Shown here piece after piece: positions 1 to 64,000 of a stretch of DNA of 64,000 nt; position 1 is the stretch's first letter; each line of letters starts with the position of its first letter. A program made the translations under genes and the position numbers. The notes beneath the pieces were generated by a model that worked only from the letters and a program-made list of their open reading frames with translations, ran no database searches and was not told the origin of the DNA. The DNA comes from Candidatus Levyibacteriota bacterium (GTDB lineage: Bacteria; Patescibacteriota; Microgenomatia; Levybacterales; GWA1-39-11): NCBI GenBank assembly GCA_039738415.1, contig JBCLLY010000006.1, forward strand, positions 1,814-65,813, read 5' to 3'.

Positions 1-630
1 TCTATTACGGTAAAAGAGGCTCCAGTTACTACTTCGTATCTTTTAGTGCCACGGACTAACCAGGATGTTATAGATGCTCTTGCTACGCTTAGACCATTAT
101 TTAATAAACCTGCTGATAAAAGCCTCACTCTAACACTACAAATGGGTTCATCTAATGACAACTCAATGGGTGGACACATGATGGGTAATGACCAGATGAT
201 GGGAAATAGTCAGATGTCCATGGGAGATGTGCAAAAAATTGAGTGGGAAGACGATATGGAGATGATGAATGCTGCCTCAAATACCAAAACGCTCAAATGG
301 AAGCTTGTTGATCAAGATACAAACAAAGAGAATATGGATATTAACTGGCAGTTCAAAAAAGGTGACGTTATTAAGATCAAAATCTTTAATGATGATAAAT
401 CTATGCATCCCATGCAGCATCCGATTCACATACACGGGCAACGTTTCCTAGTGCTTTCAAAAAACGGTCAAAAGAGCTCAAATCTGGTTTGGAAGGACAC
501 AGCCTTGATTCAGACTGGCGACACAGTTGAATTTCTGGTTCAGATGGATAATCCTGGTAATTGGATGATTCACTGCCATATCCCAGAGCACATGGAAGCA
601 GGCATGATGAGCGAATTTAAAGTAATTTAA
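1..630 (+). CDS. multicopper oxidase, C-terminal cupredoxin domain (5' end outside window)
   Basis: Frame is open from base 1 with no stop upstream of the GTG at 46. Copper-ligand motifs HPIHIHG and HCHIPEHMEAGMM. TAA stop at 628-630. Confidence 0.8.
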   Translation, partial: SITVKEAPVTTSYLLVPRTNQDVIDALATLRPLFNKPADKSLTLTLQMGSSNDNSMGGHMMGNDQMMGNSQMSMGDVQKIEWEDDMEMMNAASNTKTLKWKLVDQDTNKENMDINWQFKKGDVIKIKIFNDDKSMHPMQHPIHIHGQRFLVLSKNGQKSSNLVWKDTALIQTGDTVEFLVQMDNPGNWMIHCHIPEHMEAGMMSEFKVI

Positions 631-831
631 ATGAAAACGGAAGCAATTTTGACTTGCCCCAAATGTGGTGAGGAACAGAAAGTAACAATACCGACTGACG
701 TATGACAACATTTTTACAAATGTCAAAAATGTGGTGAGATGTTGAAACCAAAAGATGATGATTGTTGTGTTTTCTGTTCCTACGCTGATATTAAATGTCC
801 GCCAAAACAAACTGAAGAACAAAATAAATAA
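631..831 (+). CDS. GDCCVxC-type small Cys-rich metal-binding protein, selenoprotein candidate (in-frame TGA at 703-705) or disrupted gene
   Basis: ATG at 631 directly abuts the oxidase stop. Translation MKTEAILTCPKCGEEQKVTIPTDV[TGA]QHFYKCQKCGEMLKPKDDDCCVFCSYADIKCPPKQTEEQNK. Contains CxxC, CxxC and a DDCCVFC...CPP motif. TAA at 829-831. Missed by the ORF track because of the TGA. Confidence 0.55.
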
Positions 832-910
832 TATGCAAAGAATATGGCTTCAAATCTTTTAATTCCCTATATCGTGTGGGTAGCTTTGCCAGTCTTTTAA
901 GCCTTGCGAT

Positions 911-930
911 AGTAATTTTAAATAGATAAG
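911..930. repeat. 20-nt direct repeat, copy 1 (AGTAATTTTAAATAGATAAG)
   Basis: Matches 1241-1260 at 19 of 20 positions. Copy 2 covers the last codons and stop of typA. Confidence 0.85.
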
Positions 931-931
931 A

Positions 932-1177
932 CTATTTCTTCTTAGTTATTTTATATTTTTGAAAGGCAAGTGTAAGCCAAAGCGATGCTACGATAAATGT
1001 TAAAACAGCACTTCCCCATAGTGATAATGTAGCAAAAGAGAATGCAAATGTATAAAGAGTAATTGACGTTAGAATACTTGTAGCAATAGCGGGTTTGTTT
1101 TTGCCAACGATGGATGGGATTAAAGCCACTATAAAGACTAAATTTCCCACAACGAAGACATAGTCTTGCCAAATCAT
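932..1177 (-). CDS. small hydrophobic membrane protein (about 3 TM segments), function unknown
   Basis: 81-aa ORF made almost entirely of hydrophobic helices, with a lysine-rich C-terminus. Lies inside a segment flanked by 20-nt direct repeats. Confidence 0.5.
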   Translation of the reverse strand: MIWQDYVFVVGNLVFIVALIPSIVGKNKPAIATSILTSITLYTFAFSFATLSLWGSAVLTFIVASLWLTLAFQKYKITKKK

Positions 1178-1240
1178 TCTTTAATAATAGTTTAACAGCG
1201 TACCAGACGCAACTATATAGTAAGTCTTTGAATGTACAGG

Positions 1241-1260
1241 AGTAATTCTAAATAGATAAG
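1241..1260. repeat. 20-nt direct repeat, copy 2 (AGTAATTCTAAATAGATAAG), overlapping the typA 3' end
   Basis: See copy 1. The two copies are 330 bp apart and bracket the 81-aa ORF. Confidence 0.85.
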
Positions 1261-3101
1261 GCTTGTCTTGTCTGAGAGCGGTCGCGGCGTGCTGCAGCTT
1301 CGTCAAGAATAATTTTTCTAATCCTTATATTTTTTGGAGTTACTTCAACTAGCTCATCATCCGCGATATATTCCAGCGCGTCTTCAAGTCCCATAATCTT
1401 TGGTGTTCTAAAATATTCAGTGACTCCATCTCCTTTAGAGCGCATATTTGTTAAATGCTTTGTTTTGCATACATTTATACCCAAATCATCACTTCTCGCA
1501 TTTTTCCCTACAACCTGACCTTTATATACAGGAGTTTGAGGTCCTATAAAAAGCAGTCCTCTGTCCTGAATATTTGCCAGTCCGTATTGGTTAGAAATAC
1601 CTGTCTCGTGTGCTACCAGCGACCCTTGTTCGCGCTCGTGAGTATATCCATTGTCCGGTGCGTATTCGTGAAAAAGAGTATTAATTATTCCCAAACCTTT
1701 TGTGTCGGTCACAAGTTCTCCGCGGTAACCAAATAATCCCTTTGAAGATACGATAAAATCCAGTGACGCAATTCCATTATCAGAGCGCATATCCCTCAGC
1801 TCACCCCTACGCTCTCCCATTTTCTGGATTACTGTTCCCAAATACTCTTCAGGTACTTCGATAAATACTTGCTCGTATGGTGTTAGTTTTTTACCATCGA
1901 TCATTTTGTCAATTACTTGTGGTCGTCCGACTTGAAATTCAAAACCCTCCCTGCGCATTCTTTCAATTAAAATTGCCAAGTGCAGTTCCCCACGTCCCGA
2001 TACTATCCACCCGCCTTGACTACCAATAGGCGAGGCAGGCCCACCGACAGAATTATTTTCAACGCGTAGTGCCATATCGGTCTCAGTCTCTTTGTAAAGT
2101 CTTTGTTCAATTTGACGTGAAGTCTTGAATTCTCCTTCATGTCCTGCAAAAGGTGAGTTATTTACCATAAATTGTGCGCGGATAGTTGGCTCTTCAATTT
2201 TAAGTAGGGGTAGTGCTATCGGATTATTAATATCTGCTAGCGTTTCTCCTATTACAGGTTCCGGTATTCCGGCAATAGCGACTATATCTCCAGCTTGAGC
2301 TTCTTTTACTTCTACTTTATCAAGACCCAAAAATGTCATAAGAGAGCTAATCTTTTCTTTTTTTACTTGCCCACTTCTGTTAATGTGAGCGATTTCCTGT
2401 CCAGAGGTAATTGTTCCGTTATATATCCGGCCTATTGCAATGCGTCCCTTGTGTTGGTCGTTGGCAAGAGTTGTTATAAGCATTTGAAGAGGCGCGTTAG
2501 GATCAACAACCGGTGCCGGAATTTCTTTAAGTATGGTTTCAAATACCGGCGTTATGTCAGTCATGTCCGCCAATGATTCAGTAAGTCCTGCTTTACCATT
2601 TTTTGCGCTAGCATAGATTATAGGAAAGTCGGCAGTAATATCATCTGCGCCTAATTCTAAAAAGAGATCTAGGGTTTTGTCCAATACATAGTGTACTCTG
2701 GCATCGGATTTGTCAATTTTATTTACAACTACAATTATTTTATGTCCCATCTCAAGCGCCTTTTTCAAAACAAATCTTGTTTGGGGCATAGGACCTTCTT
2801 TTGCGTCAACTAAAAGCAGACATCCGTCTGCCATCCCTAAAACTCTTTCGACTTCTCCTCCAAAATCAGCGTGACCCGGCGTATCGATAATGTTTATTTT
2901 AACGCCCCCCCACATGACAGATGCATTTTTAGAAAAGATAGTAATTCCGCGTTCGCGCTCCAATTCATTACTATCCATGATAAGAGTTTGCGCAGTATCC
3001 TTGTGCATCTGCGTTCTAGACTGAGTTAATAGAGCGTCGACCAGGGTTGTTTTACCATGGTCAACGTGTGCAATTATTGCTATGTTTCGAATGTCATTCA
3101 T
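1248..3101 (-). CDS. typA: translational GTPase TypA/BipA
   Basis: N-terminus [22 protein letters not shown] with [14 protein letters not shown] and NKID G-motifs. Length 617 aa. SD AAGGAGGA lies upstream of the ATG. Confidence 0.9.
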
Positions 3102-3140
3102 ATTTGAAATATCCTCCTTAGCTTACTTTTCGCCTTTTCA

Positions 3141-3156
3141 TCCGCCAGCTGGCGGA
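3141..3156. repeat. 16-nt perfect GC-rich palindrome TCCGCCAGCTGGCGGA in the typA leader
   Basis: Self-complementary. 15 nt (TCCGCCAGCTGGCGG) recur inside gatB at 30843-30857. Confidence 0.9.
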
Positions 3157-3219
3157 ACGGCTTAAAGAGCGCAATCGGAGGATTGTGTACTATTTACAAA
3201 AAATACTTGTACACAAAAA

Positions 3220-3238
3220 AACCGCCTCTTTTGCGGTT
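3220..3238 (-). terminator. terminator-like hairpin (AACCGC/GCGGTT) followed by T7 on the minus strand, upstream of typA
   Basis: The minus strand reads AACCGC-aaaagag-GCGGTT-TTTTTTT. No minus-strand gene lies upstream of it, so it is a possible attenuator or the end of a small RNA. Confidence 0.4.
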
Positions 3239-3298
3239 GCCTATATTATAACAGAAATACTATAAGAATAAAAAATTAAAAGTGTACCAATTTAGCGT

Positions 3299-3327
3299 TT
3301 GAACTAATAGCCTCATTTAACTATAAT
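3299..3327 (+). promoter_or_regulatory. sigma70-type promoter of ileS (TTGAAC-N17-TATAAT), implying a leaderless mRNA
   Basis: -35 TTGAAC at 3299-3304, 17-nt spacer, -10 TATAAT at 3322-3327. The ATG at 3334 is only 6 nt after the -10 and has no SD. Confidence 0.6.
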
Positions 3328-3333
3328 AACAGT

Positions 3334-6180
3334 ATGTTTAAATCTGTTGAGCCACAAGTATCCTTTCCTCAGGTTGAAGAAGGGATTATTAAGTTCTGGA
3401 AAGAAAATAAAATCTTTGAAAAATCAGTGGATAAAGACTACGGAGGGCGAAAGTGGACATTTCTTGACGGTCCTCCGTTTGTGACGGGAATGCCTCACTA
3501 TGGCTCTCTTCTATCTTCTTTACCTAAAGATGTATTTGGCCGCTACTTTACTATGAAAGGATACAAAGTCCGTCGTGTATGGGGTTGGGATGGTCACGGT
3601 TTGCCGATAGAAAATAAAGTAGAGGGAATTTTGAATATAAAGCGCAAACGTGACATCGAAGATGTTGTAGGAGTTGCTAAATTTATTGAGGAGTGTAGAA
3701 GGTATGTAGAGGATGTATCAGGGGAGTGGGAATGGTACATAGATCACATAGGACGTTGGGTAGATTTTAAAAATGCATATAAGACTTGGGATACAGATTA
3801 TATGGAATCTGTTATGTGGGTATTTAAAAATCTATACGAAAAAGGTCATATTTATAAGGGACTTCGCGTTTCGCTTTATTGTCCGCATTGTTCAACTCCA
3901 ATTTCTAACTTTGAAGTTGCTATGGATAGTGATAACTACAAAGATGTTGTAGATATGGGAACGACTTATAAATACAAGTTGGAAGGTGAGAAAGACACTT
4001 ATATCCTTGCTTGGTCGACTACTCCATGGAATAAAATTGTAACTTCTGCTTTGGCGGTAAATCCAGATTTAATTTATGTAAAAGTTAAGCCCCACTCCGC
4101 TGAAGCTTTGAGGGACAAGCAGAATGAAGAATTTTATATCCTTGCAAAATCTACAACTAAGGTACTGGGGGATGAAAATTCATTTGAAATAATCGAGGAA
4201 TTTAAAGGTAGCGAGTTGGTTGGAAAAAAATACGAATCGCATTACGATTACTATAAGGATAAAGTAAAAGAAGGGGAGAGGGTATTTGAGATAGCAGGAG
4301 GGGATTTTGTAGCAGCTGAGGAAGGAACGGGAGTAGTTACAATAGCTGCTTACGGGGAGGAAGATTTGAAGCTTATGAAGGAAGAAAACATCCACATAGA
4401 GCTTCACGTTGATGAGGAGGGCATAATATTACCTGAAGTTCCTAAGTTTGGAGGAATGTATTATCTCAAAGCAAGCAAGGCAGTAAATGAGGATTTAGCC
4501 TCTCGAGGGCTAATATATAAGGACGAAGAATTGGTTCATAGTGTTCCTTTGTGCTGGAGATGTCATACCAGACTTTATTATGCACCTCTTGACGCCTGGT
4601 TTGTAGATGTACAAAGTCTTAAAAATAGGCTTAAGAAAACCAATGAAGAAGTTAACTGGTTCCCCAAACATTTTAAAACAGGGAGATTTTTAAAAAGCCT
4701 CGAAAATGCTCCGGACTGGAATATTTCAAGAAACAGGTATTGGGGTTCTCCTGTTCCTGTCTGGGAATGTGCATGCGGGAATAAAATCGTGACTGGTTCC
4801 ATAGCGGAAATAGAGGAACTTTCGGGTGTTCGAGTAACAGATTTGCACAAACCTGAAATAGACCATATTCAAATAATGTGCAAAAAATGTGGACAGATGG
4901 CAAAAAGAGTACCAGAAGTACTCGATAGCTGGATAGAATCAGGAAGCGCTTCATTTGCTGAGAGGCATTATCCCTTTAGCGATGACAGGTTAGAAGATTT
5001 TTACCCCCCGGATTTCATCGCTGAATATACAGGACAGATTAGAGCATGGTTTTATGTGCTTCACGTAATAGGCGGAGGTTTGTTTGACTCTAAAGCATTC
5101 AAAAACGTACTAGTTGAGGGTGTAATTTTGGGTACTGATGGGCGCAAGATGAGCAAAAATTATGGAAATTACCCCGATCCTAAAGAGATGTTAGAAAAAT
5201 ACGGAGGAGATGCTTTAAGGCTGTATCTATTGGGAAGTAACGTGATGCACGGTGAGGATATAAAAATTTCTGAGGAAGATTATCGCGACCAGGTCAAAGG
5301 AAGTATGCTTATTTTATGGAATGTTTATAACTTTTTCATATCAAATGCAATTCTTCAGAAGTGGGAATACTCCAATTCAAGTACAAATTCTGAAAATATT
5401 TTGGACAAATGGATACTCAGTAAATCAGAGGGATTAAGAAATGATGTAACTAAAGCGCTGGACGGGTATGACACTGTTGTTGCGATAAGCGCACTAAAGG
5501 CATTTATTACCGACTTTTCGACATGGTACATACGGCGTAGTAGGGAGAGGCTTTATGGGGAGGAAAAAGAGGATATAGACGCGTTTTTTGCGACTACAAG
5601 CCATATTCTTATTAAATTATCGAAGTTAATTGCACCAATTGCCCCCTTTGTCTCTGAGGAAATATATAAAAATATAACCGGTGAGGAATCGGTTCATCTA
5701 TCTTTATGGCCGGAAGAGGACAATGGTTTGTTAAATTTAGATCTTGAAAACGAAATGGAGATTGCCCGTCAGATTGTTGAGTTAGTACATTTTGAGAGAA
5801 AAAAAGCTCAAATTAAAGTAAGACAACCACTTGAAAAAATAACAGTAGTATTAGAATCGGAGCTGTCTGAACCAATAAAAGAAGTTATAAAACTAGAGGT
5901 AAATGTTAAAAATATCGAAGTTGTAAAAGGTGAAAAGCTGAGAGTTGTGCTTTATACCGAAATTACTGAGGATTTAAGGCAAGAGGGGGAGGCAAGGGAG
6001 ATAATTAGAAAAATACAACAGGAGAGAAAAAAACTTGGAACAAAAAGAGACGAATTGGTTAATGTTTATTTAAATTCATGGCCTGAAAGCTTTGTGGAAG
6101 AAATAAAAAGACGAGCTTTGGTTTCTGAAATGAAAAAGTCGGTGAATTTTGAGTTAAAACGCGTTAATGAAGACAAATAG
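3334..6180 (+). CDS. ileS: isoleucine--tRNA ligase (type 2-like)
   Basis: PPFVTGMPHYGS (HIGH-like), WNISRNRYWGSPVPVW and KMSKN motifs. Length 948 aa. Confidence 0.9.
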   Translation: MFKSVEPQVSFPQVEEGIIKFWKENKIFEKSVDKDYGGRKWTFLDGPPFVTGMPHYGSLLSSLPKDVFGRYFTMKGYKVRRVWGWDGHGLPIENKVEGILNIKRKRDIEDVVGVAKFIEECRRYVEDVSGEWEWYIDHIGRWVDFKNAYKTWDTDYMESVMWVFKNLYEKGHIYKGLRVSLYCPHCSTPISNFEVAMDSDNYKDVVDMGTTYKYKLEGEKDTYILAWSTTPWNKIVTSALAVNPDLIYVKVKPHSAEALRDKQNEEFYILAKSTTKVLGDENSFEIIEEFKGSELVGKKYESHYDYYKDKVKEGERVFEIAGGDFVAAEEGTGVVTIAAYGEEDLKLMKEENIHIELHVDEEGIILPEVPKFGGMYYLKASKAVNEDLASRGLIYKDEELVHSVPLCWRCHTRLYYAPLDAWFVDVQSLKNRLKKTNEEVNWFPKHFKTGRFLKSLENAPDWNISRNRYWGSPVPVWECACGNKIVTGSIAEIEELSGVRVTDLHKPEIDHIQIMCKKCGQMAKRVPEVLDSWIESGSASFAERHYPFSDDRLEDFYPPDFIAEYTGQIRAWFYVLHVIGGGLFDSKAFKNVLVEGVILGTDGRKMSKNYGNYPDPKEMLEKYGGDALRLYLLGSNVMHGEDIKISEEDYRDQVKGSMLILWNVYNFFISNAILQKWEYSNSSTNSENILDKWILSKSEGLRNDVTKALDGYDTVVAISALKAFITDFSTWYIRRSRERLYGEEKEDIDAFFATTSHILIKLSKLIAPIAPFVSEEIYKNITGEESVHLSLWPEEDNGLLNLDLENEMEIARQIVELVHFERKKAQIKVRQPLEKITVVLESELSEPIKEVIKLEVNVKNIEVVKGEKLRVVLYTEITEDLRQEGEAREIIRKIQQERKKLGTKRDELVNVYLNSWPESFVEEIKRRALVSEMKKSVNFELKRVNEDK

Positions 6181-7264
6181 GGGGGAAGTACAAAATATTT
6201 TAAGGCGAATTGACTTGTATTTGTTACTTCCTGCTCTGTTTTTGGTTCTCATAAGCCTTTCTTCACTTTTTTCAATAAATATAGTATTTTTTAGACAGCA
6301 ACTAGTTTCCTTTGCTTTAGGACTCCTTTTTTTCATATTTTTCCTGAATATTGATCTTTATATGCTAAAAAGCTTATCGAAATTAATTTATATTTTAATT
6401 ATCGTAGTGTTTGTTTTACTGATTTTGCTTGGAGTAGAAGTTAGCGGTGAGAGGAATTGGTTTGATTTGTTTGGCTTAAGAATTCAGGTTGCAGAAATTG
6501 CAAAGCCTTTTTTTCTCATAGTTCTCGCTTCTTACTTATTCACCGAAGTAAAACAAAAAATGGTTAAGTTTTTTGGGGCAGTTCTGCTAATCCTACCTAT
6601 AATTTTTTTGATTACCCGATCTGATTTTGGGACCGGGATTATTTATGCAATGTCGTCCTTTATGGTATTTACGCTTGCAAAATTTCAAAAGAGATATATT
6701 TTAGGTTCAATTCTTGTCTTTGTTGCAACCTTTCCTATAGCTTTTAATTTTCTTGCAGAGTATCAAAAACAGAGAATAACGACCTTTTTAGACGTAACAA
6801 GCGACCCTACCGGAGCGTCATATAATGCTATCCAGTCGCTGATATCAATTGGGAGCGGAGGGGTCACTGGAAAAGGTTTTGGTCAAGGAACCCAGTCTCT
6901 ACTTAGGTTTCTTCCGGAACAGCATACAGACTTTATATTTGCAACAATCTCCGAAGATCTTGGTTTCGTAGGCTCATTTGTAGTTTTAATCTTATTCGTA
7001 GCGCTTCTTTATAGAATCTACAAAGTAGCTCAATGGTCTGGTAGTCAATACGAGTATCTTATATGTATGGGAGTCTTTGGCATATTCTTCTTTCAAATAT
7101 TATTCAATATCGGAATGAATTTAGGACTAATGCCTATAATTGGGATTACTTTACCTTTTGTTTCTTATGGAGGTAACTCTTTGGTAGCAAGTTTTATAAG
7201 CCTTTCATTGGTATCAATTATTTCTACAAATAACAAAAAGCAACAATCTATGGAAATAAGTTAA
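6167..7264 (+). CDS. FtsW/RodA/SpoVE family peptidoglycan polymerase
   Basis: Polytopic membrane protein with family-typical PEQHTDFIFATISEDLGFVG and a LPFVSYGGNS C-terminal motif. Confidence 0.85.
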   Translation: MKTNRGEVQNILRRIDLYLLLPALFLVLISLSSLFSINIVFFRQQLVSFALGLLFFIFFLNIDLYMLKSLSKLIYILIIVVFVLLILLGVEVSGERNWFDLFGLRIQVAEIAKPFFLIVLASYLFTEVKQKMVKFFGAVLLILPIIFLITRSDFGTGIIYAMSSFMVFTLAKFQKRYILGSILVFVATFPIAFNFLAEYQKQRITTFLDVTSDPTGASYNAIQSLISIGSGGVTGKGFGQGTQSLLRFLPEQHTDFIFATISEDLGFVGSFVVLILFVALLYRIYKVAQWSGSQYEYLICMGVFGIFFFQILFNIGMNLGLMPIIGITLPFVSYGGNSLVASFISLSLVSIISTNNKKQQSMEIS

Positions 7265-7287
7265 TTTTTTTGCTACAATATGTCACT

Positions 7288-7623
7288 ATGAACTACGCAG
7301 TCATTAAATCAGGCGGAAAACAATACGTTGTACGCCCGAATGAAAGCTTTATAACCGATAAGATAGAAGGAAATTCAGGAGACAAGGTTGCATTTGATGA
7401 AGTACTTTTAGTTGTTGATGGAGAAAATGCAACAGTTGGAACCCCTTTTGTGTCTGGTGTAAAAGTTGCGGGAAGAATTGTAGAACAGAAATTAGGAGAT
7501 AAAGTAAGAGTTGCAAAATATAAGGCAAAATCAAGATATCGAAAAGTTAGAGGATTTAGAGCAAAATTAACAGAAATTATGATAGAATCCATAAAAGAGG
7601 AAAAAAGCAAAGGAGACAAATAA
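7288..7623 (+). CDS. rplU: 50S ribosomal protein L21
   Basis: MNYAVIKSGGKQYVV start. The ATG at 7288 is preferred over the upstream TTG at 7270. Confidence 0.9.
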   Translation: MNYAVIKSGGKQYVVRPNESFITDKIEGNSGDKVAFDEVLLVVDGENATVGTPFVSGVKVAGRIVEQKLGDKVRVAKYKAKSRYRKVRGFRAKLTEIMIESIKEEKSKGDK

Positions 7624-7869
7624 ATGGCACATACAAAAACACAAGGAGCGGTTAAGGGAAACCGCGATTCGATATCGAAAAGACTTGGTGTTAAGATCTA
7701 TGGAGGCTCAAAAGTTAATGTAGGTAATATTATTATTAGGCAGAAAGGTAGTCATTTTGCAGCAGGAAATGGTGCTGCTTTAGGAAATGACTACACGCTT
7801 TTTGCTTTAAAAAGCGGAATAGTAAATTTTTTTAAAAAACGTGGAAAAAAAATTGTGGAGGTAGTATAA
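7624..7869 (+). CDS. rpmA: 50S ribosomal protein L27
   Basis: MAHTKTQGAVKGNRDSISKRLGVK. Immediately follows rplU. Confidence 0.9.
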   Translation: MAHTKTQGAVKGNRDSISKRLGVKIYGGSKVNVGNIIIRQKGSHFAAGNGAALGNDYTLFALKSGIVNFFKKRGKKIVEVV

Positions 7870-7870
7870 A

Positions 7871-8680
7871 ATGGCAGAGACAAGAGTTATAGATTTGGAG
7901 CTAATGATGCTTCAGCCAAATCCCCTTCAGCCCAGGGGACTTATTTCTCCCGAGTCTTTAACGGATTTAGTTAATTCCATCCGTGAACAAGGCATACTTG
8001 AACCTATTGTTGTAGCAGATACTCCAGCTGGATATCAAATTATTGCCGGGGAGAGACGATGGAGGGCGGCAAGAATTTTAGGACTTGAGTTTATTCCCGT
8101 TATTATAAAACAAACATCTCCTCAACAGATGCTTGAAATGTCTATCGTAGAAAACGTTCAGAGAGAGGACTTGAATCCACTTGAACGTGCGCAAGCATAT
8201 AAAAGACTAATTGACGAATTTAATCTTTCCGTAACAGAGGTTGCAAAAAGAGTTGGTAAGAGTCTTCCTTATATTTCAAATAGTGTTCGTCTTCTTACAT
8301 TGCCTGATGCTATAAAAGACGCACTTGCTGCCGGAGTCATTTCAGAGGGGCATGTAAGGCCACTTATTTCTATTGGTGATCCTAAATTAATGCTTCAGGC
8401 GTTTAGAAAAATTTTAGTGGAGGGAATAAGTGTTAGAGGGGCTGAGGATGTTGCTAGGCAAGTTAAAGCAGAAGTACAGAAAAAAGAGCCTCAAAAAAGA
8501 GCTGATAGGATATATATTCCAGAGCAGGAGGAAATGGCAAAAAGTCTTTCGCAAAGACACGGTTGGAATGTAAAATTTGACCAATCCAGAATAAACGGGA
8601 AAATTACCATAGTTATTAAGGGAGATCAGGAAAAAACAACTGAGGAATTAAAGAGAATTTACGATAAGCTGCTTGGCTAA
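7871..8680 (+). CDS. parB: ParB/Spo0J family partition protein
   Basis: ParB-box motifs PNPLQPR, EPIVV and IIAGERRWRAA. No adjacent parA. Confidence 0.85.
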   Translation: MAETRVIDLELMMLQPNPLQPRGLISPESLTDLVNSIREQGILEPIVVADTPAGYQIIAGERRWRAARILGLEFIPVIIKQTSPQQMLEMSIVENVQREDLNPLERAQAYKRLIDEFNLSVTEVAKRVGKSLPYISNSVRLLTLPDAIKDALAAGVISEGHVRPLISIGDPKLMLQAFRKILVEGISVRGAEDVARQVKAEVQKKEPQKRADRIYIPEQEEMAKSLSQRHGWNVKFDQSRINGKITIVIKGDQEKTTEELKRIYDKLLG

Positions 8681-9237
8681 TTAATTTCTGTGTGCTCAAC
8701 CACCCTCATTTTATTCAATGGCCAATAAACAAAGAAAGACTTGCCAATAATTTCACCTTCAGACACAAATCCCCATTCTCTAGAATCAGAACTGTTTGAC
8801 CTATTATCTCCAACCATAAAAAATTGTCCTTCCGGAACTTGGATTTGTGTTCCCTCATATAGAAAACTCCCTCCGGTAGTAACGTAATTTGAGGGTAAAT
8901 ACTCCTCTTTGAGCATGTTTCCATTAAGATAAAGATTTCCGTTACTTACGGACATAGTGTCGCCTTCGGTTGCAATAATTCTTTTTATAAAATCCTTATT
9001 TTTTTCAGTTGGTGAGTGAAATACGACAATATCACCCCTTTCATAACTTGTGAAGCGTTTGGAAATTAAATTTGTAAGAACATATTCTCCGTTATCAAAA
9101 TTCGGATACATAGAAAGACCGTTTACTTGATAAGGGCGGAAAAAGAATGCATAGATTACAACAAATATTGCACCAGCTATAACTAGTGTTTGGATTAAAT
9201 CAAAAAGGATGTTGTATATTTTTCTTAGGATAAACAT
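8677..9237 (-). CDS. lepB: signal peptidase I
   Basis: GLSMYPN (catalytic Ser), the FIKRIIA box and GDNRSNSSDSR. The ATG at 9235-9237 is preferred over the longer TTG-initiated ORF. Confidence 0.85.
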   Translation of the reverse strand: MFILRKIYNILFDLIQTLVIAGAIFVVIYAFFFRPYQVNGLSMYPNFDNGEYVLTNLISKRFTSYERGDIVVFHSPTEKNKDFIKRIIATEGDTMSVSNGNLYLNGNMLKEEYLPSNYVTTGGSFLYEGTQIQVPEGQFFMVGDNRSNSSDSREWGFVSEGEIIGKSFFVYWPLNKMRVVEHTEIN

Positions 9238-9531
9238 TTGTATATTTTCTCGAGTATGGTTTGCTTTGTCAACAGCAAATAGTAATAATGCATTTAATTT
9301 GTTAAAATTGGCTTTAAACAACAAGGAAATTGAAAATTACCAAATTCTAGTTGTTGTTAAAAAGTGAAAAAATCATCAGGAAGGAAACAAATTAGCAGAG
9401 TATGGTGCAAAGTGCTAATGAGCTATAAAATTCAATTTTGTTTGATATATCAATCTAAAGTGAAATTATTTTAGTATATATAAATATAATTTAATGTATC
9501 AAAGAGTATCGGATTATCAATTTTTAACATT

Positions 9532-10566
9532 ATGACAAATGCCAAAAAAAGGCGCAGAATTCTTTTTTTCACAAGACTTTATTATCCGCATATAGGAGGA
9601 GTCGAGAAGCATATTTATAAAATTTCCCAGCAACTAATTAAAAAAGGTTTTGAGATTACTGTGGTTGCCGAACAACACGGAAAAAAATTAAAGGAGAGAG
9701 AAAATATAGATGGAATAAATATATTTAGGATTCCAATTAGAACTTCTGAGAGAAATAAGAAGTTTGAAGTATGGAAATGGATGGTTAAGAATAAAAACCT
9801 TGTAAAAGGCTTTGACATCATTCATATACATGATGTTTTTTTCTGGATAATTCCTCTTATTTTTAGTATTGATAGAAAAAGGGTTTTTATAACTTTTCAT
9901 GGGTATGAGGGTTATCCAGTCAAGCTCAAACACAAAATCCTAAGAAAAATAAGCGAGCTTTATTGTAACGGAAGTATATGTGTAGGTGATTTTATAAAAA
10001 AATGGTATTGGGCAAATCCGGATATAGTAATTTATGGTGCAGCCGAGAGAACAAAACTAGCCCCAACTAGAGTAGAGAGACAACACTCCGCTGTATTTTT
10101 TGGGAGATTGGATAGTCAAACAGGAATAAAGGAGTACTACGGGGCATTTTTGAGCCTAAAAAGAAGATATAAGGACTTTAAGCTTGAAGTTATCGGTGAG
10201 GGTGAGTTTGGAAATAAAATGAACGGTGTATCTATTTCACCATTTAAGTCCAATATCGCAAAATACGTTCAAAATAACCGTTTCGTTTTTGTCTCCGGAT
10301 ATCTTTCCATGCTTGAGGCAATGCTTTCAAAAAAGCTTGTTTTTGCTGTTTATACAGATCCGGTAAAAAAGGATTATTTAGTAAAGTCACCTTTTGTAAA
10401 GTATGTCGAAGTTTGCTCTTCGAGTAAGGAGATAGAAAAAAAAGTTAAGTTTTATATTGATAATCCGAAAGAAGAATCAATTAAGGTAGAAAAGGCTTAT
10501 AATTGGGCAGTAAATCAGACTTGGAGTAAAGTGACAGATGAGTATCTTAAATTATGGAAAATTTAA
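9532..10566 (+). CDS. glycosyltransferase, GT4 / group-1 type
   Basis: N-terminus ILFFTRLYYPHIGGVEKH and a GT-B-like layout. First gene of the glycan cluster. Confidence 0.7.
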   Translation: MTNAKKRRRILFFTRLYYPHIGGVEKHIYKISQQLIKKGFEITVVAEQHGKKLKERENIDGINIFRIPIRTSERNKKFEVWKWMVKNKNLVKGFDIIHIHDVFFWIIPLIFSIDRKRVFITFHGYEGYPVKLKHKILRKISELYCNGSICVGDFIKKWYWANPDIVIYGAAERTKLAPTRVERQHSAVFFGRLDSQTGIKEYYGAFLSLKRRYKDFKLEVIGEGEFGNKMNGVSISPFKSNIAKYVQNNRFVFVSGYLSMLEAMLSKKLVFAVYTDPVKKDYLVKSPFVKYVEVCSSSKEIEKKVKFYIDNPKEESIKVEKAYNWAVNQTWSKVTDEYLKLWKI

Positions 10567-11531
10567 AAGTGTCTCTTATCGTTACAGTTTTTAACGAGCA
10601 AGAATCGATTGAAAGGTTTTTAAATTCCGTTCTTCACCAAACAATATTTCCCAAAGAGTTAGTCATTGTCGACGGTGGATCAACTGATGAAACAGTTGAA
10701 AGAATTAAGAATTATGAATCACGAATTAAGAAAAAGGGTATAAGCCTTAATCTAATTATTAAAAAAGGCAATCGTTCTGTTGGAAGAAACGAAGCAGTTA
10801 GAAGATCATCAAACAATATAATTGCCTGTTCTGATGCAGGAAACATTTTAGAGAAAAACTGGTTAGAAAAAATAACGGAGCCGTTTAAAAACAAAAAAAT
10901 AGACGTTGTTGCCGGCTACTATAAGGGATTGCCAAAGAATAATTTTCAAAAAAGTTTAATTCCTTATGTTCTAGTGATGCCGGATAAAGTAAATCCGAAA
11001 GAATTTCTTCCGGCAACAAGGTCTATTGCATTTAGAAAGAAAATTTGGAAAAAAGTAAAAGGATTTGATGAGAAATATTCCCATAATGAAGATTATGTTT
11101 TTGGAAAAAAACTTAAGAAAATTAATGCAAACATATTTTTTGCAAAAAATGCGATAGTTAATTGGATTCCTAGAAAAAATATTAAAGAATCATTTATTAT
11201 GTTTTATAGATTTGCTTATGGTGATATCGAGGCAAAAATACTTAGACCGAAAGTAGTATTTATATTTTTTAGGTACCTATTTGTGCTTATGACAATATTA
11301 GCGGCGAAACTTATTTCAACTGAATTCCAAATTTTTGTGGGAGGATTTTATTTTTCTTTTTACTCTTTGTGGGCAGTTCAGAAAAACTTCAAATATATAA
11401 ATAACATAAGTGGATTTTACTATTTACCTCTAATCCAATACTTGTCTGATATTGCAGTTATGTCCGGCTCTTTATTGGCCTTTGCTCAAAAGTCAATAAG
11501 TATTTTGAATTCAAGAATTAAGGAAAACTAG
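10554..11531 (+). CDS. glycosyltransferase family 2 with C-terminal TM segments
   Basis: VSLIVTVFNEQESIERFL...VIVDGGSTDET, a GT2 signature. Confidence 0.8.
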   Translation: MENLKVSLIVTVFNEQESIERFLNSVLHQTIFPKELVIVDGGSTDETVERIKNYESRIKKKGISLNLIIKKGNRSVGRNEAVRRSSNNIIACSDAGNILEKNWLEKITEPFKNKKIDVVAGYYKGLPKNNFQKSLIPYVLVMPDKVNPKEFLPATRSIAFRKKIWKKVKGFDEKYSHNEDYVFGKKLKKINANIFFAKNAIVNWIPRKNIKESFIMFYRFAYGDIEAKILRPKVVFIFFRYLFVLMTILAAKLISTEFQIFVGGFYFSFYSLWAVQKNFKYINNISGFYYLPLIQYLSDIAVMSGSLLAFAQKSISILNSRIKEN

Positions 11532-11567
11532 CGTATAAAATAGTAAAGTAATAGATATAATTTAATT

Positions 11568-12794
11568 ATGGGATATTTAGGACAAACAGTGAGAGGAATT
11601 ACATGGATAGGTGGATTACGTGGAGTAACCCGCGGTCTTGCTTTTGTAAGGATATTAATTTTAGCAAGACTCTTATCGCCTTCACAGTTCGGATTGTTCG
11701 GCATTGCTTCACTAATGCTTGCTCTAGTTGAGGTTCTTACAGAAACAGGAATTAATATTTTCTTAGTTCAAAGAGAAGGAAAGATTGATAAATACCTGAG
11801 TTCTGCGTGGATAGTCTCAATTGCGCGTGGTTTTATAATTTTTCTCTTCATACTGATTAGTGCGCCTTTTGTTGCTAGCTTTTTTAATGCTCCAAACGCA
11901 CTGGGTTTATTACTTCTCATTTCTATAGTGCCGTTAGTACGGGGGTTTATAAACCCATCGTTAGTTTTATTTCAGAAAGAGCTGAATTTTAATAAAGAAT
12001 TTTATTTTAGATCGGTAGTGTTGTCTTTTGAAGTTATATTATCTGTAATCCTGGTTTATATTCTAAAATCGCCAGTGGGATTGGTTTTAGGACTTATTGC
12101 CAGCGCAGTTTTGGAAGTAATATTATCCTTTATATTAATTTCCCCAAGGCCTACTTTTAAATTTGAAAAAAGTAGATTTTTGGAAGTATTTCATACGGGT
12201 AAATGGGTCACGATGTCTACGATATTTAACTATTTATACCAAAATGTTGATGATATGGTGGTTGTAAAAGTCTTGAATACAACCAGCCTGGGACTTTATC
12301 AAATGGCTTATAAAATTGCAATGCTGCCTATTACAGAAGTCGCAGACGTAATAGCAAGGGTAACATTTCCTGTTTATGCAAAAATATCAGGAGACGCCAA
12401 AAGATTAAAAAAGGCATTTTATAAAACAATTGCCGCGACAACAATTTTTTCTTTACCGGTAATATTAGTATTTATCTTATTCCCAAATGAAATAGTAATT
12501 TTAATTTTAGGTGAGGAGTGGATTGGAGCAGTAGCAGCATTTCAAATTCTAGTCTTTTTTGGACTCGCAAGAGCAATTACCAGCCCTGCATTAATTCTTT
12601 TACTTGCCTTAAAAAGACAGGATCTAGTAGCAAAAATTTCCCTTTTTACATTTCTAATAATGGCAGTGACCATCGTACCATTTGTGGTTAATTGGGGAAT
12701 ATTTGGGGCAGGGTTGTCGTCTGTTATAGCGTCTGTTATTATGCTCCCATTTGCTTACTACTGCGCTTTAAGATATTTTTCAAATTCTAAATAG
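11568..12794 (+). CDS. oligosaccharide/polysaccharide flippase (Wzx/MOP-like)
   Basis: About 12 hydrophobic helices, a MOP-type profile, and a glycan-cluster context. Confidence 0.65.
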   Translation: MGYLGQTVRGITWIGGLRGVTRGLAFVRILILARLLSPSQFGLFGIASLMLALVEVLTETGINIFLVQREGKIDKYLSSAWIVSIARGFIIFLFILISAPFVASFFNAPNALGLLLLISIVPLVRGFINPSLVLFQKELNFNKEFYFRSVVLSFEVILSVILVYILKSPVGLVLGLIASAVLEVILSFILISPRPTFKFEKSRFLEVFHTGKWVTMSTIFNYLYQNVDDMVVVKVLNTTSLGLYQMAYKIAMLPITEVADVIARVTFPVYAKISGDAKRLKKAFYKTIAATTIFSLPVILVFILFPNEIVILILGEEWIGAVAAFQILVFFGLARAITSPALILLLALKRQDLVAKISLFTFLIMAVTIVPFVVNWGIFGAGLSSVIASVIMLPFAYYCALRYFSNSK

Positions 12795-12796
12795 TT

Positions 12797-13771
12797 ATGA
12801 AAAAAGTTAAAAATAATTGGGAAGAGCCGATATGTAATTTATGCGAAGGACGAAGCTTTGAAGTTATTTATAAAGACTTAACCTATTGGGAGTATCCCGG
12901 TAAATTTACAGTTGTTAAATGCAAAAACTGTAGATTGATTTTTACTAATCCGAGACCAATTTTATCCGAAATGGAAAAATATTATGAGAGTGAAATGTAT
13001 TTTGGTCGCGATGTTAGAGGGAATGATGAGATAGAAGATAGTGAAAATCGCGAGATGCATTATGGTCCTATGTATGACTTAGTCTTAAGTAAAAAGAAAA
13101 AGGGCAAGATTTTTGATATAGGAGCGGGTACAGGTATGCTCTTAAGTAAATTTAAAGATAAGGGTTGGGACGTTAGCGGAGTTGAATTAACCCACACCGC
13201 AGCAAGTTATGCAAAAAGAAAATATGGAATAAAGCTTATGACGGGCGATTTTTTAGAAAAAAAGTTTGACAGTAAGTTATTTGATGTAATTATCCTAAAT
13301 GGGTCACTTGAACATTTGCATAGGCCATTTGAAACTTTAGAAAAAGCACATAGCTTACTGCAAAAAAAAGGATTTGTGCTAATTAGTATTCCAAATAATG
13401 ATAGTTTGGGTAGAAAAATATTTGGAAGAAATTGGTTTGCCTGGCAGACCCCACGTCATTTGTATCATTTTTCTCCAATCACAGTTAATAAAATGCTAAA
13501 AAAGGCTGGATATAAAAATATTAAAATCTCTCATTCTTTTGCTATCCAAAATTACTATATTTTATTTCAAAGTGCTAGATATATGATGTCTCCTAAATTT
13601 AAAAAGAAAAAAGCGGGAGGCTTAGTTAATCAAAAAGAAGCATTTATTCCAATAATTTCAATTAAAAAGGAAATCGGTAAAATTATTTTTAAAGTGGTAG
13701 CATTTTTAATTAGTAAAATAGAGCCAATTATAAGAAAGGGTGAGGTAATAATTGTCTATGCAGAAAAATAA
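12797..13771 (+). CDS. class I SAM-dependent methyltransferase with N-terminal Cys4 ribbon
   Basis: CNLCEG...CKNC ribbon and the SAM motif I IFDIGAGTGML. Confidence 0.75.
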   Translation: MKKVKNNWEEPICNLCEGRSFEVIYKDLTYWEYPGKFTVVKCKNCRLIFTNPRPILSEMEKYYESEMYFGRDVRGNDEIEDSENREMHYGPMYDLVLSKKKKGKIFDIGAGTGMLLSKFKDKGWDVSGVELTHTAASYAKRKYGIKLMTGDFLEKKFDSKLFDVIILNGSLEHLHRPFETLEKAHSLLQKKGFVLISIPNNDSLGRKIFGRNWFAWQTPRHLYHFSPITVNKMLKKAGYKNIKISHSFAIQNYYILFQSARYMMSPKFKKKKAGGLVNQKEAFIPIISIKKEIGKIIFKVVAFLISKIEPIIRKGEVIIVYAEK

Positions 13772-15965
13772 TATAGAAATATCTATCATCATAGTTCACT
13801 ACAATGTTAAAAAAGAACTGTTTGAATGCCTTTATTCGATATACAAATCAGAGCCAAGAGTTAGTTTTGAAATAATTGTTGTTGATAATGATGAAGAAAA
13901 AGTAATTGAAACAGACCTAAAAAATAAATTCCCAAAAGTAGTATATGTAAAAAACAAGAATACCGGGTGGGGCGGGGGGGTAAATAAAGGTCTTGGTTAC
14001 GCAAGGGGTAAATATATTTATCTTTTGAATCCGGATACTTTATTTATTAATAATGCACTAGATAAAATATATGAATTTGGCAAAGATGAGCCAGATATAG
14101 GAATAGCTTCATCTTTACTTTTTGATACAAATAAAAAAGTCTATCCCCTTCAAGGGACAAAACTTTTAAATCCAGTTAGTGCAATATTTTCACTATCTTT
14201 TATAAATAAATTTTTTCCTAATAATCCTGTCGCCAGAAAATTTTGGATGAGGGGGCGGGATAAAAAAACTGTTCAGCAGGTCGAGTCAGCGACGCTTAGC
14301 GCAGCGCTTATTAGAAAAGATGTATTAATTAAAGCAGGTAAGTTTGATGAAAACTATTTTCTATATTATGAAGAATATGACTTGAGTAAGAGATTAAAAA
14401 AATTGGAGTATAAGAATTTTATCGTTTCCGAGTCAAAGGTAGTTCACATTTGGGAGGCGAGTGCTATTAAGACCGGTAGAACAAATGAATTTATCCAAGA
14501 GAGCAGAAAATATTATTTTAAAAAACACTATGGAAATTTAACCGCAAGTTTTGTTGAGTTGATATTAGGACTAAACAAAAGAAATCTATTCACTTACTCA
14601 GCTATTTTAGGAATTATTCTAATTGGTACTTTTCTTAGATTTGATAAATTAAACCTCTATGCGCCTTTTATAGGCGATCAGGCTTGGTTTTATCTTAGTG
14701 CAAGAGACGTGATAATTAGTGGGCAAATTCCACTACTTGGAATAACTTCTAGTCATACTTGGATTCATCAAGGTCCACTTTGGACTTATATGTTGGTACC
14801 AGTTTTTACCCTATTTAATTTTAATCCATTATCAGGCGTTTATCTAACAGCTATTTTGGGAGTAATAAGTATTATTGCTGCATATAAATTTGGTGCAACA
14901 TTTATTTCTACTAAATTTGGAATACTGTTTGCGTTTCTATTTGCCCTTTCTCCATTAGTAGTCTATCATTCAAGATTTGCATATCACACAAGTCCTATTC
15001 CTCTTTTTATTTTAATTTTGTTCTTCGCAATCTCAAAATGGATTAAGGGAAATGTGAATTATTTCCCCTTGGTTTTGTTTATCATGTCAATTCTATACAA
15101 TTTTGAGCTTGCAACAGTAATATTTTGGGTAGTGATTATATTTTACTTAATATATGGCGCATATAAGAAAAAAGGGTACATAAAAAATATATTGTCCAAA
15201 CAAATATTGTCTTTTTCTATCCTTGCACTTTTAATTCCGATGATTCCTATTTTAATATACGATATTCAGAATGGTCTTCCTCAGACAATTGTATTTGCAG
15301 GGTGGTTTTTTTATAAATTATTACAAGTCATTGGATTTGTAGAAAAAAGTATGATAGATACCAGTTCTTTTAGCTCTGCATTTAATTTCTTTTTTGTTAA
15401 GTATCAATCATTGGTTTTTCCGATAAATCAGTATGTATCTTATGCGGTATTTTTTGCCTCTGTTACTTTTTCGTTTATCCTCTTACAGAGAAAAGGGTTG
15501 GTCTCCCCATTCGGGTCAGTGATATTTTTAACAGCAGTGGGACTTATGGCTTATTTTATATCCGGAGTTTCTTCAGAGGCATATCTTGTGATGTTATTTC
15601 CGGGATTATTATTTATGGTTACTTATTTAATCTATGGGATTAAAAGTAAATATCTTATAGCGTCTGTTTCATTAGTTATTTTAGTAATAAGCGTTTATTA
15701 TTCAGTTTCATCAAATTATCTGACATTAAATACTGTAACCTTGAGAGACAAAATTATTGCCTCTTATGAGGTTTATACCCTAGTAGGGGATAATGACTAT
15801 ATTTTAAAATATAGGGGTCCAGGACAGCAATTTGAGAGCTCTGTGATGCCATATGAGTACTTGGTCTGGTGGGTCAATCAGAGGTATCCTTACAGAAGTA
15901 GTTATTTTTCTGAGATTTTGATAACAGAGCAAGAAAACGAAATAATAGTTGAAAAGATTAATTAG
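13758..15965 (+). CDS. GT2 glycosyltransferase fused to a large polytopic (GT-C/ArnT-like) membrane domain
   Basis: N-terminus ISIIIVHYNVKKEL...VVDNDEE (GT2), followed by about 450 aa of TM helices. Confidence 0.7.
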   Translation: MQKNNIEISIIIVHYNVKKELFECLYSIYKSEPRVSFEIIVVDNDEEKVIETDLKNKFPKVVYVKNKNTGWGGGVNKGLGYARGKYIYLLNPDTLFINNALDKIYEFGKDEPDIGIASSLLFDTNKKVYPLQGTKLLNPVSAIFSLSFINKFFPNNPVARKFWMRGRDKKTVQQVESATLSAALIRKDVLIKAGKFDENYFLYYEEYDLSKRLKKLEYKNFIVSESKVVHIWEASAIKTGRTNEFIQESRKYYFKKHYGNLTASFVELILGLNKRNLFTYSAILGIILIGTFLRFDKLNLYAPFIGDQAWFYLSARDVIISGQIPLLGITSSHTWIHQGPLWTYMLVPVFTLFNFNPLSGVYLTAILGVISIIAAYKFGATFISTKFGILFAFLFALSPLVVYHSRFAYHTSPIPLFILILFFAISKWIKGNVNYFPLVLFIMSILYNFELATVIFWVVIIFYLIYGAYKKKGYIKNILSKQILSFSILALLIPMIPILIYDIQNGLPQTIVFAGWFFYKLLQVIGFVEKSMIDTSSFSSAFNFFFVKYQSLVFPINQYVSYAVFFASVTFSFILLQRKGLVSPFGSVIFLTAVGLMAYFISGVSSEAYLVMLFPGLLFMVTYLIYGIKSKYLIASVSLVILVISVYYSVSSNYLTLNTVTLRDKIIASYEVYTLVGDNDYILKYRGPGQQFESSVMPYEYLVWWVNQRYPYRSSYFSEILITEQENEIIVEKIN

Positions 15966-15982
15966 TGTTAAAATTTATTTGT

Positions 15983-16720
15983 ATGGTAACGGCTATTATA
16001 ATTACAAAAAACGAAGAAAAAAACATTGAAACCTGCTTGAGAGCATTGGGTTTTGCAGACGAGATTTTAATTGTTGATGATTATTCAACAGATAAAACGA
16101 TAGTACTTGCAGAAAAATATGGTGCAAGGGTAGTTAAAAATAAATTGAATTCATTTTCAGAACAAAGAAACTTTGGATTGGAGAGAGTTTCAAACGAGTG
16201 GGTGTTGTTTGTAGATGCGGATGAGATGGTCAGTAAAAACTTGGGTCTTGAGATTAAAGAAAAAATAGATGAAGAAAAATTTGATGGTTATTATATTAAG
16301 AGAGAGGACGTTTTTCTAGGTAGAAAAATGTATTATGGGGACCTTTCAAACGTATGGCTGCTAAGGCTTGGGAGGAAAAGTAAGGGGAAGTGGAAAGGTG
16401 ACGTGCACGAAGAATGGGAAATAAAAGGAGATACTTCAAGATTAAGTAACCCATTGACGCATACATCGCATGAAAATTTAAAAGACTTTATAGGAAAAAT
16501 AAATGTCTATTCTACATTGAGGGCAAAAGAGCTAAAAAAAGAGGGTATTAAGTCATCTCTTTTGACAATAATCCTATATCCGAAAATAAAGTTTATTTAT
16601 TTATATATTTTAAAATTTGGATTTGCTGATGGTCTGCACGGATTTGTACACGCAGTGCTAATGTCTATTTATTCCTTTTTAGTTAGAGCAAAGCTTTACC
16701 AATTAAGCAATGAAAATTAA
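15983..16720 (+). CDS. glycosyltransferase family 2
   Basis: VTAIIITKNEEKNIETCL...VDDYSTDKT...VDADE. The start could instead be the GTG at 15965. Confidence 0.75.
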   Translation: MVTAIIITKNEEKNIETCLRALGFADEILIVDDYSTDKTIVLAEKYGARVVKNKLNSFSEQRNFGLERVSNEWVLFVDADEMVSKNLGLEIKEKIDEEKFDGYYIKREDVFLGRKMYYGDLSNVWLLRLGRKSKGKWKGDVHEEWEIKGDTSRLSNPLTHTSHENLKDFIGKINVYSTLRAKELKKEGIKSSLLTIILYPKIKFIYLYILKFGFADGLHGFVHAVLMSIYSFLVRAKLYQLSNEN

Positions 16721-16780
16721 AAGAATAATTTATAGTGTTTATGCCGGATTAATTTTTTCAATTTACATATTTCATTTATT

Positions 16781-18343
16781 ATGCAGGGTAGATTATTGTT
16801 TTTAACCGCTATTTTAATTGGCTTTTATTCGTACTCTATTTTTTTTCTCGGAATTTTTAGTTTGATTAATGGTATCTCTATTGGTTTAGTCTCATTTACA
16901 ATATTTATAATAGTTTTTTATTCCGTATTGCACCATCCTGATTCCGTAAAGAGTCTGTACGTTCAAGCAAGAAAGAATTTTTTTTATTTCTTTATTTTTT
17001 TAATCCTTGCAGTGATAAATATTATTGGTGCATTAGGTCCGGAATTAGGCTTTGATGCTTTATGGTATCACTTAGTAATTCCAAAACTTTATATTGAGAG
17101 TGGAGTCATAGAATTTATTCCAGGAGGTCTGTTGTACTATTCGGTGATGCCAAAGCTTATTGATCTTTTGTATGTTCCAGCTCTAATGTTCTCCAATGAA
17201 ACTGCTGCAAAACTTATTCATTTTATGTTTGGAGTACTTTGTTCTATAGTTACATATAAAATTGCAAATCTTTTTGTAAGTAAAAAACTTTCTTATTTAG
17301 CAGCAATAATATTTTATTCGAATTTGGTAGTAGGGTGGATGTCGATAACTGCCTATATAGATTTAGGAAGAGCTTTTTATGCAAGTCTCTCTATATATTT
17401 TTTCATTTTATATTTAAAGCTAAGAAATATTAAGTATTTACTATTTTCTGCAATATTGGTAGGTCTTGAGATGTCAACAAAGTTACTGGGAATATCGACT
17501 TTGCTTTCATTTATATTTGTTATCCTTTTTATTAATAATCAAAATAATACCCTAAAAATTAGAAGCGCATTCCTACTTGGATTTATTCCATTTTTGATAG
17601 TATTACCATGGTTAATTTTCTCTTGGGTAAATACCGGAAACATAGTATATCCATTCTTTACAAATATTTATCCATCCGGTTTTTCCTTCGGAAGCTTTAA
17701 TCCATTAATTATATTAAAGGATACAGTTAGTCTGTTTTTGTTATCGGCAGATCCAATTTCTCCAATATATATAATTGTCCTACCTTCGATTGTAGTACTT
17801 TTTAGAAAAATGCCAAAAGAGTTAAAGGTATTGTCTATGATTTTACTTATTAACATTCTCATTTGGAATTTTATTCCACAAAAGAACTCGAGATTTATTC
17901 TTCCCTACCTACCTATTTTTTCAGTTCTTGTCGTTTGGGTTATAAGTAAATCTAATAAATCAATAAAAACAATTTTGTACATATTTACCTACTTGATAAT
18001 TTTAGTAAATATTTTTTATAGAGGAGCAGCTAATGCTAAATACGTGCCGGTAATTTTAGGATTTCAGTCTAAAGAGGAATTTCTTGTAGAAAATCTTAAC
18101 TTTGAGTTTGGAGATTATGTTGATAGAGAAAATAGAGTAAAAAATATTGTTGGGAATAATAAAGTGCTAGTTTATGGAATTCATAATTTATTCTACGTTG
18201 ATTTTCCATACGAACATGAGTCTTGGTCTAATAATAAAGAGTATAAATATGTACTTACTAAAAACGATTCTAATATGGAAAAGGGGTATAATTTAATTTA
18301 CAAAGATTTAGTTACAAGTACTTACCTTTATGAAAAAAATTAG
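16781..18343 (+). CDS. polytopic membrane protein, GT-C-like glycosyltransferase candidate
   Basis: 520 aa and more than 10 TM helices, in the glycan cluster. Family assignment rests on architecture only. Confidence 0.45.
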   Translation: MQGRLLFLTAILIGFYSYSIFFLGIFSLINGISIGLVSFTIFIIVFYSVLHHPDSVKSLYVQARKNFFYFFIFLILAVINIIGALGPELGFDALWYHLVIPKLYIESGVIEFIPGGLLYYSVMPKLIDLLYVPALMFSNETAAKLIHFMFGVLCSIVTYKIANLFVSKKLSYLAAIIFYSNLVVGWMSITAYIDLGRAFYASLSIYFFILYLKLRNIKYLLFSAILVGLEMSTKLLGISTLLSFIFVILFINNQNNTLKIRSAFLLGFIPFLIVLPWLIFSWVNTGNIVYPFFTNIYPSGFSFGSFNPLIILKDTVSLFLLSADPISPIYIIVLPSIVVLFRKMPKELKVLSMILLINILIWNFIPQKNSRFILPYLPIFSVLVVWVISKSNKSIKTILYIFTYLIILVNIFYRGAANAKYVPVILGFQSKEEFLVENLNFEFGDYVDRENRVKNIVGNNKVLVYGIHNLFYVDFPYEHESWSNNKEYKYVLTKNDSNMEKGYNLIYKDLVTSTYLYEKN

Positions 18344-18518
18344 AAATATTGCTTTTATCCTTTGCTTGTCACTTTTAGCGGTTTTCCCGTTGGGGGTTTT
18401 AGTTAGAATTAACCTTATTCCAAATGTAAATATCTATCCGCAGGATATAGTTGCCGGGCTGTTATTTATCTTACTCGCTATTGCCCTTTTTGTAGAAAAA
18501 AAAAGGCAATATGTATAA
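18330..18518 (+). CDS. N-terminal fragment (2 TM) probably belonging to the downstream O-antigen ligase
   Basis: 62-aa hydrophobic ORF ending just after an A9 run at 18496-18504. The downstream frame is open from 18496. Confidence 0.45.
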   Translation: MKKIRNIAFILCLSLLAVFPLGVLVRINLIPNVNIYPQDIVAGLLFILLAIALFVEKKRQYV

Positions 18519-19551
18519 ACAGATATTTATAGGACTTTTATTATTTAATTTAGTTGCAAGTATTTCATTACTTATAAATATTAACCAGTTAAAAAGTAAC
18601 GAATTATTTGTTGCTTTTTTGTATTTAATTAGATTTGACGTATATGTTTCATTAATCTTTTTAGGTATGTTTGAATTTAATAAATTTCAATCAATGGTCA
18701 TTAAAAGAGTTTTTTATCTAGCAACACTTCTAACTGTTGCAATAGGGTTTGTTCAGTATTTTCTATACAATAATTTAAGAAATCTATACTATCTCGGGTG
18801 GGACGAGCACCTCTATAGGCTTTTTTCCTCATATCTCGATCCTAACTATGCAGGACTCGTCTTTGCTTTATTTTCAATATTGTTAATAGGAAATCTTATT
18901 CAGAAACATGAAGGATGGAATGGTGTAAGAATTATTTATTTAATTTCTTTAGCGCTTACTTTTGTTGCAATGCTTCTAACTTTCTCACGGACTGCACTTT
19001 TGGCTTTTGTACTAGGAGTAGGGATTATTTTATTGAGCTTAAAAAAAATAAAACTTGCGTTTGTGTCTTTAGTAATACTTGCAATAGGAGTACTATTTGT
19101 TTCTGATTTTTCGGTAGAAGGGTTGAATCCATTGAGGATTGCTTCAAGCGAGGCGAGAGTTGAGTCTATGCGAAACGCTTTAGTTATTATATCCGAAAAC
19201 ATGATATTTGGTGTAGGTTTTAACGCGTATAGGTACGCGCAAATTAATAAAGGATTTCGAATTGATAATCCGGAAATTTTAAGTAACGCTGACGCGGGGA
19301 CGGACAATAGTTTGCTATTTGTTTTAGCAACCACTGGAATAGTTGGTTTTGCAGCATACGTTTTTTTCTGGTTTCAAATCGTAAGAAAAATTGCAGGCTT
19401 GAATGATAAATTCAAAAGAGTAGTATTTTTTGCCTTGATTGCGTCATTATTTTTAGGCAGCCAGTTTATAAATGCTTTGTTTTATATGCCTCTTATGCTC
19501 TGGATATTCTTTTATCTTGGAATGTTTGGTATAGAAAACGGCAAGAGCTAA
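18511..19551 (+). CDS. O-antigen ligase / Wzy_C family membrane protein
   Basis: Polytopic protein with the LTFSRTALLAFVLG motif typical of O-antigen ligase-like proteins. Confidence 0.7.
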   Translation: MYKQIFIGLLLFNLVASISLLININQLKSNELFVAFLYLIRFDVYVSLIFLGMFEFNKFQSMVIKRVFYLATLLTVAIGFVQYFLYNNLRNLYYLGWDEHLYRLFSSYLDPNYAGLVFALFSILLIGNLIQKHEGWNGVRIIYLISLALTFVAMLLTFSRTALLAFVLGVGIILLSLKKIKLAFVSLVILAIGVLFVSDFSVEGLNPLRIASSEARVESMRNALVIISENMIFGVGFNAYRYAQINKGFRIDNPEILSNADAGTDNSLLFVLATTGIVGFAAYVFFWFQIVRKIAGLNDKFKRVVFFALIASLFLGSQFINALFYMPLMLWIFFYLGMFGIENGKS

Positions 19552-20283
19552 TTATTCGCGGTAAATTAAATTTATTTCCTGAGAAGTGCTAACACCAGAT
19601 TCGCTTATTGCTTCAATAGTTATTTTGTTGTCTCCTTCTTTTAATCCGAACAAATAAGAGAACTCTCCATCGTTATTTACTATTGCCCTAAATCCATTAA
19701 CCGTAACAGAACTATTTGGGTCAGTTTGCCCTGTGATAGATACATTCCTGTCTGCTTTTGTGAATGTAGAATTATCAGCAGGGTTTTTTATTTCTAATTT
19801 TGGTTTTGAAGAAGAGCTGACAATTTTATAGTCTTGTGAAGGAACGCTTTTTTTACCATTTAATTTATAAATTGCATATATTGTATTTTCACCCTCCCTG
19901 AGTCTTATACTTTTGAACTCAAATGTTTGAGCTTTATCAAGTTCTTTACTTTCCTCCTCGCGGCCATTCACATACAGGATAATTTCACCTTCTGAGTAGT
20001 TTGAATCTCCCCGGACATTAATTTCAGCACTTGCTGTAGAGCTAGGGATGTTAGATAAGTTCGGTGCAAGCAAGACGTCGTCTAGTCGGATATTGCTACT
20101 GCTTTGTTGCTCATCTCCCCTAATTCCAAATACTAGATCTCCAAATAAGTTAAGAAATACGCCCCCGAATTGAATTAAAAGAAAAATTATTAAAAGAGTA
20201 CCTATGCCAAAAAAAATAAATTGTCTTCTGCTCTGTTTTTCAGCATATCTGGAAAGCCTTGAGGCGTGTGCTCGTCTTGCCAT
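19552..20283 (-). CDS. membrane-anchored extracytoplasmic protein of unknown function
   Basis: N-terminal TM anchor followed by a region that looks beta-rich by composition. No motif recognised. Confidence 0.4.
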   Translation of the reverse strand: MARRAHASRLSRYAEKQSRRQFIFFGIGTLLIIFLLIQFGGVFLNLFGDLVFGIRGDEQQSSSNIRLDDVLLAPNLSNIPSSTASAEINVRGDSNYSEGEIILYVNGREEESKELDKAQTFEFKSIRLREGENTIYAIYKLNGKKSVPSQDYKIVSSSSKPKLEIKNPADNSTFTKADRNVSITGQTDPNSSVTVNGFRAIVNNDGEFSYLFGLKEGDNKITIEAISESGVSTSQEINLIYRE

Positions 20284-20291
20284 ATTAAAAA

Positions 20292-20702
20292 TTAATATTT
20301 TTGCCTTTGTTTTATTTTATGAGCAACATGAAGTTCCATAATCGCCTTTTGCAGTTCTTTTTCTGCCATTACAAAATCTATTTCGCTTTCTTTCTTTTTC
20401 ATTCTCTCTTCTGCTCGTTTTTTAGCTTCTTGAGCTTTTGCTACTTGGATATTTTCAGCTTTAACTAAATGATCTGAAAGTATGTTTACATCTCCATCAA
20501 TTATCTCCACAAAGCCTCCGATGGTTGCAATTATACTATCTCTATTTCCTTTTTTAATATTAATTATTCCATCGGACATTTTGGTAAAAAGTGAAACGTG
20601 ATGGGGGAGGATGGTAATTTCTCCATCGGGAGTAGGTAGTGAGATCTCATCTACTGTGTCCTTGTATATAGTTCCTTCTGGGGAAATGACACTAAGATTC
20701 AT
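20292..20702 (-). CDS. atpC: F1 ATP synthase epsilon subunit
   Basis: Position after atpD, size, and N-terminal beta-sandwich plus C-terminal helical region. Confidence 0.85.
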   Translation of the reverse strand: MNLSVISPEGTIYKDTVDEISLPTPDGEITILPHHVSLFTKMSDGIINIKKGNRDSIIATIGGFVEIIDGDVNILSDHLVKAENIQVAKAQEAKKRAEERMKKKESEIDFVMAEKELQKAIMELHVAHKIKQRQKY

Positions 20703-20704
20703 AA

Positions 20705-22977
<2,273 letters not shown>

Positions 22978-22978
22978 A

Positions 22979-24496
22979 TTATTTTATAAATGTTTTTTTA
23001 AAGCTTCTAATTGATTCGTCCAGTTCCTTTTGTGTTTGTTCGTCAATTTTATTTCCTGTTCTAAGTTTTTCAATAGTTTTTTTACTTTTAACTTTTAGAA
23101 AATCCTTAAATTTCTCCTCAAACTCAAGAACTCTTTCGACCGGAATATCGTCGAGTCCTCCAGAGGTTGCTGCATAAATAGAAATGATTTCCGAAACTTC
23201 ATCTTGAGGAGAGTATTGCGGTTGTTTCATAATCTCAGTAACTCTTTTACCGCGCTCAATCTTCTTTTGGGTTTCTTCATCCAAGTCGCTTCCAAATTGT
23301 ACAAAAGCAGCAAGAGACCTGTATTGCGCGAGCTCAATACGGAGTGGAGCACCGACCTGCTTCATTCCTTTAGTCTGGGCTGCTCCTCCCACACGTGAGA
23401 CAGACAGACCTGCGTTAATTGCCGGTCTAATTCCGCTATTAAACAAGTCGTTTTCCAGGTATATTTGACCGTCAGTAATTGAAATGATATTAGTTGGAAT
23501 ATATGCTGAGCTATCTCCTGCCTGAGTTTCAATAATTGGAAGAGAGGTAAGTGACCCTCCGCCATTTTTTTCAGACATTCTTGAGGATCTTTCTAAGAGA
23601 CGGGAATGGAGATAAAAAATATCTCCGGGGTAAGCTTCACGCCCGGCAGGGCGTCTTAGTAAAAGGGAAAGCTGTCTGTATGCCCAAGCATGTTTTGAAA
23701 GATCATCATATACAACAAGTACATCTTGACCTTTATCCATAAAATACTCCCCGATCGCAGTTGCGGTAAATGGAGCTAGAAATTGAAGGGCAGCAGGGTC
23801 TGAAGCGCCGGATGCGACCACAATTGTATAGTCCATTGCACCTTCCTCCTCGAGTTTTCCTATAATTCTTGCGATACTACTTCTTTTCTGACCTATTGCG
23901 CAGTAAATACAAATTACTTGTTTTAATCCTAAGTCTCTTTTCTTTTGGTTGATAATCGTATCAATTGCAATTGCAGTCTTTCCGGTATTCCTATCTCCGA
24001 TAATAAGTTCTCTTTGTCCGCGTCCGATTGGAATCATAGCATCAATTGCCTTAATTCCGGTTTTTATGGGGGTATCAACAGGTTCGCGCTCTATGATTCC
24101 CGGAGCTATTTTTTCGAGTAGATAGTCCTTTCCCTCCAGAGTAAGCTTCTTTCCATCCAGTGGACTTTGAAGAGGATCTATTACCCTTCCAATTAAATCG
24201 TCAGATCCTATTGCTGCTAAAATTTTTCCTGTTGACCTTACCTTGTCTCCTTCTTTTATAGTTAGTGTGTCAGATAGAAGTATTATGGATGCGAAGTCCT
24301 CATCCAGATTAAATGCAAGACCAGTTGCTTTTCCTTCAAATTCTACAATTTCTCCAAATCCTACTTTTGAAAGACCGCTCACTTGAACTATTCCGTCTCC
24401 TATGGACTCAACCACTCCGACATTTTCAAATTTCGGATCAGACTTTACTGTAGTAAGTCTTTGTTCTATTTGTTTGATTAAATCCTCAGCCTTCAT
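22979..24496 (-). CDS. atpA: F1 ATP synthase alpha subunit
   Basis: Walker A GDRNTGKT and alpha-type conservation throughout. Confidence 0.95.
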   Translation of the reverse strand: MKAEDLIKQIEQRLTTVKSDPKFENVGVVESIGDGIVQVSGLSKVGFGEIVEFEGKATGLAFNLDEDFASIILLSDTLTIKEGDKVRSTGKILAAIGSDDLIGRVIDPLQSPLDGKKLTLEGKDYLLEKIAPGIIEREPVDTPIKTGIKAIDAMIPIGRGQRELIIGDRNTGKTAIAIDTIINQKKRDLGLKQVICIYCAIGQKRSSIARIIGKLEEEGAMDYTIVVASGASDPAALQFLAPFTATAIGEYFMDKGQDVLVVYDDLSKHAWAYRQLSLLLRRPAGREAYPGDIFYLHSRLLERSSRMSEKNGGGSLTSLPIIETQAGDSSAYIPTNIISITDGQIYLENDLFNSGIRPAINAGLSVSRVGGAAQTKGMKQVGAPLRIELAQYRSLAAFVQFGSDLDEETQKKIERGKRVTEIMKQPQYSPQDEVSEIISIYAATSGGLDDIPVERVLEFEEKFKDFLKVKSKKTIEKLRTGNKIDEQTQKELDESIRSFKKTFIK

Positions 24497-24499
24497 ACC

Positions 24500-24847
24500 T
24501 TAAATCGCTTTCATTTTATTTGTTATTAAACCTGCTATTGTATAGTTGATAATCATATCATTTGCTATTATCATTATTCCACCGCCTATTTTTCTATCTT
24601 TTTCGTAATTTATTTTTTTGTTTTTATAGTTTAACTGTATTTCACTTTTAATCCGATCTGTTAAATTACCCTCATATTTTACTATAATTGTTTGCTCCAT
24701 GTGGCTTTTCTTTAGCCTTCTTAAGAAAATTTTTAGTTCTTTTTTAGCTAACTTGTTTAAAACATAATCCGCAATTTTATTGTTTATATTCCCATTTGCA
24801 TCAATGGCTTCTTGAGCCAATTTTTTTATAATCTGTGTACTTCTCAT
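24500..24847 (-). CDS. atpH: F1 ATP synthase delta (OSCP) subunit, unusually short (115 aa)
   Basis: Operon position between atpF and atpA. The C-terminus IGGGIMIIANDMIINYTIAGL resembles the OSCP C-terminal motif. Confidence 0.7.
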   Translation of the reverse strand: MRSTQIIKKLAQEAIDANGNINNKIADYVLNKLAKKELKIFLRRLKKSHMEQTIIVKYEGNLTDRIKSEIQLNYKNKKINYEKDRKIGGGIMIIANDMIINYTIAGLITNKMKAI

Positions 24848-25344
24848 AAAGACTTAATTCTCTTAAGACTTCTTTGCAAAATTTCATTTTTCTCTTTTTC
24901 AGTAAACGGTTCTGAAATGACACTGTCCAGTATTTTTTGAGATACTGCAATTGCTATACCCGAAATTTGTTTCTCCATCGCTTGCCTTTCCAAAGATGCT
25001 TGTTCTTTAGCAATTCTAATAATTCTCTCCGACTCCTTTTTAGTTTCTGTAATTATCAATTCGCCCTCAGACCGGGCACTCTTTTTTGCCTCGTTTATAA
25101 TTCTTTCGGCCTCAGCTGCTGCTTTATTAATAATTTCATCCTTTTTTTCCTCAGCACTAAATAAAGCTTTTTCAGCTTTTTCTGCATTGTCTAATCCTCT
25201 ATTTATTTCTTCTTCCCGTTTTTTTACTGCACCAAGTAGTGGTTTGTATAAAAACTTTTTAAATAGAAAGGCAAGTATTAGAAAATTTAGAATTTGAGCT
25301 ATAAAAAGCTTTAGGTCGAATCCAAATTCTGATAGTATTTCCAT
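24844..25344 (-). CDS. atpF: Fo ATP synthase b subunit
   Basis: Single N-terminal TM followed by a long charged coiled coil. Operon position. Confidence 0.85.
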   Translation of the reverse strand: MEILSEFGFDLKLFIAQILNFLILAFLFKKFLYKPLLGAVKKREEEINRGLDNAEKAEKALFSAEEKKDEIINKAAAEAERIINEAKKSARSEGELIITETKKESERIIRIAKEQASLERQAMEKQISGIAIAVSQKILDSVISEPFTEKEKNEILQRSLKRIKSL

Positions 25345-25354
25345 AAATTTCTTT

Positions 25355-25561
25355 CTATCCTATAAAAGCTAATATTAAAGAGTAAATTGCGATAGCCTCA
25401 GCAAAAGCCATACCTAAAAGCATCGGAGGAAGAATTTTGGTAGCAGCTTCCGGATTTCTTCCGATTGCTTCCATAGCCTTAAAACCGATTAAGCCAACTG
25501 CAATTGCCGGGAACATTCCTCCAAAAGCAATAGCAGCTCCGCCTGTTAATGTAAATTCCAT
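25355..25561 (-). CDS. atpE: Fo ATP synthase c subunit
   Basis: 68-aa two-helix proteolipid with the conserved carboxylate context MAFAEAIAIY. Confidence 0.9.
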   Translation of the reverse strand: MEFTLTGGAAIAFGGMFPAIAVGLIGFKAMEAIGRNPEAATKILPPMLLGMAFAEAIAIYSLILAFIG

Positions 25562-25655
25562 AATTTAGTGCCCACCTCCCTTCGCCCTACGAAGCTTTAT
25601 GCGAAGTAGGGTTCCGTTAATTATTTTGTTAATTGTTCTATTCATAAATATTATT

Positions 25656-26414
25656 TCATGTTGCTTTTGAATGGAGAGCCTCCTGGTGATCCAGGTGCGG
25701 TGTGCTAAGCACAGCCATAAATACCATAGTTAACATTGCAAATACAAGAGCTTGTACTAAGGAGACTATAGTCTCAAGCATTATAAAAGGTAAAGGTGCT
25801 AAGAAAGCAAACATACCAGTAACTGTAACCAGCACTATTTTTCCTGCAAATATATTACCAAATAGTCTAAAAGAAAGGGAAATTATTTTTACAAATTCCA
25901 GTACAAATTCTAAAAGTCCAATTAATAAGTTAATGGGATTAAGGGAAAGGAATTTTTTTAAGTAACCAAAAATTCCCAGAACGTTTATAGTAAGTAAGTG
26001 CGTGGCAACTACGGATACAGTTCCTAATGCAAGAGTCATATTAAAGTCTGTTGTAGCAGTTCTGAATAATGGTACAAGTTCTGTTTTGCCTTGATGCTCC
26101 TCGAGGATTCCAACAGCTGTAATTCCCGGAAGAAGACCAAATAGATTATTTACTAAAATTACTATAAAAAATGACGCAAACCATGGAAAAATTTTCGTCA
26201 CCCTGCTTCCTGCAATTTGCTCAGTCAAATCATAAAAATAAGTAATAACTGGTTCAACATAAGACTGAATTCCTGCCGGTCTAAGTCGTATACTTTTTGC
26301 AACTATAAAAAGTAAAAAAAGAAGTATTGCGTCTACCGCAATTGTTGCGACAATTGTGTTTGTTACTGGAAAACCAGCAACTTGAATTATTAATTCAGGT
26401 TGTAATGAAGCCAT
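25656..26414 (-). CDS. atpB: Fo ATP synthase a subunit
   Basis: Polytopic protein with the LSFRLFGNIFAG motif. Ends in TGA. Confidence 0.9.
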   Translation of the reverse strand: MASLQPELIIQVAGFPVTNTIVATIAVDAILLFLLFIVAKSIRLRPAGIQSYVEPVITYFYDLTEQIAGSRVTKIFPWFASFFIVILVNNLFGLLPGITAVGILEEHQGKTELVPLFRTATTDFNMTLALGTVSVVATHLLTINVLGIFGYLKKFLSLNPINLLIGLLEFVLEFVKIISLSFRLFGNIFAGKIVLVTVTGMFAFLAPLPFIMLETIVSLVQALVFAMLTMVFMAVLSTPHLDHQEALHSKAT

Positions 26415-26487
26415 AAAAACTATTCACCCAATCTTACTAAGGGAATGAGATTATTTTAACTAACGGGAATTTAATAGTCAAGGGAAT

Positions 26488-29400
26488 TTAGTTAATTAGT
26501 CTTACGCTATCAACAAGTATTACAGGGACGCCGTCTTTATTGTCAATTTTTCCCTGTATAAACACTATCGCGTCTTTATTTAATAAAGACTTGTCACGGG
26601 CAAAAACTTTAGGGAATATAACACATTCAACACTCCTGCCAGCATGGTCCTCTACGGATAAAAATGCCATTTCATCATTTTTTTTCTTTGTAAATATTTT
26701 TTTAACTAATGTAATTAGTCCCCCTATGCGGACGTTTGTGCCTTCCTTAACTTCACTCAACTCGTTAATTTTATGAGTAGAGAGAGAGAACAAATTCCCC
26801 AATTTTTGATTTAGGGGATGATCTGTTAAGAAAAATCCTAATAGCTCCCTTTCAAAAACCAGTTTTTCATTTTGCGAAAAATCTTCAATATCCTTATATG
26901 CCGTCATGTCAAAATGCAGAGTGCTTTCATCGGGAAGATCTCCGAATAAACTCTCTTGGTTAAGATTAACGTTTTTATTTTTTTTACTTACGGTGTCTAC
27001 TATTTCATTCATCGCAGTAAGCATCATGGCGCGGTTCCCAAACTCGTCAAACGCGCCTGCCTTAATAAGACTTTCTAAAGTTTTTCTATTTACTTTAGAT
27101 AAATCAACACGACTTACAAAGTCCATAAGACTGTTAAATACTTTCCCCTTTCTTGCTGTAAGAATTGTAGAAATAGCAGCCTCCCCAACATTTTTTATTG
27201 CACTCAGTCCGAACCGGATATTTTCGTGATTTTCAATTATAAATTCCGAATCGGATTTATTCACTGAGGGAGTAAGTACATTTAATTTTAGCCTTTTACA
27301 CTCTGCAATAGCCTCTGCCATTTTTTCGTTTTTAGATGGCCCTGTTGAACCACGTGATTCAGCGGTAAGAAGTGCAGTCATAAATTCTACGCTATAATTT
27401 GCCTTAAGATAGGCGGTTCTATATGCAATTGTTGCATAGCAGGCTGCGTGTGCTTTGTTAAATCCGTACCCTGCAAATGGTGCGATGAGATCAAAAAGCT
27501 CCTCGCTTTTTTTTCTTGTTAGCCCATTTTTTACAGCTCCCGCTATAAACAAGTCTCTCTGTTTTTTCATTTCGGCAGGAATTTTTTTTCCTACCGCTTT
27601 TCTCAATTTGTCAGCATCTAGCCATGAAAATCCCGCAACTTTAATTGCTGTTAAGAGTACGTCGTCCTGGTAAGTTAGGATGCCGTATGAAGGTTTTAAA
27701 ATCTCCTCGAGTCTTGGGTCTGGATAGGTAATTTTTTTTGGATTGTGTTTTCTTTCAATAAAATCAGGGATGTTTTGCATAGGACCGGGACGATAGAGTG
27801 CTACCATCGCCATTAGATCGAAAATTGAAGTAGGTTTTAGTTCCTTAATATAGCGTCTCATTCCCGCCGATTCAAGCTGAAATATGCCGGTGTTCTCCCC
27901 TGAAGATAAGAGAGCGTAGGTTTTTTTATCATCTAGCGGTACGTTAGAAAAGTCTACCTTCTCTCCTTTGTTAACTTTAATAAATCCTAATGCTTCCTGA
28001 ATAATCGTTAAATTTCTAAGCCCTAGAAGATCCATTTTCAAAAGACCGACACCGTCTTCTCCGACAGTATACATATCGTACTGTGTAATAATTTTCCCTC
28101 CGCGAGTTTCCCTTTGCAGTGGAGTATATTCTGTTATATCTCTGTCTGCAATAACCACTCCGGCAGCATGTACTGAAGCGTGTCTTGCGACCCCCTCAAG
28201 CTTTTTAGAAAGGTCGATAAGCCTTTTCGTGTCCTCCTCTTCGTTATATGCTTTTTTCAAATCCGGACTTTGAGAAAGGGCATTGCTCAATGTCATGGAA
28301 TGTCCTTGCCAGCCCGGTGGAATCATTTTAGAAATTCTATCAGTAGCTGAGTAGGGCATCCCCAAAGCACGACCAACGTCACGAATAGATCCTCGTGCCT
28401 CCATTCTTCCAAAAGTTATAATTTGTGCAACTTTGTCATGTCCATATTTTTCAGTTACGTAATTTATAACTTCATCCCTTTTTGTATCAGCAAAATCAAG
28501 ATCTATATCTGGTGCTGAGGGTCTTTCCGGATTTAAAAATCTTTCGAAAGGGAGTTTAAAATAAAAGGGATCAACGTCAGTAATTGCTAATATGTAAGAG
28601 ACTACAGAGCCCGCAGCAGATCCTCTTCCGGGACCAACGGAGATGTCATTATCCTTTGCCCAATTTACAAAATCAGCGACAACTAAAAAATAAGTTGCAT
28701 AACCTTTGTCGTTGATAACAGAAAGCTCGTAATCAATTCTTTCGTTTATTTGCGCAGTTATTTCTTTGTAGCGCTTTCCAACGTTCTCACCGATAAGTTT
28801 TTTTAGGTATTTCTGTGGGGTTATATCATTTGGGACTTCAAAATTTGGCATTATCCATTTTCCTAATTGGATTTCAACGTTACATCTCTGGGCAATTTTA
28901 GAGGTGTTTTCGTAAGCATCCGGTACGTCTAAAAATAAATTTTTCATTTCTTCTGAGGATTTAATATACATGTCTGGGGAGTCTATCATTGACAACTTTC
29001 TATTTGGAGTATCAATTGTAGTTTGTGTTCCAATACAAAGTAGTATCTCCTGTGCTGCCGCGTCATCTTTATTTATGTAGTGATTATCATTTGTAGCAAC
29101 AAGCGGAAGGCCTTCTTTTTTTGAAAGCTCTATTAACTTATCATTCAATTCATCCTGTTGTGGGATTTTCAAGTGTCTTTGGATTTCCAAATAAAGTCTA
29201 TCATTGTCAAAAATCTCACGGAGTTTTTTCAAACGGACAGCCGTCTCTTTCTCGTTTCCATTTAAAAGTGGTTTTGAGATATAACCGTTTAAGCATGCGG
29301 TCAAACAGATTAGCCCCTCGTTATATTTTTTCAATAGCTCTATGTCGCATCTAGGTTTGTAGTAAAATCCTTCAAGATGAGCAATTGAAACAATTTTCAT

Positions 29401-29706
29401 TAAATTTTTGTATCCGGTGATGTTTTCCGCAAGTAATATTAAGTGATTGTAATCTTTATCGACACCCGCTTCTTTATCTTGTAAGGATCTTTGTGCCATA
29501 TAAATTTCACATCCTATGATGGGTTTTATTTCATACTTCTTGCAGGTTTGGAAAAATTTAATTGCTCCGTATAAATTTCCATGGTCGGTTATAGCAATCG
29601 AGCTCATCCCTAACTCTTTTGCTCTTATTACCATTGGCTCTATTCTTGAAAGCCCGTCAAGCAAAGAAAATTCTGAATGATTGTGAAGGTGCGTAAAATC
29701 TGCCAT
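26488..29706 (-). CDS. dnaE: DNA polymerase III alpha subunit
   Basis: N-terminal PHP domain (FTHLHNHSEFSLLDG). Length 1072 aa, with a C-terminal OB-fold region. Confidence 0.95.
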   Translation of the reverse strand: MADFTHLHNHSEFSLLDGLSRIEPMVIRAKELGMSSIAITDHGNLYGAIKFFQTCKKYEIKPIIGCEIYMAQRSLQDKEAGVDKDYNHLILLAENITGYKNLMKIVSIAHLEGFYYKPRCDIELLKKYNEGLICLTACLNGYISKPLLNGNEKETAVRLKKLREIFDNDRLYLEIQRHLKIPQQDELNDKLIELSKKEGLPLVATNDNHYINKDDAAAQEILLCIGTQTTIDTPNRKLSMIDSPDMYIKSSEEMKNLFLDVPDAYENTSKIAQRCNVEIQLGKWIMPNFEVPNDITPQKYLKKLIGENVGKRYKEITAQINERIDYELSVINDKGYATYFLVVADFVNWAKDNDISVGPGRGSAAGSVVSYILAITDVDPFYFKLPFERFLNPERPSAPDIDLDFADTKRDEVINYVTEKYGHDKVAQIITFGRMEARGSIRDVGRALGMPYSATDRISKMIPPGWQGHSMTLSNALSQSPDLKKAYNEEEDTKRLIDLSKKLEGVARHASVHAAGVVIADRDITEYTPLQRETRGGKIITQYDMYTVGEDGVGLLKMDLLGLRNLTIIQEALGFIKVNKGEKVDFSNVPLDDKKTYALLSSGENTGIFQLESAGMRRYIKELKPTSIFDLMAMVALYRPGPMQNIPDFIERKHNPKKITYPDPRLEEILKPSYGILTYQDDVLLTAIKVAGFSWLDADKLRKAVGKKIPAEMKKQRDLFIAGAVKNGLTRKKSEELFDLIAPFAGYGFNKAHAACYATIAYRTAYLKANYSVEFMTALLTAESRGSTGPSKNEKMAEAIAECKRLKLNVLTPSVNKSDSEFIIENHENIRFGLSAIKNVGEAAISTILTARKGKVFNSLMDFVSRVDLSKVNRKTLESLIKAGAFDEFGNRAMMLTAMNEIVDTVSKKNKNVNLNQESLFGDLPDESTLHFDMTAYKDIEDFSQNEKLVFERELLGFFLTDHPLNQKLGNLFSLSTHKINELSEVKEGTNVRIGGLITLVKKIFTKKKNDEMAFLSVEDHAGRSVECVIFPKVFARDKSLLNKDAIVFIQGKIDNKDGVPVILVDSVRLIN

Positions 29707-29770
29707 AAGTTGTTATTGTGTTTTGTCTGCAGGTTGTTTTTCTATTACTCCTAATCCGTCTTCCATGCAA

Positions 29771-31219
29771 TCATTCTAGCATTTCGATAACCTTTTCTCT
29801 AATTTGGTCGTTGTTTTTTGCCTCGGGTAGAGTTCTTTTTACCATACCCATTAAAAATCCTACCACTTGCGTTTTGCCTAATTTATAATCTGTAACAGCT
29901 TGTGAGTTTTCTCTTAAGACCTGTTTGATAGCATTTTGGAGCTTGTCTTCGTTTATTGATTCCATACTTGATGCTTCAAGAATTTCTTTAATTAGAGTAG
30001 CAGGAAGAACTTGATCTATGTTTATTTTTTTATTTATTATAAATCCTGCTATTTTTTGAGGATTTACTTTATGTTCTTTACCAATTTCTACTGCCTGCTC
30101 AAAATAGTCAGCAAGGCTTTTTTCCTTTGTTAAGATTTGCGCGTCGTATTGTTTTATTCCATAATCCACTTCAAATCTTTGTACTCTTATAGATGGAAGT
30201 TCAGGGATTGATTCTTTAATTTTTTTAATCTGCTCATCGCTAAATTCAATAGGTGGTATATCAGGTTCCGGAAAATATCTATAGTCATGAGCTTCTTCTT
30301 TGCTTCTTTGGCTAACTGTTTTATTTTTAAATTCGTTCCATCCGCGCGTTTCCTGAACAGGTATTTCTCCCTTATCTAATAATTCTTTGTGACGCTTCTC
30401 TTCAAATTGGATAGCCTTATCAACAAATTTGAATGAGTTGATGTTTTTCACTTCAACTTTGTACTTCGCAAGAGTTGTCTGTCCAGGTGGACGCAATGAA
30501 ATATTTGGTTCAAGTCTCATGTGCCCCTTCTCCATGTCAGCGTCAGAGACTCCTAAATAGCGGATGATTTTTTGAAGTTCTGTTAGAAATATTTTTGCCT
30601 CTTCACCTGACCGGATGTCGGGCTCGGTAACAATTTCAACAAGGGGAACTCCCGAGCGATTAAAATCAATTAAACTTACTTCTTTCCCATCAACTGTGGA
30701 GTGCATTAATTTCCCTGTGTCCTCTTCCATGTGGACACGGGTGATGCCAACTCGTTTATTAATCATCTTTGTCATCCGAGCCCGCTTCGCCGAAGCCTCA
30801 TTGATGCGAGCTTGTCCAGGATCATTTTTTGATTCCGGTGTCTCCGCCAGCTGGCGGGTCCCCAGAATGACGGGAACCTGTATATCCAAATATCCTTTTT
30901 CTCCGAAGGGGTGAAGGTATTGGCTGGTTTGAAAACCTTTTGCTAAATCCGGGTAGAAATAATTTTTTCTCTCAAAAAATGAACTATTGTTTATTTCACA
31001 ATTTAGCGCAAGTGCTATTTTTACACAGCATTCAATTGCTTGTTGGTTAGTGTAGGGTAGAGCGCCTGGAAGTCCCAGACAGACTGGGCAAGTGTTCGTG
31101 TTTGGCTTGTCTGTTAGTGTTGGATTTTTGCAACGACAAAACATTTTGCTAAATGTTCCTAGCTCAACGTGTATTTCAAGTCCAACTATCGTTTCGTAAG
31201 CATTTGGTTTAATATTCAT
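29771..31219 (-). CDS. gatB: Asp/Glu-tRNA amidotransferase subunit B (carries an extra internal segment of about 34 aa)
   Basis: YETIVGLEIHVEL and GITRVHMEEDTGK motifs. The extra GC-rich block encodes ILGTRQLAETPESKNDPGQARINEASAKRARMT. Ends in TGA. Confidence 0.9.
   Translation of the reverse strand: MNIKPNAYETIVGLEIHVELGTFSKMFCRCKNPTLTDKPNTNTCPVCLGLPGALPYTNQQAIECCVKIALALNCEINNSSFFERKNYFYPDLAKGFQTSQYLHPFGEKGYLDIQVPVILGTRQLAETPESKNDPGQARINEASAKRARMTKMINKRVGITRVHMEEDTGKLMHSTVDGKEVSLIDFNRSGVPLVEIVTEPDIRSGEEAKIFLTELQKIIRYLGVSDADMEKGHMRLEPNISLRPPGQTTLAKYKVEVKNINSFKFVDKAIQFEEKRHKELLDKGEIPVQETRGWNEFKNKTVSQRSKEEAHDYRYFPEPDIPPIEFSDEQIKKIKESIPELPSIRVQRFEVDYGIKQYDAQILTKEKSLADYFEQAVEIGKEHKVNPQKIAGFIINKKINIDQVLPATLIKEILEASSMESINEDKLQNAIKQVLRENSQAVTDYKLGKTQVVGFLMGMVKRTLPEAKNNDQIREKVIEMLE
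30771..30871. repeat. GC-rich palindromic block inside gatB (candidate in-frame mini-insertion)
   Basis: Ends GTCAT...ATGAC are inverted. Contains the palindromes GCTTCGCCGAAGC and CCGCCAGCTGGCGG (30844-30857). Composition is far more GC-rich than the flanking gatB sequence. Boundaries are approximate. Confidence 0.5.
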
Positions 31220-31242
31220 ATATTTGTTTGCCCCCTAAAGCT

Positions 31243-32658
31243 TTAGCGTAAGAGGGGTGTTTGTTTGTAATGTTCGGTTTTCTTTTCAAAGCTTGAACCA
31301 ATTTGGAATAAAAGTTTTTCTGAAAAGTGAGGTCCTATAAATTGAATTCCAATGGGAAGTTTGTTCTCGGAAAAGCCTGCAGGGACTGAAATTGCCGGAA
31401 TTCCGGCAAGGTTTACGGGGACTGTTAAGGCGTCAGATAGATACATCTGCAATGGGTCATTTTTACTGCCGAATTTCCAAGCCGGAGTAGGGGATACTGG
31501 TGCAACAAGTGCATCTACTTTAGAAAAGGCATCTGTAAAGTCTTTAACTATAAGAGTTCTTACCTGCATAGCTTTTTTATAGTACGCGTCATAATAACCT
31601 GACGAAAGTGTAAAAGTTCCTAGCATTATGCGTCGTTTTGCTTCTTTCCCGAAATAACTTCTATCGTTTCCAAATCTTATTCCATCGTATCTAGCTAAAT
31701 TCGAACTAACCTCTGAGGGTTGAATAATATAGTAAGTAGCAATTGCATAATCTGTGTTTGGAAGAGAAACTTCAATAACTTCAGCGCCCAAGTCCTCCAA
31801 TGTCTTAATAGACTTTTCAAATACTTGCTTAGTATCTTTATCTAGTGCGTTTGTTACGTATTCTTTTGGTACACCAATTTTAAGACCTTTGATATCTTTG
31901 TTTAAGTCTTTTAAGTAATTTTCCTTCTCTCGTTTGGCAACCGTACTATCATATCCATCAGCGCCTGCTGTAACATTTAAAATCGTTGCACTATCTTCAA
32001 CTGTTTTTGTGAAATGACCGATACTATCCAGGGAGGATGCCATAGCGATAACTCCATAGCGACTCACTAATCCATACGTAGGTTTTAGTCCTACGGTGTT
32101 TGTAAAAGACGCAGGGAGTCTAATTGACCCTCCGGTATCAGTTCCCGTTGCAAAAGGCACAAGAGATGCTGCAACCGATACGGCGGAACCGCTACTCGAG
32201 CCTCCCGGCACATAATCTTTATTCCATGGATTTAGGGTATTTCCAAAATCCGAATTTTCTCCTGAGGAGCCATGTGCCCAAGCGTCACAATTTAATTTTC
32301 CTAGAGAAATTGCACCTGCATCAATTAGTTTGGTAACAGCAGTTGCAGAGTAGGGAGGAATATAATTTTCCAGTACTTTAGAGCCTGCTGTGGTTCTGAC
32401 ATCCTTGGTCAAAAACATATCTTTAATTCCAAGTGGAATTCCGAAAAGGGGTTGCGAGTTAAAACGTTTACGGGCTAAAGAGTTATCTAGGTCTTTTGCA
32501 TTTTTTATTGCATTTTCATCAATTGTAACAAACGCGTTAAGCTCTGGGTTTAGTTTGTCAATTCGTTCTAAGTAAAATTTAATTATCTCACCTACGGAAA
32601 ACTTTTTTTCCTTATATCCGTTTAGAATGTCTGAAATTGTAAAGTTAGTTATATCCAC
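31243..32658 (-). CDS. gatA: Asp/Glu-tRNA amidotransferase subunit A
   Basis: Amidase signature GGSSSGSAVSVAA. GTG start overlaps the gatC stop. Confidence 0.95.
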   Translation of the reverse strand: MDITNFTISDILNGYKEKKFSVGEIIKFYLERIDKLNPELNAFVTIDENAIKNAKDLDNSLARKRFNSQPLFGIPLGIKDMFLTKDVRTTAGSKVLENYIPPYSATAVTKLIDAGAISLGKLNCDAWAHGSSGENSDFGNTLNPWNKDYVPGGSSSGSAVSVAASLVPFATGTDTGGSIRLPASFTNTVGLKPTYGLVSRYGVIAMASSLDSIGHFTKTVEDSATILNVTAGADGYDSTVAKREKENYLKDLNKDIKGLKIGVPKEYVTNALDKDTKQVFEKSIKTLEDLGAEVIEVSLPNTDYAIATYYIIQPSEVSSNLARYDGIRFGNDRSYFGKEAKRRIMLGTFTLSSGYYDAYYKKAMQVRTLIVKDFTDAFSKVDALVAPVSPTPAWKFGSKNDPLQMYLSDALTVPVNLAGIPAISVPAGFSENKLPIGIQFIGPHFSEKLLFQIGSSFEKKTEHYKQTPLLR

Positions 32659-32948
32659 TATTTGTTTGTATCGACTAATTTATCCACTACGAAAAGTCCG
32701 TTATGTACGTTTTTATCACCTGAAAGAGCCTGTTCTTGGGTGAGCATGTCATCAGTATAGTTATCATTCCTAGTAACATTTTTAAGTCCTGTTACCTGTG
32801 CTGTTGGTTCAATGCCTTTCGTATCTATTGCGTTAAGCTTTTCAATATATTCAACAATGTTATTTAATTGACCGCCGAATTCTTTTTCTTCAGAGGCAGT
32901 TAGCGTAAGCTTTGAAAGCTTAGCAATTTTTTTAACATCAATTTTCAT
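32658..32948 (-). CDS. gatC: Asp/Glu-tRNA amidotransferase subunit C
   Basis: 96 aa, with a LSKLTLTASEEKEF-type N-terminus. Located upstream of gatA and gatB. Confidence 0.85.
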   Translation of the reverse strand: MKIDVKKIAKLSKLTLTASEEKEFGGQLNNIVEYIEKLNAIDTKGIEPTAQVTGLKNVTRNDNYTDDMLTQEQALSGDKNVHNGLFVVDKLVDTNK

Positions 32949-32987
32949 TTAATTAATTATATAATTTTGAGGCTGTATTAACAATAC

Positions 32988-33779
32988 TTAATATGAAGCC
33001 TTTAGTTTTTTTAAAATATTACCCTTTGCCTTTTTCGAAAAAGTGTCATCAGTTTTATTACTTGGAAGTTTTATCCCGTATTTTCTTACAAAAGTTTTTT
33101 CCAGAAGAGTGTCTGCGAGTTCCGGATTTGCCGGTAATATAGGACCATGCAGATATGTGCCAATCGCATTTTTGTAAACTGCTCCCTCTGTTTTGTCATT
33201 TCCATTATTTCCATATCCCGATATTACTTGTGCAAATGCCTGAGATTTATTGGAAAGATAAGTTCTTCCTCCGTGATTTTCAAAACCCGTTAGGTAAGGA
33301 ATAGGGAGTAGGGAATGGGGAATAGATTTTGGTTGAATAACGATATTTCCAATAAGTCTCTCTCCTGTTTGTGGTGCTTGTGTATACATATCAAAAAGTC
33401 CTAGTCCATTTATTTTTACTCCATTGGAGTCTAAATAGTAATTCCCCATGAGTTGATATGCCCCGCAGATAAAAAGAGCTGGCGTGTCGTCTTCTATCAT
33501 CTCAGAAATTTTATTCCCTTTGTTTGTGAGCAAATCTTCATTGACTATTTCTTGCTGAATGTCCTGTGCACCTCCCATAAATAACAAATCGCATGTAGTA
33601 AGTAGCTTGTAATTAGTGTTTTGGTTAATCCGCTCAATCTTTATATTAATTCCCCGCCACTGCGCGCGCTTTTGCAAAACAATAACATTTCCGCGGTCTC
33701 CATATGTAGACATTAATTCCGGATAAAGCCAACCGAGAGTAAGTGAATGGTGAATGGTAGGCGTATGGTTATTTTTCAT
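32988..33779 (-). CDS. gatD: lipid II isoglutaminyl synthase, glutaminase subunit (CobQ/GATase-like)
   Basis: Type-1 glutamine amidotransferase-like protein overlapping murT by 4 nt. Contains the FICGAYQLMG nucleophile elbow. Confidence 0.75.
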   Translation of the reverse strand: MKNNHTPTIHHSLTLGWLYPELMSTYGDRGNVIVLQKRAQWRGINIKIERINQNTNYKLLTTCDLLFMGGAQDIQQEIVNEDLLTNKGNKISEMIEDDTPALFICGAYQLMGNYYLDSNGVKINGLGLFDMYTQAPQTGERLIGNIVIQPKSIPHSLLPIPYLTGFENHGGRTYLSNKSQAFAQVISGYGNNGNDKTEGAVYKNAIGTYLHGPILPANPELADTLLEKTFVRKYGIKLPSNKTDDTFSKKAKGNILKKLKASY

Positions 33780-35065
33780 AATATGTTTCTTCCTGTTAAT
33801 ATTTTTCTAATCTCAAGCATGGCGGAGTAGGTTGGGAGAATGCATAATGTTTGCTTATCTGATAGTTTTGCAAGTGAATTTTCTATTGCCAACTCTAATT
33901 TTTCCTCAGCTCTAATTTTATTAATTTCTGCGTATTGTAGTCTATTTGCCAAATCATAAATCCTGTCTCCCGCAACTGTAATGTTTAAGTCCTTATTCTT
34001 AAGCATTTCAAAATCGACATCCCAGATCCAGCTGATATCCCGACCATCAGGTATTCTGTCGTTAAGAACTAGCAAAAGGTTCGAATATTTGCTTTTTAAA
34101 GCCACTTTTAAGCTTTCATTAAACCCTGTAGGATTTTTTGAGAGGAAGATAATTATTTTTTTACCTTTATAAAATATTTCTTCCTGTCTTCCAAAGGCAG
34201 GCTTAAAACTTTCTATATCAAGAACTGCTTTTTCAACAGGAATATCAAATGCTTTGTTGGCCGTTACAACTGCTGCAGTTAAATTATAAACATTAAAAGA
34301 TCCCCTAAGATTTGTTTTCAAATCAAAAAAAATAGATTTAGGATTTTTGAAACCGCAATTCTCGCATTTATAATTTCCCAAGTGTGAATATGAAATTTCT
34401 GAATAAGTTAACAAGTTAAAGCACGTAGGGCAAGTTGTTGAGTCAACGGCGTGTGAAAGAGTTTTCTCTAGTTTTAGTTTATCCGGAATGGAAAAATATA
34501 TTTTTTCTCCCTTTGCCTCTTTTGTTATGTTTGCTATCTGAGGGTCGTCACTATTTGCAATTATTTTGGTTTGTTTGTTAATTTTGCCCAGCACCTCTTT
34601 CCATTTTTGGGCAGTTGTATTTATTTCTCCATAACGGTCAAGCTGGTCGCGGAAGAGATTTAAAAGAATCAATGCCCAAGGATTTGGAATTTCTCCAAGA
34701 ACTAAAGGCAAAGAATTTTCATCAACCTCAAAAATAAGTGCATCCTTTTTAACCTTTCCCAATACATTTGTCTCCTTAATTAACAAGGATGCAAAACCAT
34801 TGAGAAGGTTTGCACCGGAGGCATTTCGGATTGTTGAAATATCGTTTGATTTTAGAATATAATCAAGTGCCTTTGTGGTAGTTGTCTTACCATTTGTGCC
34901 TGCTATCAAAACGACTTTAAGTTTTGGATTTTTATTTAAGATTTGCCTTATAAACTTTTGGTTTGCCTCTAAAACTAAATGTCCCGGCCAAGTTGAAGCA
35001 TTTCTGCCCAGAAAATTTTTTATTAAAAAAGATGTAAATTTACCAGCTAAAATTTGGAAGAGCAT
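33776..35065 (-). CDS. murT: lipid II isoglutaminyl synthase, MurT (Mur-ligase-like) subunit
   Basis: Mur ligase P-loop IAGTNGKTTT, and a Cys4 ribbon CPTC...CENCGF typical of MurT. Confidence 0.8.
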   Translation of the reverse strand: MLFQILAGKFTSFLIKNFLGRNASTWPGHLVLEANQKFIRQILNKNPKLKVVLIAGTNGKTTTTKALDYILKSNDISTIRNASGANLLNGFASLLIKETNVLGKVKKDALIFEVDENSLPLVLGEIPNPWALILLNLFRDQLDRYGEINTTAQKWKEVLGKINKQTKIIANSDDPQIANITKEAKGEKIYFSIPDKLKLEKTLSHAVDSTTCPTCFNLLTYSEISYSHLGNYKCENCGFKNPKSIFFDLKTNLRGSFNVYNLTAAVVTANKAFDIPVEKAVLDIESFKPAFGRQEEIFYKGKKIIIFLSKNPTGFNESLKVALKSKYSNLLLVLNDRIPDGRDISWIWDVDFEMLKNKDLNITVAGDRIYDLANRLQYAEINKIRAEEKLELAIENSLAKLSDKQTLCILPTYSAMLEIRKILTGRNIL

Positions 35066-35123
35066 TTATTTATTATACATCGAGATCCTTCTACTACGCT
35101 CAGGATGATTTTTGTTCCAAAAA

Positions 35124-36005
35124 TCACATTTCCCTTAGTCTTTTAATTCGTTCTTGTGCCGGAGGATGAGTACTATAAAGATTTGAGAAAAAATTTCTTG
35201 TTTCTTTACCGCTAAAAGGACTCTCAATGAACATATGCGCAGTTGCGTGAGACGCATTTTTAATATTTGAATGCTTGCTTATTTTTTCAAGCGCACTGGC
35301 AAGTCCGTCAGGGTAGCGTGTTAAAAGCGCTCCACTCGCGTCTGCCAAATATTCACGGTTTCTGGAAACTGAAAGTTTGATAAGTACTGCTGCAATTGGT
35401 GCGAGTACTGCAGCTACGAGTGCGATTACTATTAAGATTCCATTGCTATTTTTTCTGTCTCCGCCTCCCCAAATAAGACTTCGTAGAAAAAAATCCGAAA
35501 TTATGGCAATACTTCCTGCAAGAATTACAACCAAACTCATTAGCCTTATATCGTAATTTCTTACATGTGATAGTTCGTGTGCCATAACTCCTTCAAGTTC
35601 CGGTTTGGTGAGTGCTTGAAGAAGGCCAGTTGTGGCGGCCACAGCGCTGTGCTTTGGGTCGCGTCCTGTTGCAAACGCATTCATTGCGGGATCTTCAATT
35701 ACATAAATTTTTGGTACTGGTTGTCCAAGTCCAATAGATAAATTTTCTACTATGCTATAGAGTTGAGGATAATTTTCTTTTGTAGCAGGTTTTGCGTGAG
35801 ATAGAGCAAGTGCTACCTTGTCAGAATTATAATATGAGATATACGTTATTACTCCGAAAATAATTAAAAATACTCCAAGACCCAAAAGTCCAAAATCGAA
35901 GAACAAGGAAATAATATAACCGAATATAATTACAAAGACCACAAATAATGCTATAAGAATTAATGTTTTCCTCTTGTTTGAGGCTATCTGTTGATAGATA
36001 TTCAT
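35124..36005 (-). CDS. htpX: M48 family zinc protease HtpX
   Basis: HELSH zinc motif, N-terminal TM helices, and a lemA neighbour. Confidence 0.9.
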   Translation of the reverse strand: MNIYQQIASNKRKTLILIALFVVFVIIFGYIISLFFDFGLLGLGVFLIIFGVITYISYYNSDKVALALSHAKPATKENYPQLYSIVENLSIGLGQPVPKIYVIEDPAMNAFATGRDPKHSAVAATTGLLQALTKPELEGVMAHELSHVRNYDIRLMSLVVILAGSIAIISDFFLRSLIWGGGDRKNSNGILIVIALVAAVLAPIAAVLIKLSVSRNREYLADASGALLTRYPDGLASALEKISKHSNIKNASHATAHMFIESPFSGKETRNFFSNLYSTHPPAQERIKRLREM

Positions 36006-36010
36006 AATTA

Positions 36011-36562
36011 CTAGAAGGAGACTTTAACAGGGTCTTTTGCTGCAGGTTCTGCTTCAAAGAATTCTTGTTCTTTAAAGTTGAATTGTCCTACAATTAAGTT
36101 AGTTGGGAACATTTTAATTTTTGTGTTATAAGACAGTACATTTGAATTATAAAATTGTCTGGAGTAGGAAATTTTATCTTCAGTATCAGTAAGTTCATCC
36201 TGAAGTTTCGAAAAATTTGCGCTAGCTTTAAGGTCCGGATAGCTTTCTGATACAGCAAAAAGACTTTTTAGAGTGTCAGTAAGCATGTTATTCGCGACCG
36301 CTTTTTGTTCGGGAGTCTTTGCGTGCATTAGAGATGCTCTGGCATTTGTAACATTTTCAAGAAGCTGTTTTTCGTGCTTTGCATATCCTCTTACTGTTTC
36401 AATAAGGTTTGGGATAAGGTCTATCCGACGTTTTAGCTGAACATCAATGCTACTTAGTGCTTCTTTTATGCGTTCACGAAGCGTTACAAGCTGGTTATAT
36501 GTTAACCAAATGAATGCAACTAGTATTAAGGCAATTACTGCAATTCCAATTAAAATTTCCAT
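36011..36562 (-). CDS. lemA: LemA family protein
   Basis: N-terminal TM plus the LemA-typical [14 protein letters not shown]...[15 protein letters not shown]. Confidence 0.85.
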
Positions 36563-36601
36563 AACTTATTTTTACATAGCAGGGGTCAAATGTCAATTAG
36601 A

Positions 36602-38371
36602 TTAACTTTTAATCCAGCTTAATAAGTCATCATAGGGCAGTGTGTTGATGATGTCTTCTTTTCCACACCAACCTCGTCTCGCAACAGCTACCCCGTATTT
36701 CATATTATCCATATGTTTGGCTGCGTGACTGTCTGTGTTAATAACAAATTTACATCCTTTTCTCTGTGCCTCCAGTACAAGATCATCTCTCAAGTCAAGG
36801 CGAGTTGGCCATGAGTTTATTTCAAGTGCTTTATTATTTTTCCTCACAAAATCAAATATCATATTCCAGTCTGCATCGTATCCATTTCTTTGATTAATAA
36901 GTCTACCTGTAGGATGCGCAAATATTTTTGCTTTAGGGTGGGAAAGGCCGTTTAGTATTCTTTTTGTCATTTTCTCCCCGCCGGTTTTAAATGAACTGTG
37001 AACAGATACTATCGCCATATCAAGAAGTTCTAGGCATCTATCGCTGAGAGCAAGCTCTCCTGAGGTCAAAATGTCTATTTCGAGTAAATTAATTATTCGT
37101 ATATTTTTATTACTCTTTCTAAGTTGTTCAATTTTGTTATTCCTTTTATCAAGTATTTTATAAATTTCCTCCTCACTGTGATTGCCTATACTGGGATTAT
37201 GCTCAGAAAATCCAAAATATTCGTATCCCAAATCTCTTGCCTTATCGATCATTGCCTGCATCGAATCACTACCCAAATCATGGCTTGGTTTAATGGGGTA
37301 GTCAGAATGTATATGAAAATCTCCCTTTATGTCTTTTTCTTCAATAAGTTTTGGTAGCGACTTTTTAATACTGGCCTCAATTTCTCCATTATTTTCCCTC
37401 ATTTCAGGCGGAATCCACTCTAGACCAAGGAAATTGTAAAGTGCCTTTTCTTCTTTGAATTTTTTTAAAGTTCCATTTTTAAGCTTAATTCCCTTCTCGG
37501 AAAGCGAATAGCCTTTTTTTAATGCATATTCACGTAATTTCACATTGTGTTCCTTGCTCCCCGTAAAATGCTGTAGAAGAGAGCCTATTTGGTCAGGATT
37601 TAGAACCATAAGGTCAATTTGCTTATTTCCTGATAAGATTATTGACGCTGTTGCGCCACCTTTTTCAATAACTCGGTCTTTATTCGGATAATTTACAAAA
37701 TGTTCGATAACCTTTGCCGGTTTGTTAGAAGTTACTCCGATATCGACGTCTCCAATTGTCGATTTTTTACGCCTCAGGCTGCCTAGTGGATATACTTCAA
37801 TGGTCTCTTTTTCTTTTTTCAGGTACAAAACCATATTATCAGCAATTTCCTGCGCAAGCGGGAGAACCATTCTTGAGGATTTTGTTTTACCCAGCTTATA
37901 TTCATCGATTGCTTGAATGATGTCGGCTTGGGATTTTTCTCCAAAAGTGTCAAGTGAAGCTATCTTATTATCATGTGCCAATTTATAAATTTGACTGATA
38001 ACTTTGTTGGGTTCATCTAGGTCAAATGCCTCGACCAGTTTGAATGCTTTTTTGGGTCCAAAGGAGGGTATATCTAAAAGAGGAAAAATTGCCGGTGAGA
38101 CTTCTTTCAAAATATCATCGAAGTGTTTTACTTCTCCCTTTTCAAATAATTCAATCAGATATGTCTTAATGCCTTGCCCAACACCTTCGAGCTTGTCTAA
38201 TTGTCCTTCTGATATTAAATCTTTTACTTGCCTACTAGAGCCTTCTATGGAATTGGCTGCTTTTTGATAGGCAAGTATTTGAAACCTATATTTTGCTTCA
38301 TTTTTAATAGTATAAGCGCTGGCTACATTACGCAATAGTTTTGCTATGTCCTCATTTGTAAAAGACTTCAT
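36602..38371 (-). CDS. polX: DNA polymerase X family protein with C-terminal PHP domain
   Basis: The ATG at 38369-38371 (MKSFTNEDIAKLLRNVA) is preferred. The longer track ORF would overlap tRNA-Asp. Contains GSLRRKKSTIGDVDI and a C-terminal PHP domain (HIHSDY). Confidence 0.85.
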   Translation of the reverse strand: MKSFTNEDIAKLLRNVASAYTIKNEAKYRFQILAYQKAANSIEGSSRQVKDLISEGQLDKLEGVGQGIKTYLIELFEKGEVKHFDDILKEVSPAIFPLLDIPSFGPKKAFKLVEAFDLDEPNKVISQIYKLAHDNKIASLDTFGEKSQADIIQAIDEYKLGKTKSSRMVLPLAQEIADNMVLYLKKEKETIEVYPLGSLRRKKSTIGDVDIGVTSNKPAKVIEHFVNYPNKDRVIEKGGATASIILSGNKQIDLMVLNPDQIGSLLQHFTGSKEHNVKLREYALKKGYSLSEKGIKLKNGTLKKFKEEKALYNFLGLEWIPPEMRENNGEIEASIKKSLPKLIEEKDIKGDFHIHSDYPIKPSHDLGSDSMQAMIDKARDLGYEYFGFSEHNPSIGNHSEEEIYKILDKRNNKIEQLRKSNKNIRIINLLEIDILTSGELALSDRCLELLDMAIVSVHSSFKTGGEKMTKRILNGLSHPKAKIFAHPTGRLINQRNGYDADWNMIFDFVRKNNKALEINSWPTRLDLRDDLVLEAQRKGCKFVINTDSHAAKHMDNMKYGVAVARRGWCGKEDIINTLPYDDLLSWIKS

Positions 38372-38443
38372 AAGTAGTATGATACCACACGCACAAATCA
38401 CATTGACGTTGGACAACTTATTTGATAGTATAATGTGAATTGT

Positions 38444-38517
38444 GGGGTGGTAGCTCAGTTGGCTAGAGCGCTTCCCTGTCACGGAAGAGGTCGCGGGTCC
38501 GAGTCCCGTCCATCCCG
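38444..38517 (+). tRNA. tRNA-Asp (GTC)
   Basis: Acceptor GGGGTGG/CCATCCC, anticodon arm CTTCC-CTGTCAC-GGAAG, T arm GCGGG-TCCGAGT-CCCGT. No encoded CCA. Confidence 0.9.
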
Positions 38518-38528
38518 CAACGTCGTCG

Positions 38529-38589
38529 CAACGGAACTAGTGCTTTCGCATTTTAGTAAAACTAAAATGCTTCAGCTTCTAGTTCGTTG
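38529..38589 (+). other. long imperfect hairpin immediately 3' of tRNA-Asp
   Basis: Outer stem CAACGGAACTAG/CTAGTTCGTTG with a 1-nt bulge. Inner perfect 10-bp stem GCATTTTAGT-AAA-ACTAAAATGC. Confidence 0.6.
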
Positions 38590-38597
38590 TTCCTCTT

Positions 38598-38619
38598 TAA
38601 AAATGCTAATGCATTTTTA
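38598..38619. terminator. symmetric hairpin TAAAAATGC-TAAT-GCATTTTTA
   Basis: 9-bp stem with A/T runs on both sides, so it resembles a bidirectional terminator. Confidence 0.45.
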
Positions 38620-38623
38620 CTGT

Positions 38624-38641
38624 AAATTTCAGCTGAAATTT
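38624..38641. other. 18-nt perfect palindrome AAATTTCAGCTGAAATTT
   Basis: Self-complementary. Third hairpin in a row after tRNA-Asp. Confidence 0.6.
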
Positions 38642-38764
38642 ATAAAGGATGAGCGGCGAATATTATAATAATTTTGATTTGTTCAAAATTATCTTTCCTA
38701 CTTGCCCTAAGTTTAAATATATGTATCCTCTGCCCAGAAAGGAGGCGAAATAAACTCTAAAAAA

Positions 38765-39376
38765 ATGGCAAAAAAATCGACAAATAAAAATTTTGATATA
38801 AAGCACCTGCTAGATACATCCGGTTCTTATAAAAATCTTATTTACGGAGCTGTAACTGTATTAATACTTGCAGTTATAGTTTTTTTGGGCATAAGAACTA
38901 TTTCTCAAAATAAGGGAGATATAAATGGAGACGCTGTTGTGGTTAAAGAAGAAGAGTCAATATATGAGGTTTCCAAAGGAGATACTCTCTGGAGTATATC
39001 TGAAAAAGTATATGGCACGGGATTTAATTGGCAGCTCATAGCTGATACAAATAAATTGGAGGATCCAAATAATATTGAGGCTGGTACTAAGCTGTCAATT
39101 CCTAAATTAACTCCTACAGTAACAGAGGAAGTTGAAGTGGGTGAATCTGAACAAGAAGCGAAAATCGAACCGGTGCAGGACAAAGACACTGAAACCGAAA
39201 TATCTAAGGACGATAAAAAAGCTACTGAGTACGTTGCTAAGTCTGGAGATAACCTTTGGAAAATAGCAGTAGAGCAGTATGGAGATGGTTATAAATGGGT
39301 AGAAATTGCAAAGGCAAACAGTTTGGTAAATCCAGACATTATTCATGCAGGTAACAGCTTTGCAATTCCAAGATAA
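38765..39376 (+). CDS. LysM-domain protein (two LysM repeats, N-terminal TM anchor)
   Basis: Two copies of the LysM pattern (YEVSKGDTLWSISEKVYG...IEAGTKLSIP and YVAKSGDNLWKIAVEQYG...IHAGNSFAIP). Confidence 0.85.
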   Translation: MAKKSTNKNFDIKHLLDTSGSYKNLIYGAVTVLILAVIVFLGIRTISQNKGDINGDAVVVKEEESIYEVSKGDTLWSISEKVYGTGFNWQLIADTNKLEDPNNIEAGTKLSIPKLTPTVTEEVEVGESEQEAKIEPVQDKDTETEISKDDKKATEYVAKSGDNLWKIAVEQYGDGYKWVEIAKANSLVNPDIIHAGNSFAIPR

Positions 39377-39594
39377 AGAGGTATATTTAGTAAATATAAT
39401 TCTTTTAGTTCGGTATTGATTGTAAAAATACCGCTCTTATGGATTGTGTCAAGGCGAATTTAAAAACGTCTCTTTAATATAATCACTTGCGAGGTTAGTA
39501 CACCGTCCGTCAGAAACGCAAGCTTGCTTTGTGGGCAGGGCAGTATGTCACATCCCCCGCCTGCAATCGCCTGTGCGGTGGTAGTTCAGTGGTA

Positions 39595-39692
39595 TCCCGT
39601 TAAGCAGATGTAGTGTAGTGGTAACACGCCTCCTTCCCAAGGAGGAAACCGCGGGTTCGAATCCCGTCATCTGCTCACATTGCTTAACGGGA
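39595..39692 (+). mobile_element. 98-bp unit: 11-nt perfect inverted repeats (TCCCGTTAAGC / GCTTAACGGGA) enclosing tRNA-Gly(CCC)
   Basis: Left arm 39595-39605, right arm 39682-39692. The unit sits exactly where the outer tRNA is interrupted. Mobility is inferred, not shown. Confidence 0.4.
39604..39675 (+). tRNA. tRNA-Gly (CCC)
   Basis: Acceptor GCAGATG/CATCTGC, D arm GTGT-AGTGGTA-ACAC, anticodon arm CCTCC-TTCCCAA-GGAGG, T arm GCGGG-TTCGAAT-CCCGT, discriminator T. Length 72 nt, no encoded CCA. Confidence 0.9.
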
Positions 39693-39851
39693 CCAAGGAA
39701 GAGGTCGCCAGTTCAAATCTGGTCCACCGTTCTAGCATTGGCGGGCAGGCCAAGGTGTACCCTCCTTCGTATCGTTTTGACGAGACTACTGAAGGGCAAG
39801 GAAGTGAGTTGGATTCCCGCACTCGCTCTGATTACAGTTTTATAAGCAGGA

Positions 39852-39897
39852 AATCTCACAGTCAGACTTTCAAAATCAAAAGCCTGACTGTGAGATT
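39852..39897 (+). other. 14-bp perfect-stem hairpin (AATCTCACAGTCAG / CTGACTGTGAGATT) with an 18-nt loop
   Basis: Lies at the 3' end of the GC-rich tRNA-Gly region, upstream of the pyrG promoter. Possible terminator or processing site. Confidence 0.55.
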
Positions 39898-39952
39898 GGG
39901 ATAAGAAAATTTTTCTCATTGACACGTTTTGGTCTATTTGGTAGTATAAATC

Positions 39953-41623
39953 GTGCCGCTCAAGAAAAACAAAACAAAATATATTTTTGTTTCCGGAGGA
40001 GTAATCTCGGGAATTGGAAAAGGACTTACCGCATCTTCAATAGCATTTCTTCTCAAATCAGCAGGTTACAAAGTAGCCCCCATTAAATTTGAAAATTATC
40101 TCAACTTGGATGCCGGGACAATAAATCCAATAGAGCATGGCGATCCATTTCTATGCGAAGACGGAACAGAGGCGGACATGGATATAGGATCATACGAAAA
40201 ATTCCTAAATGAAGATATGGGAAAAGAGAATTTCGTGACAATGGGATGCATCTATCAAACAGTAATTGACCGTGAACGCCGTTTTGAATATAACGGTGAG
40301 GACGTTGAAGCAATTCCCCACATAACTGATGAAATAACCTCCAGAATCAATCATCTGGCAAAAGTAAAGGGGGCAGATATCGTTATTATCGAGCTTGGGG
40401 GAACGGCAGGCGAGTATCAGAACATTTTTTACTATGAGGCATCCAGAATCATGACTCTGAGAAATCCCGGAGACGTTATTCACGTTCATGTAAGTTATGT
40501 TCCAACCCCTTCACATCTTGGAGAACCTAAAACGAAACCCACACAGCTATCAGTAAGAACCCTTAATTCAATGGGAATTCAGCCTGATTTTATTATTGCT
40601 CGCTCTGCACGATACCTTGATCAAAGAAGAAGAGATAGATTTGCGCTTTTCTGTAATATGCATCCTGAAGATATCATTTCAAATCCGGATTTAAAAAGTG
40701 TCTACGAAATTCCACTGATTTTACATAAGCAGGGGCTTGAAAAAAGAATTTTTAAAAAACTTGGACTTACTCCAAAGGCTCCAGTTCTTGCGCCTTGGGA
40801 AAAATTAATAGAAAAAGTGAAAAGTAAAAAAGGAAAAAGCATAGAGATTGCAATTGTAGGAAAGTATTTTGGGACGGGAGAATATCAGCTGAGAGATTCG
40901 TATGCTGCGCTTTTAGACGCAATAGAGCATGCTTCGTGGAGTGCTGACGTTACGGTCATAACGCGCTGGGTGAATGCGGAGAAAGTCGAGAAAAATGGGG
41001 CTGAAAAAACAATCGGAAAACCTGACGGAATCATCGTGCCAATCGGATGGGGGGAAAGAGGTTCCGAAGGCATGATACTGGCAGTAGAGCATGCACTGGA
41101 GAATAAAATTCCGTATCTTGGGCTATGCTACGGTATGCAGCTTGCAGCAGTTGCTTTTGCCAGAAGCGCTATGGGTTGGAAAGACGCGAATACGACTGAA
41201 AATGATAAGAAGACGAAGCATCCGGTAGTGCATATGATAGAAAATCAAAAAGAATTGATGGAAAGGCGTGCTTATGGAGGCACTATGAGGCTGGGTACAT
41301 GGGATGCTCTTGTTAAAAAGGGGACACGGGCATATGAAATTTATAAAAAAGCTAATGCTTTCATCCGTGGGAAAGACGGGTTAACTTCTGAAAGACACAG
41401 ACACAGATATGAATTTAATAATAAATTTGCTCCGGAATTTGAAAAAGCAGGGTTGGTAATTTCTGCCCGCTCTGTCGTTGAAAATTTAGTTGAAATTATC
41501 GAGCTGCCGAAAGAAAAACACCCCTTCTTTATGGGAACACAGGGACATCCTGAGTATAAAAGCAGACCGTTGAGCCCCCACCCCCTATTCGTTGAGTTTA
41601 TAAAGGCAGCTTCAGCTCAATAG
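39953..41623 (+). CDS. pyrG: CTP synthase
   Basis: KYIFVSGGVISGIGKG N-terminus and the GATase domain motif GLCYGMQ. GTG start. A TTGACA hexamer lies at 39920-39925. Confidence 0.95.
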   Translation: MPLKKNKTKYIFVSGGVISGIGKGLTASSIAFLLKSAGYKVAPIKFENYLNLDAGTINPIEHGDPFLCEDGTEADMDIGSYEKFLNEDMGKENFVTMGCIYQTVIDRERRFEYNGEDVEAIPHITDEITSRINHLAKVKGADIVIIELGGTAGEYQNIFYYEASRIMTLRNPGDVIHVHVSYVPTPSHLGEPKTKPTQLSVRTLNSMGIQPDFIIARSARYLDQRRRDRFALFCNMHPEDIISNPDLKSVYEIPLILHKQGLEKRIFKKLGLTPKAPVLAPWEKLIEKVKSKKGKSIEIAIVGKYFGTGEYQLRDSYAALLDAIEHASWSADVTVITRWVNAEKVEKNGAEKTIGKPDGIIVPIGWGERGSEGMILAVEHALENKIPYLGLCYGMQLAAVAFARSAMGWKDANTTENDKKTKHPVVHMIENQKELMERRAYGGTMRLGTWDALVKKGTRAYEIYKKANAFIRGKDGLTSERHRHRYEFNNKFAPEFEKAGLVISARSVVENLVEIIELPKEKHPFFMGTQGHPEYKSRPLSPHPLFVEFIKAASAQ

Positions 41624-41664
41624 TCTATGGAAATAGATTTAAATTTATTGTATAATTGCCTTTT

Positions 41665-41910
41665 ATGGAAGTAATTGATGTAAGACGTAAAAATATTGTT
41701 AAAGTCTCTCAAAAAATTAAAGAGGGAAAGCGCGAGCGCGTGGTTTCTTTTATCGGAGAGGTAATTAAATCCAGGGGAATTGGTGATAATAAGATGGTCA
41801 CAATAAGACAAAGCATAGATGGAGTAGGCGTTGATAGAATTTTGCCTATGATGCACCCTTCTTTAATTAGCATTGAAATTATTCAGAAAAAAGCAAAGAG
41901 AAAGAAATAA
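41665..41910 (+). CDS. rplS: 50S ribosomal protein L19 (short form)
   Basis: EGKRERVVSFIGEVIKSRGIGDNKMVTIRQSIDGVGVDRILPMMHP matches the L19 core. TATAAT at 41651-41656 lies 8 nt upstream of the ATG. Confidence 0.7.
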   Translation: MEVIDVRRKNIVKVSQKIKEGKRERVVSFIGEVIKSRGIGDNKMVTIRQSIDGVGVDRILPMMHPSLISIEIIQKKAKRKK

Positions 41911-41945
41911 TATCTTTAAATCCTCTAATTTAGTATTCTATTCTT

Positions 41946-42296
41946 GTGAGACAAAAAGGACTTGATGGTGAAGCTTTGGCTGCAGAGTATCTTAAGGGTA
42001 TTGGTTATAAATTAGTTTCAAAAAACTTTCACTCTAGATTTGGCGAAATTGATTTAATTGTGTTAGATAAGACGACAATAGTTTTTGTTGAGGTGAAGTT
42101 AAGGACAAATAGGCTTTTTGGAACTCCTTTAGAAGCAATTACTTATTCGAAGCTTGAGAAAATTAAAAAAACCGCACTTTATTTTTTAACTGTCAATAAT
42201 CTGGCAAATAAGCCTTACAGACTTGATGCGATTGAAATTGAAAGAAATAATTTAGGAGAAAATTCTATAAATCATGTGAAAAATATTACTTTATAG
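41946..42296 (+). CDS. yraN: YraN family (UPF0102) endonuclease-like protein
   Basis: GEALAAEYLKGIGYKLVSKNFHSRFGEIDLIV...FVEVK pattern. Confidence 0.85.
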   Translation: MRQKGLDGEALAAEYLKGIGYKLVSKNFHSRFGEIDLIVLDKTTIVFVEVKLRTNRLFGTPLEAITYSKLEKIKKTALYFLTVNNLANKPYRLDAIEIERNNLGENSINHVKNITL

Positions 42297-42297
42297 C

Positions 42298-43596
42298 TTA
42301 CTCTTCTAGCATTTCTTCAGTTTCAGAGTCATAGACAGGTTTTATAAGAAACTCTTTCATGTCTGTGTATCCGACAAGCATAGGAAATGAAAGGTGAGAA
42401 CGGTCAGCAACGGTTGCAACAACTGTTTTTTTAATTCCTCCTATTTGAATAGTAACGTTTGCAGTTGGCCTATAACTGGAACCGTTAGCAGATATTATAT
42501 GAGCCAGCTCACCGGTAAGAGGAATTTGTAGTTTTTCAAGAAGTCCTTTGTCAATAGATGAGCGCTTTGCGCCGGTATCCATTTTTGCCTTTGTTTCATA
42601 CATATTGCCTTTGTAGTGGATTATTACATTTTGATTTATGGAAAGTATGGATGGAGAAATTTTTATTTTATCTGAAAAAGCCGCTGTAAAAAGATTTTTA
42701 CCAATTTCAACACCTCTGTCAGGACTACTTACAAGCATATTCTCTACCCTTTCAAGCCTGTTTCTCAAAGATGTCTTATTAGCATTTTGAATAGAAAGAC
42801 CTGGTCTTGCGTTAACTTCAAGAATTAATGGTCCTCTATCGCGGTCCAGAGCAATATCTACTCCGGCATATCCCAGCCCAATTTTAAACTGCGTATTTGA
42901 GGCAAGTTTTAGCATATCATCCCAGAAGGGAAGACGAATTCCGCGTGTTTTAATTTTTGTATCGGGGATAAAGTCTACGTGCTGATCATAAAGAATTGCA
43001 CCCGTTGTAATCCCTGTTCTAATATCTATTCCAAATCCAAGTGCACCCTGATGGAGATTCGCTTTCCCATTTGATATTGTAGTTGGCAATCTTAGCATAG
43101 CCATAATTGGTACGGAGTTAAACGAAATTATTCTAGTATCAGGAATTCCCCTATCGCGGTACTTTTTAAAAAAGGGGTGTAAGATTATTCTTTCCTCGAT
43201 AAATGCAACGTCGGGTAAGAATTTTAAAGAATAAGCACCCTCAAATATATCCAGAATGTGCGACTCCAGCTGGTGAATAGAATAGGATAAATTTTCATTT
43301 ATATAAGCACTGTCGTTCTCAAATTTCCTTACAACTAAAATTCCCAATCCGCCATATCCCCTAGCGGGCTTTACAACAAATCCTTGTTTTGGTAGGCAAG
43401 ACCAGTCAAAAGACCGGAGTTCCTCTCTACTATAAAAAGCCTGAATTAAGTTTGGCGTAGGAATATTATTTTCAGCAAGTATTCTTTTTGTCTCCAATTT
43501 ATCATCAGCGATTTTTTTCGCATCATGGGAATTATATTTGTTTACAAATAGGAAATTCCGGGCGTTCATACCCAATATGTTTTTACTTACCGACAT
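42298..43596 (-). CDS. ATP-grasp peptide/amino-acid ligase (alpha-L-glutamate-ligase-like) fused to a C-terminal retropepsin-like (DUF785-type) domain
   Basis: N-terminus GMNARNFLFVNKYN...ADDKLETKRIL...VVKPARGYGG (ATP-grasp). C-terminus AKMDTGAKRSSID...VADRSHLSFPMLVG (aspartyl-protease-like). Confidence 0.65.
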   Translation of the reverse strand: MSVSKNILGMNARNFLFVNKYNSHDAKKIADDKLETKRILAENNIPTPNLIQAFYSREELRSFDWSCLPKQGFVVKPARGYGGLGILVVRKFENDSAYINENLSYSIHQLESHILDIFEGAYSLKFLPDVAFIEERIILHPFFKKYRDRGIPDTRIISFNSVPIMAMLRLPTTISNGKANLHQGALGFGIDIRTGITTGAILYDQHVDFIPDTKIKTRGIRLPFWDDMLKLASNTQFKIGLGYAGVDIALDRDRGPLILEVNARPGLSIQNANKTSLRNRLERVENMLVSSPDRGVEIGKNLFTAAFSDKIKISPSILSINQNVIIHYKGNMYETKAKMDTGAKRSSIDKGLLEKLQIPLTGELAHIISANGSSYRPTANVTIQIGGIKKTVVATVADRSHLSFPMLVGYTDMKEFLIKPVYDSETEEMLEE

Positions 43597-44539
43597 GGCG
43601 AGATATTGAAGAAAATCTAAAAAACTCCAGAAGTCTTAGACCAAAATACCTTCCTATTAAAATATTAATAGGAACAAGCAGAAATATTAGCTCGGGATAT
43701 AAAAGAAAAGTATTTCTGACTAGCTCAGAGGACAGTACTACAAATCCTACTACACCCAGGGCAAAAGTAACAAGCGTTATTACAAGCATTTCCTGAAAAC
43801 TTCTCTCAATCTGAACCGAAATTATCTGTTCACTAAGAAGAATTAGTAAGAGTACCGGGAATATAGAAAGTTGTCGTACTACTAGAATTCCTGCCATAGC
43901 ACTCAGCGTAATTACTGTAAAAATTATAATCGATACTATAAACATAGAAAGAGCCATTTTAGGTAGTTGCATTATTCTAAGTTTTTTTAATATAACCCTG
44001 GCAAATGTTGACCCTAAAATAATTGAGGCAAGTAAAATAAGTCCCGCCGTAATACCGGTTGAAAGAAGCGTTATTGATAGCGCAATGGGTACTAATAAAC
44101 CTATACTGGGAAGTCCCACAACGTGTCTTATAAAAGCAATAATTGTTGCAAGCATTGGTAGAAGTAAAATAAGAATTATAGTTCTAGATGGAACACCGGC
44201 TTTGACCGATTCCTGGATAGAATAGGCAGCGAAGTTAAATGGGGTTAATTTTTCCGCAGGTCTTCTTTCAAAAAGAGTCAGAATTTCATCTATTGACGCC
44301 GGTTCTTCAGGCCTTGTGACATCATCTTCCGCAATTTTTTTTAAAGCTTCCAGCTCTTGCGCAGAAGGTGAGGATGTGGCAGAGTCTGTTGCGAGCTTAT
44401 CGGCCAGTTCCTTGTTTACAGGAGTTGCCGTTGGATTAAGTCTTATCTGCGCAAAAGTGCTGTTTGCAAATAAAATCGATACAAACAATATTGCCGAAAA
44501 GAATACAAAAAATTTGCCTAAAAACAAAAGTTTTACCAT
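43583..44539 (-). CDS. signal peptide plus 7-TM membrane protein (resembles the 7TM module associated with inactive transglutaminases)
   Basis: N-terminal signal or anchor, an acidic/Ser-rich linker, then about 7 TM helices. Overlaps the ATP-grasp gene by 14 nt. Confidence 0.5.
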   Translation of the reverse strand: MVKLLFLGKFFVFFSAILFVSILFANSTFAQIRLNPTATPVNKELADKLATDSATSSPSAQELEALKKIAEDDVTRPEEPASIDEILTLFERRPAEKLTPFNFAAYSIQESVKAGVPSRTIILILLLPMLATIIAFIRHVVGLPSIGLLVPIALSITLLSTGITAGLILLASIILGSTFARVILKKLRIMQLPKMALSMFIVSIIIFTVITLSAMAGILVVRQLSIFPVLLLILLSEQIISVQIERSFQEMLVITLVTFALGVVGFVVLSSELVRNTFLLYPELIFLLVPINILIGRYFGLRLLEFFRFSSISRHVGK

Positions 44540-44569
44540 ATTGAATAATTATAGTATATTATAACATCA

Positions 44570-45055
44570 ATGAGGATACTTGGAGTAGATCCTGGACTTG
44601 GAAGAACCGGGTGGGCAATAGTCAATGAACAACAGGGAAAGGTTGTTGCAAAGGCATTTGGCTGTATTGAAACAAGCAAAGATAAAAAGGAGGTAAATAG
44701 AATAAAAGAAATTTATTCAGAGCTTATCAAAATAATAGAAAAATATGCTCCTGAGGTTCTAGCAGTTGAAAAACTTTTTTTTAATAAAAATGTGGCAACA
44801 GCTTTAAGCGTAGGTCAGGCTCGGGGAGTAATTATTCTTGCCGCAGTAAATAAGGAACTAATAGTAGAAGAATATACACCGCTTCAAGTAAAAATAGCAG
44901 TTACGGGTTATGGTCGGGCAGATAAAAATCAAGTTGGCCAAATGGTTAAAAGCAGTTTCAACCTCTCTTGCGTTCCCAAGCCGGACGATACTGCTGATGC
45001 ACTGGCAATCGCCCTAACTCATGCTGTCTCATATAAAATTAGAAATTTGGCTTAA
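44570..45055 (+). CDS. ruvC: Holliday junction resolvase RuvC
   Basis: MRILGVDPGLGRTGWA...DTADALAIALTHA. Confidence 0.95.
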   Translation: MRILGVDPGLGRTGWAIVNEQQGKVVAKAFGCIETSKDKKEVNRIKEIYSELIKIIEKYAPEVLAVEKLFFNKNVATALSVGQARGVIILAAVNKELIVEEYTPLQVKIAVTGYGRADKNQVGQMVKSSFNLSCVPKPDDTADALAIALTHAVSYKIRNLA

Positions 45056-45077
45056 TGTAGCGTAGTATAATAGGATT

Positions 45078-45650
45078 ATGATTGGTTATTTAACAGGAGA
45101 AGCTTTTGAGGTTTTTGAGAATAATTTAATAATCCTTGTAAGTGGGATTGGGTATAAAGTTTCCTCCACAGGCCGCGCCTTAGAAAAAATAAAAAAAGGG
45201 GATAGTGTAGCTTTTTATATTACGAGCGTTATCAAAGAGGATGCTTTTGATCTTTATGGATTTGAAAGTATTAACGAAAAAAATCTTTTTGAGCTTATGA
45301 TTAGTATCTCCGGTATTGGACCAAGGACAGGGCTTGCCATTCTTTCAAAGCATAAAATTGATGATATCATGAATGCGATTAGTAGGGGAGATGTAGCTTT
45401 TTTCACAGGAATTCCTCGTCTTGGAAAGAAGAATGCGCAAAAACTTATTATTGAGCTTGGGAGCAAGATGGGGGATGTTACTCCTCTAAGTCTTGAGCAA
45501 AATCAGGAAAGGGACGAATTGTTTATGGCTTTAAAGGGGTTTGGTTATCAGGAGCGGGAAATTGCAGACATAATGCCTGATATAGAAAAAAATGGCGGTA
45601 CAATTGAAAAGAAAATTACTTTTGCAATAAAGCACTTAGGAAAAAAATAA
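45078..45650 (+). CDS. ruvA: Holliday junction branch migration protein RuvA
   Basis: MIGYLTGE N-terminus, HhH motifs ([13 protein letters not shown]) and ruvCAB synteny. TATAAT at 45066-45071 lies 6 nt upstream of the ATG. Confidence 0.9.
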
Positions 45651-45651
45651 T

Positions 45652-46668
45652 ATGAGCGATGTATTGGACCCAAAAGATGAAGTAGATGAAATAGTTATCC
45701 AGAGTTTGAGGGCTTCATCCTGGCCTGAGTTTATAGGTCAAGAAGGTGTAAAAAGAACCCTTTTTATTTCGATGAAGGCAGCGAAAAAAAGGGCTGAGAG
45801 TTTGGAGCATTTATTATTTTACGGTCCTCCAGGACTTGGCAAGACAACTATTTCACACATTATAGCAAAAGAAATGGGTGCAAATATCAAAATTACATCA
45901 GGTCCGGCGTTAGAGCGTTCGGGAGACTTGGCGTCAATACTTACAAATTTATCAGATGGGGACATTTTATTTATTGACGAAATTCATAGGCTGAATAAGG
46001 TAGTTGAGGAAACACTTTATCCTGCTATGGAGGAATTTGCACTCGATATAGTAATTGGCAAAGGACCTTCTGCAAGAATTCTTAGGATGGATTTACCGCG
46101 CTTTACTATCATCGGTGCAACTACCAAGGCAGGAATGCTTTCGGGGCCTTTAAGAGACCGTTTTGGACTTATTAATAGGCTTACTTTTTATAACGCTAGG
46201 GAATTATCTGAAATTATAAAAAACGCTGCAAAAAAACTAAATGTAGAGATTAGTGATGAAGCATGTGATGAGCTTGCTACTCGTGGCAGAGGTACGCCAC
46301 GAATTGCTTTAAGATTACTTAAAAGGGCAAGAGACTTTGCCGCATTTTATGACTCAAAAGTTATATCAAAAGAAGTTGTAGAGAAAACGCTTTTAGTTTT
46401 AGAGATTGATAAAAAGGGATTGGACGGTTCAGATAAAAGATATCTTTTGGCAATTATAGAAAAGTATGACGGCGGACCTGTGGGTCTTGAGACTTTGGCT
46501 GCAAGCCTTTCTGAGGATAGAGTAACTTTAGAAGAGGTAGTTGAGCCATATCTTATGCAAATAGGTTTTGTAAAAAGAACTAATAGAGGTCGGATGATAA
46601 CTGAAAACGCCCTAAAGCATTTAAATTTAAAAATTCAAATACTCTCTGATCAAAAAAAACTTCTGTAA
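45652..46668 (+). CDS. ruvB: Holliday junction DNA helicase RuvB
   Basis: Walker [10 protein letters not shown], Walker B FIDEIHRL and sensor motifs. Confidence 0.95.
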
Positions 46669-46692
46669 GTTAATTTATTCTCCCAGAAACTA

Positions 46693-49341
46693 TTACTCGG
46701 AAAGTGAGTTAATAAATGACTTTGTTATTTTAAATGGAACAGATTTTACTAAGTCCTGAAGACAGAGAATAATAAAAGATGCAGTAATAGGCAATATCCA
46801 AATACGCGGATCAAGCGGCGCTGTTGAGAAAACATTTCGTACAGGCGTGTAAAGAATTATGAGTGTTGCAGATATGGATAGAATTGTTGCCATAACAAGG
46901 TATTTATTTACAAAGGGAGAGCGGGTCAAAACATTTTTTCTAAAAGAACGGAAAGTGTAGACATTTACTATTTCAAGTAGAATTATAGTAACGAGTGCTG
47001 CAGTTCTTGCAACCTCAACGCTTTGACCCAGAACATTGAATACAACATAATATATGATAAGCGTTGCTGTGGCTATCAAACTTCCCAGCACGATAATTAC
47101 CCCTAAGTGAGTTTTGCTTAAAATTGAAGATTTTCTCCTGGGTGGATAATTCATAATATCTTTTGAGGTGGGGTTTAGGCCAAGTGTCATTGCGGGTATA
47201 TTGTCAGTTACCAGATTTAGAAATAGAATCTGAAGCGCTAAAAGAATCGGAGCTTCCCAGCCCAGAACCGGAGACAAAAGAACGCCTACGAAAATTATAG
47301 TAAGCTCTGCGAAGTTATCACACAGTTGATAGGTTACAAATTTTCTGATGTTATTAAATATAGTTCTTCCTTCCCTTATAGCGTTAACAATAGTGGCAAA
47401 GTTATCGTCTTTAAGGGTTAAATCCGATACCGAGCGCGAGACATCTGTTCCATTTTTTCCCATTGCTACACCAATGTGTGCTTCTTTTAGCGCCGGCGCG
47501 TCATTTACTCCATCTCCCGTCATGGTTACAATTTCGCCTTGTTCTTTAAGAGCCCTTACAATTCTGAGTTTATGCTCCGGATCTACTCTCGCAAAAATCG
47601 CGGTTTCCATTACTGCAGTTCTAAGCTCCTCATCTGACATATCATTCATTTCTTTTCCCATAAGAACATTGCCTGTTATTCCTACCTGCTTACCAATTGC
47701 AACGGCTGTTTCGCTATTATCACCAGTTATCATTTTTACTTTAATTTGAGCTTTTCTGCAGGTTTCAATTGCTTCTTTTACCTCTTCGCGGGGTGGATCT
47801 TCCAATGCGACAATTCCCAAAAATATAAGATTATCCTCAGTATAATTTTTATCACCGGAGTTTTTCTTAAAGGCCATAGAAAGAGTTCGAAAAGCTTTGG
47901 CTGCAAGATGTTTGTTTATTTCGATAAGCTGTTCCCTTCTTTCCCTTGTAAGCTTTATTGCTTTTCCATTCTCAAAGATTTCAGAACAGTTTTCGAGAAT
48001 TATTTCAAAGGCGCCTTTTGCGTAGACATATTCACCGCGTTCTTCCTTGACCAAAATTGACATCATCTTGCGCTCTGAGCTAAAAGGGGTTTCATTTAAC
48101 CGTTCGGCTTTGTAATCTTCAGTAAATAATTTAGACTTTGCACCGAGAATTAAAAGCGCACCCTCCGTTTGGTTGCCTATAACATCATACTCGTGGTTCT
48201 CTCTTAATTTTTCAATCCTTGAATCATTGCATAGTATTCCGGTTTTGATAATTAGCCCGAGCGCCTCATTGCTTGCTACGTCAATTGGCTTTTTATTTTG
48301 ATAAATTCCTCCTTCTCCTTTGTGCCCGGTTCCTGTGACAGAATATACCTCATCTCCCGATAGAATACCCCTTACAGTCATTTCTCCTACGGTAAGAGTT
48401 CCTGTTTTATCTGTACAAATAACGGTTGTTTCGCCGAGCGTTTCTATAATAGACATACGATTTACTATCGCGTTTTGCTTTGCCATACGAGACGCACCGA
48501 CTGCAAGAGTAGTTGTCAGAACAACAGGAAAACCCTCAGGAAATGCCGATACGGAAAGAGCAATCACCAGAATTAAAATCTCAGTCATGTAACCGGTAGA
48601 AATTTCCGTAGCCCGGGAAAGCATTATCGCGCCGGTTGCAACGGATGTAACCAGTGCAATTCCAACCATAACTTTTGAAATACTATTTACTTTGTCCTGA
48701 AGAGGCAGATCTTTTTCAACGGTAGAAATTAATGCAGCTATTTTTCCAAATTTAGTATTCATTCCTGTATGTATAACTTTTGCATAGCATTTACCCCTTA
48801 CTACAAAAGAACCCATATAAAGAGTATTTTTCTCATCATACTTTTCCTCAGAGGTTACTTGAATCTTTGGAAGGTCATCTGATTCTCCGGTAAGAATTGC
48901 CTCACTTACTTCCACATCCTCACCATCAATTAAAATACAGTCAGCAGGAACCCTTTCGCCGCTTCGAAGCACCAATACATCTCCAGTTACTATTTCACCC
49001 GAGGCAATCTCTTTCTCTTTTCCACCCCGGACTGCCATGCTTAACGGGAGAATCATATTTTTCAGGGCGCTGATTGCTTTTTCAGCGCGATATTCTTGTA
49101 TAAATCCGGTCGCAATAACCAGTACAATTACCCCGATAATTGCGTATCCTGTTACATCTTTTCCAACAAAAAAGGAAACAATTGCTGCCGCAAGTAACAA
49201 ATAGAGTATAAGATTTTTTCTAACTTGACGGAAAAGTATTTTATATGGTGATGTCTTTGAGATATCTGTTATTTCGTTTGGTCCAAATTCCCTTAGTCTC
49301 CTTAACGCTTCAATATCTGAAAGACCGACTATTTTACTCAT
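46693..49341 (-). CDS. cation-transporting P-type ATPase (type II, Ca2+-ATPase-like)
   Basis: DKTGTLT phosphorylation site and the TGDGVNDAPAL hinge. The ATG at 49339-49341 (MSKIVGLSDIEALRRL) is preferred over the longer ORF. Confidence 0.85.
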   Translation of the reverse strand: MSKIVGLSDIEALRRLREFGPNEITDISKTSPYKILFRQVRKNLILYLLLAAAIVSFFVGKDVTGYAIIGVIVLVIATGFIQEYRAEKAISALKNMILPLSMAVRGGKEKEIASGEIVTGDVLVLRSGERVPADCILIDGEDVEVSEAILTGESDDLPKIQVTSEEKYDEKNTLYMGSFVVRGKCYAKVIHTGMNTKFGKIAALISTVEKDLPLQDKVNSISKVMVGIALVTSVATGAIMLSRATEISTGYMTEILILVIALSVSAFPEGFPVVLTTTLAVGASRMAKQNAIVNRMSIIETLGETTVICTDKTGTLTVGEMTVRGILSGDEVYSVTGTGHKGEGGIYQNKKPIDVASNEALGLIIKTGILCNDSRIEKLRENHEYDVIGNQTEGALLILGAKSKLFTEDYKAERLNETPFSSERKMMSILVKEERGEYVYAKGAFEIILENCSEIFENGKAIKLTRERREQLIEINKHLAAKAFRTLSMAFKKNSGDKNYTEDNLIFLGIVALEDPPREEVKEAIETCRKAQIKVKMITGDNSETAVAIGKQVGITGNVLMGKEMNDMSDEELRTAVMETAIFARVDPEHKLRIVRALKEQGEIVTMTGDGVNDAPALKEAHIGVAMGKNGTDVSRSVSDLTLKDDNFATIVNAIREGRTIFNNIRKFVTYQLCDNFAELTIIFVGVLLSPVLGWEAPILLALQILFLNLVTDNIPAMTLGLNPTSKDIMNYPPRRKSSILSKTHLGVIIVLGSLIATATLIIYYVVFNVLGQSVEVARTAALVTIILLEIVNVYTFRSFRKNVLTRSPFVNKYLVMATILSISATLIILYTPVRNVFSTAPLDPRIWILPITASFIILCLQDLVKSVPFKITKSFINSLSE

Positions 49342-49432
49342 TATTATATAGTACCTGAATTCAATGAAAGTATTCAAGGTTTTATACCTAAGAAAATATA
49401 ATTTAAGTTTATTATTTCGTATAATAGGGGAG

Positions 49433-49894
49433 ATGAGAAAAATTAAAAGAATTCCCGTGACCCGAGAAGGGTACGAAAAATTAGTAAAAGATTTGGTAAG
49501 TTTAAAATCTTCCCGTCCTGAGGCAGTAAATACTTTGTCAGAGGCTCGCAAAATGGGGGATTTATCGGAAAATGGACTTTATTCTGCAGCAAAGATGCGT
49601 TTGCGTGGTATTGACTCCCAAATATTAAGACTGAATATCCAAATAAAACTTGCAGACATTATAGAGGAAAATAAGAGTGGTTTTGTTTCTATTAATTCAA
49701 AAGTTCTTATTTCAGACGGAAAGAAAGAGAGAGTACTGCATATAGTTGGACAATTTGAAGCAGATCCGCTGAATAACAAAATTTCTAGCTCGTCTCCGAT
49801 AGGACGTGGCTTAATCGGAAAAAAGACAGGAGACAGAGTGGGGGTAAATATTCCTTCGGGGAGAATTACATTTGAAATCCTAAAAGTGTTTTAA
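49433..49894 (+). CDS. greA: transcription elongation factor GreA
   Basis: IPVTREGYEKLVKDL...DLSENGLYSAAK. The ATG at 49433 is preferred over the upstream in-frame start. Confidence 0.9.
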   Translation: MRKIKRIPVTREGYEKLVKDLVSLKSSRPEAVNTLSEARKMGDLSENGLYSAAKMRLRGIDSQILRLNIQIKLADIIEENKSGFVSINSKVLISDGKKERVLHIVGQFEADPLNNKISSSSPIGRGLIGKKTGDRVGVNIPSGRITFEILKVF

Positions 49895-49909
49895 TCCTAA
49901 TCACCGTCA
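49889..49909. repeat. 21-nt perfect direct repeat, copy 1 (TTTTAATCCTAATCACCGTCA), overlapping the greA stop
   Basis: Identical to 49990-50010. Confidence 0.9.
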
Positions 49910-49942
49910 AAAATTCATAATGTTTGCATTTAAGGTTAATTT

Positions 49943-49982
49943 AAGGTTCAACCTTCAATAGCCTCAAGCAAGGTTGAACCTT
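49943..49982. terminator. 13-bp-stem hairpin (AAGGTTCAACCTT / AAGGTTGAACCTT) between convergent greA and PBP1A
   Basis: Perfect complementarity with a 14-nt loop. Lies between the two 21-nt repeat copies. Confidence 0.6.
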
Positions 49983-49989
49983 AGCTATC

Positions 49990-50010
49990 TTTTAATCCTA
50001 ATCACCGTCA
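49990..50010. repeat. 21-nt perfect direct repeat, copy 2, overlapping the PBP1A stop and last codons
   Basis: Identical to 49889-49909, 101 bp away. Confidence 0.9.
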
Positions 50011-52262
50011 CCAATTCCTAAGGTAGGAGTTAGCGTGGGAGTAGGAGTTGGGGTGGGAGTCAGGATTGGAGTACTTGTAATTCCAGTTGTGGGAGTTGGT
50101 GTTTGAGGAATTTGTGTTGGACTAGGAGTATTTGTCGGTTGATTGTTGTTATCTTTTTCTTTTTCTTCAGTTTCACTTGGCGTTGGAGTAGGGGTGGGGA
50201 TATTGCAGAGTTTTTTAGGTACCGTCCCTCTTATGAAAAATTCAGTATATGCAGATGAAGTTGCAAATTCTATTTTTAACCCGTCCTCAAAACAAACTTC
50301 TTGCGCAACTACTCCGGGAGGTTGTCTGAAGTTTTCAGTAGGTTTGCCCGCAAGATACGCCTCCATTATTTGCCTCCAGATAGGAGCTGCGCCTAATGCT
50401 CCCGCGACACTTGTCATGGGAGTATTATCATTGTTTCCTATCCAGACGCCGACTGCAATTTGAGGTGTATAGCCAAGAGTAAGTGCATCGCGGTAATTTT
50501 CAGTAGTACCTGTTTTAACAGCCGCGGTTCTTGAAATATTTAGAGCTGTTCCAAATATCTCAGAGCGTATTTTATTATCAGAAAGAATTGAGCTAATAAG
50601 AAATGCCACAGTTGCTGCTATGGCTTGTTTGTTTTTAGTTTTATTACTTAAAATTGTTCTTCCATTCTTATCCATAACTTTTGTAAATAGAGAATAAGTG
50701 TTCCATTCTCCCTCATTCGCAAATGTTGCGTATACATTCGTCATCTCAATTAGAGGAACCTCCGCAGACCCCAAAACAAGCGGAAGACCATAATCTATAT
50801 CATCTTTAAGAGTTGTAATACCAAGATCTTTTGCAACCTCTATGCCTTTTTTAACTCCCAGCATATTCATAACGTGAACCGCCGGGATATTAAGAGAATT
50901 TGCTAAAGCAAAACGTACAAGAACTTTACCTCTGAAATTATTGTCATAATTTGCAGGAGTATAGTTGCCAAATGAAATTTTTTCGTCCTCAAGTTGAGTA
51001 GATGGAGTTATTAGTCTTTGCTCAAGAGCACCTGCATAAATAATAGGTTTAAAAGAAGAGCCGGGCTGGCGGGGGGCAACTGCCATATTGATTCTGCCCG
51101 TAATTTCATCATTCCAGTCATAGCTTCCAACGAGTGCGAGTACTTCGCCGGTTTTTGGGTCTATTGCGACTGCAGCACCGTTGCCTACCTTTGAACCTTT
51201 AAGTCTTTTAACTTGTGCTTTAACAGCGCTTTGAGCTGATTTTTGTAAGCTGAGGTTAAGTGTAGTTTTGACCACTAATCCGCTTCGTGCGACGTGCTGC
51301 TCTCCAAACTCCTTAATCAAAAGGTCTTGAATCATCAAGGCAAAATGTACAGCATCCTCATTTATGTCAACTGTAGTTGGGTCTAGTACTATTTCCTCCT
51401 CTTGTGCCACAATTTTTTCCTCCTCAGTTATAAAACCTTGCTCTTCCATTAATTTTAATATTAGATCCTTTCTCCCTAGCGCTGCTTCAAAATCCCCTGA
51501 AATTGGAGAGTAAAATGAAGGGGCTCTGATAATCCCCGCAAAAAGCGCGCTTTGGGCAAGAGTTAAATCCTTTGCGTCTTTAGAAAAGTATCTTTGGGAA
51601 GCATCCTGAATTCCAAAAGCCCCTTGCCCATAATAGTTTGTGTTTATATATAATTCCAAAATATCGTCTTTTGAATAACGCCTTTCAAGCTCGAGTGCGA
51701 GTACTAGCTCCTGATATTTTCTCAAAAGCCTTCTGTCCGGGGATAGAATCGCATTCTTCATGAGCTGTTGTGAGATAGTAGACCCACCCTGAATTGAGGA
51801 TTGAGAAAGAAAATTTTCACGAATCGCACGGCCAATTCCTCTTATAGAAAAACCCGGGTGGTTGTAAAAATCCCTATCTTCAACTGCAACAAAAGCTTTC
51901 CCGGCGTATTCCGGCAAGTCGTTAAGAGAAATTGAGTTTTTGCTACTACCACCAAATAGTGTAAAGAAAGGTTTATCATTTCTATCAAGTAAAACTACTC
52001 CCTGATTTTTTTTATTTAATATTCTTTCTTTTGAGGACAAATCTCTGACAAAGTAAAGATATGTAGCAATAGGAATTAAAATTATAATTACTAGAGAAAT
52101 AATTATCGCGTATTTTAGAGGCTTCCGCCCTTTTATGATAATGAGCTTTATGTCCTCCCGATTAAGATTGCGCAGCCGCAAGTACTTCTGCTTTATGTAG
52201 GGTTTGTCTATTTTCCGGATGAATTTAACTATTTCCCCAAGTTTATTTTTTATCTTATTCAT
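49998..52262 (-). CDS. bifunctional penicillin-binding protein 1A (GT51 transglycosylase plus transpeptidase) with a Pro/Thr-rich C-terminal tail
   Basis: EDRDFYNHPGF (GT51) and the SSFKP active site. The tail is PTPTPTPSETEEKEKDNNNQPTNTPSPTQIPQTPTPTTG.... Confidence 0.9.
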   Translation of the reverse strand: MNKIKNKLGEIVKFIRKIDKPYIKQKYLRLRNLNREDIKLIIIKGRKPLKYAIIISLVIIILIPIATYLYFVRDLSSKERILNKKNQGVVLLDRNDKPFFTLFGGSSKNSISLNDLPEYAGKAFVAVEDRDFYNHPGFSIRGIGRAIRENFLSQSSIQGGSTISQQLMKNAILSPDRRLLRKYQELVLALELERRYSKDDILELYINTNYYGQGAFGIQDASQRYFSKDAKDLTLAQSALFAGIIRAPSFYSPISGDFEAALGRKDLILKLMEEQGFITEEEKIVAQEEEIVLDPTTVDINEDAVHFALMIQDLLIKEFGEQHVARSGLVVKTTLNLSLQKSAQSAVKAQVKRLKGSKVGNGAAVAIDPKTGEVLALVGSYDWNDEITGRINMAVAPRQPGSSFKPIIYAGALEQRLITPSTQLEDEKISFGNYTPANYDNNFRGKVLVRFALANSLNIPAVHVMNMLGVKKGIEVAKDLGITTLKDDIDYGLPLVLGSAEVPLIEMTNVYATFANEGEWNTYSLFTKVMDKNGRTILSNKTKNKQAIAATVAFLISSILSDNKIRSEIFGTALNISRTAAVKTGTTENYRDALTLGYTPQIAVGVWIGNNDNTPMTSVAGALGAAPIWRQIMEAYLAGKPTENFRQPPGVVAQEVCFEDGLKIEFATSSAYTEFFIRGTVPKKLCNIPTPTPTPSETEEKEKDNNNQPTNTPSPTQIPQTPTPTTGITSTPILTPTPTPTPTLTPTLGIGDGD

Positions 52263-52466
52263 GAGAATGTATATTTTAACATTTTGAGCCTATTCTAGCC
52301 AAAAGTCAAATAAATTTGAATTTATTTGCAATGCTACGATTTGGCACAAAATCCTAAAGTCGGGTTGGAATGAGTTAAAAAAGAAGCCTTTTTCTATAAG
52401 TACCTATTGTCAATCTCAGCTTGCACTGAGCTTGCTCGCCTCGCTGAGTCGAAGCGGGCCAAAGTG

Positions 52467-52540
52467 TGAGCCGACTGGGACTCGAACCCAGAACCAAAAG
52501 CTTAAAAGGCTTTTGCTCTACCAAATTGAGCTATCGGCCC
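52467..52540 (-). tRNA. tRNA-Lys (TTT)
   Basis: Sense strand GGGCCGA-TA-GCTC...GAGC-A-AAAGC-CTTTTAA-GCTTT-TGGTT-CTGGG-TTCGAGT-CCCAG-TCGGCTC-A. No encoded CCA. Confidence 0.9.
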
Positions 52541-52688
52541 GCTCGCAATCGTATTAATATTGAAAATATTAGAAGAGCGTAACTGTAATTTTATCAAAAT
52601 TAGACCTCACACGCAATGAAGTTATTTGACAAAACATTTTATTTTTTTAATACTGTTTATAGTATATAACTGAAAGGAGGTGAATTAC

Positions 52689-53345
52689 ATGCAGGATATA
52701 AATAATACATTAATAACAACACTTAACAGTAGTATCGAGACAATTGTCACTTTTGCTCCTAAATTTGTCCTCGGCTTAATCTTTCTTTTAGTCGGTATTA
52801 TAATTGCCGCTTTCCTAAAACAAATTCTAAATGAACTATTTAGGTTTTTTAAGGTCGAGACTTATTTGGCAAAATATGGAGTCCCTGAATCAAAAGACGG
52901 GGCTCAGTGGAGTACGATAATTGCAGAAATAGCCAGATGGTTTGTGATTGTAGCCTTTCTTATTCCTACCGCAGATGTATGGGGGTTAGGGCGCTTTGCG
53001 TCAGTTCTAGACGGGTTGCTTTCATATTTACCAAATGTATTCGTGGCGGTGTTATTACTGCTTGTTGGTTTTGTAGTTTCTAGACTTGTTCACGATTTGG
53101 TTCTCGCTTCGGTACGTGGACTTTCGAAAGAATCTGCAAAATCTGTTGCACTTGTTGCCAGATATGCAGTAATAATATTTGTGTTGCTAGTAGTTTTAAA
53201 TCAGCTAGGAATAGCAACTGATTTAATAAGAATTTTATTTAGCGGGATAATTGCCATGCTAGCAATAGCAGGAGGACTCGCTTTCGGACTTGGTGGAAAA
53301 GATGCGGCAAAGGAAACAATAGAAAAACTCAGGAAAAGACTTTAA
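52689..53345 (+). CDS. membrane protein with repeated conserved TM-helix units (mechanosensitive-channel-associated TM_helix type)
   Basis: SD GGAGGTG lies 7 nt upstream of the ATG at 52689. Four hydrophobic helices with a repeating pattern. Family call is tentative. Confidence 0.5.
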   Translation: MQDINNTLITTLNSSIETIVTFAPKFVLGLIFLLVGIIIAAFLKQILNELFRFFKVETYLAKYGVPESKDGAQWSTIIAEIARWFVIVAFLIPTADVWGLGRFASVLDGLLSYLPNVFVAVLLLLVGFVVSRLVHDLVLASVRGLSKESAKSVALVARYAVIIFVLLVVLNQLGIATDLIRILFSGIIAMLAIAGGLAFGLGGKDAAKETIEKLRKRL

Positions 53346-53360
53346 AAATTCTTATTTTGG

Positions 53361-53400
53361 AAAACACACCTGGAATAATTTTGGGTGTGTTTTCTTTTTT
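53361..53400 (+). terminator. rho-independent terminator
   Basis: AAAACACACC-13 nt-GGTGTGTTTT followed by CTTTTTT. Confidence 0.8.
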
Positions 53401-53483
53401 AAGCTGTGGGATTGTAGAAAAGAGCTAATTTTAATATAATTGGCTAGATTTAATACTTGGATCTTAGGTCTTAAGTCTTTTTT

Positions 53484-53555
53484 GGCCCGTTCGTCTATCG
53501 GTTAGGACGCTAGACTTTCACTCTGGCAAGGGGGGTTCGACTCCCCCACGGGTCA
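53484..53555 (+). tRNA. tRNA-Glu (TTC)
   Basis: Acceptor GGCCCGT/ACGGGTC, anticodon arm CTAGA-CTTTCAC-TCTGG, T arm GGGGG-TTCGACT-CCCCC. No encoded CCA. Confidence 0.9.
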
Positions 53556-53621
53556 CATTTTAATCAAGGGGAGAAGAAGTTTACCCTGCTGTGCCCGCCT
53601 CTGCAGGGAGCTTGTGCAAGG

Positions 53622-53640
53622 GAGTCCCAGTCGGCTCACA
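53622..53640 (+). repeat. 19-nt copy of the tRNA-Lys 3' end (GAGTCCCAGTCGGCTCACA), att-like and inverted relative to the gene
   Basis: Exact reverse complement of 52465-52483 (T-loop to 3' end of tRNA-Lys plus 2 nt). Marks the left edge of the accessory region. Confidence 0.8.
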
Positions 53641-53711
53641 AATAGGGTTTTGGAGGTTGGATTTCAGAAGCAGATATACAAACTGACTGGCAGGAATGTA
53701 AAAAATGGAAT

Positions 53712-53891
53712 ATGGAAACAGAATCTTTACTTTTAACTGGGATTCCCGGTAAAGAGGGTATAAAAATGACGGAGGAGCAGATGGGCTATTTGAATGATTG
53801 GGATGTATGGCTTGAGGAAATGTGTATTCAGTTAGAGAAAGATAAGTCTCATATTGTAAATGAGTTTGATAGAAGGCAATTTGAAAAATAG
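53712..53891 (+). CDS. small hypothetical protein (59 aa)
   Basis: ORF METESLLLTGIPGKEG...RRQFEK, just below the track cutoff. Followed by a same-length ORF that also starts ME.ES. No SD. Confidence 0.3.
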   Translation: METESLLLTGIPGKEGIKMTEEQMGYLNDWDVWLEEMCIQLEKDKSHIVNEFDRRQFEK

Positions 53892-53897
53892 AGAAAT

Positions 53898-54077
53898 ATG
53901 GAAAGAGAATCTAAAATAACATACGAACAAATAAGTGATAGTGTGCCTATGCTTGCAGAACAAGCCTATCATTTGCATGAAGAAATTGACCTAGACGTTG
54001 AACTTAAAAGAAGGAAAGAACAAGAGGCTTGGGAACGTAGACAATATGGAAATGATATATGTGACTTCCTAATTTAA
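53898..54077 (+). CDS. small hypothetical protein (59 aa)
   Basis: ORF MERESKITYEQISDS...DICDFLI. Its last ~45 bp are duplicated in degenerate form at about 54071-54118. Confidence 0.3.
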   Translation: MERESKITYEQISDSVPMLAEQAYHLHEEIDLDVELKRRKEQEAWERRQYGNDICDFLI

Positions 54078-54434
54078 AAGAAGGAAAGATTATGCGATTT
54101 GGGAGCGTAGACAGTATTAAAAGTGATGCTTTGACTGTACTGTAGGTTCTTTAAAGCCGTCGGAAATCCCGACAAACTGAATTTTCATCCAATTCTCCCT
54201 CCAAAGGCGGGTAGACAAGAACCTTGGAATGAACCATAAATTTGCAAGTTGGCTGTAGATTAATTACTTAAATCCCAATTAATCAAGGTATTTTAAAAGA
54301 CTTAGAGAACAGCGGTGGGCTCAAATACCGCGCCGCATCTAGACATGCTTGGCTTATACGCGAGGGAATATGCCCAGTCTGATTAATTCTTCTTTTCTGA
54401 ATCCTTCCGTGAAATTTGGAGTTACTAAGGATTG

Positions 54435-55073
54435 ATGCATTCTGGCACGGTTTGTATTGCTTTTGGTTCAAATGAGGGTATAATTTCACTTATGGTCGAA
54501 AATTCTATTCATGAAAAAGCAATGCTCCTTATAAATGGGGAGCAAAGTGAGTTTGTAAGTAAAATTGAGGAAATTATTGCAATTTCTAACCTTGTTGGCA
54601 AACAAACTGAAATGGGAAATTGCGTAATGCAATCATTTCTATTAGGTGAACTTTGCTTAAAGCCTGATGTTGCAAAACAGCTCTATCCCGATCTTGGCTT
54701 AGACCAAGCATTGAAAAATACAGGATCCGTGCGTACTAACTTTAACAGTAGAGTTAAGCCACATGGACTTAAAATTGGTCAAGAACATTCTCCGACTACA
54801 TATTTTTATGAACTAATTGAACCAGCGGATAAAGTTAAAAAGAAAATTAGAGAAAAGCCTACGGAACATATACTTTCAATGCAAATGATCGCAGGAGTAA
54901 GTGTTCCACTAATTAGGGACCATAACCATCATTGGGTAATAGCCGAAGCAAACGGGCCAGTTTCTGATGGTAGATGTAAGGGTTGTGGAGAACACCGTGT
55001 ATACCGAAATTCGCTATCTGAGGAACAAATAAATCCCAACAGGAATTTCAATAGGCATTCCCGTCGAGACTAA
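54435..55073 (+). CDS. hypothetical protein with a C-terminal CxxC motif
   Basis: Long ORF. Start is uncertain (ATG at 54435 or 54492). The C-terminus DGRCKGCGEHRVY carries a single CxxC. No family recognised. Confidence 0.45.
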   Translation: MHSGTVCIAFGSNEGIISLMVENSIHEKAMLLINGEQSEFVSKIEEIIAISNLVGKQTEMGNCVMQSFLLGELCLKPDVAKQLYPDLGLDQALKNTGSVRTNFNSRVKPHGLKIGQEHSPTTYFYELIEPADKVKKKIREKPTEHILSMQMIAGVSVPLIRDHNHHWVIAEANGPVSDGRCKGCGEHRVYRNSLSEEQINPNRNFNRHSRRD

Positions 55074-55080
55074 AGGATTT

Positions 55081-55140
55081 TACCTTAAATAGTGCACCTT
55101 ACCCTTGTCAAAAGAGGGGAACAGTCCCCTTATTTGAGTA
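55081..55140 (+). repeat. intergenic repeat family T, copy 1 (27-nt core TACCTTAAATAGTGCACCTTACCCTTG plus hairpin AGGGGA-ACAG-TCCCCT and a T-rich tail)
   Basis: The core is identical to 56972-56998. The second half is similar to 57024-57053. Terminator-like hairpin at 55115-55130. Confidence 0.8.
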
Positions 55141-55286
55141 GCATATCGACTCCATCTTCATTCCTCGCTTAAGGAAATGAATTTAGTGATAAAATTGCAG
55201 ATGTGAGGACTTATCAATCCTCTGGTGAAATTTACCCATTCGGTATTCTAAATATTCAAGATTATTGAATATAAACTAACATACGT

Positions 55287-55796
55287 ATGCAAATAAAATT
55301 AAAAAGACCAACTCTTCCGACTCTATTATTAATTCTAGTTGTCTGTGTCCTTGCGATAATTTCCATATTTCTTTTTGCTGCTAATAAAAAAAATGGGGAT
55401 TGGAAGACTTACATCAATTACCGTTTCAATTATTCAATTAGCTACCCAAAAGATTGGAAAGAAGGCAGAGTAGCAACAAATGGCGACGGTAGAGCATTAT
55501 ATAAAGACAATTCTAATGAAATCTTAGTTTACGCAAGCTATATGCTTTGGTCCTTTTCTCAGCAAGATGCTCCAATTGAACGTAATATATTTACTACAAC
55601 TAGTGGAATAAGAGCAACATCTCTTAAAGAAACGAAGAATGGAAAAGTTAAATATATTGTATTTTTTACACTGAAAAATAAAAAGGATAATAACTTAGAA
55701 ACTCAATACGTTTTTAATGTAAATGTAACTGAAAAGTTTTTTAAAGCTAATGAACAAATTATTATTAAAGTTGCTAAAAGTCTCTCGCTTAATTAA
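55287..55796 (+). CDS. membrane-anchored hypothetical protein
   Basis: N-terminal TM (LPTLLLILVVCVLAIISIFLF) followed by a soluble domain beginning WKTYINYRFNYSISYPKDW. Confidence 0.5.
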   Translation: MQIKLKRPTLPTLLLILVVCVLAIISIFLFAANKKNGDWKTYINYRFNYSISYPKDWKEGRVATNGDGRALYKDNSNEILVYASYMLWSFSQQDAPIERNIFTTTSGIRATSLKETKNGKVKYIVFFTLKNKKDNNLETQYVFNVNVTEKFFKANEQIIIKVAKSLSLN

Positions 55797-55918
55797 TGGA
55801 AATAGATTGTAAACCTGCTTTGACTTAAATAAATAAAATTATAGAAAAAATTATTAAGAGAGTTAAACATGCATATTGCTTTATATATCAAGTGGATTTA
55901 TATATATAATAAAGCTAA

Positions 55919-56824
55919 ATGAGATCAAAAAAACATATTCTTATTATTGTACTGCTTGGACTATTAGTTGTTGCCGGATACCTTATTATTTCAAGAAACA
56001 AACCCTCCAAAATAGTTAAAACTACTCCCCCAATTACTGAAAGTAAATTTGAAGATGTTAAAGCCGATCTGAATGGTGATGGAAATCAGGAGACGCTTCG
56101 CTTGTCGTATACCAACTCAGAAAGGGAACCTGTTGTATCCCTAATTGCTTTAGATAAAAATGGAAAGGAAATAGGCAAGCTTCCAACAAGTATGCCAATT
56201 AAGGTACCTATGCCTAAAAGTGGAAAAGTACACACCCCTGTTAAAAAAGACAAAAATCAATTTGTAAGTTTTGATTTTTCCGTAGGTCCCCATTCTTCTG
56301 AAACAATGTTTTTTGGTCTTTTTCAACTTAAGACTGGTGGTATGGGAGTTTTACCTATATGTCTTACCGACAATGTAAATGGAGCCTCAGATTGCCTATT
56401 TTGGTCAGGAGAGGTTGGAGAACTAGCTGCTAAAGACTTAGACAATGATGGAAACTTAGAAGTTATAGAAATAGTTGATGAATATCCTAAAGATGGTCAA
56501 ATAACTACTGACACAGAAAAGATAATTAATGATGAATTTAAAGATATGGGTCAAGATGCGGTAAGTGGAATGACTAGAATTGCTAAACGCGAGCAGGGCG
56601 ATAGGGGCAATAAGGTTGTTTGGGGAATATATAAATTTAATGGAGAATATTTCAAAGAGCAGACAGGTAAAAATTACGATAGATACTATGACTTGGTAAG
56701 TAAGCACTTGAAGGCAACATATCCCAACTACCCGACAATAATGAAAAGGAATAGTATGAGCAAAGATTCTTTAGACTACAACTTGTCTATGCGACAGTTT
56801 TGGACCCATAGCGGCGGAAATTAG
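55919..56824 (+). CDS. membrane-anchored or secreted hypothetical protein with DxDxDG-type Ca-binding-like motifs
   Basis: N-terminal TM, then DLNGDGNQE and DLDNDGNLEV motifs (FG-GAP/EF-hand-like). Confidence 0.5.
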   Translation: MRSKKHILIIVLLGLLVVAGYLIISRNKPSKIVKTTPPITESKFEDVKADLNGDGNQETLRLSYTNSEREPVVSLIALDKNGKEIGKLPTSMPIKVPMPKSGKVHTPVKKDKNQFVSFDFSVGPHSSETMFFGLFQLKTGGMGVLPICLTDNVNGASDCLFWSGEVGELAAKDLDNDGNLEVIEIVDEYPKDGQITTDTEKIINDEFKDMGQDAVSGMTRIAKREQGDRGNKVVWGIYKFNGEYFKEQTGKNYDRYYDLVSKHLKATYPNYPTIMKRNSMSKDSLDYNLSMRQFWTHSGGN

Positions 56825-56971
56825 ACAACAATCGTAATAACTCAAGAATACCTGATAGCTTCACTTTTTTACTCACAAAAATTACTGCTTTAATTTTCAC
56901 TAGAAGCTCAAATGATTCGCAGAATCTTAAACTTTACCCCAAATACTCCTTGACTTACCTCAAACACTCCT

Positions 56972-57053
56972 TACCTTAAATAGTGCACCTTACCCTTGCA
57001 CTTCGGAGATCTCAGTGTAAACAAAAAGAGGGGCGCAGTCCTTTATGTGAGTA
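56972..57053 (+). repeat. intergenic repeat family T, copy 2 (with a 24-nt internal insertion)
   Basis: 27-nt core identical to copy 1. The tail AAAAGAGGGGCGCAGTCCTTTATGTGAGTA is a degenerate version. Confidence 0.8.
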
Positions 57054-57166
57054 CTTTTGTTCGTTTATTCGAACAATTGGTATAGAAAAGCTATTAATCT
57101 AATGGTTCGATATATTAGAACAATTGTTTTAGGTTTCTAGTTTTAAGTTTTACGTTTATTCTCCAG

Positions 57167-57341
57167 CCTCAGGAGAATACATTTTATTCTATCGTTTGAA
57201 TGGATGGTTTTGTTTAGTCTAATGTTTCGATACATTAGACTGGGTGTTTGAATTTATTTGGGAGTAGAGGTGAGGCCTCTATTCAGTTTATCTCAGGATT
57301 TGGGTTTCATTGGTGAAAAGGTCTCACCTCTACACGGTAAT
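57167..57341 (+). repeat. 175-bp direct repeat R, copy 1 (two internal hairpins)
   Basis: 169 of 175 positions identical to 60428-60602. Hairpin 1 at 57216-57241 (10-bp perfect stem AGTCTAATGT/ACATTAGACT, loop TTCGAT). Hairpin 2 at 57264-57333 (14-bp stem GTAGAGGTGAGGCC/GGTCTCACCTCTAC). Confidence 0.9.
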
Positions 57342-57359
57342 TTGTATTATAATTTTTAT

Positions 57360-57581
57360 ATGCCGATTATATTTTCTGATCACGCAAAACAGCAGTTGAG
57401 AAGAAGGAAAATACCCCAAAAATTAGTAATTGAAACAATTAAAAACTTTGAGGGTAAAGGCGCAAGTTTTAAGGAGCGTAAGTTGCGGCAAAAGACGTTT
57501 GGTGATAAAATATTGGAGGTGGTAACAAAGACCGAAGGATCAAAAGTAACGGTTATTACAGGTTACTATATTAATAAATAA
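57360..57581 (+). CDS. DUF4258-like protein (putative toxin of a two-gene TA-like pair)
   Basis: MPIIFSDHAKQQLRRRKIP... The ATG at 57360 sits 6 nt after TATAAT (57348-57353). The longer track ORF reads through repeat R. Confidence 0.6.
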   Translation: MPIIFSDHAKQQLRRRKIPQKLVIETIKNFEGKGASFKERKLRQKTFGDKILEVVTKTEGSKVTVITGYYINK

Positions 57582-57583
57582 TT

Positions 57584-57784
57584 ATGAAAATGAGATACGA
57601 TAAAAAAGTAGATGCAGTCTACATTGAATTGGCAAAAGGCTTATATGATAGTTCGCGCAAAGTGTCTGATGTGATTGTGGTGGATGAAGATAAAAAGGGA
57701 AAAGTTTTGGGAATAGAAATTTTGGATGCCTCTAAAAATATTAATGCATTTGACCCAAAATCTATATCTGTAGCTACCTCCTAG
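57584..57784 (+). CDS. DUF2283-like protein (putative antitoxin partner)
   Basis: YDKKVDAVYIELAKG...GKVLGIEILDASKNI pattern. Starts 2 nt after the upstream stop. Confidence 0.6.
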   Translation: MKMRYDKKVDAVYIELAKGLYDSSRKVSDVIVVDEDKKGKVLGIEILDASKNINAFDPKSISVATS

Positions 57785-57827
57785 TTTTTTTATTCAAGCC
57801 TTAATTTGTAACGAATACAATCTCAAC

Positions 57828-57887
57828 AAAATTCGCATCCCAGCCTTGACTAGACCGCCGAGTCTAGGCGGGCCAGCTACAGGAAAG
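57828..57887 (+). repeat. junction repeat J, copy 1
   Basis: AAAATTCGCATCCCAGCC-TTGACTAGACCGCCGAGTCTAGGCGGGCCAGCT-ACAGGAAAG. Confidence 0.85.
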
Positions 57888-57935
57888 TATATCTAGTATT
57901 CAATATGAGCGTGCGAGTGTAGTGGTTGCACAGAT

Positions 57936-57959
57936 GTATGATATATCGATATATCATAC
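57936..57959. promoter_or_regulatory. 24-nt perfect palindrome GTATGATATATCGATATATCATAC
   Basis: Exactly self-complementary. Intergenic, about 160 bp upstream of the KilA-N gene. Operator-like. Confidence 0.5.
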
Positions 57960-58067
57960 AGACAAGATGGGTAAATGGGGGGAAGTGAAACTCTTTTACG
58001 TAGAGGTTTTACTTTTATATAAACATAACACGCTGAGGGTTGATGACTAAATTCTAAAAATAGTAAT

Positions 58068-58204
58068 CCAGCCTCAGGAGTGATAATATAAATAAATCAG
58101 ACAAAGCCTTTTAAATTATGAAAAGTAAAAAAATAGAAGTGAAAGGAATTGTAATTGCCACATTTAGCAAAAACGAAAAAGACTATATTTCCCTGACTGA
58201 TATG
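58068..58204 (+). repeat. 137-nt exact duplication, copy 1 (KilA-N upstream region plus first 29 codons)
   Basis: Identical to 62098-62234. Confidence 0.9.
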
Positions 58205-58945
58205 GCAAAGTTTAAATCCTATGATAGTGGAATAGTCATTGCTAATTGGCTGTCAACAAAATACACAATTCAGTTTATGGGAGCTTGGGAACAATTACAT
58301 AATCCGAATTTTAATCTTATTGAATTCCATAAGATTAAAAGTGAAGCTGGATCAAATGGATTTATTGTTTCATCCTCATTTTGGATCAAACAAACTAAGG
58401 CAATTGGAATTATCTCAAGTGCAGGTAGATATGGGGGAACTTATGCCCATAAAGATATTGCTTTTGAGTTTGCAACCTGGCTTTCTCCAGAGTTCAAACT
58501 TTTTCTTATTAAAGAATTCCAAAGACTTAAGGCAGAAGAAAGTGAGCGGCTTGAATTGGGTTGGGATTTGAAAAGAACATTGGCAAAAATTAATTACCGT
58601 ATTCACACAGATGCGATTAAAGAGCATCTCATCCCACCAAAAATTTCTCAAAAATCAACTCAAATCATTTACGCCACTGAGGCAGATGTATTAAATGTAG
58701 CTTTGTTTGGAATAACAGCAAGAATATGGCGTGATCAAAATCCAAAAAGGGAGGGGAACATCCGAGACTATTCTACTGTAGAGCAACTGGTAGTACTCTC
58801 AAACCTTGAAGGAATGAATGCGGAATTTATCCGACAAGGACTATCTCAAAGCGCGCGACTAGTAAGACTTAATATAAATGCAATTTCTCAAATGAAGTCA
58901 CTTCTTGGAAACCCAGCGGTGAAAAAGTTAGAAAAACAAAAATAG
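58118..58945 (+). CDS. KilA-N domain-containing protein
   Basis: ISLTDMAKF...GRYGGTYAHKDIAFEFATWLSPEFKLFLIKEFQRLK, typical of the KilA-N family often found near restriction-modification loci. Confidence 0.8.
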   Translation: MKSKKIEVKGIVIATFSKNEKDYISLTDMAKFKSYDSGIVIANWLSTKYTIQFMGAWEQLHNPNFNLIEFHKIKSEAGSNGFIVSSSFWIKQTKAIGIISSAGRYGGTYAHKDIAFEFATWLSPEFKLFLIKEFQRLKAEESERLELGWDLKRTLAKINYRIHTDAIKEHLIPPKISQKSTQIIYATEADVLNVALFGITARIWRDQNPKREGNIRDYSTVEQLVVLSNLEGMNAEFIRQGLSQSARLVRLNINAISQMKSLLGNPAVKKLEKQK

Positions 58946-58948
58946 TAT

Positions 58949-58997
58949 CTCAGCCTCGACTAGACCGCCGAGTCTAGGCGGGCCAGCCACCGGAAAC
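58949..58997 (+). repeat. junction repeat J, copy 2
   Basis: CTCAGCC-TCGACTAGACCGCCGAGTCTAGGCGGGCCAGCC-ACCGGAAAC. Begins 4 nt after the KilA-N stop. Confidence 0.85.
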
Positions 58998-59006
58998 AGT
59001 TTTAAT

Positions 59007-59042
59007 ACGGAGAAGGTGTACCCCCAAATCACGGAGAAGGTG
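59007..59042 (+). promoter_or_regulatory. 12-nt perfect direct repeat ACGGAGAAGGTG x2 (24-nt period) upstream of a promoter
   Basis: Copies at 59007-59018 and 59031-59042. Possible regulator-binding sites. Confidence 0.4.
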
Positions 59043-59065
59043 AAATATCCGTCTTATACAAAGTG

Positions 59066-59093
59066 TTGAAATAATCTTAACTCATAGTATAAT
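59066..59093 (+). promoter_or_regulatory. sigma70-type promoter TTGAAA-N16-TATAAT driving a leaderless transcript of the 231-aa ORF
   Basis: -35 at 59066-59071, -10 at 59088-59093. The ATG at 59099 is 5 nt after the -10 hexamer. Confidence 0.6.
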
Positions 59094-59098
59094 GCGGT

Positions 59099-59794
59099 AT
59101 GAGTAATTTTAGAGAGGAAATGGACAAAGCAAGAAGGGCTGCTGAAGAAGCAAGTAGAAATAATCAAAAAAAAGTTGAAAAGTCAGAGTTGGATGTCAAT
59201 TCATGGGGATATCTCTGGAAAAAAAAGGAATTGCAAAAAGACTATCAGGGGATATATATAGAAAATGTTATAGTGCCAGTCATAGCAGAGGTGAGGCAAG
59301 TTTTAAACGAACAAAGAAAGGGAGATGAATGGTCAAGCAAAAGAGTGCAAGACCATGTTGACTTTAGAATCAACTGGCCAGGGGGTGACGGTGCTGAAGG
59401 GGCTGACCCACATACACAACACTATCATGAAATATTTGATGGCGTATTACTTACACAAGTACAAAAAACTGGACTGTTACGTAGACCAGTTGTACTACAA
59501 ATATTTTCCGGCTTTACTCAAGATGTACGGGAAGGCAGTGATATTTCACATACCGTTTTAATTAGGGCTGCATTAAGTTCTGATAGAAATAGATGTGCTG
59601 TTGAGCTAGGACAAAATCCAATTGATAGCAGTTATTATTGGATTCCGGGAAATAATGCTTGGATTCATCAAGTAGAACATAGTATTGAAAATATAATATC
59701 ACCATCCTCAGAAGTGGCTTCTAATGAGATGAGTAGACTACGTTCTCATCTTTCATCCATTGTTGTTTCTCTCCAAGGAAAAGGAAATATGTAG
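59099..59794 (+). CDS. hypothetical protein (231 aa), no recognised family
   Basis: Long ORF with a charged coiled-coil-like N-terminus. Locally more GC-rich than its surroundings. Confidence 0.5.
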   Translation: MSNFREEMDKARRAAEEASRNNQKKVEKSELDVNSWGYLWKKKELQKDYQGIYIENVIVPVIAEVRQVLNEQRKGDEWSSKRVQDHVDFRINWPGGDGAEGADPHTQHYHEIFDGVLLTQVQKTGLLRRPVVLQIFSGFTQDVREGSDISHTVLIRAALSSDRNRCAVELGQNPIDSSYYWIPGNNAWIHQVEHSIENIISPSSEVASNEMSRLRSHLSSIVVSLQGKGNM

Positions 59795-59812
59795 ATGGAG
59801 TATGTATAAATG

Positions 59813-59870
59813 AATTCGCATACCAGCCTCGACTAGACCGTCGAGTCTAGGCGGGCCAGCCACCGGAAAT
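59813..59870 (+). repeat. junction repeat J, copy 3
   Basis: AATTCGCATACCAGCC-TCGACTAGACCGTCGAGTCTAGGCGGGCCAGCC-ACCGGAAAT. Confidence 0.85.
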
Positions 59871-60061
59871 TTGTCCAGTTTGATCTAGTTGTTAATAGTT
59901 GACACTACAAATATAGTGGTTTAACATAATTTTGGATACTACATAGCAGCGGAATAGGAGAAGGAGATATGGGAAGAGTTTTTACATTTGAAATCACAGC
60001 ACCAAGGACGCACAAAAGCGACGGAGGTGTTTTTTTGTGGTTATTCTTATGAAAGGAGGTG

Positions 60062-60337
60062 ATGAAAATGAAAGAAAAAAAACAAAGTCAGGAAGTCCAA
60101 ATTAATTTCGATTTTGGTGCAGAACCAATTTTGTATACTGACTCAATTTTTATTACATCAAATGAAGATGGAATAATTATTAACTTCAGTCAACCTCAAG
60201 CCATTCCTACACAACAGAAAGTTGTAGCAAGAATAGGTATGAGTCGGGAACATGCCAAAAAGTTCATTCAAAAAATTAGCAATTTATTTGCTATTACTGA
60301 AAATAATAAGCAAATTGGTCAAAAGTCCCAGAATTAA
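60062..60337 (+). CDS. DUF3467-like protein
   Basis: ILYTDSIFITSNEDGIIINFSQ...KVVARIGMSREHAKKFIQKISNL resembles the DUF3467 pattern. SD AAAGGAGGTG upstream. Confidence 0.55.
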   Translation: MKMKEKKQSQEVQINFDFGAEPILYTDSIFITSNEDGIIINFSQPQAIPTQQKVVARIGMSREHAKKFIQKISNLFAITENNKQIGQKSQN

Positions 60338-60342
60338 CCTAG

Positions 60343-60370
60343 AGCCGGCTGGGAGAAATCCCACTCGGCT
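60343..60370 (+). other. hairpin AGCCG-gct-GGGA-GAAA-TCCC-act-CGGCT with a GNRA tetraloop
   Basis: Follows the DUF3467 stop. Its 5' arm contains GGCTGGGA, the reverse complement of the junction-motif core TCCCAGCC. Confidence 0.6.
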
Positions 60371-60427
60371 TGCTCCATTTCTGATCATAACAAAAAAATA
60401 AGGAAATTAAAATAATTAGGAAACTGA

Positions 60428-60602
60428 CCTCAAGAGAATACATTTTATTCAATCGTTTGAATGGATGGTTTTGTTTAGTCTAATGTTTCGATACATTAGA
60501 CTGGGTGTTTGAATTTATTTAGGAGTAGAGGCGAGACCACTATTCAGTTTATCTCAGGATTTGGGTTTCATTGGTGAAAAGGTCTCACCTCTACACGGTA
60601 AT
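60428..60602 (+). repeat. 175-bp direct repeat R, copy 2
   Basis: Six mismatches relative to 57167-57341. Same orientation, same length. Confidence 0.9.
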
Positions 60603-60644
60603 ATAGTGCTATGTGGATGGCCGAGGTTTTGGTTTCTTTAGATT

Positions 60645-61502
60645 TTAACTCCAGCTTTCCCCAAGATATTGAACAAGTAATTCGCGCAGTCGTTCTCCGC
60701 CAATAAGTTCAACATTGTTAACTTTCGCTAGCTGAATGGCTTCTGGAGTGAAATATGAGGTAGTAACAACCATAGCGCGCGTGCAATTATAAAGTTTTAA
60801 TGCAGTACTAGCTTCTTGCACCGCAGAATTACCAACGGATCCTGTATAGCACTTTGCTTGCACAACAACCCTTTCTGAGCCCATATTCACAACTAAATCA
60901 CAACCCTGATCACCAGTTTTACCTGTTTTCATAGCAGAGTATCCCATCGCTTCATATAATTTACATAAAAGAACTTCAAATTCAGTACCCGTTAATTGGC
61001 TAGTTGTATGAGGTATGCTTGCGATGCTGTCGCGGACAAATTTATCCTCTTTATTATAAATGTAATGCTTAAGTAGCAAGCTAATATCTTTATAGTCGTC
61101 CATAGAGAGTTTGACACCTTTGTCATGTAGCGCTTTTCTGAAGATTTCTAGCTGCTGCCATGTGAACGAGAACTCTCCGTCTTTCCATAAATCTTTTCCT
61201 GCCTTTTTTTGATAGCCAAGACTGTTTATAAAGTTTTTTATATTTTCATCAGCTCCAGCTTGTTTAACTGAATCAAGCAAATCTGATATTTTCTTCTTTT
61301 GTCTCTTTGATTGAAAATCATGCCATGCATAAATTCCAATCACTATGAGAACAAGTGCTATTGCGCCACCCCAAAGCAAGACAAAAAAAAGGGAGTTATT
61401 GGTTTTAAAAAGAGATACTAAATAAAAAGTAGCCAATACAAAAATAAAAAATATTATTTTTGCTAATGTGTAATCATTATTCCTATATCTCCCTCGAGCC
61501 AT
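60645..61502 (-). CDS. membrane-anchored restriction endonuclease-like protein (Mrr_cat-type PD-(D/E)xK domain)
   Basis: The ATG at 61500-61502 (MARGRYRNNDY) is preferred. Two N-terminal TM helices. C-terminus FEVLLCKLYEAMGY...GDQGCDLVV...VVQAKCY... Confidence 0.7.
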   Translation of the reverse strand: MARGRYRNNDYTLAKIIFFIFVLATFYLVSLFKTNNSLFFVLLWGGAIALVLIVIGIYAWHDFQSKRQKKKISDLLDSVKQAGADENIKNFINSLGYQKKAGKDLWKDGEFSFTWQQLEIFRKALHDKGVKLSMDDYKDISLLLKHYIYNKEDKFVRDSIASIPHTTSQLTGTEFEVLLCKLYEAMGYSAMKTGKTGDQGCDLVVNMGSERVVVQAKCYTGSVGNSAVQEASTALKLYNCTRAMVVTTSYFTPEAIQLAKVNNVELIGGERLRELLVQYLGESWS

Positions 61503-61646
61503 ATAATAATAGTAGCACATTTTTCTTAAGGACTGAAAGGAGCAATTAACAAAATTAAATGGGAATTCGCAAAATTCGCATCCCAGAATCAGGAGTGGTA
61601 GAATAGAGTTCATCGAATTAATGTTTAATAAGAAAATTAAAAATAT

Positions 61647-62090
61647 ATGGAAAAAATCAATCTATTCGACCTAAAAACACTACTCAAGGGAAGGGATTGG
61701 GCAGACTTGACGAAGCAGGAACGGTTGGAAATCTCCCAAAAAATATTAGACCTGATTTCACAGGATTAGCCAAGTTTGTAAACGAAAATCCTCAAGGATT
61801 TACTATCAACATAAATGGAGTACCAGCCACTAAGGGTTTTGTGGTATCACCTTACAAGGGTAGGGAAACTATTCTTGAAATAGTAGATGAGAATTCTATC
61901 AGAGATTTTATATCAAAAAACATAGATTTATTACAACAAGAAGGTAATTTTTTTGGAGGATGGAAAAATTCAAAGGGAAAATTCTAGATATTATGGAAGG
62001 GCAGGTAAAATATTATCCCAACGGGAAAATTTTTGATACCAATGACCCTAACCACAACAGAAGCTTGGAAATTTTAATTAGAAGCAAAAT
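61647..62090 (+). pseudogene. fragmented gene: three consecutive ORF pieces in different frames
   Basis: Pieces are MEKINLFDLKTLLKGRDWADLTKQERLEISQKILDLISQD*, then ...FVNENPQGFTININGVPATKGFVVSPYKGRE...FFGGWKNSKGKF*, then MEGQVKYYPNGKIFDTNDPNHN.... Consistent with frameshift and nonsense decay. Confidence 0.35.
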
Positions 62091-62097
62091 TCGCATC

Positions 62098-62234
62098 CCA
62101 GCCTCAGGAGTGATAATATAAATAAATCAGACAAAGCCTTTTAAATTATGAAAAGTAAAAAAATAGAAGTGAAAGGAATTGTAATTGCCACATTTAGCAA
62201 AAACGAAAAAGACTATATTTCCCTGACTGATATG
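62098..62234 (+). repeat. 137-nt exact duplication, copy 2
   Basis: Identical to 58068-58204. Confidence 0.9.
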
Positions 62235-62490
62235 CTGCGGGCTAAAGATGGTGATTTCTTTATTTCTGATTGGTTGAGAAATAGGAATACAGTTGAATTC
62301 ATTGGTATATGGGAAAAGTTGAATAATCCGAATTTTAATTATGGCGAATTTGCCATAATTAAAAGTCAGGTAGGATTAAACAGCTACAAGATTAGTGTTA
62401 AAGAGTGGGTCGTGTAATACTTAATCTTACACAATCTCTCAAATGAAGTCACTTATCGGGAACCCAGCAGTGAAAAAGTTAGAAAACCGG
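62148..62490 (+). pseudogene. KilA-N gene remnant (mosaic with an internal deletion)
   Basis: The first 29 codons are identical to the 58118 copy. These are followed by a divergent KilA-N N-domain (WLRNRNTVEFIGIWEKLNNPNF), a premature stop at 62415-62417, then the out-of-frame C-terminal tail (QMKSLIGNPAVKKLE). Confidence 0.7.
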
Positions 62491-62548
62491 AATTCGTAAT
62501 CCAGCCTCGACTAGACCGTCGAGTCTAGGCGGGCCAGCCTCAGGAAAG
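62491..62548 (+). repeat. junction repeat J, copy 4
   Basis: AATTCGTAATCCAGCC-TCGACTAGACCGTCGAGTCTAGGCGGGCCAGCC-TCAGGAAAG. Lies immediately upstream of hsdR. Confidence 0.85.
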
Positions 62549-62582
62549 TGGAATTTAAGTTCAAGAAGTGGTAGAATAAATC

Positions 62583-64000
62583 ATGATATTTAACGAAAAC
62601 ACTAGGGTAAAGATTCCTGCATTGATTCATTTGACACGACTTGGCTATCTTTATTTTTCATTGAAAGATCAAAATTACGAAGTCGATCCAGACACAAATA
62701 TTATTACGAACGTACTAACTAGAAAGATCAAAGAACTTAATCCTGATGCTACGGATGAATCTGTTATCCAAGAATTGCAGAATATTAAAGAAGAACTAAA
62801 TTATGATGATTTAGGAAGAGCGTTTTATAAGCGTTTAATTGGAGATGGGGATGGGAGCCTAAAACTTATAGAGTGGGATAAGTTTGGTAATAATTTGTTT
62901 CATGTGACTTCAGAGTTAACGTGCAAGAGTGGGGAAGATGAATTCCGGCCCGATATTACAATCTTTATTAATGGACTACCCCTCTCATTTATAGAGGTAA
63001 AGAAGCCCAATAACCCAGAAGGTATTAAGGCTGAGCGAGATCGTATAAATGTTCGTTTCAAAAATGACAAATTTCGACGATTTATCAATGCCACACAGCT
63101 GATTGTTTTCTCCAATAACATGGAATACGACGATACCGACACTAACAAACTTCAAGGTGCATTTTATGCAACCACTGCAAAAAACACGGATACAAAATTT
63201 AACAACTTACGTGAGCAAAAAAGGTCTGAATTTATAGATGAGATTAAAGCCATAGATGAGCGTATAGAGGATTTTATTCTCTTAGATAATAACTGCAGGA
63301 TTATTAAGCATTCTCCTGAATTCTTGTCTAACAAAGATATAGACACCCCGACCAATCGAATTTTATCGTCGTTGTTTAGTATGTTCAGGCTAAGAGATCT
63401 GCTTAAATATGGGATCTGTTATGTCGACGAAGTTGAGGAAAATACAGGCAAAGTAACTATAGAAAAACAAGTCATGAGGTATCCTCAGTTTTTTGCCACC
63501 AAAGCAATTAAGACTAAGCTTGACGAAGGTATGAAAAGGGGTGTGATTTGGCACACTCAGGGTTCAGGTAAAACAGCTTTATCCTTTTACAACGTTCATT
63601 CACTTAAAGATTATTTTGCCAAAAATGGAGTGATTCCTAAGTTCTATTTTGTAGTTGATCGTCTTGATCTTGCTACACAAGCAAAAGAAGAATTTAGCAA
63701 GCGTGGAATGACAACAAATACTATTGATAGCAAGGAAGCATTACTTGAAGACTTTAAAAATAATACCTCAACGGAAGGTATTACTGTTTTAAATATCCAC
63801 AAATTTCGAGAAGATACTATGGCACTTGATGACAGTGGATACAATATAAATTTACAACGCATATTCTTCATTGACGAAGCTCATCGTAGTTATGATCCAA
63901 AGGGTTCTTTCTTGGCAAATCTTTACAGCTCAGACAAAAATTCCATAAAAATAGCTCTTACAGGCACACCACTAATTATCTATAAAGATCATGATGATCG
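62583..64000 (+). CDS. hsdR: type I restriction enzyme R subunit (N-terminal part, continues beyond window)
   Basis: Not in the ORF track because there is no stop within the window. Nuclease motif FRPDITIFINGLPLSFIEVKKP, helicase Walker A WHTQGSGKT and DEAH box FIDEAHRS. Confidence 0.9.
   Translation, partial: MIFNENTRVKIPALIHLTRLGYLYFSLKDQNYEVDPDTNIITNVLTRKIKELNPDATDESVIQELQNIKEELNYDDLGRAFYKRLIGDGDGSLKLIEWDKFGNNLFHVTSELTCKSGEDEFRPDITIFINGLPLSFIEVKKPNNPEGIKAERDRINVRFKNDKFRRFINATQLIVFSNNMEYDDTDTNKLQGAFYATTAKNTDTKFNNLREQKRSEFIDEIKAIDERIEDFILLDNNCRIIKHSPEFLSNKDIDTPTNRILSSLFSMFRLRDLLKYGICYVDEVEENTGKVTIEKQVMRYPQFFATKAIKTKLDEGMKRGVIWHTQGSGKTALSFYNVHSLKDYFAKNGVIPKFYFVVDRLDLATQAKEEFSKRGMTTNTIDSKEALLEDFKNNTSTEGITVLNIHKFREDTMALDDSGYNINLQRIFFIDEAHRSYDPKGSFLANLYSSDKNSIKIALTGTPLIIYKDHDD

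Follow-up and report, generated by a model that had tools for sequence, protein, structure and literature searches.

A structured 175-nt direct repeat, apparently a duplicated intergenic spacer, in an accessory island of a Candidatus Levyibacteriota genome

A structured direct repeat flanks a 3.4-kb accessory module

In the 64-kb stretch of a Candidatus Levyibacteriota contig analyzed here (the window), two near-identical sequences with strong folding potential flank a 3.4-kb module of accessory genes. Do they mark the ends of a mobile element, encode a structured RNA, or have a more ordinary origin? Self-comparison recovered the direct repeat described in the first-pass annotation: copy 1 (R1, 57167-57341) and copy 2 (R2, 60428-60602), both on the + strand, measure 175 nt each and are identical at 169 of 175 positions (96.6%). 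When both copies were aligned, similarity broke off abruptly at the left and at the right end, and the left flanks were found to be unlike (tccag vs. actga). Four of the six differences are clustered at 57260-57278, in the 5' arm of the second hairpin described below and the bases just before it. Terminal inverted repeats were absent from R (best terminal match 10/20), no flank was duplicated as in a target-site duplication, and 3.26 kb separate the two copies. Both strands of the unit fold far better than shuffled sequences (z of -4.6 for the + strand and -5.1 for the minus strand).

R1 ends, as had been reported, just before the -10 box of the DUF4258 gene, with a gap of 7 nt to TATAAT (57348-57353). 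R2 is located between the DUF3467 and Mrr genes, which converge on it; here too the earlier reading was correct in that no + strand gene follows, since the next gene, Mrr, is encoded on the minus strand. R is therefore something other than a mere 5' UTR. Altogether, R looks like an intergenic spacer, non-coding and duplicated a single time in a repeat-rich, recombining accessory island, not like the ends of a mobile element.

R is independent of the adjacent TA module

The DUF4258/DUF2283 TA pair (57348-57784, + strand) starts with its own -10 box at 57348-57353, and the ATG of the DUF4258 gene lies at 57360. In three other genomes homology to this pair begins at 57348, past the end of R1, and R is absent. 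Because the homology begins only there, R is not part of the TA module. The ORF at 57258-57581, whose N-terminal part reads through R1, had been suspected to be unreal in that part. This suspicion was borne out, since its homologues measure 65-79 aa, with the exception of one weak 114-aa match, and DNA similarity begins only at the -10 box.

Hairpin 1 is a palindrome conserved in related genomes

The first hairpin of R, AGTCTAATGT-TTCGAT-ACATTAGACT, is present in both copies as had been stated, with 0 matches expected by chance. This 26-nt palindrome occupies 57216-57241 in R1 and 60477-60502 in R2. In R1, G.U pairs extend it to 57211-57246, followed by a T-rich tail, and the TTTGAAT direct repeats reported to flank it were indeed located at 57195-57201 and 57247-57253. 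A degenerate third copy upstream of R1, also proposed earlier, could be placed at 57096-57121 (20/26 positions matching). Together with its flank (57092-57123), it resembles a palindrome just upstream of a Trp-repressor-family gene at a related locus (L009).

Further full-length copies of R, which the first-pass annotation had suggested searching for, were found neither by BLAST against phages and plasmids nor with a covariance model of R. In the window and 11 related loci, the model returned only R1, R2 and the R1 of the sister strain, so that R has two copies in the 64-kb window and, apart from the sister R1, none in the related loci. With hairpin 1 as seed, scans of genomes and metagenomes turned up the palindrome alone (~27-33 nt) and no full-length R. 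As the search covered ~64 kb of this genome, further copies elsewhere in it are possible.

The palindrome itself is lineage-conserved at the level of sequence, with the consensus AGTCTAATGT-WTCGAW-ACATTAGACT. It was found at Curtissbacteria loci L002-L004, L009 and L012. One Candidatus Curtissbacteria MAG contains three copies, each between co-directional genes, and on the metagenome contig Ga0210057_1021410 two copies flank a gene of the Trp_repressor family (PF01371); this association with a Trp-repressor-like gene is seen at one locus, L009. The centre WTCGAW is nearly invariant between genomes, which fits protein recognition, and the 26-bp palindrome is most probably the binding site of a dimeric regulator. 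The regulator may be a Trp-repressor/YerC-like protein, the sole candidate seen. To our knowledge, no binding site or regulon has been defined for this family in Curtissbacteria-like genomes. Like TrpR/YerC-type operators, hairpin 1 is a near-perfect, intergenic palindrome with few copies per genome, and in one relative two copies bracket a PF01371 gene. Unlike these operators, it is accompanied by no homologue of such a regulator in the 64-kb window, in R a distance of 120 nt separates it from the nearest promoter downstream, and no gene lies downstream of R2.

Hairpin 1 could also stop read-through transcription, given the G.U pairs that extend it in R and the T-rich tail behind it. An intrinsic-terminator consensus scan picked the extended hairpin with its tail in both R1 and R2. 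Its 15 pairs, including G.U pairs, followed by TTTGAATTTATTT, resemble an intrinsic terminator; it departs from one in its interrupted tail and in its AT-rich stem, which holds just 3 G-C pairs. Since the palindrome copies of the Curtissbacteria MAG lack a T tail, a role as terminator may be particular to R.

Hairpin 2 is private to R

The second hairpin had been described as a 14-bp stem enclosing about 42 nt. The stem is present, but it is not perfect and encloses 43 nt. In R1 (57264-57334, + strand) its arms lie at 57264-57277 and 57321-57334 and form one G.U pair, and the enclosed nucleotides hold an inner stem-loop; in R2 (60525-60595, + strand) the stem carries one C.A mismatch. Outside R1, R2 and the sister R1, neither the window nor the 11 related loci contain a relative of this 71-nt hairpin. 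Thus, with regard to conservation, which had been named as a test of the repeat, relatives keep hairpin 1 but neither hairpin 2 nor the remainder of the unit.

This bears on the possibility that R is a small structured RNA gene in two copies, with hairpin 2 as its functional body. The + strand transcript would start from a weak junction promoter in R1 (TTTACG-18 nt-GAGAAT) or from another (TTGAAT-16 nt-TCTAAT) that overlaps hairpin 1. The + strand folds with -60.3 kcal/mol, a closing stem and many G.U pairs that can form on this strand only, and two of the three differences at paired positions replace G.U by A-U and so keep the pairing. In addition, R is more than the 5' UTR of a downstream gene. 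However, the minus strand is equally exceptional against shuffled sequences, and since the + strand is rich in G+T, G.U pairs come free. The remaining paired difference, U-A to C.A, breaks the R2 stem; R2 also has a degenerate form of the candidate promoter, and two copies that are 97% identical offer 0 compensatory pairs. Comparison with Rfam 15, which had been recommended earlier, yielded no family match to R: only tRNAs were returned, the best other matches had E values of at least 0.3 and fell far short of the cut-offs, and permissive thresholds did not change this. Beyond the sister R1, the covariance model detected no homologue of hairpin 2 at the related loci, and no antisense match of R elsewhere in the window exceeds 12 nt. 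We therefore consider an RNA gene a rather unlikely alternative.

The surrounding island is rich in repeats

tRNA-Glu lies just before the start of the island holding R, which contains every long repeat family of the window (all at 53.6-64 kb). Its genes encode TA, KilA-N, Mrr and type I restriction proteins. The sequence CCTCA(G/A)GAG had been thought to precede each copy of R; instead, it forms the first 9 nt of the repeat, and a longer junction motif found across the island, CCAGCCTCAGGAG, has it as its right half. This motif (57163-57175, + strand) overlaps the left end of R1, recurs at 58068 and 62098 and has variants at 61583 and 62534; R2 carries the degenerate form CTGACCTCAAGAG at 60424-60436. 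At other cassettes CCAGCCTCAGGAG directly precedes an extended -10 box. The right ends of R lack the junction motif. The right breakpoint of the duplication lies next to the Mrr-family restriction endonuclease gene (60645-61502, minus strand), whose stop is 42 nt right of R2. A second family, the 62-nt GC-rich intergenic repeat D2, occupies 57825-57886 (+ strand), and the repeat search located further copies at 58935-58996, 59808-59869 and 62486-62547.

It is improbable, in our estimation, that the island is a cassette-shuffling system new for CPR bacteria, in which exchange would take place at the junction/D2 sequence (AATTCGCATCCCAGCCTC ... CAGGA) and R would be a gene-less structured cassette. 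R, as a new small RNA or protein-binding platform, would then move with neighbouring cassettes and be recognized through the conserved 26-bp palindrome. As in integron attC arrays and Acinetobacter dif modules, the island genes are small, mostly co-oriented and accessory (TA pair, KilA-N, ORFan), and they are separated by the recurring D2 or a short form of it. In contrast to these systems, no integrase was found in the window, the R''/R' cores are absent, the D2 units are direct repeats with no significant fold (z about -1), and the right side of R lacks such a site. D2 has no known similarity to the dif consensus sequences. R was also tried as an attC site or integron cassette and rejected: a RYYYAAC / GTTRRRY core pair 40-130 nt apart was absent from either strand of 53500-64000, and the scanned ORFs contain no tyrosine recombinase domain.

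Recent gene conversion in the island

The sister assembly L005 is 99.93% identical to the window over 11.1 kb, and its copy of R1 is 100% identical. Only 8 changes separate the two assemblies, and all of them are located at 58108-58198, inside the K1 tract (58068-58204, + strand), which comprises a junction, a promoter and the 5' end of a KilA-N gene. K1 is identical to K2 (62098-62234) at 137/137 positions. That all 8 changes fall where the two tracts are 100% identical indicates recent gene conversion between the KilA-N copies. At 58463, within the island and short of R2, the sister contig breaks off; the wealth of repeats would account for such assembly breaks. The proposal of a recombination hotspot is supported indirectly: the island recombines, as the KilA-N conversion relative to the sister strain demonstrates, but a product of R1 x R2 deletion was not seen, nor was a strain with a single R, the sister contig stopping short of R2.

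Mobile-element and other readings of R

It is quite improbable that the 3.4-kb module is excisable, with R1 and R2 as its attL/attR-like ends and with excision by a site-specific recombinase whose gene lies outside it or by an HUH/IS200-type enzyme that uses the hairpins. The direct orientation with accessory genes in between, the start of each copy in a motif found repeatedly at the borders of cassettes, and the occurrence of homologues of the neighbouring Mrr gene near an Xer-like integrase in another genome are consistent with such ends. However, Pfam detected no recombinase, transposase or HUH domain in the island ORFs scanned, among them the five genes between the copies (57342-60427), or in 20 other ORFs of the window; a 169-aa ORF at 55287-55796, outside the Pfam-scanned set, had no PHROGs match. 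An att core would be expected to be identical, whereas R is 175 nt long and its differences are clustered, and the right ends do not carry the junction motif. R does resemble the ends of IS200/IS605 elements and their PATE derivatives in having subterminal hairpins and neither terminal inverted repeats nor target duplication. Unlike in these elements, whose two ends carry similar palindromes, hairpin 1 (AGTCTAATGT) and hairpin 2 (GTAGAGGTGAGGCC) are unrelated, neither a Y1 HUH TnpA nor a TnpB was found in the scanned ORFs, the left flanks share no target sequence, and only two copies, both local, were found. The earlier suggestion of an excisable HUH/IS200-like module is thus not supported.

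For a non-autonomous miniature element (MITE- or PATE-like) inserted twice, the length of ~175 bp, the two hairpins and the sharp boundaries would be suitable. We consider this very unlikely: the two copies share the same 3.4-kb neighbourhood, the termini and flanks are not those of a MITE, the left boundary lies inside a pre-existing island motif, a parental IS is absent from the window, and the collection scans seeded on hairpin 1 yielded no such element. There is an equally small chance that one copy of R is an artefact of metagenome assembly. The source is a MAG, the sister assembly breaks inside the island, and the identity of K1 and K2 over 137 nt could reflect the collapse of two copies; against this, R1 and R2 differ at 6 specific positions and in their flanks, and an independent assembly built an identical R1. 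Finally, that R2 and R1 are the template and variable repeats of a diversity-generating retroelement is exceedingly unlikely and effectively refuted within the window: an A in R2 faces another base in R1 at 5 of 6 differences (estimated probability ~0.006 one-sided, ~0.02 allowing for strand and copy choice), but AT-biased mutation accounts for the G-to-A changes, one difference is T vs. C, R1 lies outside any credible coding sequence, and no window ORF of at least 150 aa contains the [YF]xDD reverse-transcriptase motif.

Discussion

We favour, with about even confidence, the explanation that R is a duplicated regulatory or terminator-type spacer in a repeat-rich accessory island that serves also as a substrate for homologous recombination. 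R would have arisen as a non-coding intergenic spacer and been copied once inside the accessory island of this Curtissbacteria-like genome of a tiny CPR/Patescibacteria bacterium of groundwater type, each copy beginning within the recurrent junction motif and comprising the conserved palindrome and the private 71-nt hairpin. A simple spacer role does not account for the long, almost perfect stem of hairpin 2. From this arrangement we infer regulator binding, termination and recombination between the copies: R1 would act as a transcriptional boundary and operator ahead of the leaderless TA promoter, and R2 would act likewise between two convergent genes. As a side effect, the 3.26-kb segment could be deleted or duplicated through ordinary R1 x R2 homologous recombination.

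Dispersed intergenic repeats of accessory and defence islands provide the closest parallel to this duplicated spacer. As with these, two direct non-coding copies flank accessory genes, the copies of R occur only in an island that adjoins tRNA genes, and a second repeat pair of the island shows a strain-specific conversion tract. R differs in being unusually structured, with two long hairpins and a palindrome shared across genomes.

Under the spacer reading, R would be one of the ordinary by-products that recombination leaves in a variable island, and its value would be chiefly descriptive; R would amount to a new system deserving a study of its own only if the junction/D2 sequences were true recombination sites or R an expressed RNA. 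The island provides a case of very recent gene conversion among dispersed repeats of a CPR genome, and, should the same reading hold, a Trp-repressor/YerC-like regulator of Curtissbacteria-like genomes may have the 26-bp palindrome as its operator.

Results

R, a 175-nt unit with two hairpins, had been described in the first-pass annotation as a direct repeat, and comparison of its two copies, R1 (57167-57341) and R2 (60428-60602), yielded the same length with 169 identities. The homology breaks off sharply at both ends. Hairpin 1, a 26-nt palindrome of the form AGTCTAATGT-TTCGAT-ACATTAGACT, is present in R1 (57216-57241) and R2 (60477-60502) along with the TTTGAAT flanks ascribed to it, and no match to this pattern is expected by chance. 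The degenerate third palindrome was likewise located, at 57096-57121, with 20 of 26 positions matching. Hairpin 2 has the predicted 14-nt arms in both copies (57264-57334 in R1), but these enclose 43 nt, not about 42; in R1 one pair of the stem, given as 14 bp, is G.U, and in R2 a C.A mismatch interrupts it. The two hairpins are mutually unrelated. A CCTCA(G/A)GAG junction, thought to precede each copy, does exist; it is, however, the first 9 nt of R itself and forms the right half of a longer sequence, CCAGCCTCAGGAG. Against shuffled sequence, R folds significantly on the + strand (-60.3 kcal/mol, z = -4.6) and on the - strand (-42.3 kcal/mol, z = -5.1). Four of the six differences between R1 and R2 fall within 57260-57278, in one arm of hairpin 2, and at five of the six (57172-57278 versus 60433-60539) R2 carries an A. 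CTCAGGA is over-represented on the + strand of the surrounding island, including the apical part of hairpin 2. If G.U pairing is allowed, the stem of hairpin 1 lengthens to 15 pairs and is then followed by a T-rich tail, which is why a terminator scan reports it. R2 lies between convergent genes, and R1 in front of the predicted leaderless promoter of the DUF4258/DUF2283 (TA) pair. Immediately to the left of R2, positions 60397-60423 match 61627-61653 at 81%.

Positions 1-53,500 carry housekeeping genes (FtsW, ParB, glycosyltransferases, CTP synthase, RuvABC, P-type ATPase, GreA and a penicillin-binding protein, among others) and no long repeats. All long repeat families of the window are held by an accessory island, which starts past tRNA-Glu (53484-53556) with an 18-nt inverted copy of the tRNA-Lys 3' end (53622-53639; tRNA-Lys gene at 52466-52540). 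This copy may be the remnant of an old integration site plus an inversion. The island comprises small ORFs that belong to no family, two proteins predicted to be membrane-anchored or secreted, the TA pair (57360-57784), a KilA-N gene (58118-58945), an ORFan of 231 aa (59099-59794), DUF3467, a minus-strand endonuclease gene of the Mrr family, a second, truncated KilA-N copy and an HsdR-like gene, which extends from 62584 to beyond the window and was read by eye as the start of a putative type I restriction R subunit. Mrr homologues elsewhere adjoin type I restriction genes, and R is absent near them. The ORFan has a good promoter (TTGAAA-16 nt-TATAAT) with a leaderless start. A search of 5.8 billion proteins gave it no homologue, and neither Pfam nor PHROGs gave a match; near-identical protein entries for the ORFan or Mrr were found only on the window's own contig. 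Three short ORFs (61649-62121) that overlap one another in different frames lie between Mrr and the second KilA-N copy and look like a frameshifted, decaying gene, with 61627-61653 as its 5' region. Past two secreted-protein genes, a 28-nt exact repeat, TTACCTTAAATAGTGCACCTTACCCTTG, occurs at 55080-55107 and 56971-56998, each copy being followed by a similar G-rich hairpin; the island thus has a further intergenic element in common to several sites. Elsewhere in the window, a tRNA-like 3' half (39694-39740, T-arm GCCAGTTCAAATCTGGT) directly follows tRNA-Gly(ccc) and is called by neither ARAGORN nor Rfam.

A second repeat family, the GC-rich, 62-nt D2, is found four times in the island (57825-57886, 58935-58996, 59808-59869 and 62486-62547), each time just past a stop codon. 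Its short form is the junction motif AATTCGCATCCCAGCCTCAGGAG (positions 57163, 58068, 61583 and 62098), which corresponds to D2 minus the 33 nt that separate CCAGCCTC from CCAGCC(A/T)C, direct repeats of D2. The start of R1 falls in a perfect junction, that of R2 in a degenerate copy. A TGnTAnAAT box directly follows the short form before both KilA-N copies and before the ORF following the Mrr gene; at the HsdR-like gene the box comes after the fourth D2 copy instead. Given its position directly before such promoters, the junction may be a promoter spacer reused at several cassettes; a cassette-exchange site is another role that the junction and D2 may have. The -10 box is separated from the start codon by 5-7 nt at the TA, ORFan and HsdR-like genes, a distance that suggests leaderless mRNAs. 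With 9 of 11 positions matching, the arms of the D2 core form an imperfect inverted repeat of the 11-6-11 type. A dif/Xer-type site was considered for D2 and not adopted, as its fold is not significant and it does not resemble dif consensus sequences. Upstream of KilA-N, a gene-less spacer of 181 nt (57887-58067), in which a covariance model of R found no match, contains the window's longest perfect palindrome, TGTATGATATATCGATATATCATACA (57935-57960). The centre of this palindrome, TATCGATA, is shared with the hairpin 1 form of a Curtissbacteria MAG; the window copies of hairpin 1 have TTTCGATA.

Three loci with homologues of the TA pair align to the window at 74-77% nucleotide identity from 57348 on, that is, from the -10 box of the pair, 7 nt past the end of R1, and upstream of that point they bear no relation to R. 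This absence ruled out that R serves the TA pair as its leader. Doubt had also been cast on the part within R of an ORF starting at 57258, and rightly so: R2 has TTA in place of the TTG start and the homologues begin at 57360, hence a coding function of R was rejected. Read in that frame, three of the four differences in the cluster leave the amino acid unchanged. A literature search turned up no paper on DUF4258 together with DUF2283 and no relevant work on Patescibacteria integrons.

Rfam searches of the window, R and the island, at gathering and permissive thresholds, returned tRNAs only. BLAST of R against phage and plasmid collections gave no match, nor did viral contigs when scanned for either hairpin or for the D2 core. 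Using the exact hairpin 1 pattern, 185,579 species genomes and the JGI metagenomes were scanned, which returned the palindrome alone and no fuller R. Other taxa, Clostridium among them (GC 29-65%), gave matches whose loops differ, about as many as we estimate for chance. The covariance model, applied to the window and 11 loci, recovered only R1, R2 and the R1 of a sister strain, and no diverged copies. Hairpin 2 and the rest of R thus have no detectable relatives, the collection scans being keyed to an exact hairpin 1 and the source genome being represented by the 64-kb window. Hairpin 1 itself is conserved in other Curtissbacteria-like genomes. The Curtissbacteria MAG JACPKK01 contains three identical copies of hairpin 1, AAGTCTAATGTATCGATACATTAGACTAA (L002, 3630-3655; L003, 6361-6386; L004, 1021-1046), every one between co-directional genes and two (L003 and L004) overlapping the final codons of the upstream ORF (SNVSIH*). 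At the metagenomic locus Ga0210057_1021410 (L009; the same locus as Ga0066639_10020931) a pair of palindromes (1456-1481 and 1954-1979) brackets a Trp-repressor/YerC-like gene of 147 aa (PF01371, E = 5e-7), which is located between tsf and rseP. The degenerate palindrome of the window resembles the upstream copy of this pair. The taxonomic placement of the window draws on the hairpin 1 matches in the Curtissbacteria MAG and on one named protein match, to Levybacteria.

A near-identical sister assembly, GCA_039731645.1, has a contig that aligns to 47360-58463 at 99.93% identity and ends before R2. All eight differences from the window lie within 58108-58198 and none in the other 11 kb, a clustering that we estimate to occur by chance with a probability of about 2e-14. 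In the window, the 5' tracts of the two KilA-N copies, K1 (58068-58204) and K2 (62098-62234), are identical at 137 of 137 positions, and it is K1 that differs in the sister strain (L005, 10709-10846). The K1/K2 identity indicates a gene-conversion tract postdating the strain split; assembly collapse is less likely.

Discussion

The most economical reading of R, to which we give about an even chance, is a duplicated intergenic spacer rather than an autonomous element. Such a spacer would carry a conserved operator-like or terminator-like palindrome together with a private long hairpin, and R1 and R2 would sit where a transcriptional boundary makes sense. The centre of the palindrome, WTCGAW, is nearly invariant, and on this conservation a protein-recognised palindrome fits better than a free RNA loop. 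The putative binder of the palindrome AGTCTAATGTWTCGAWACATTAGACT would be a Trp-repressor/YerC-like protein of the type encoded at Ga0210057_1021410.

Structured ncRNA had been among the proposed roles, and we consider it improbable that R is an sRNA gene. In its favour, numerous G.U pairs can form on the + strand only, and where the copies differ at paired positions, two of three changes preserve the pair; yet the + strand is rich in G+T, one change breaks the stem, and neither covariation nor a homologue was found. No antisense targets of R were found within the window.

The proposal that R marks the ends of a mobile or excisable module is not supported: none of the five genes between R1 and R2 encodes a recombinase or transposase domain, nor does any of 20 other ORFs of the window. 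Ends of the att type are unlikely, and attC cores were not detected. Also unlikely is a MITE or PATE, R having no terminal inverted repeats or target duplications. The A-specific differences brought a diversity-generating retroelement (DGR) into consideration, an unlikely reading that was rejected for the lack of a reverse transcriptase ([YF]xDD is absent from window ORFs of at least 150 aa). An assembly artefact is unlikely as the source of the R copies. Unlike K1 and K2, R1 and R2 differ by 3.4%, so the duplication predates the strain split by far.

Regarding the suggested recombination hotspot, gene conversion is seen elsewhere in the island, at K1/K2; as direct repeats, R1 and R2 could mediate deletion or duplication of the 3.26-kb segment. 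R is a real feature, an intergenic repeat with structure that lies in an accessory island undergoing recombination. As leads, the conserved palindrome and the junction/D2 family are more promising than R.
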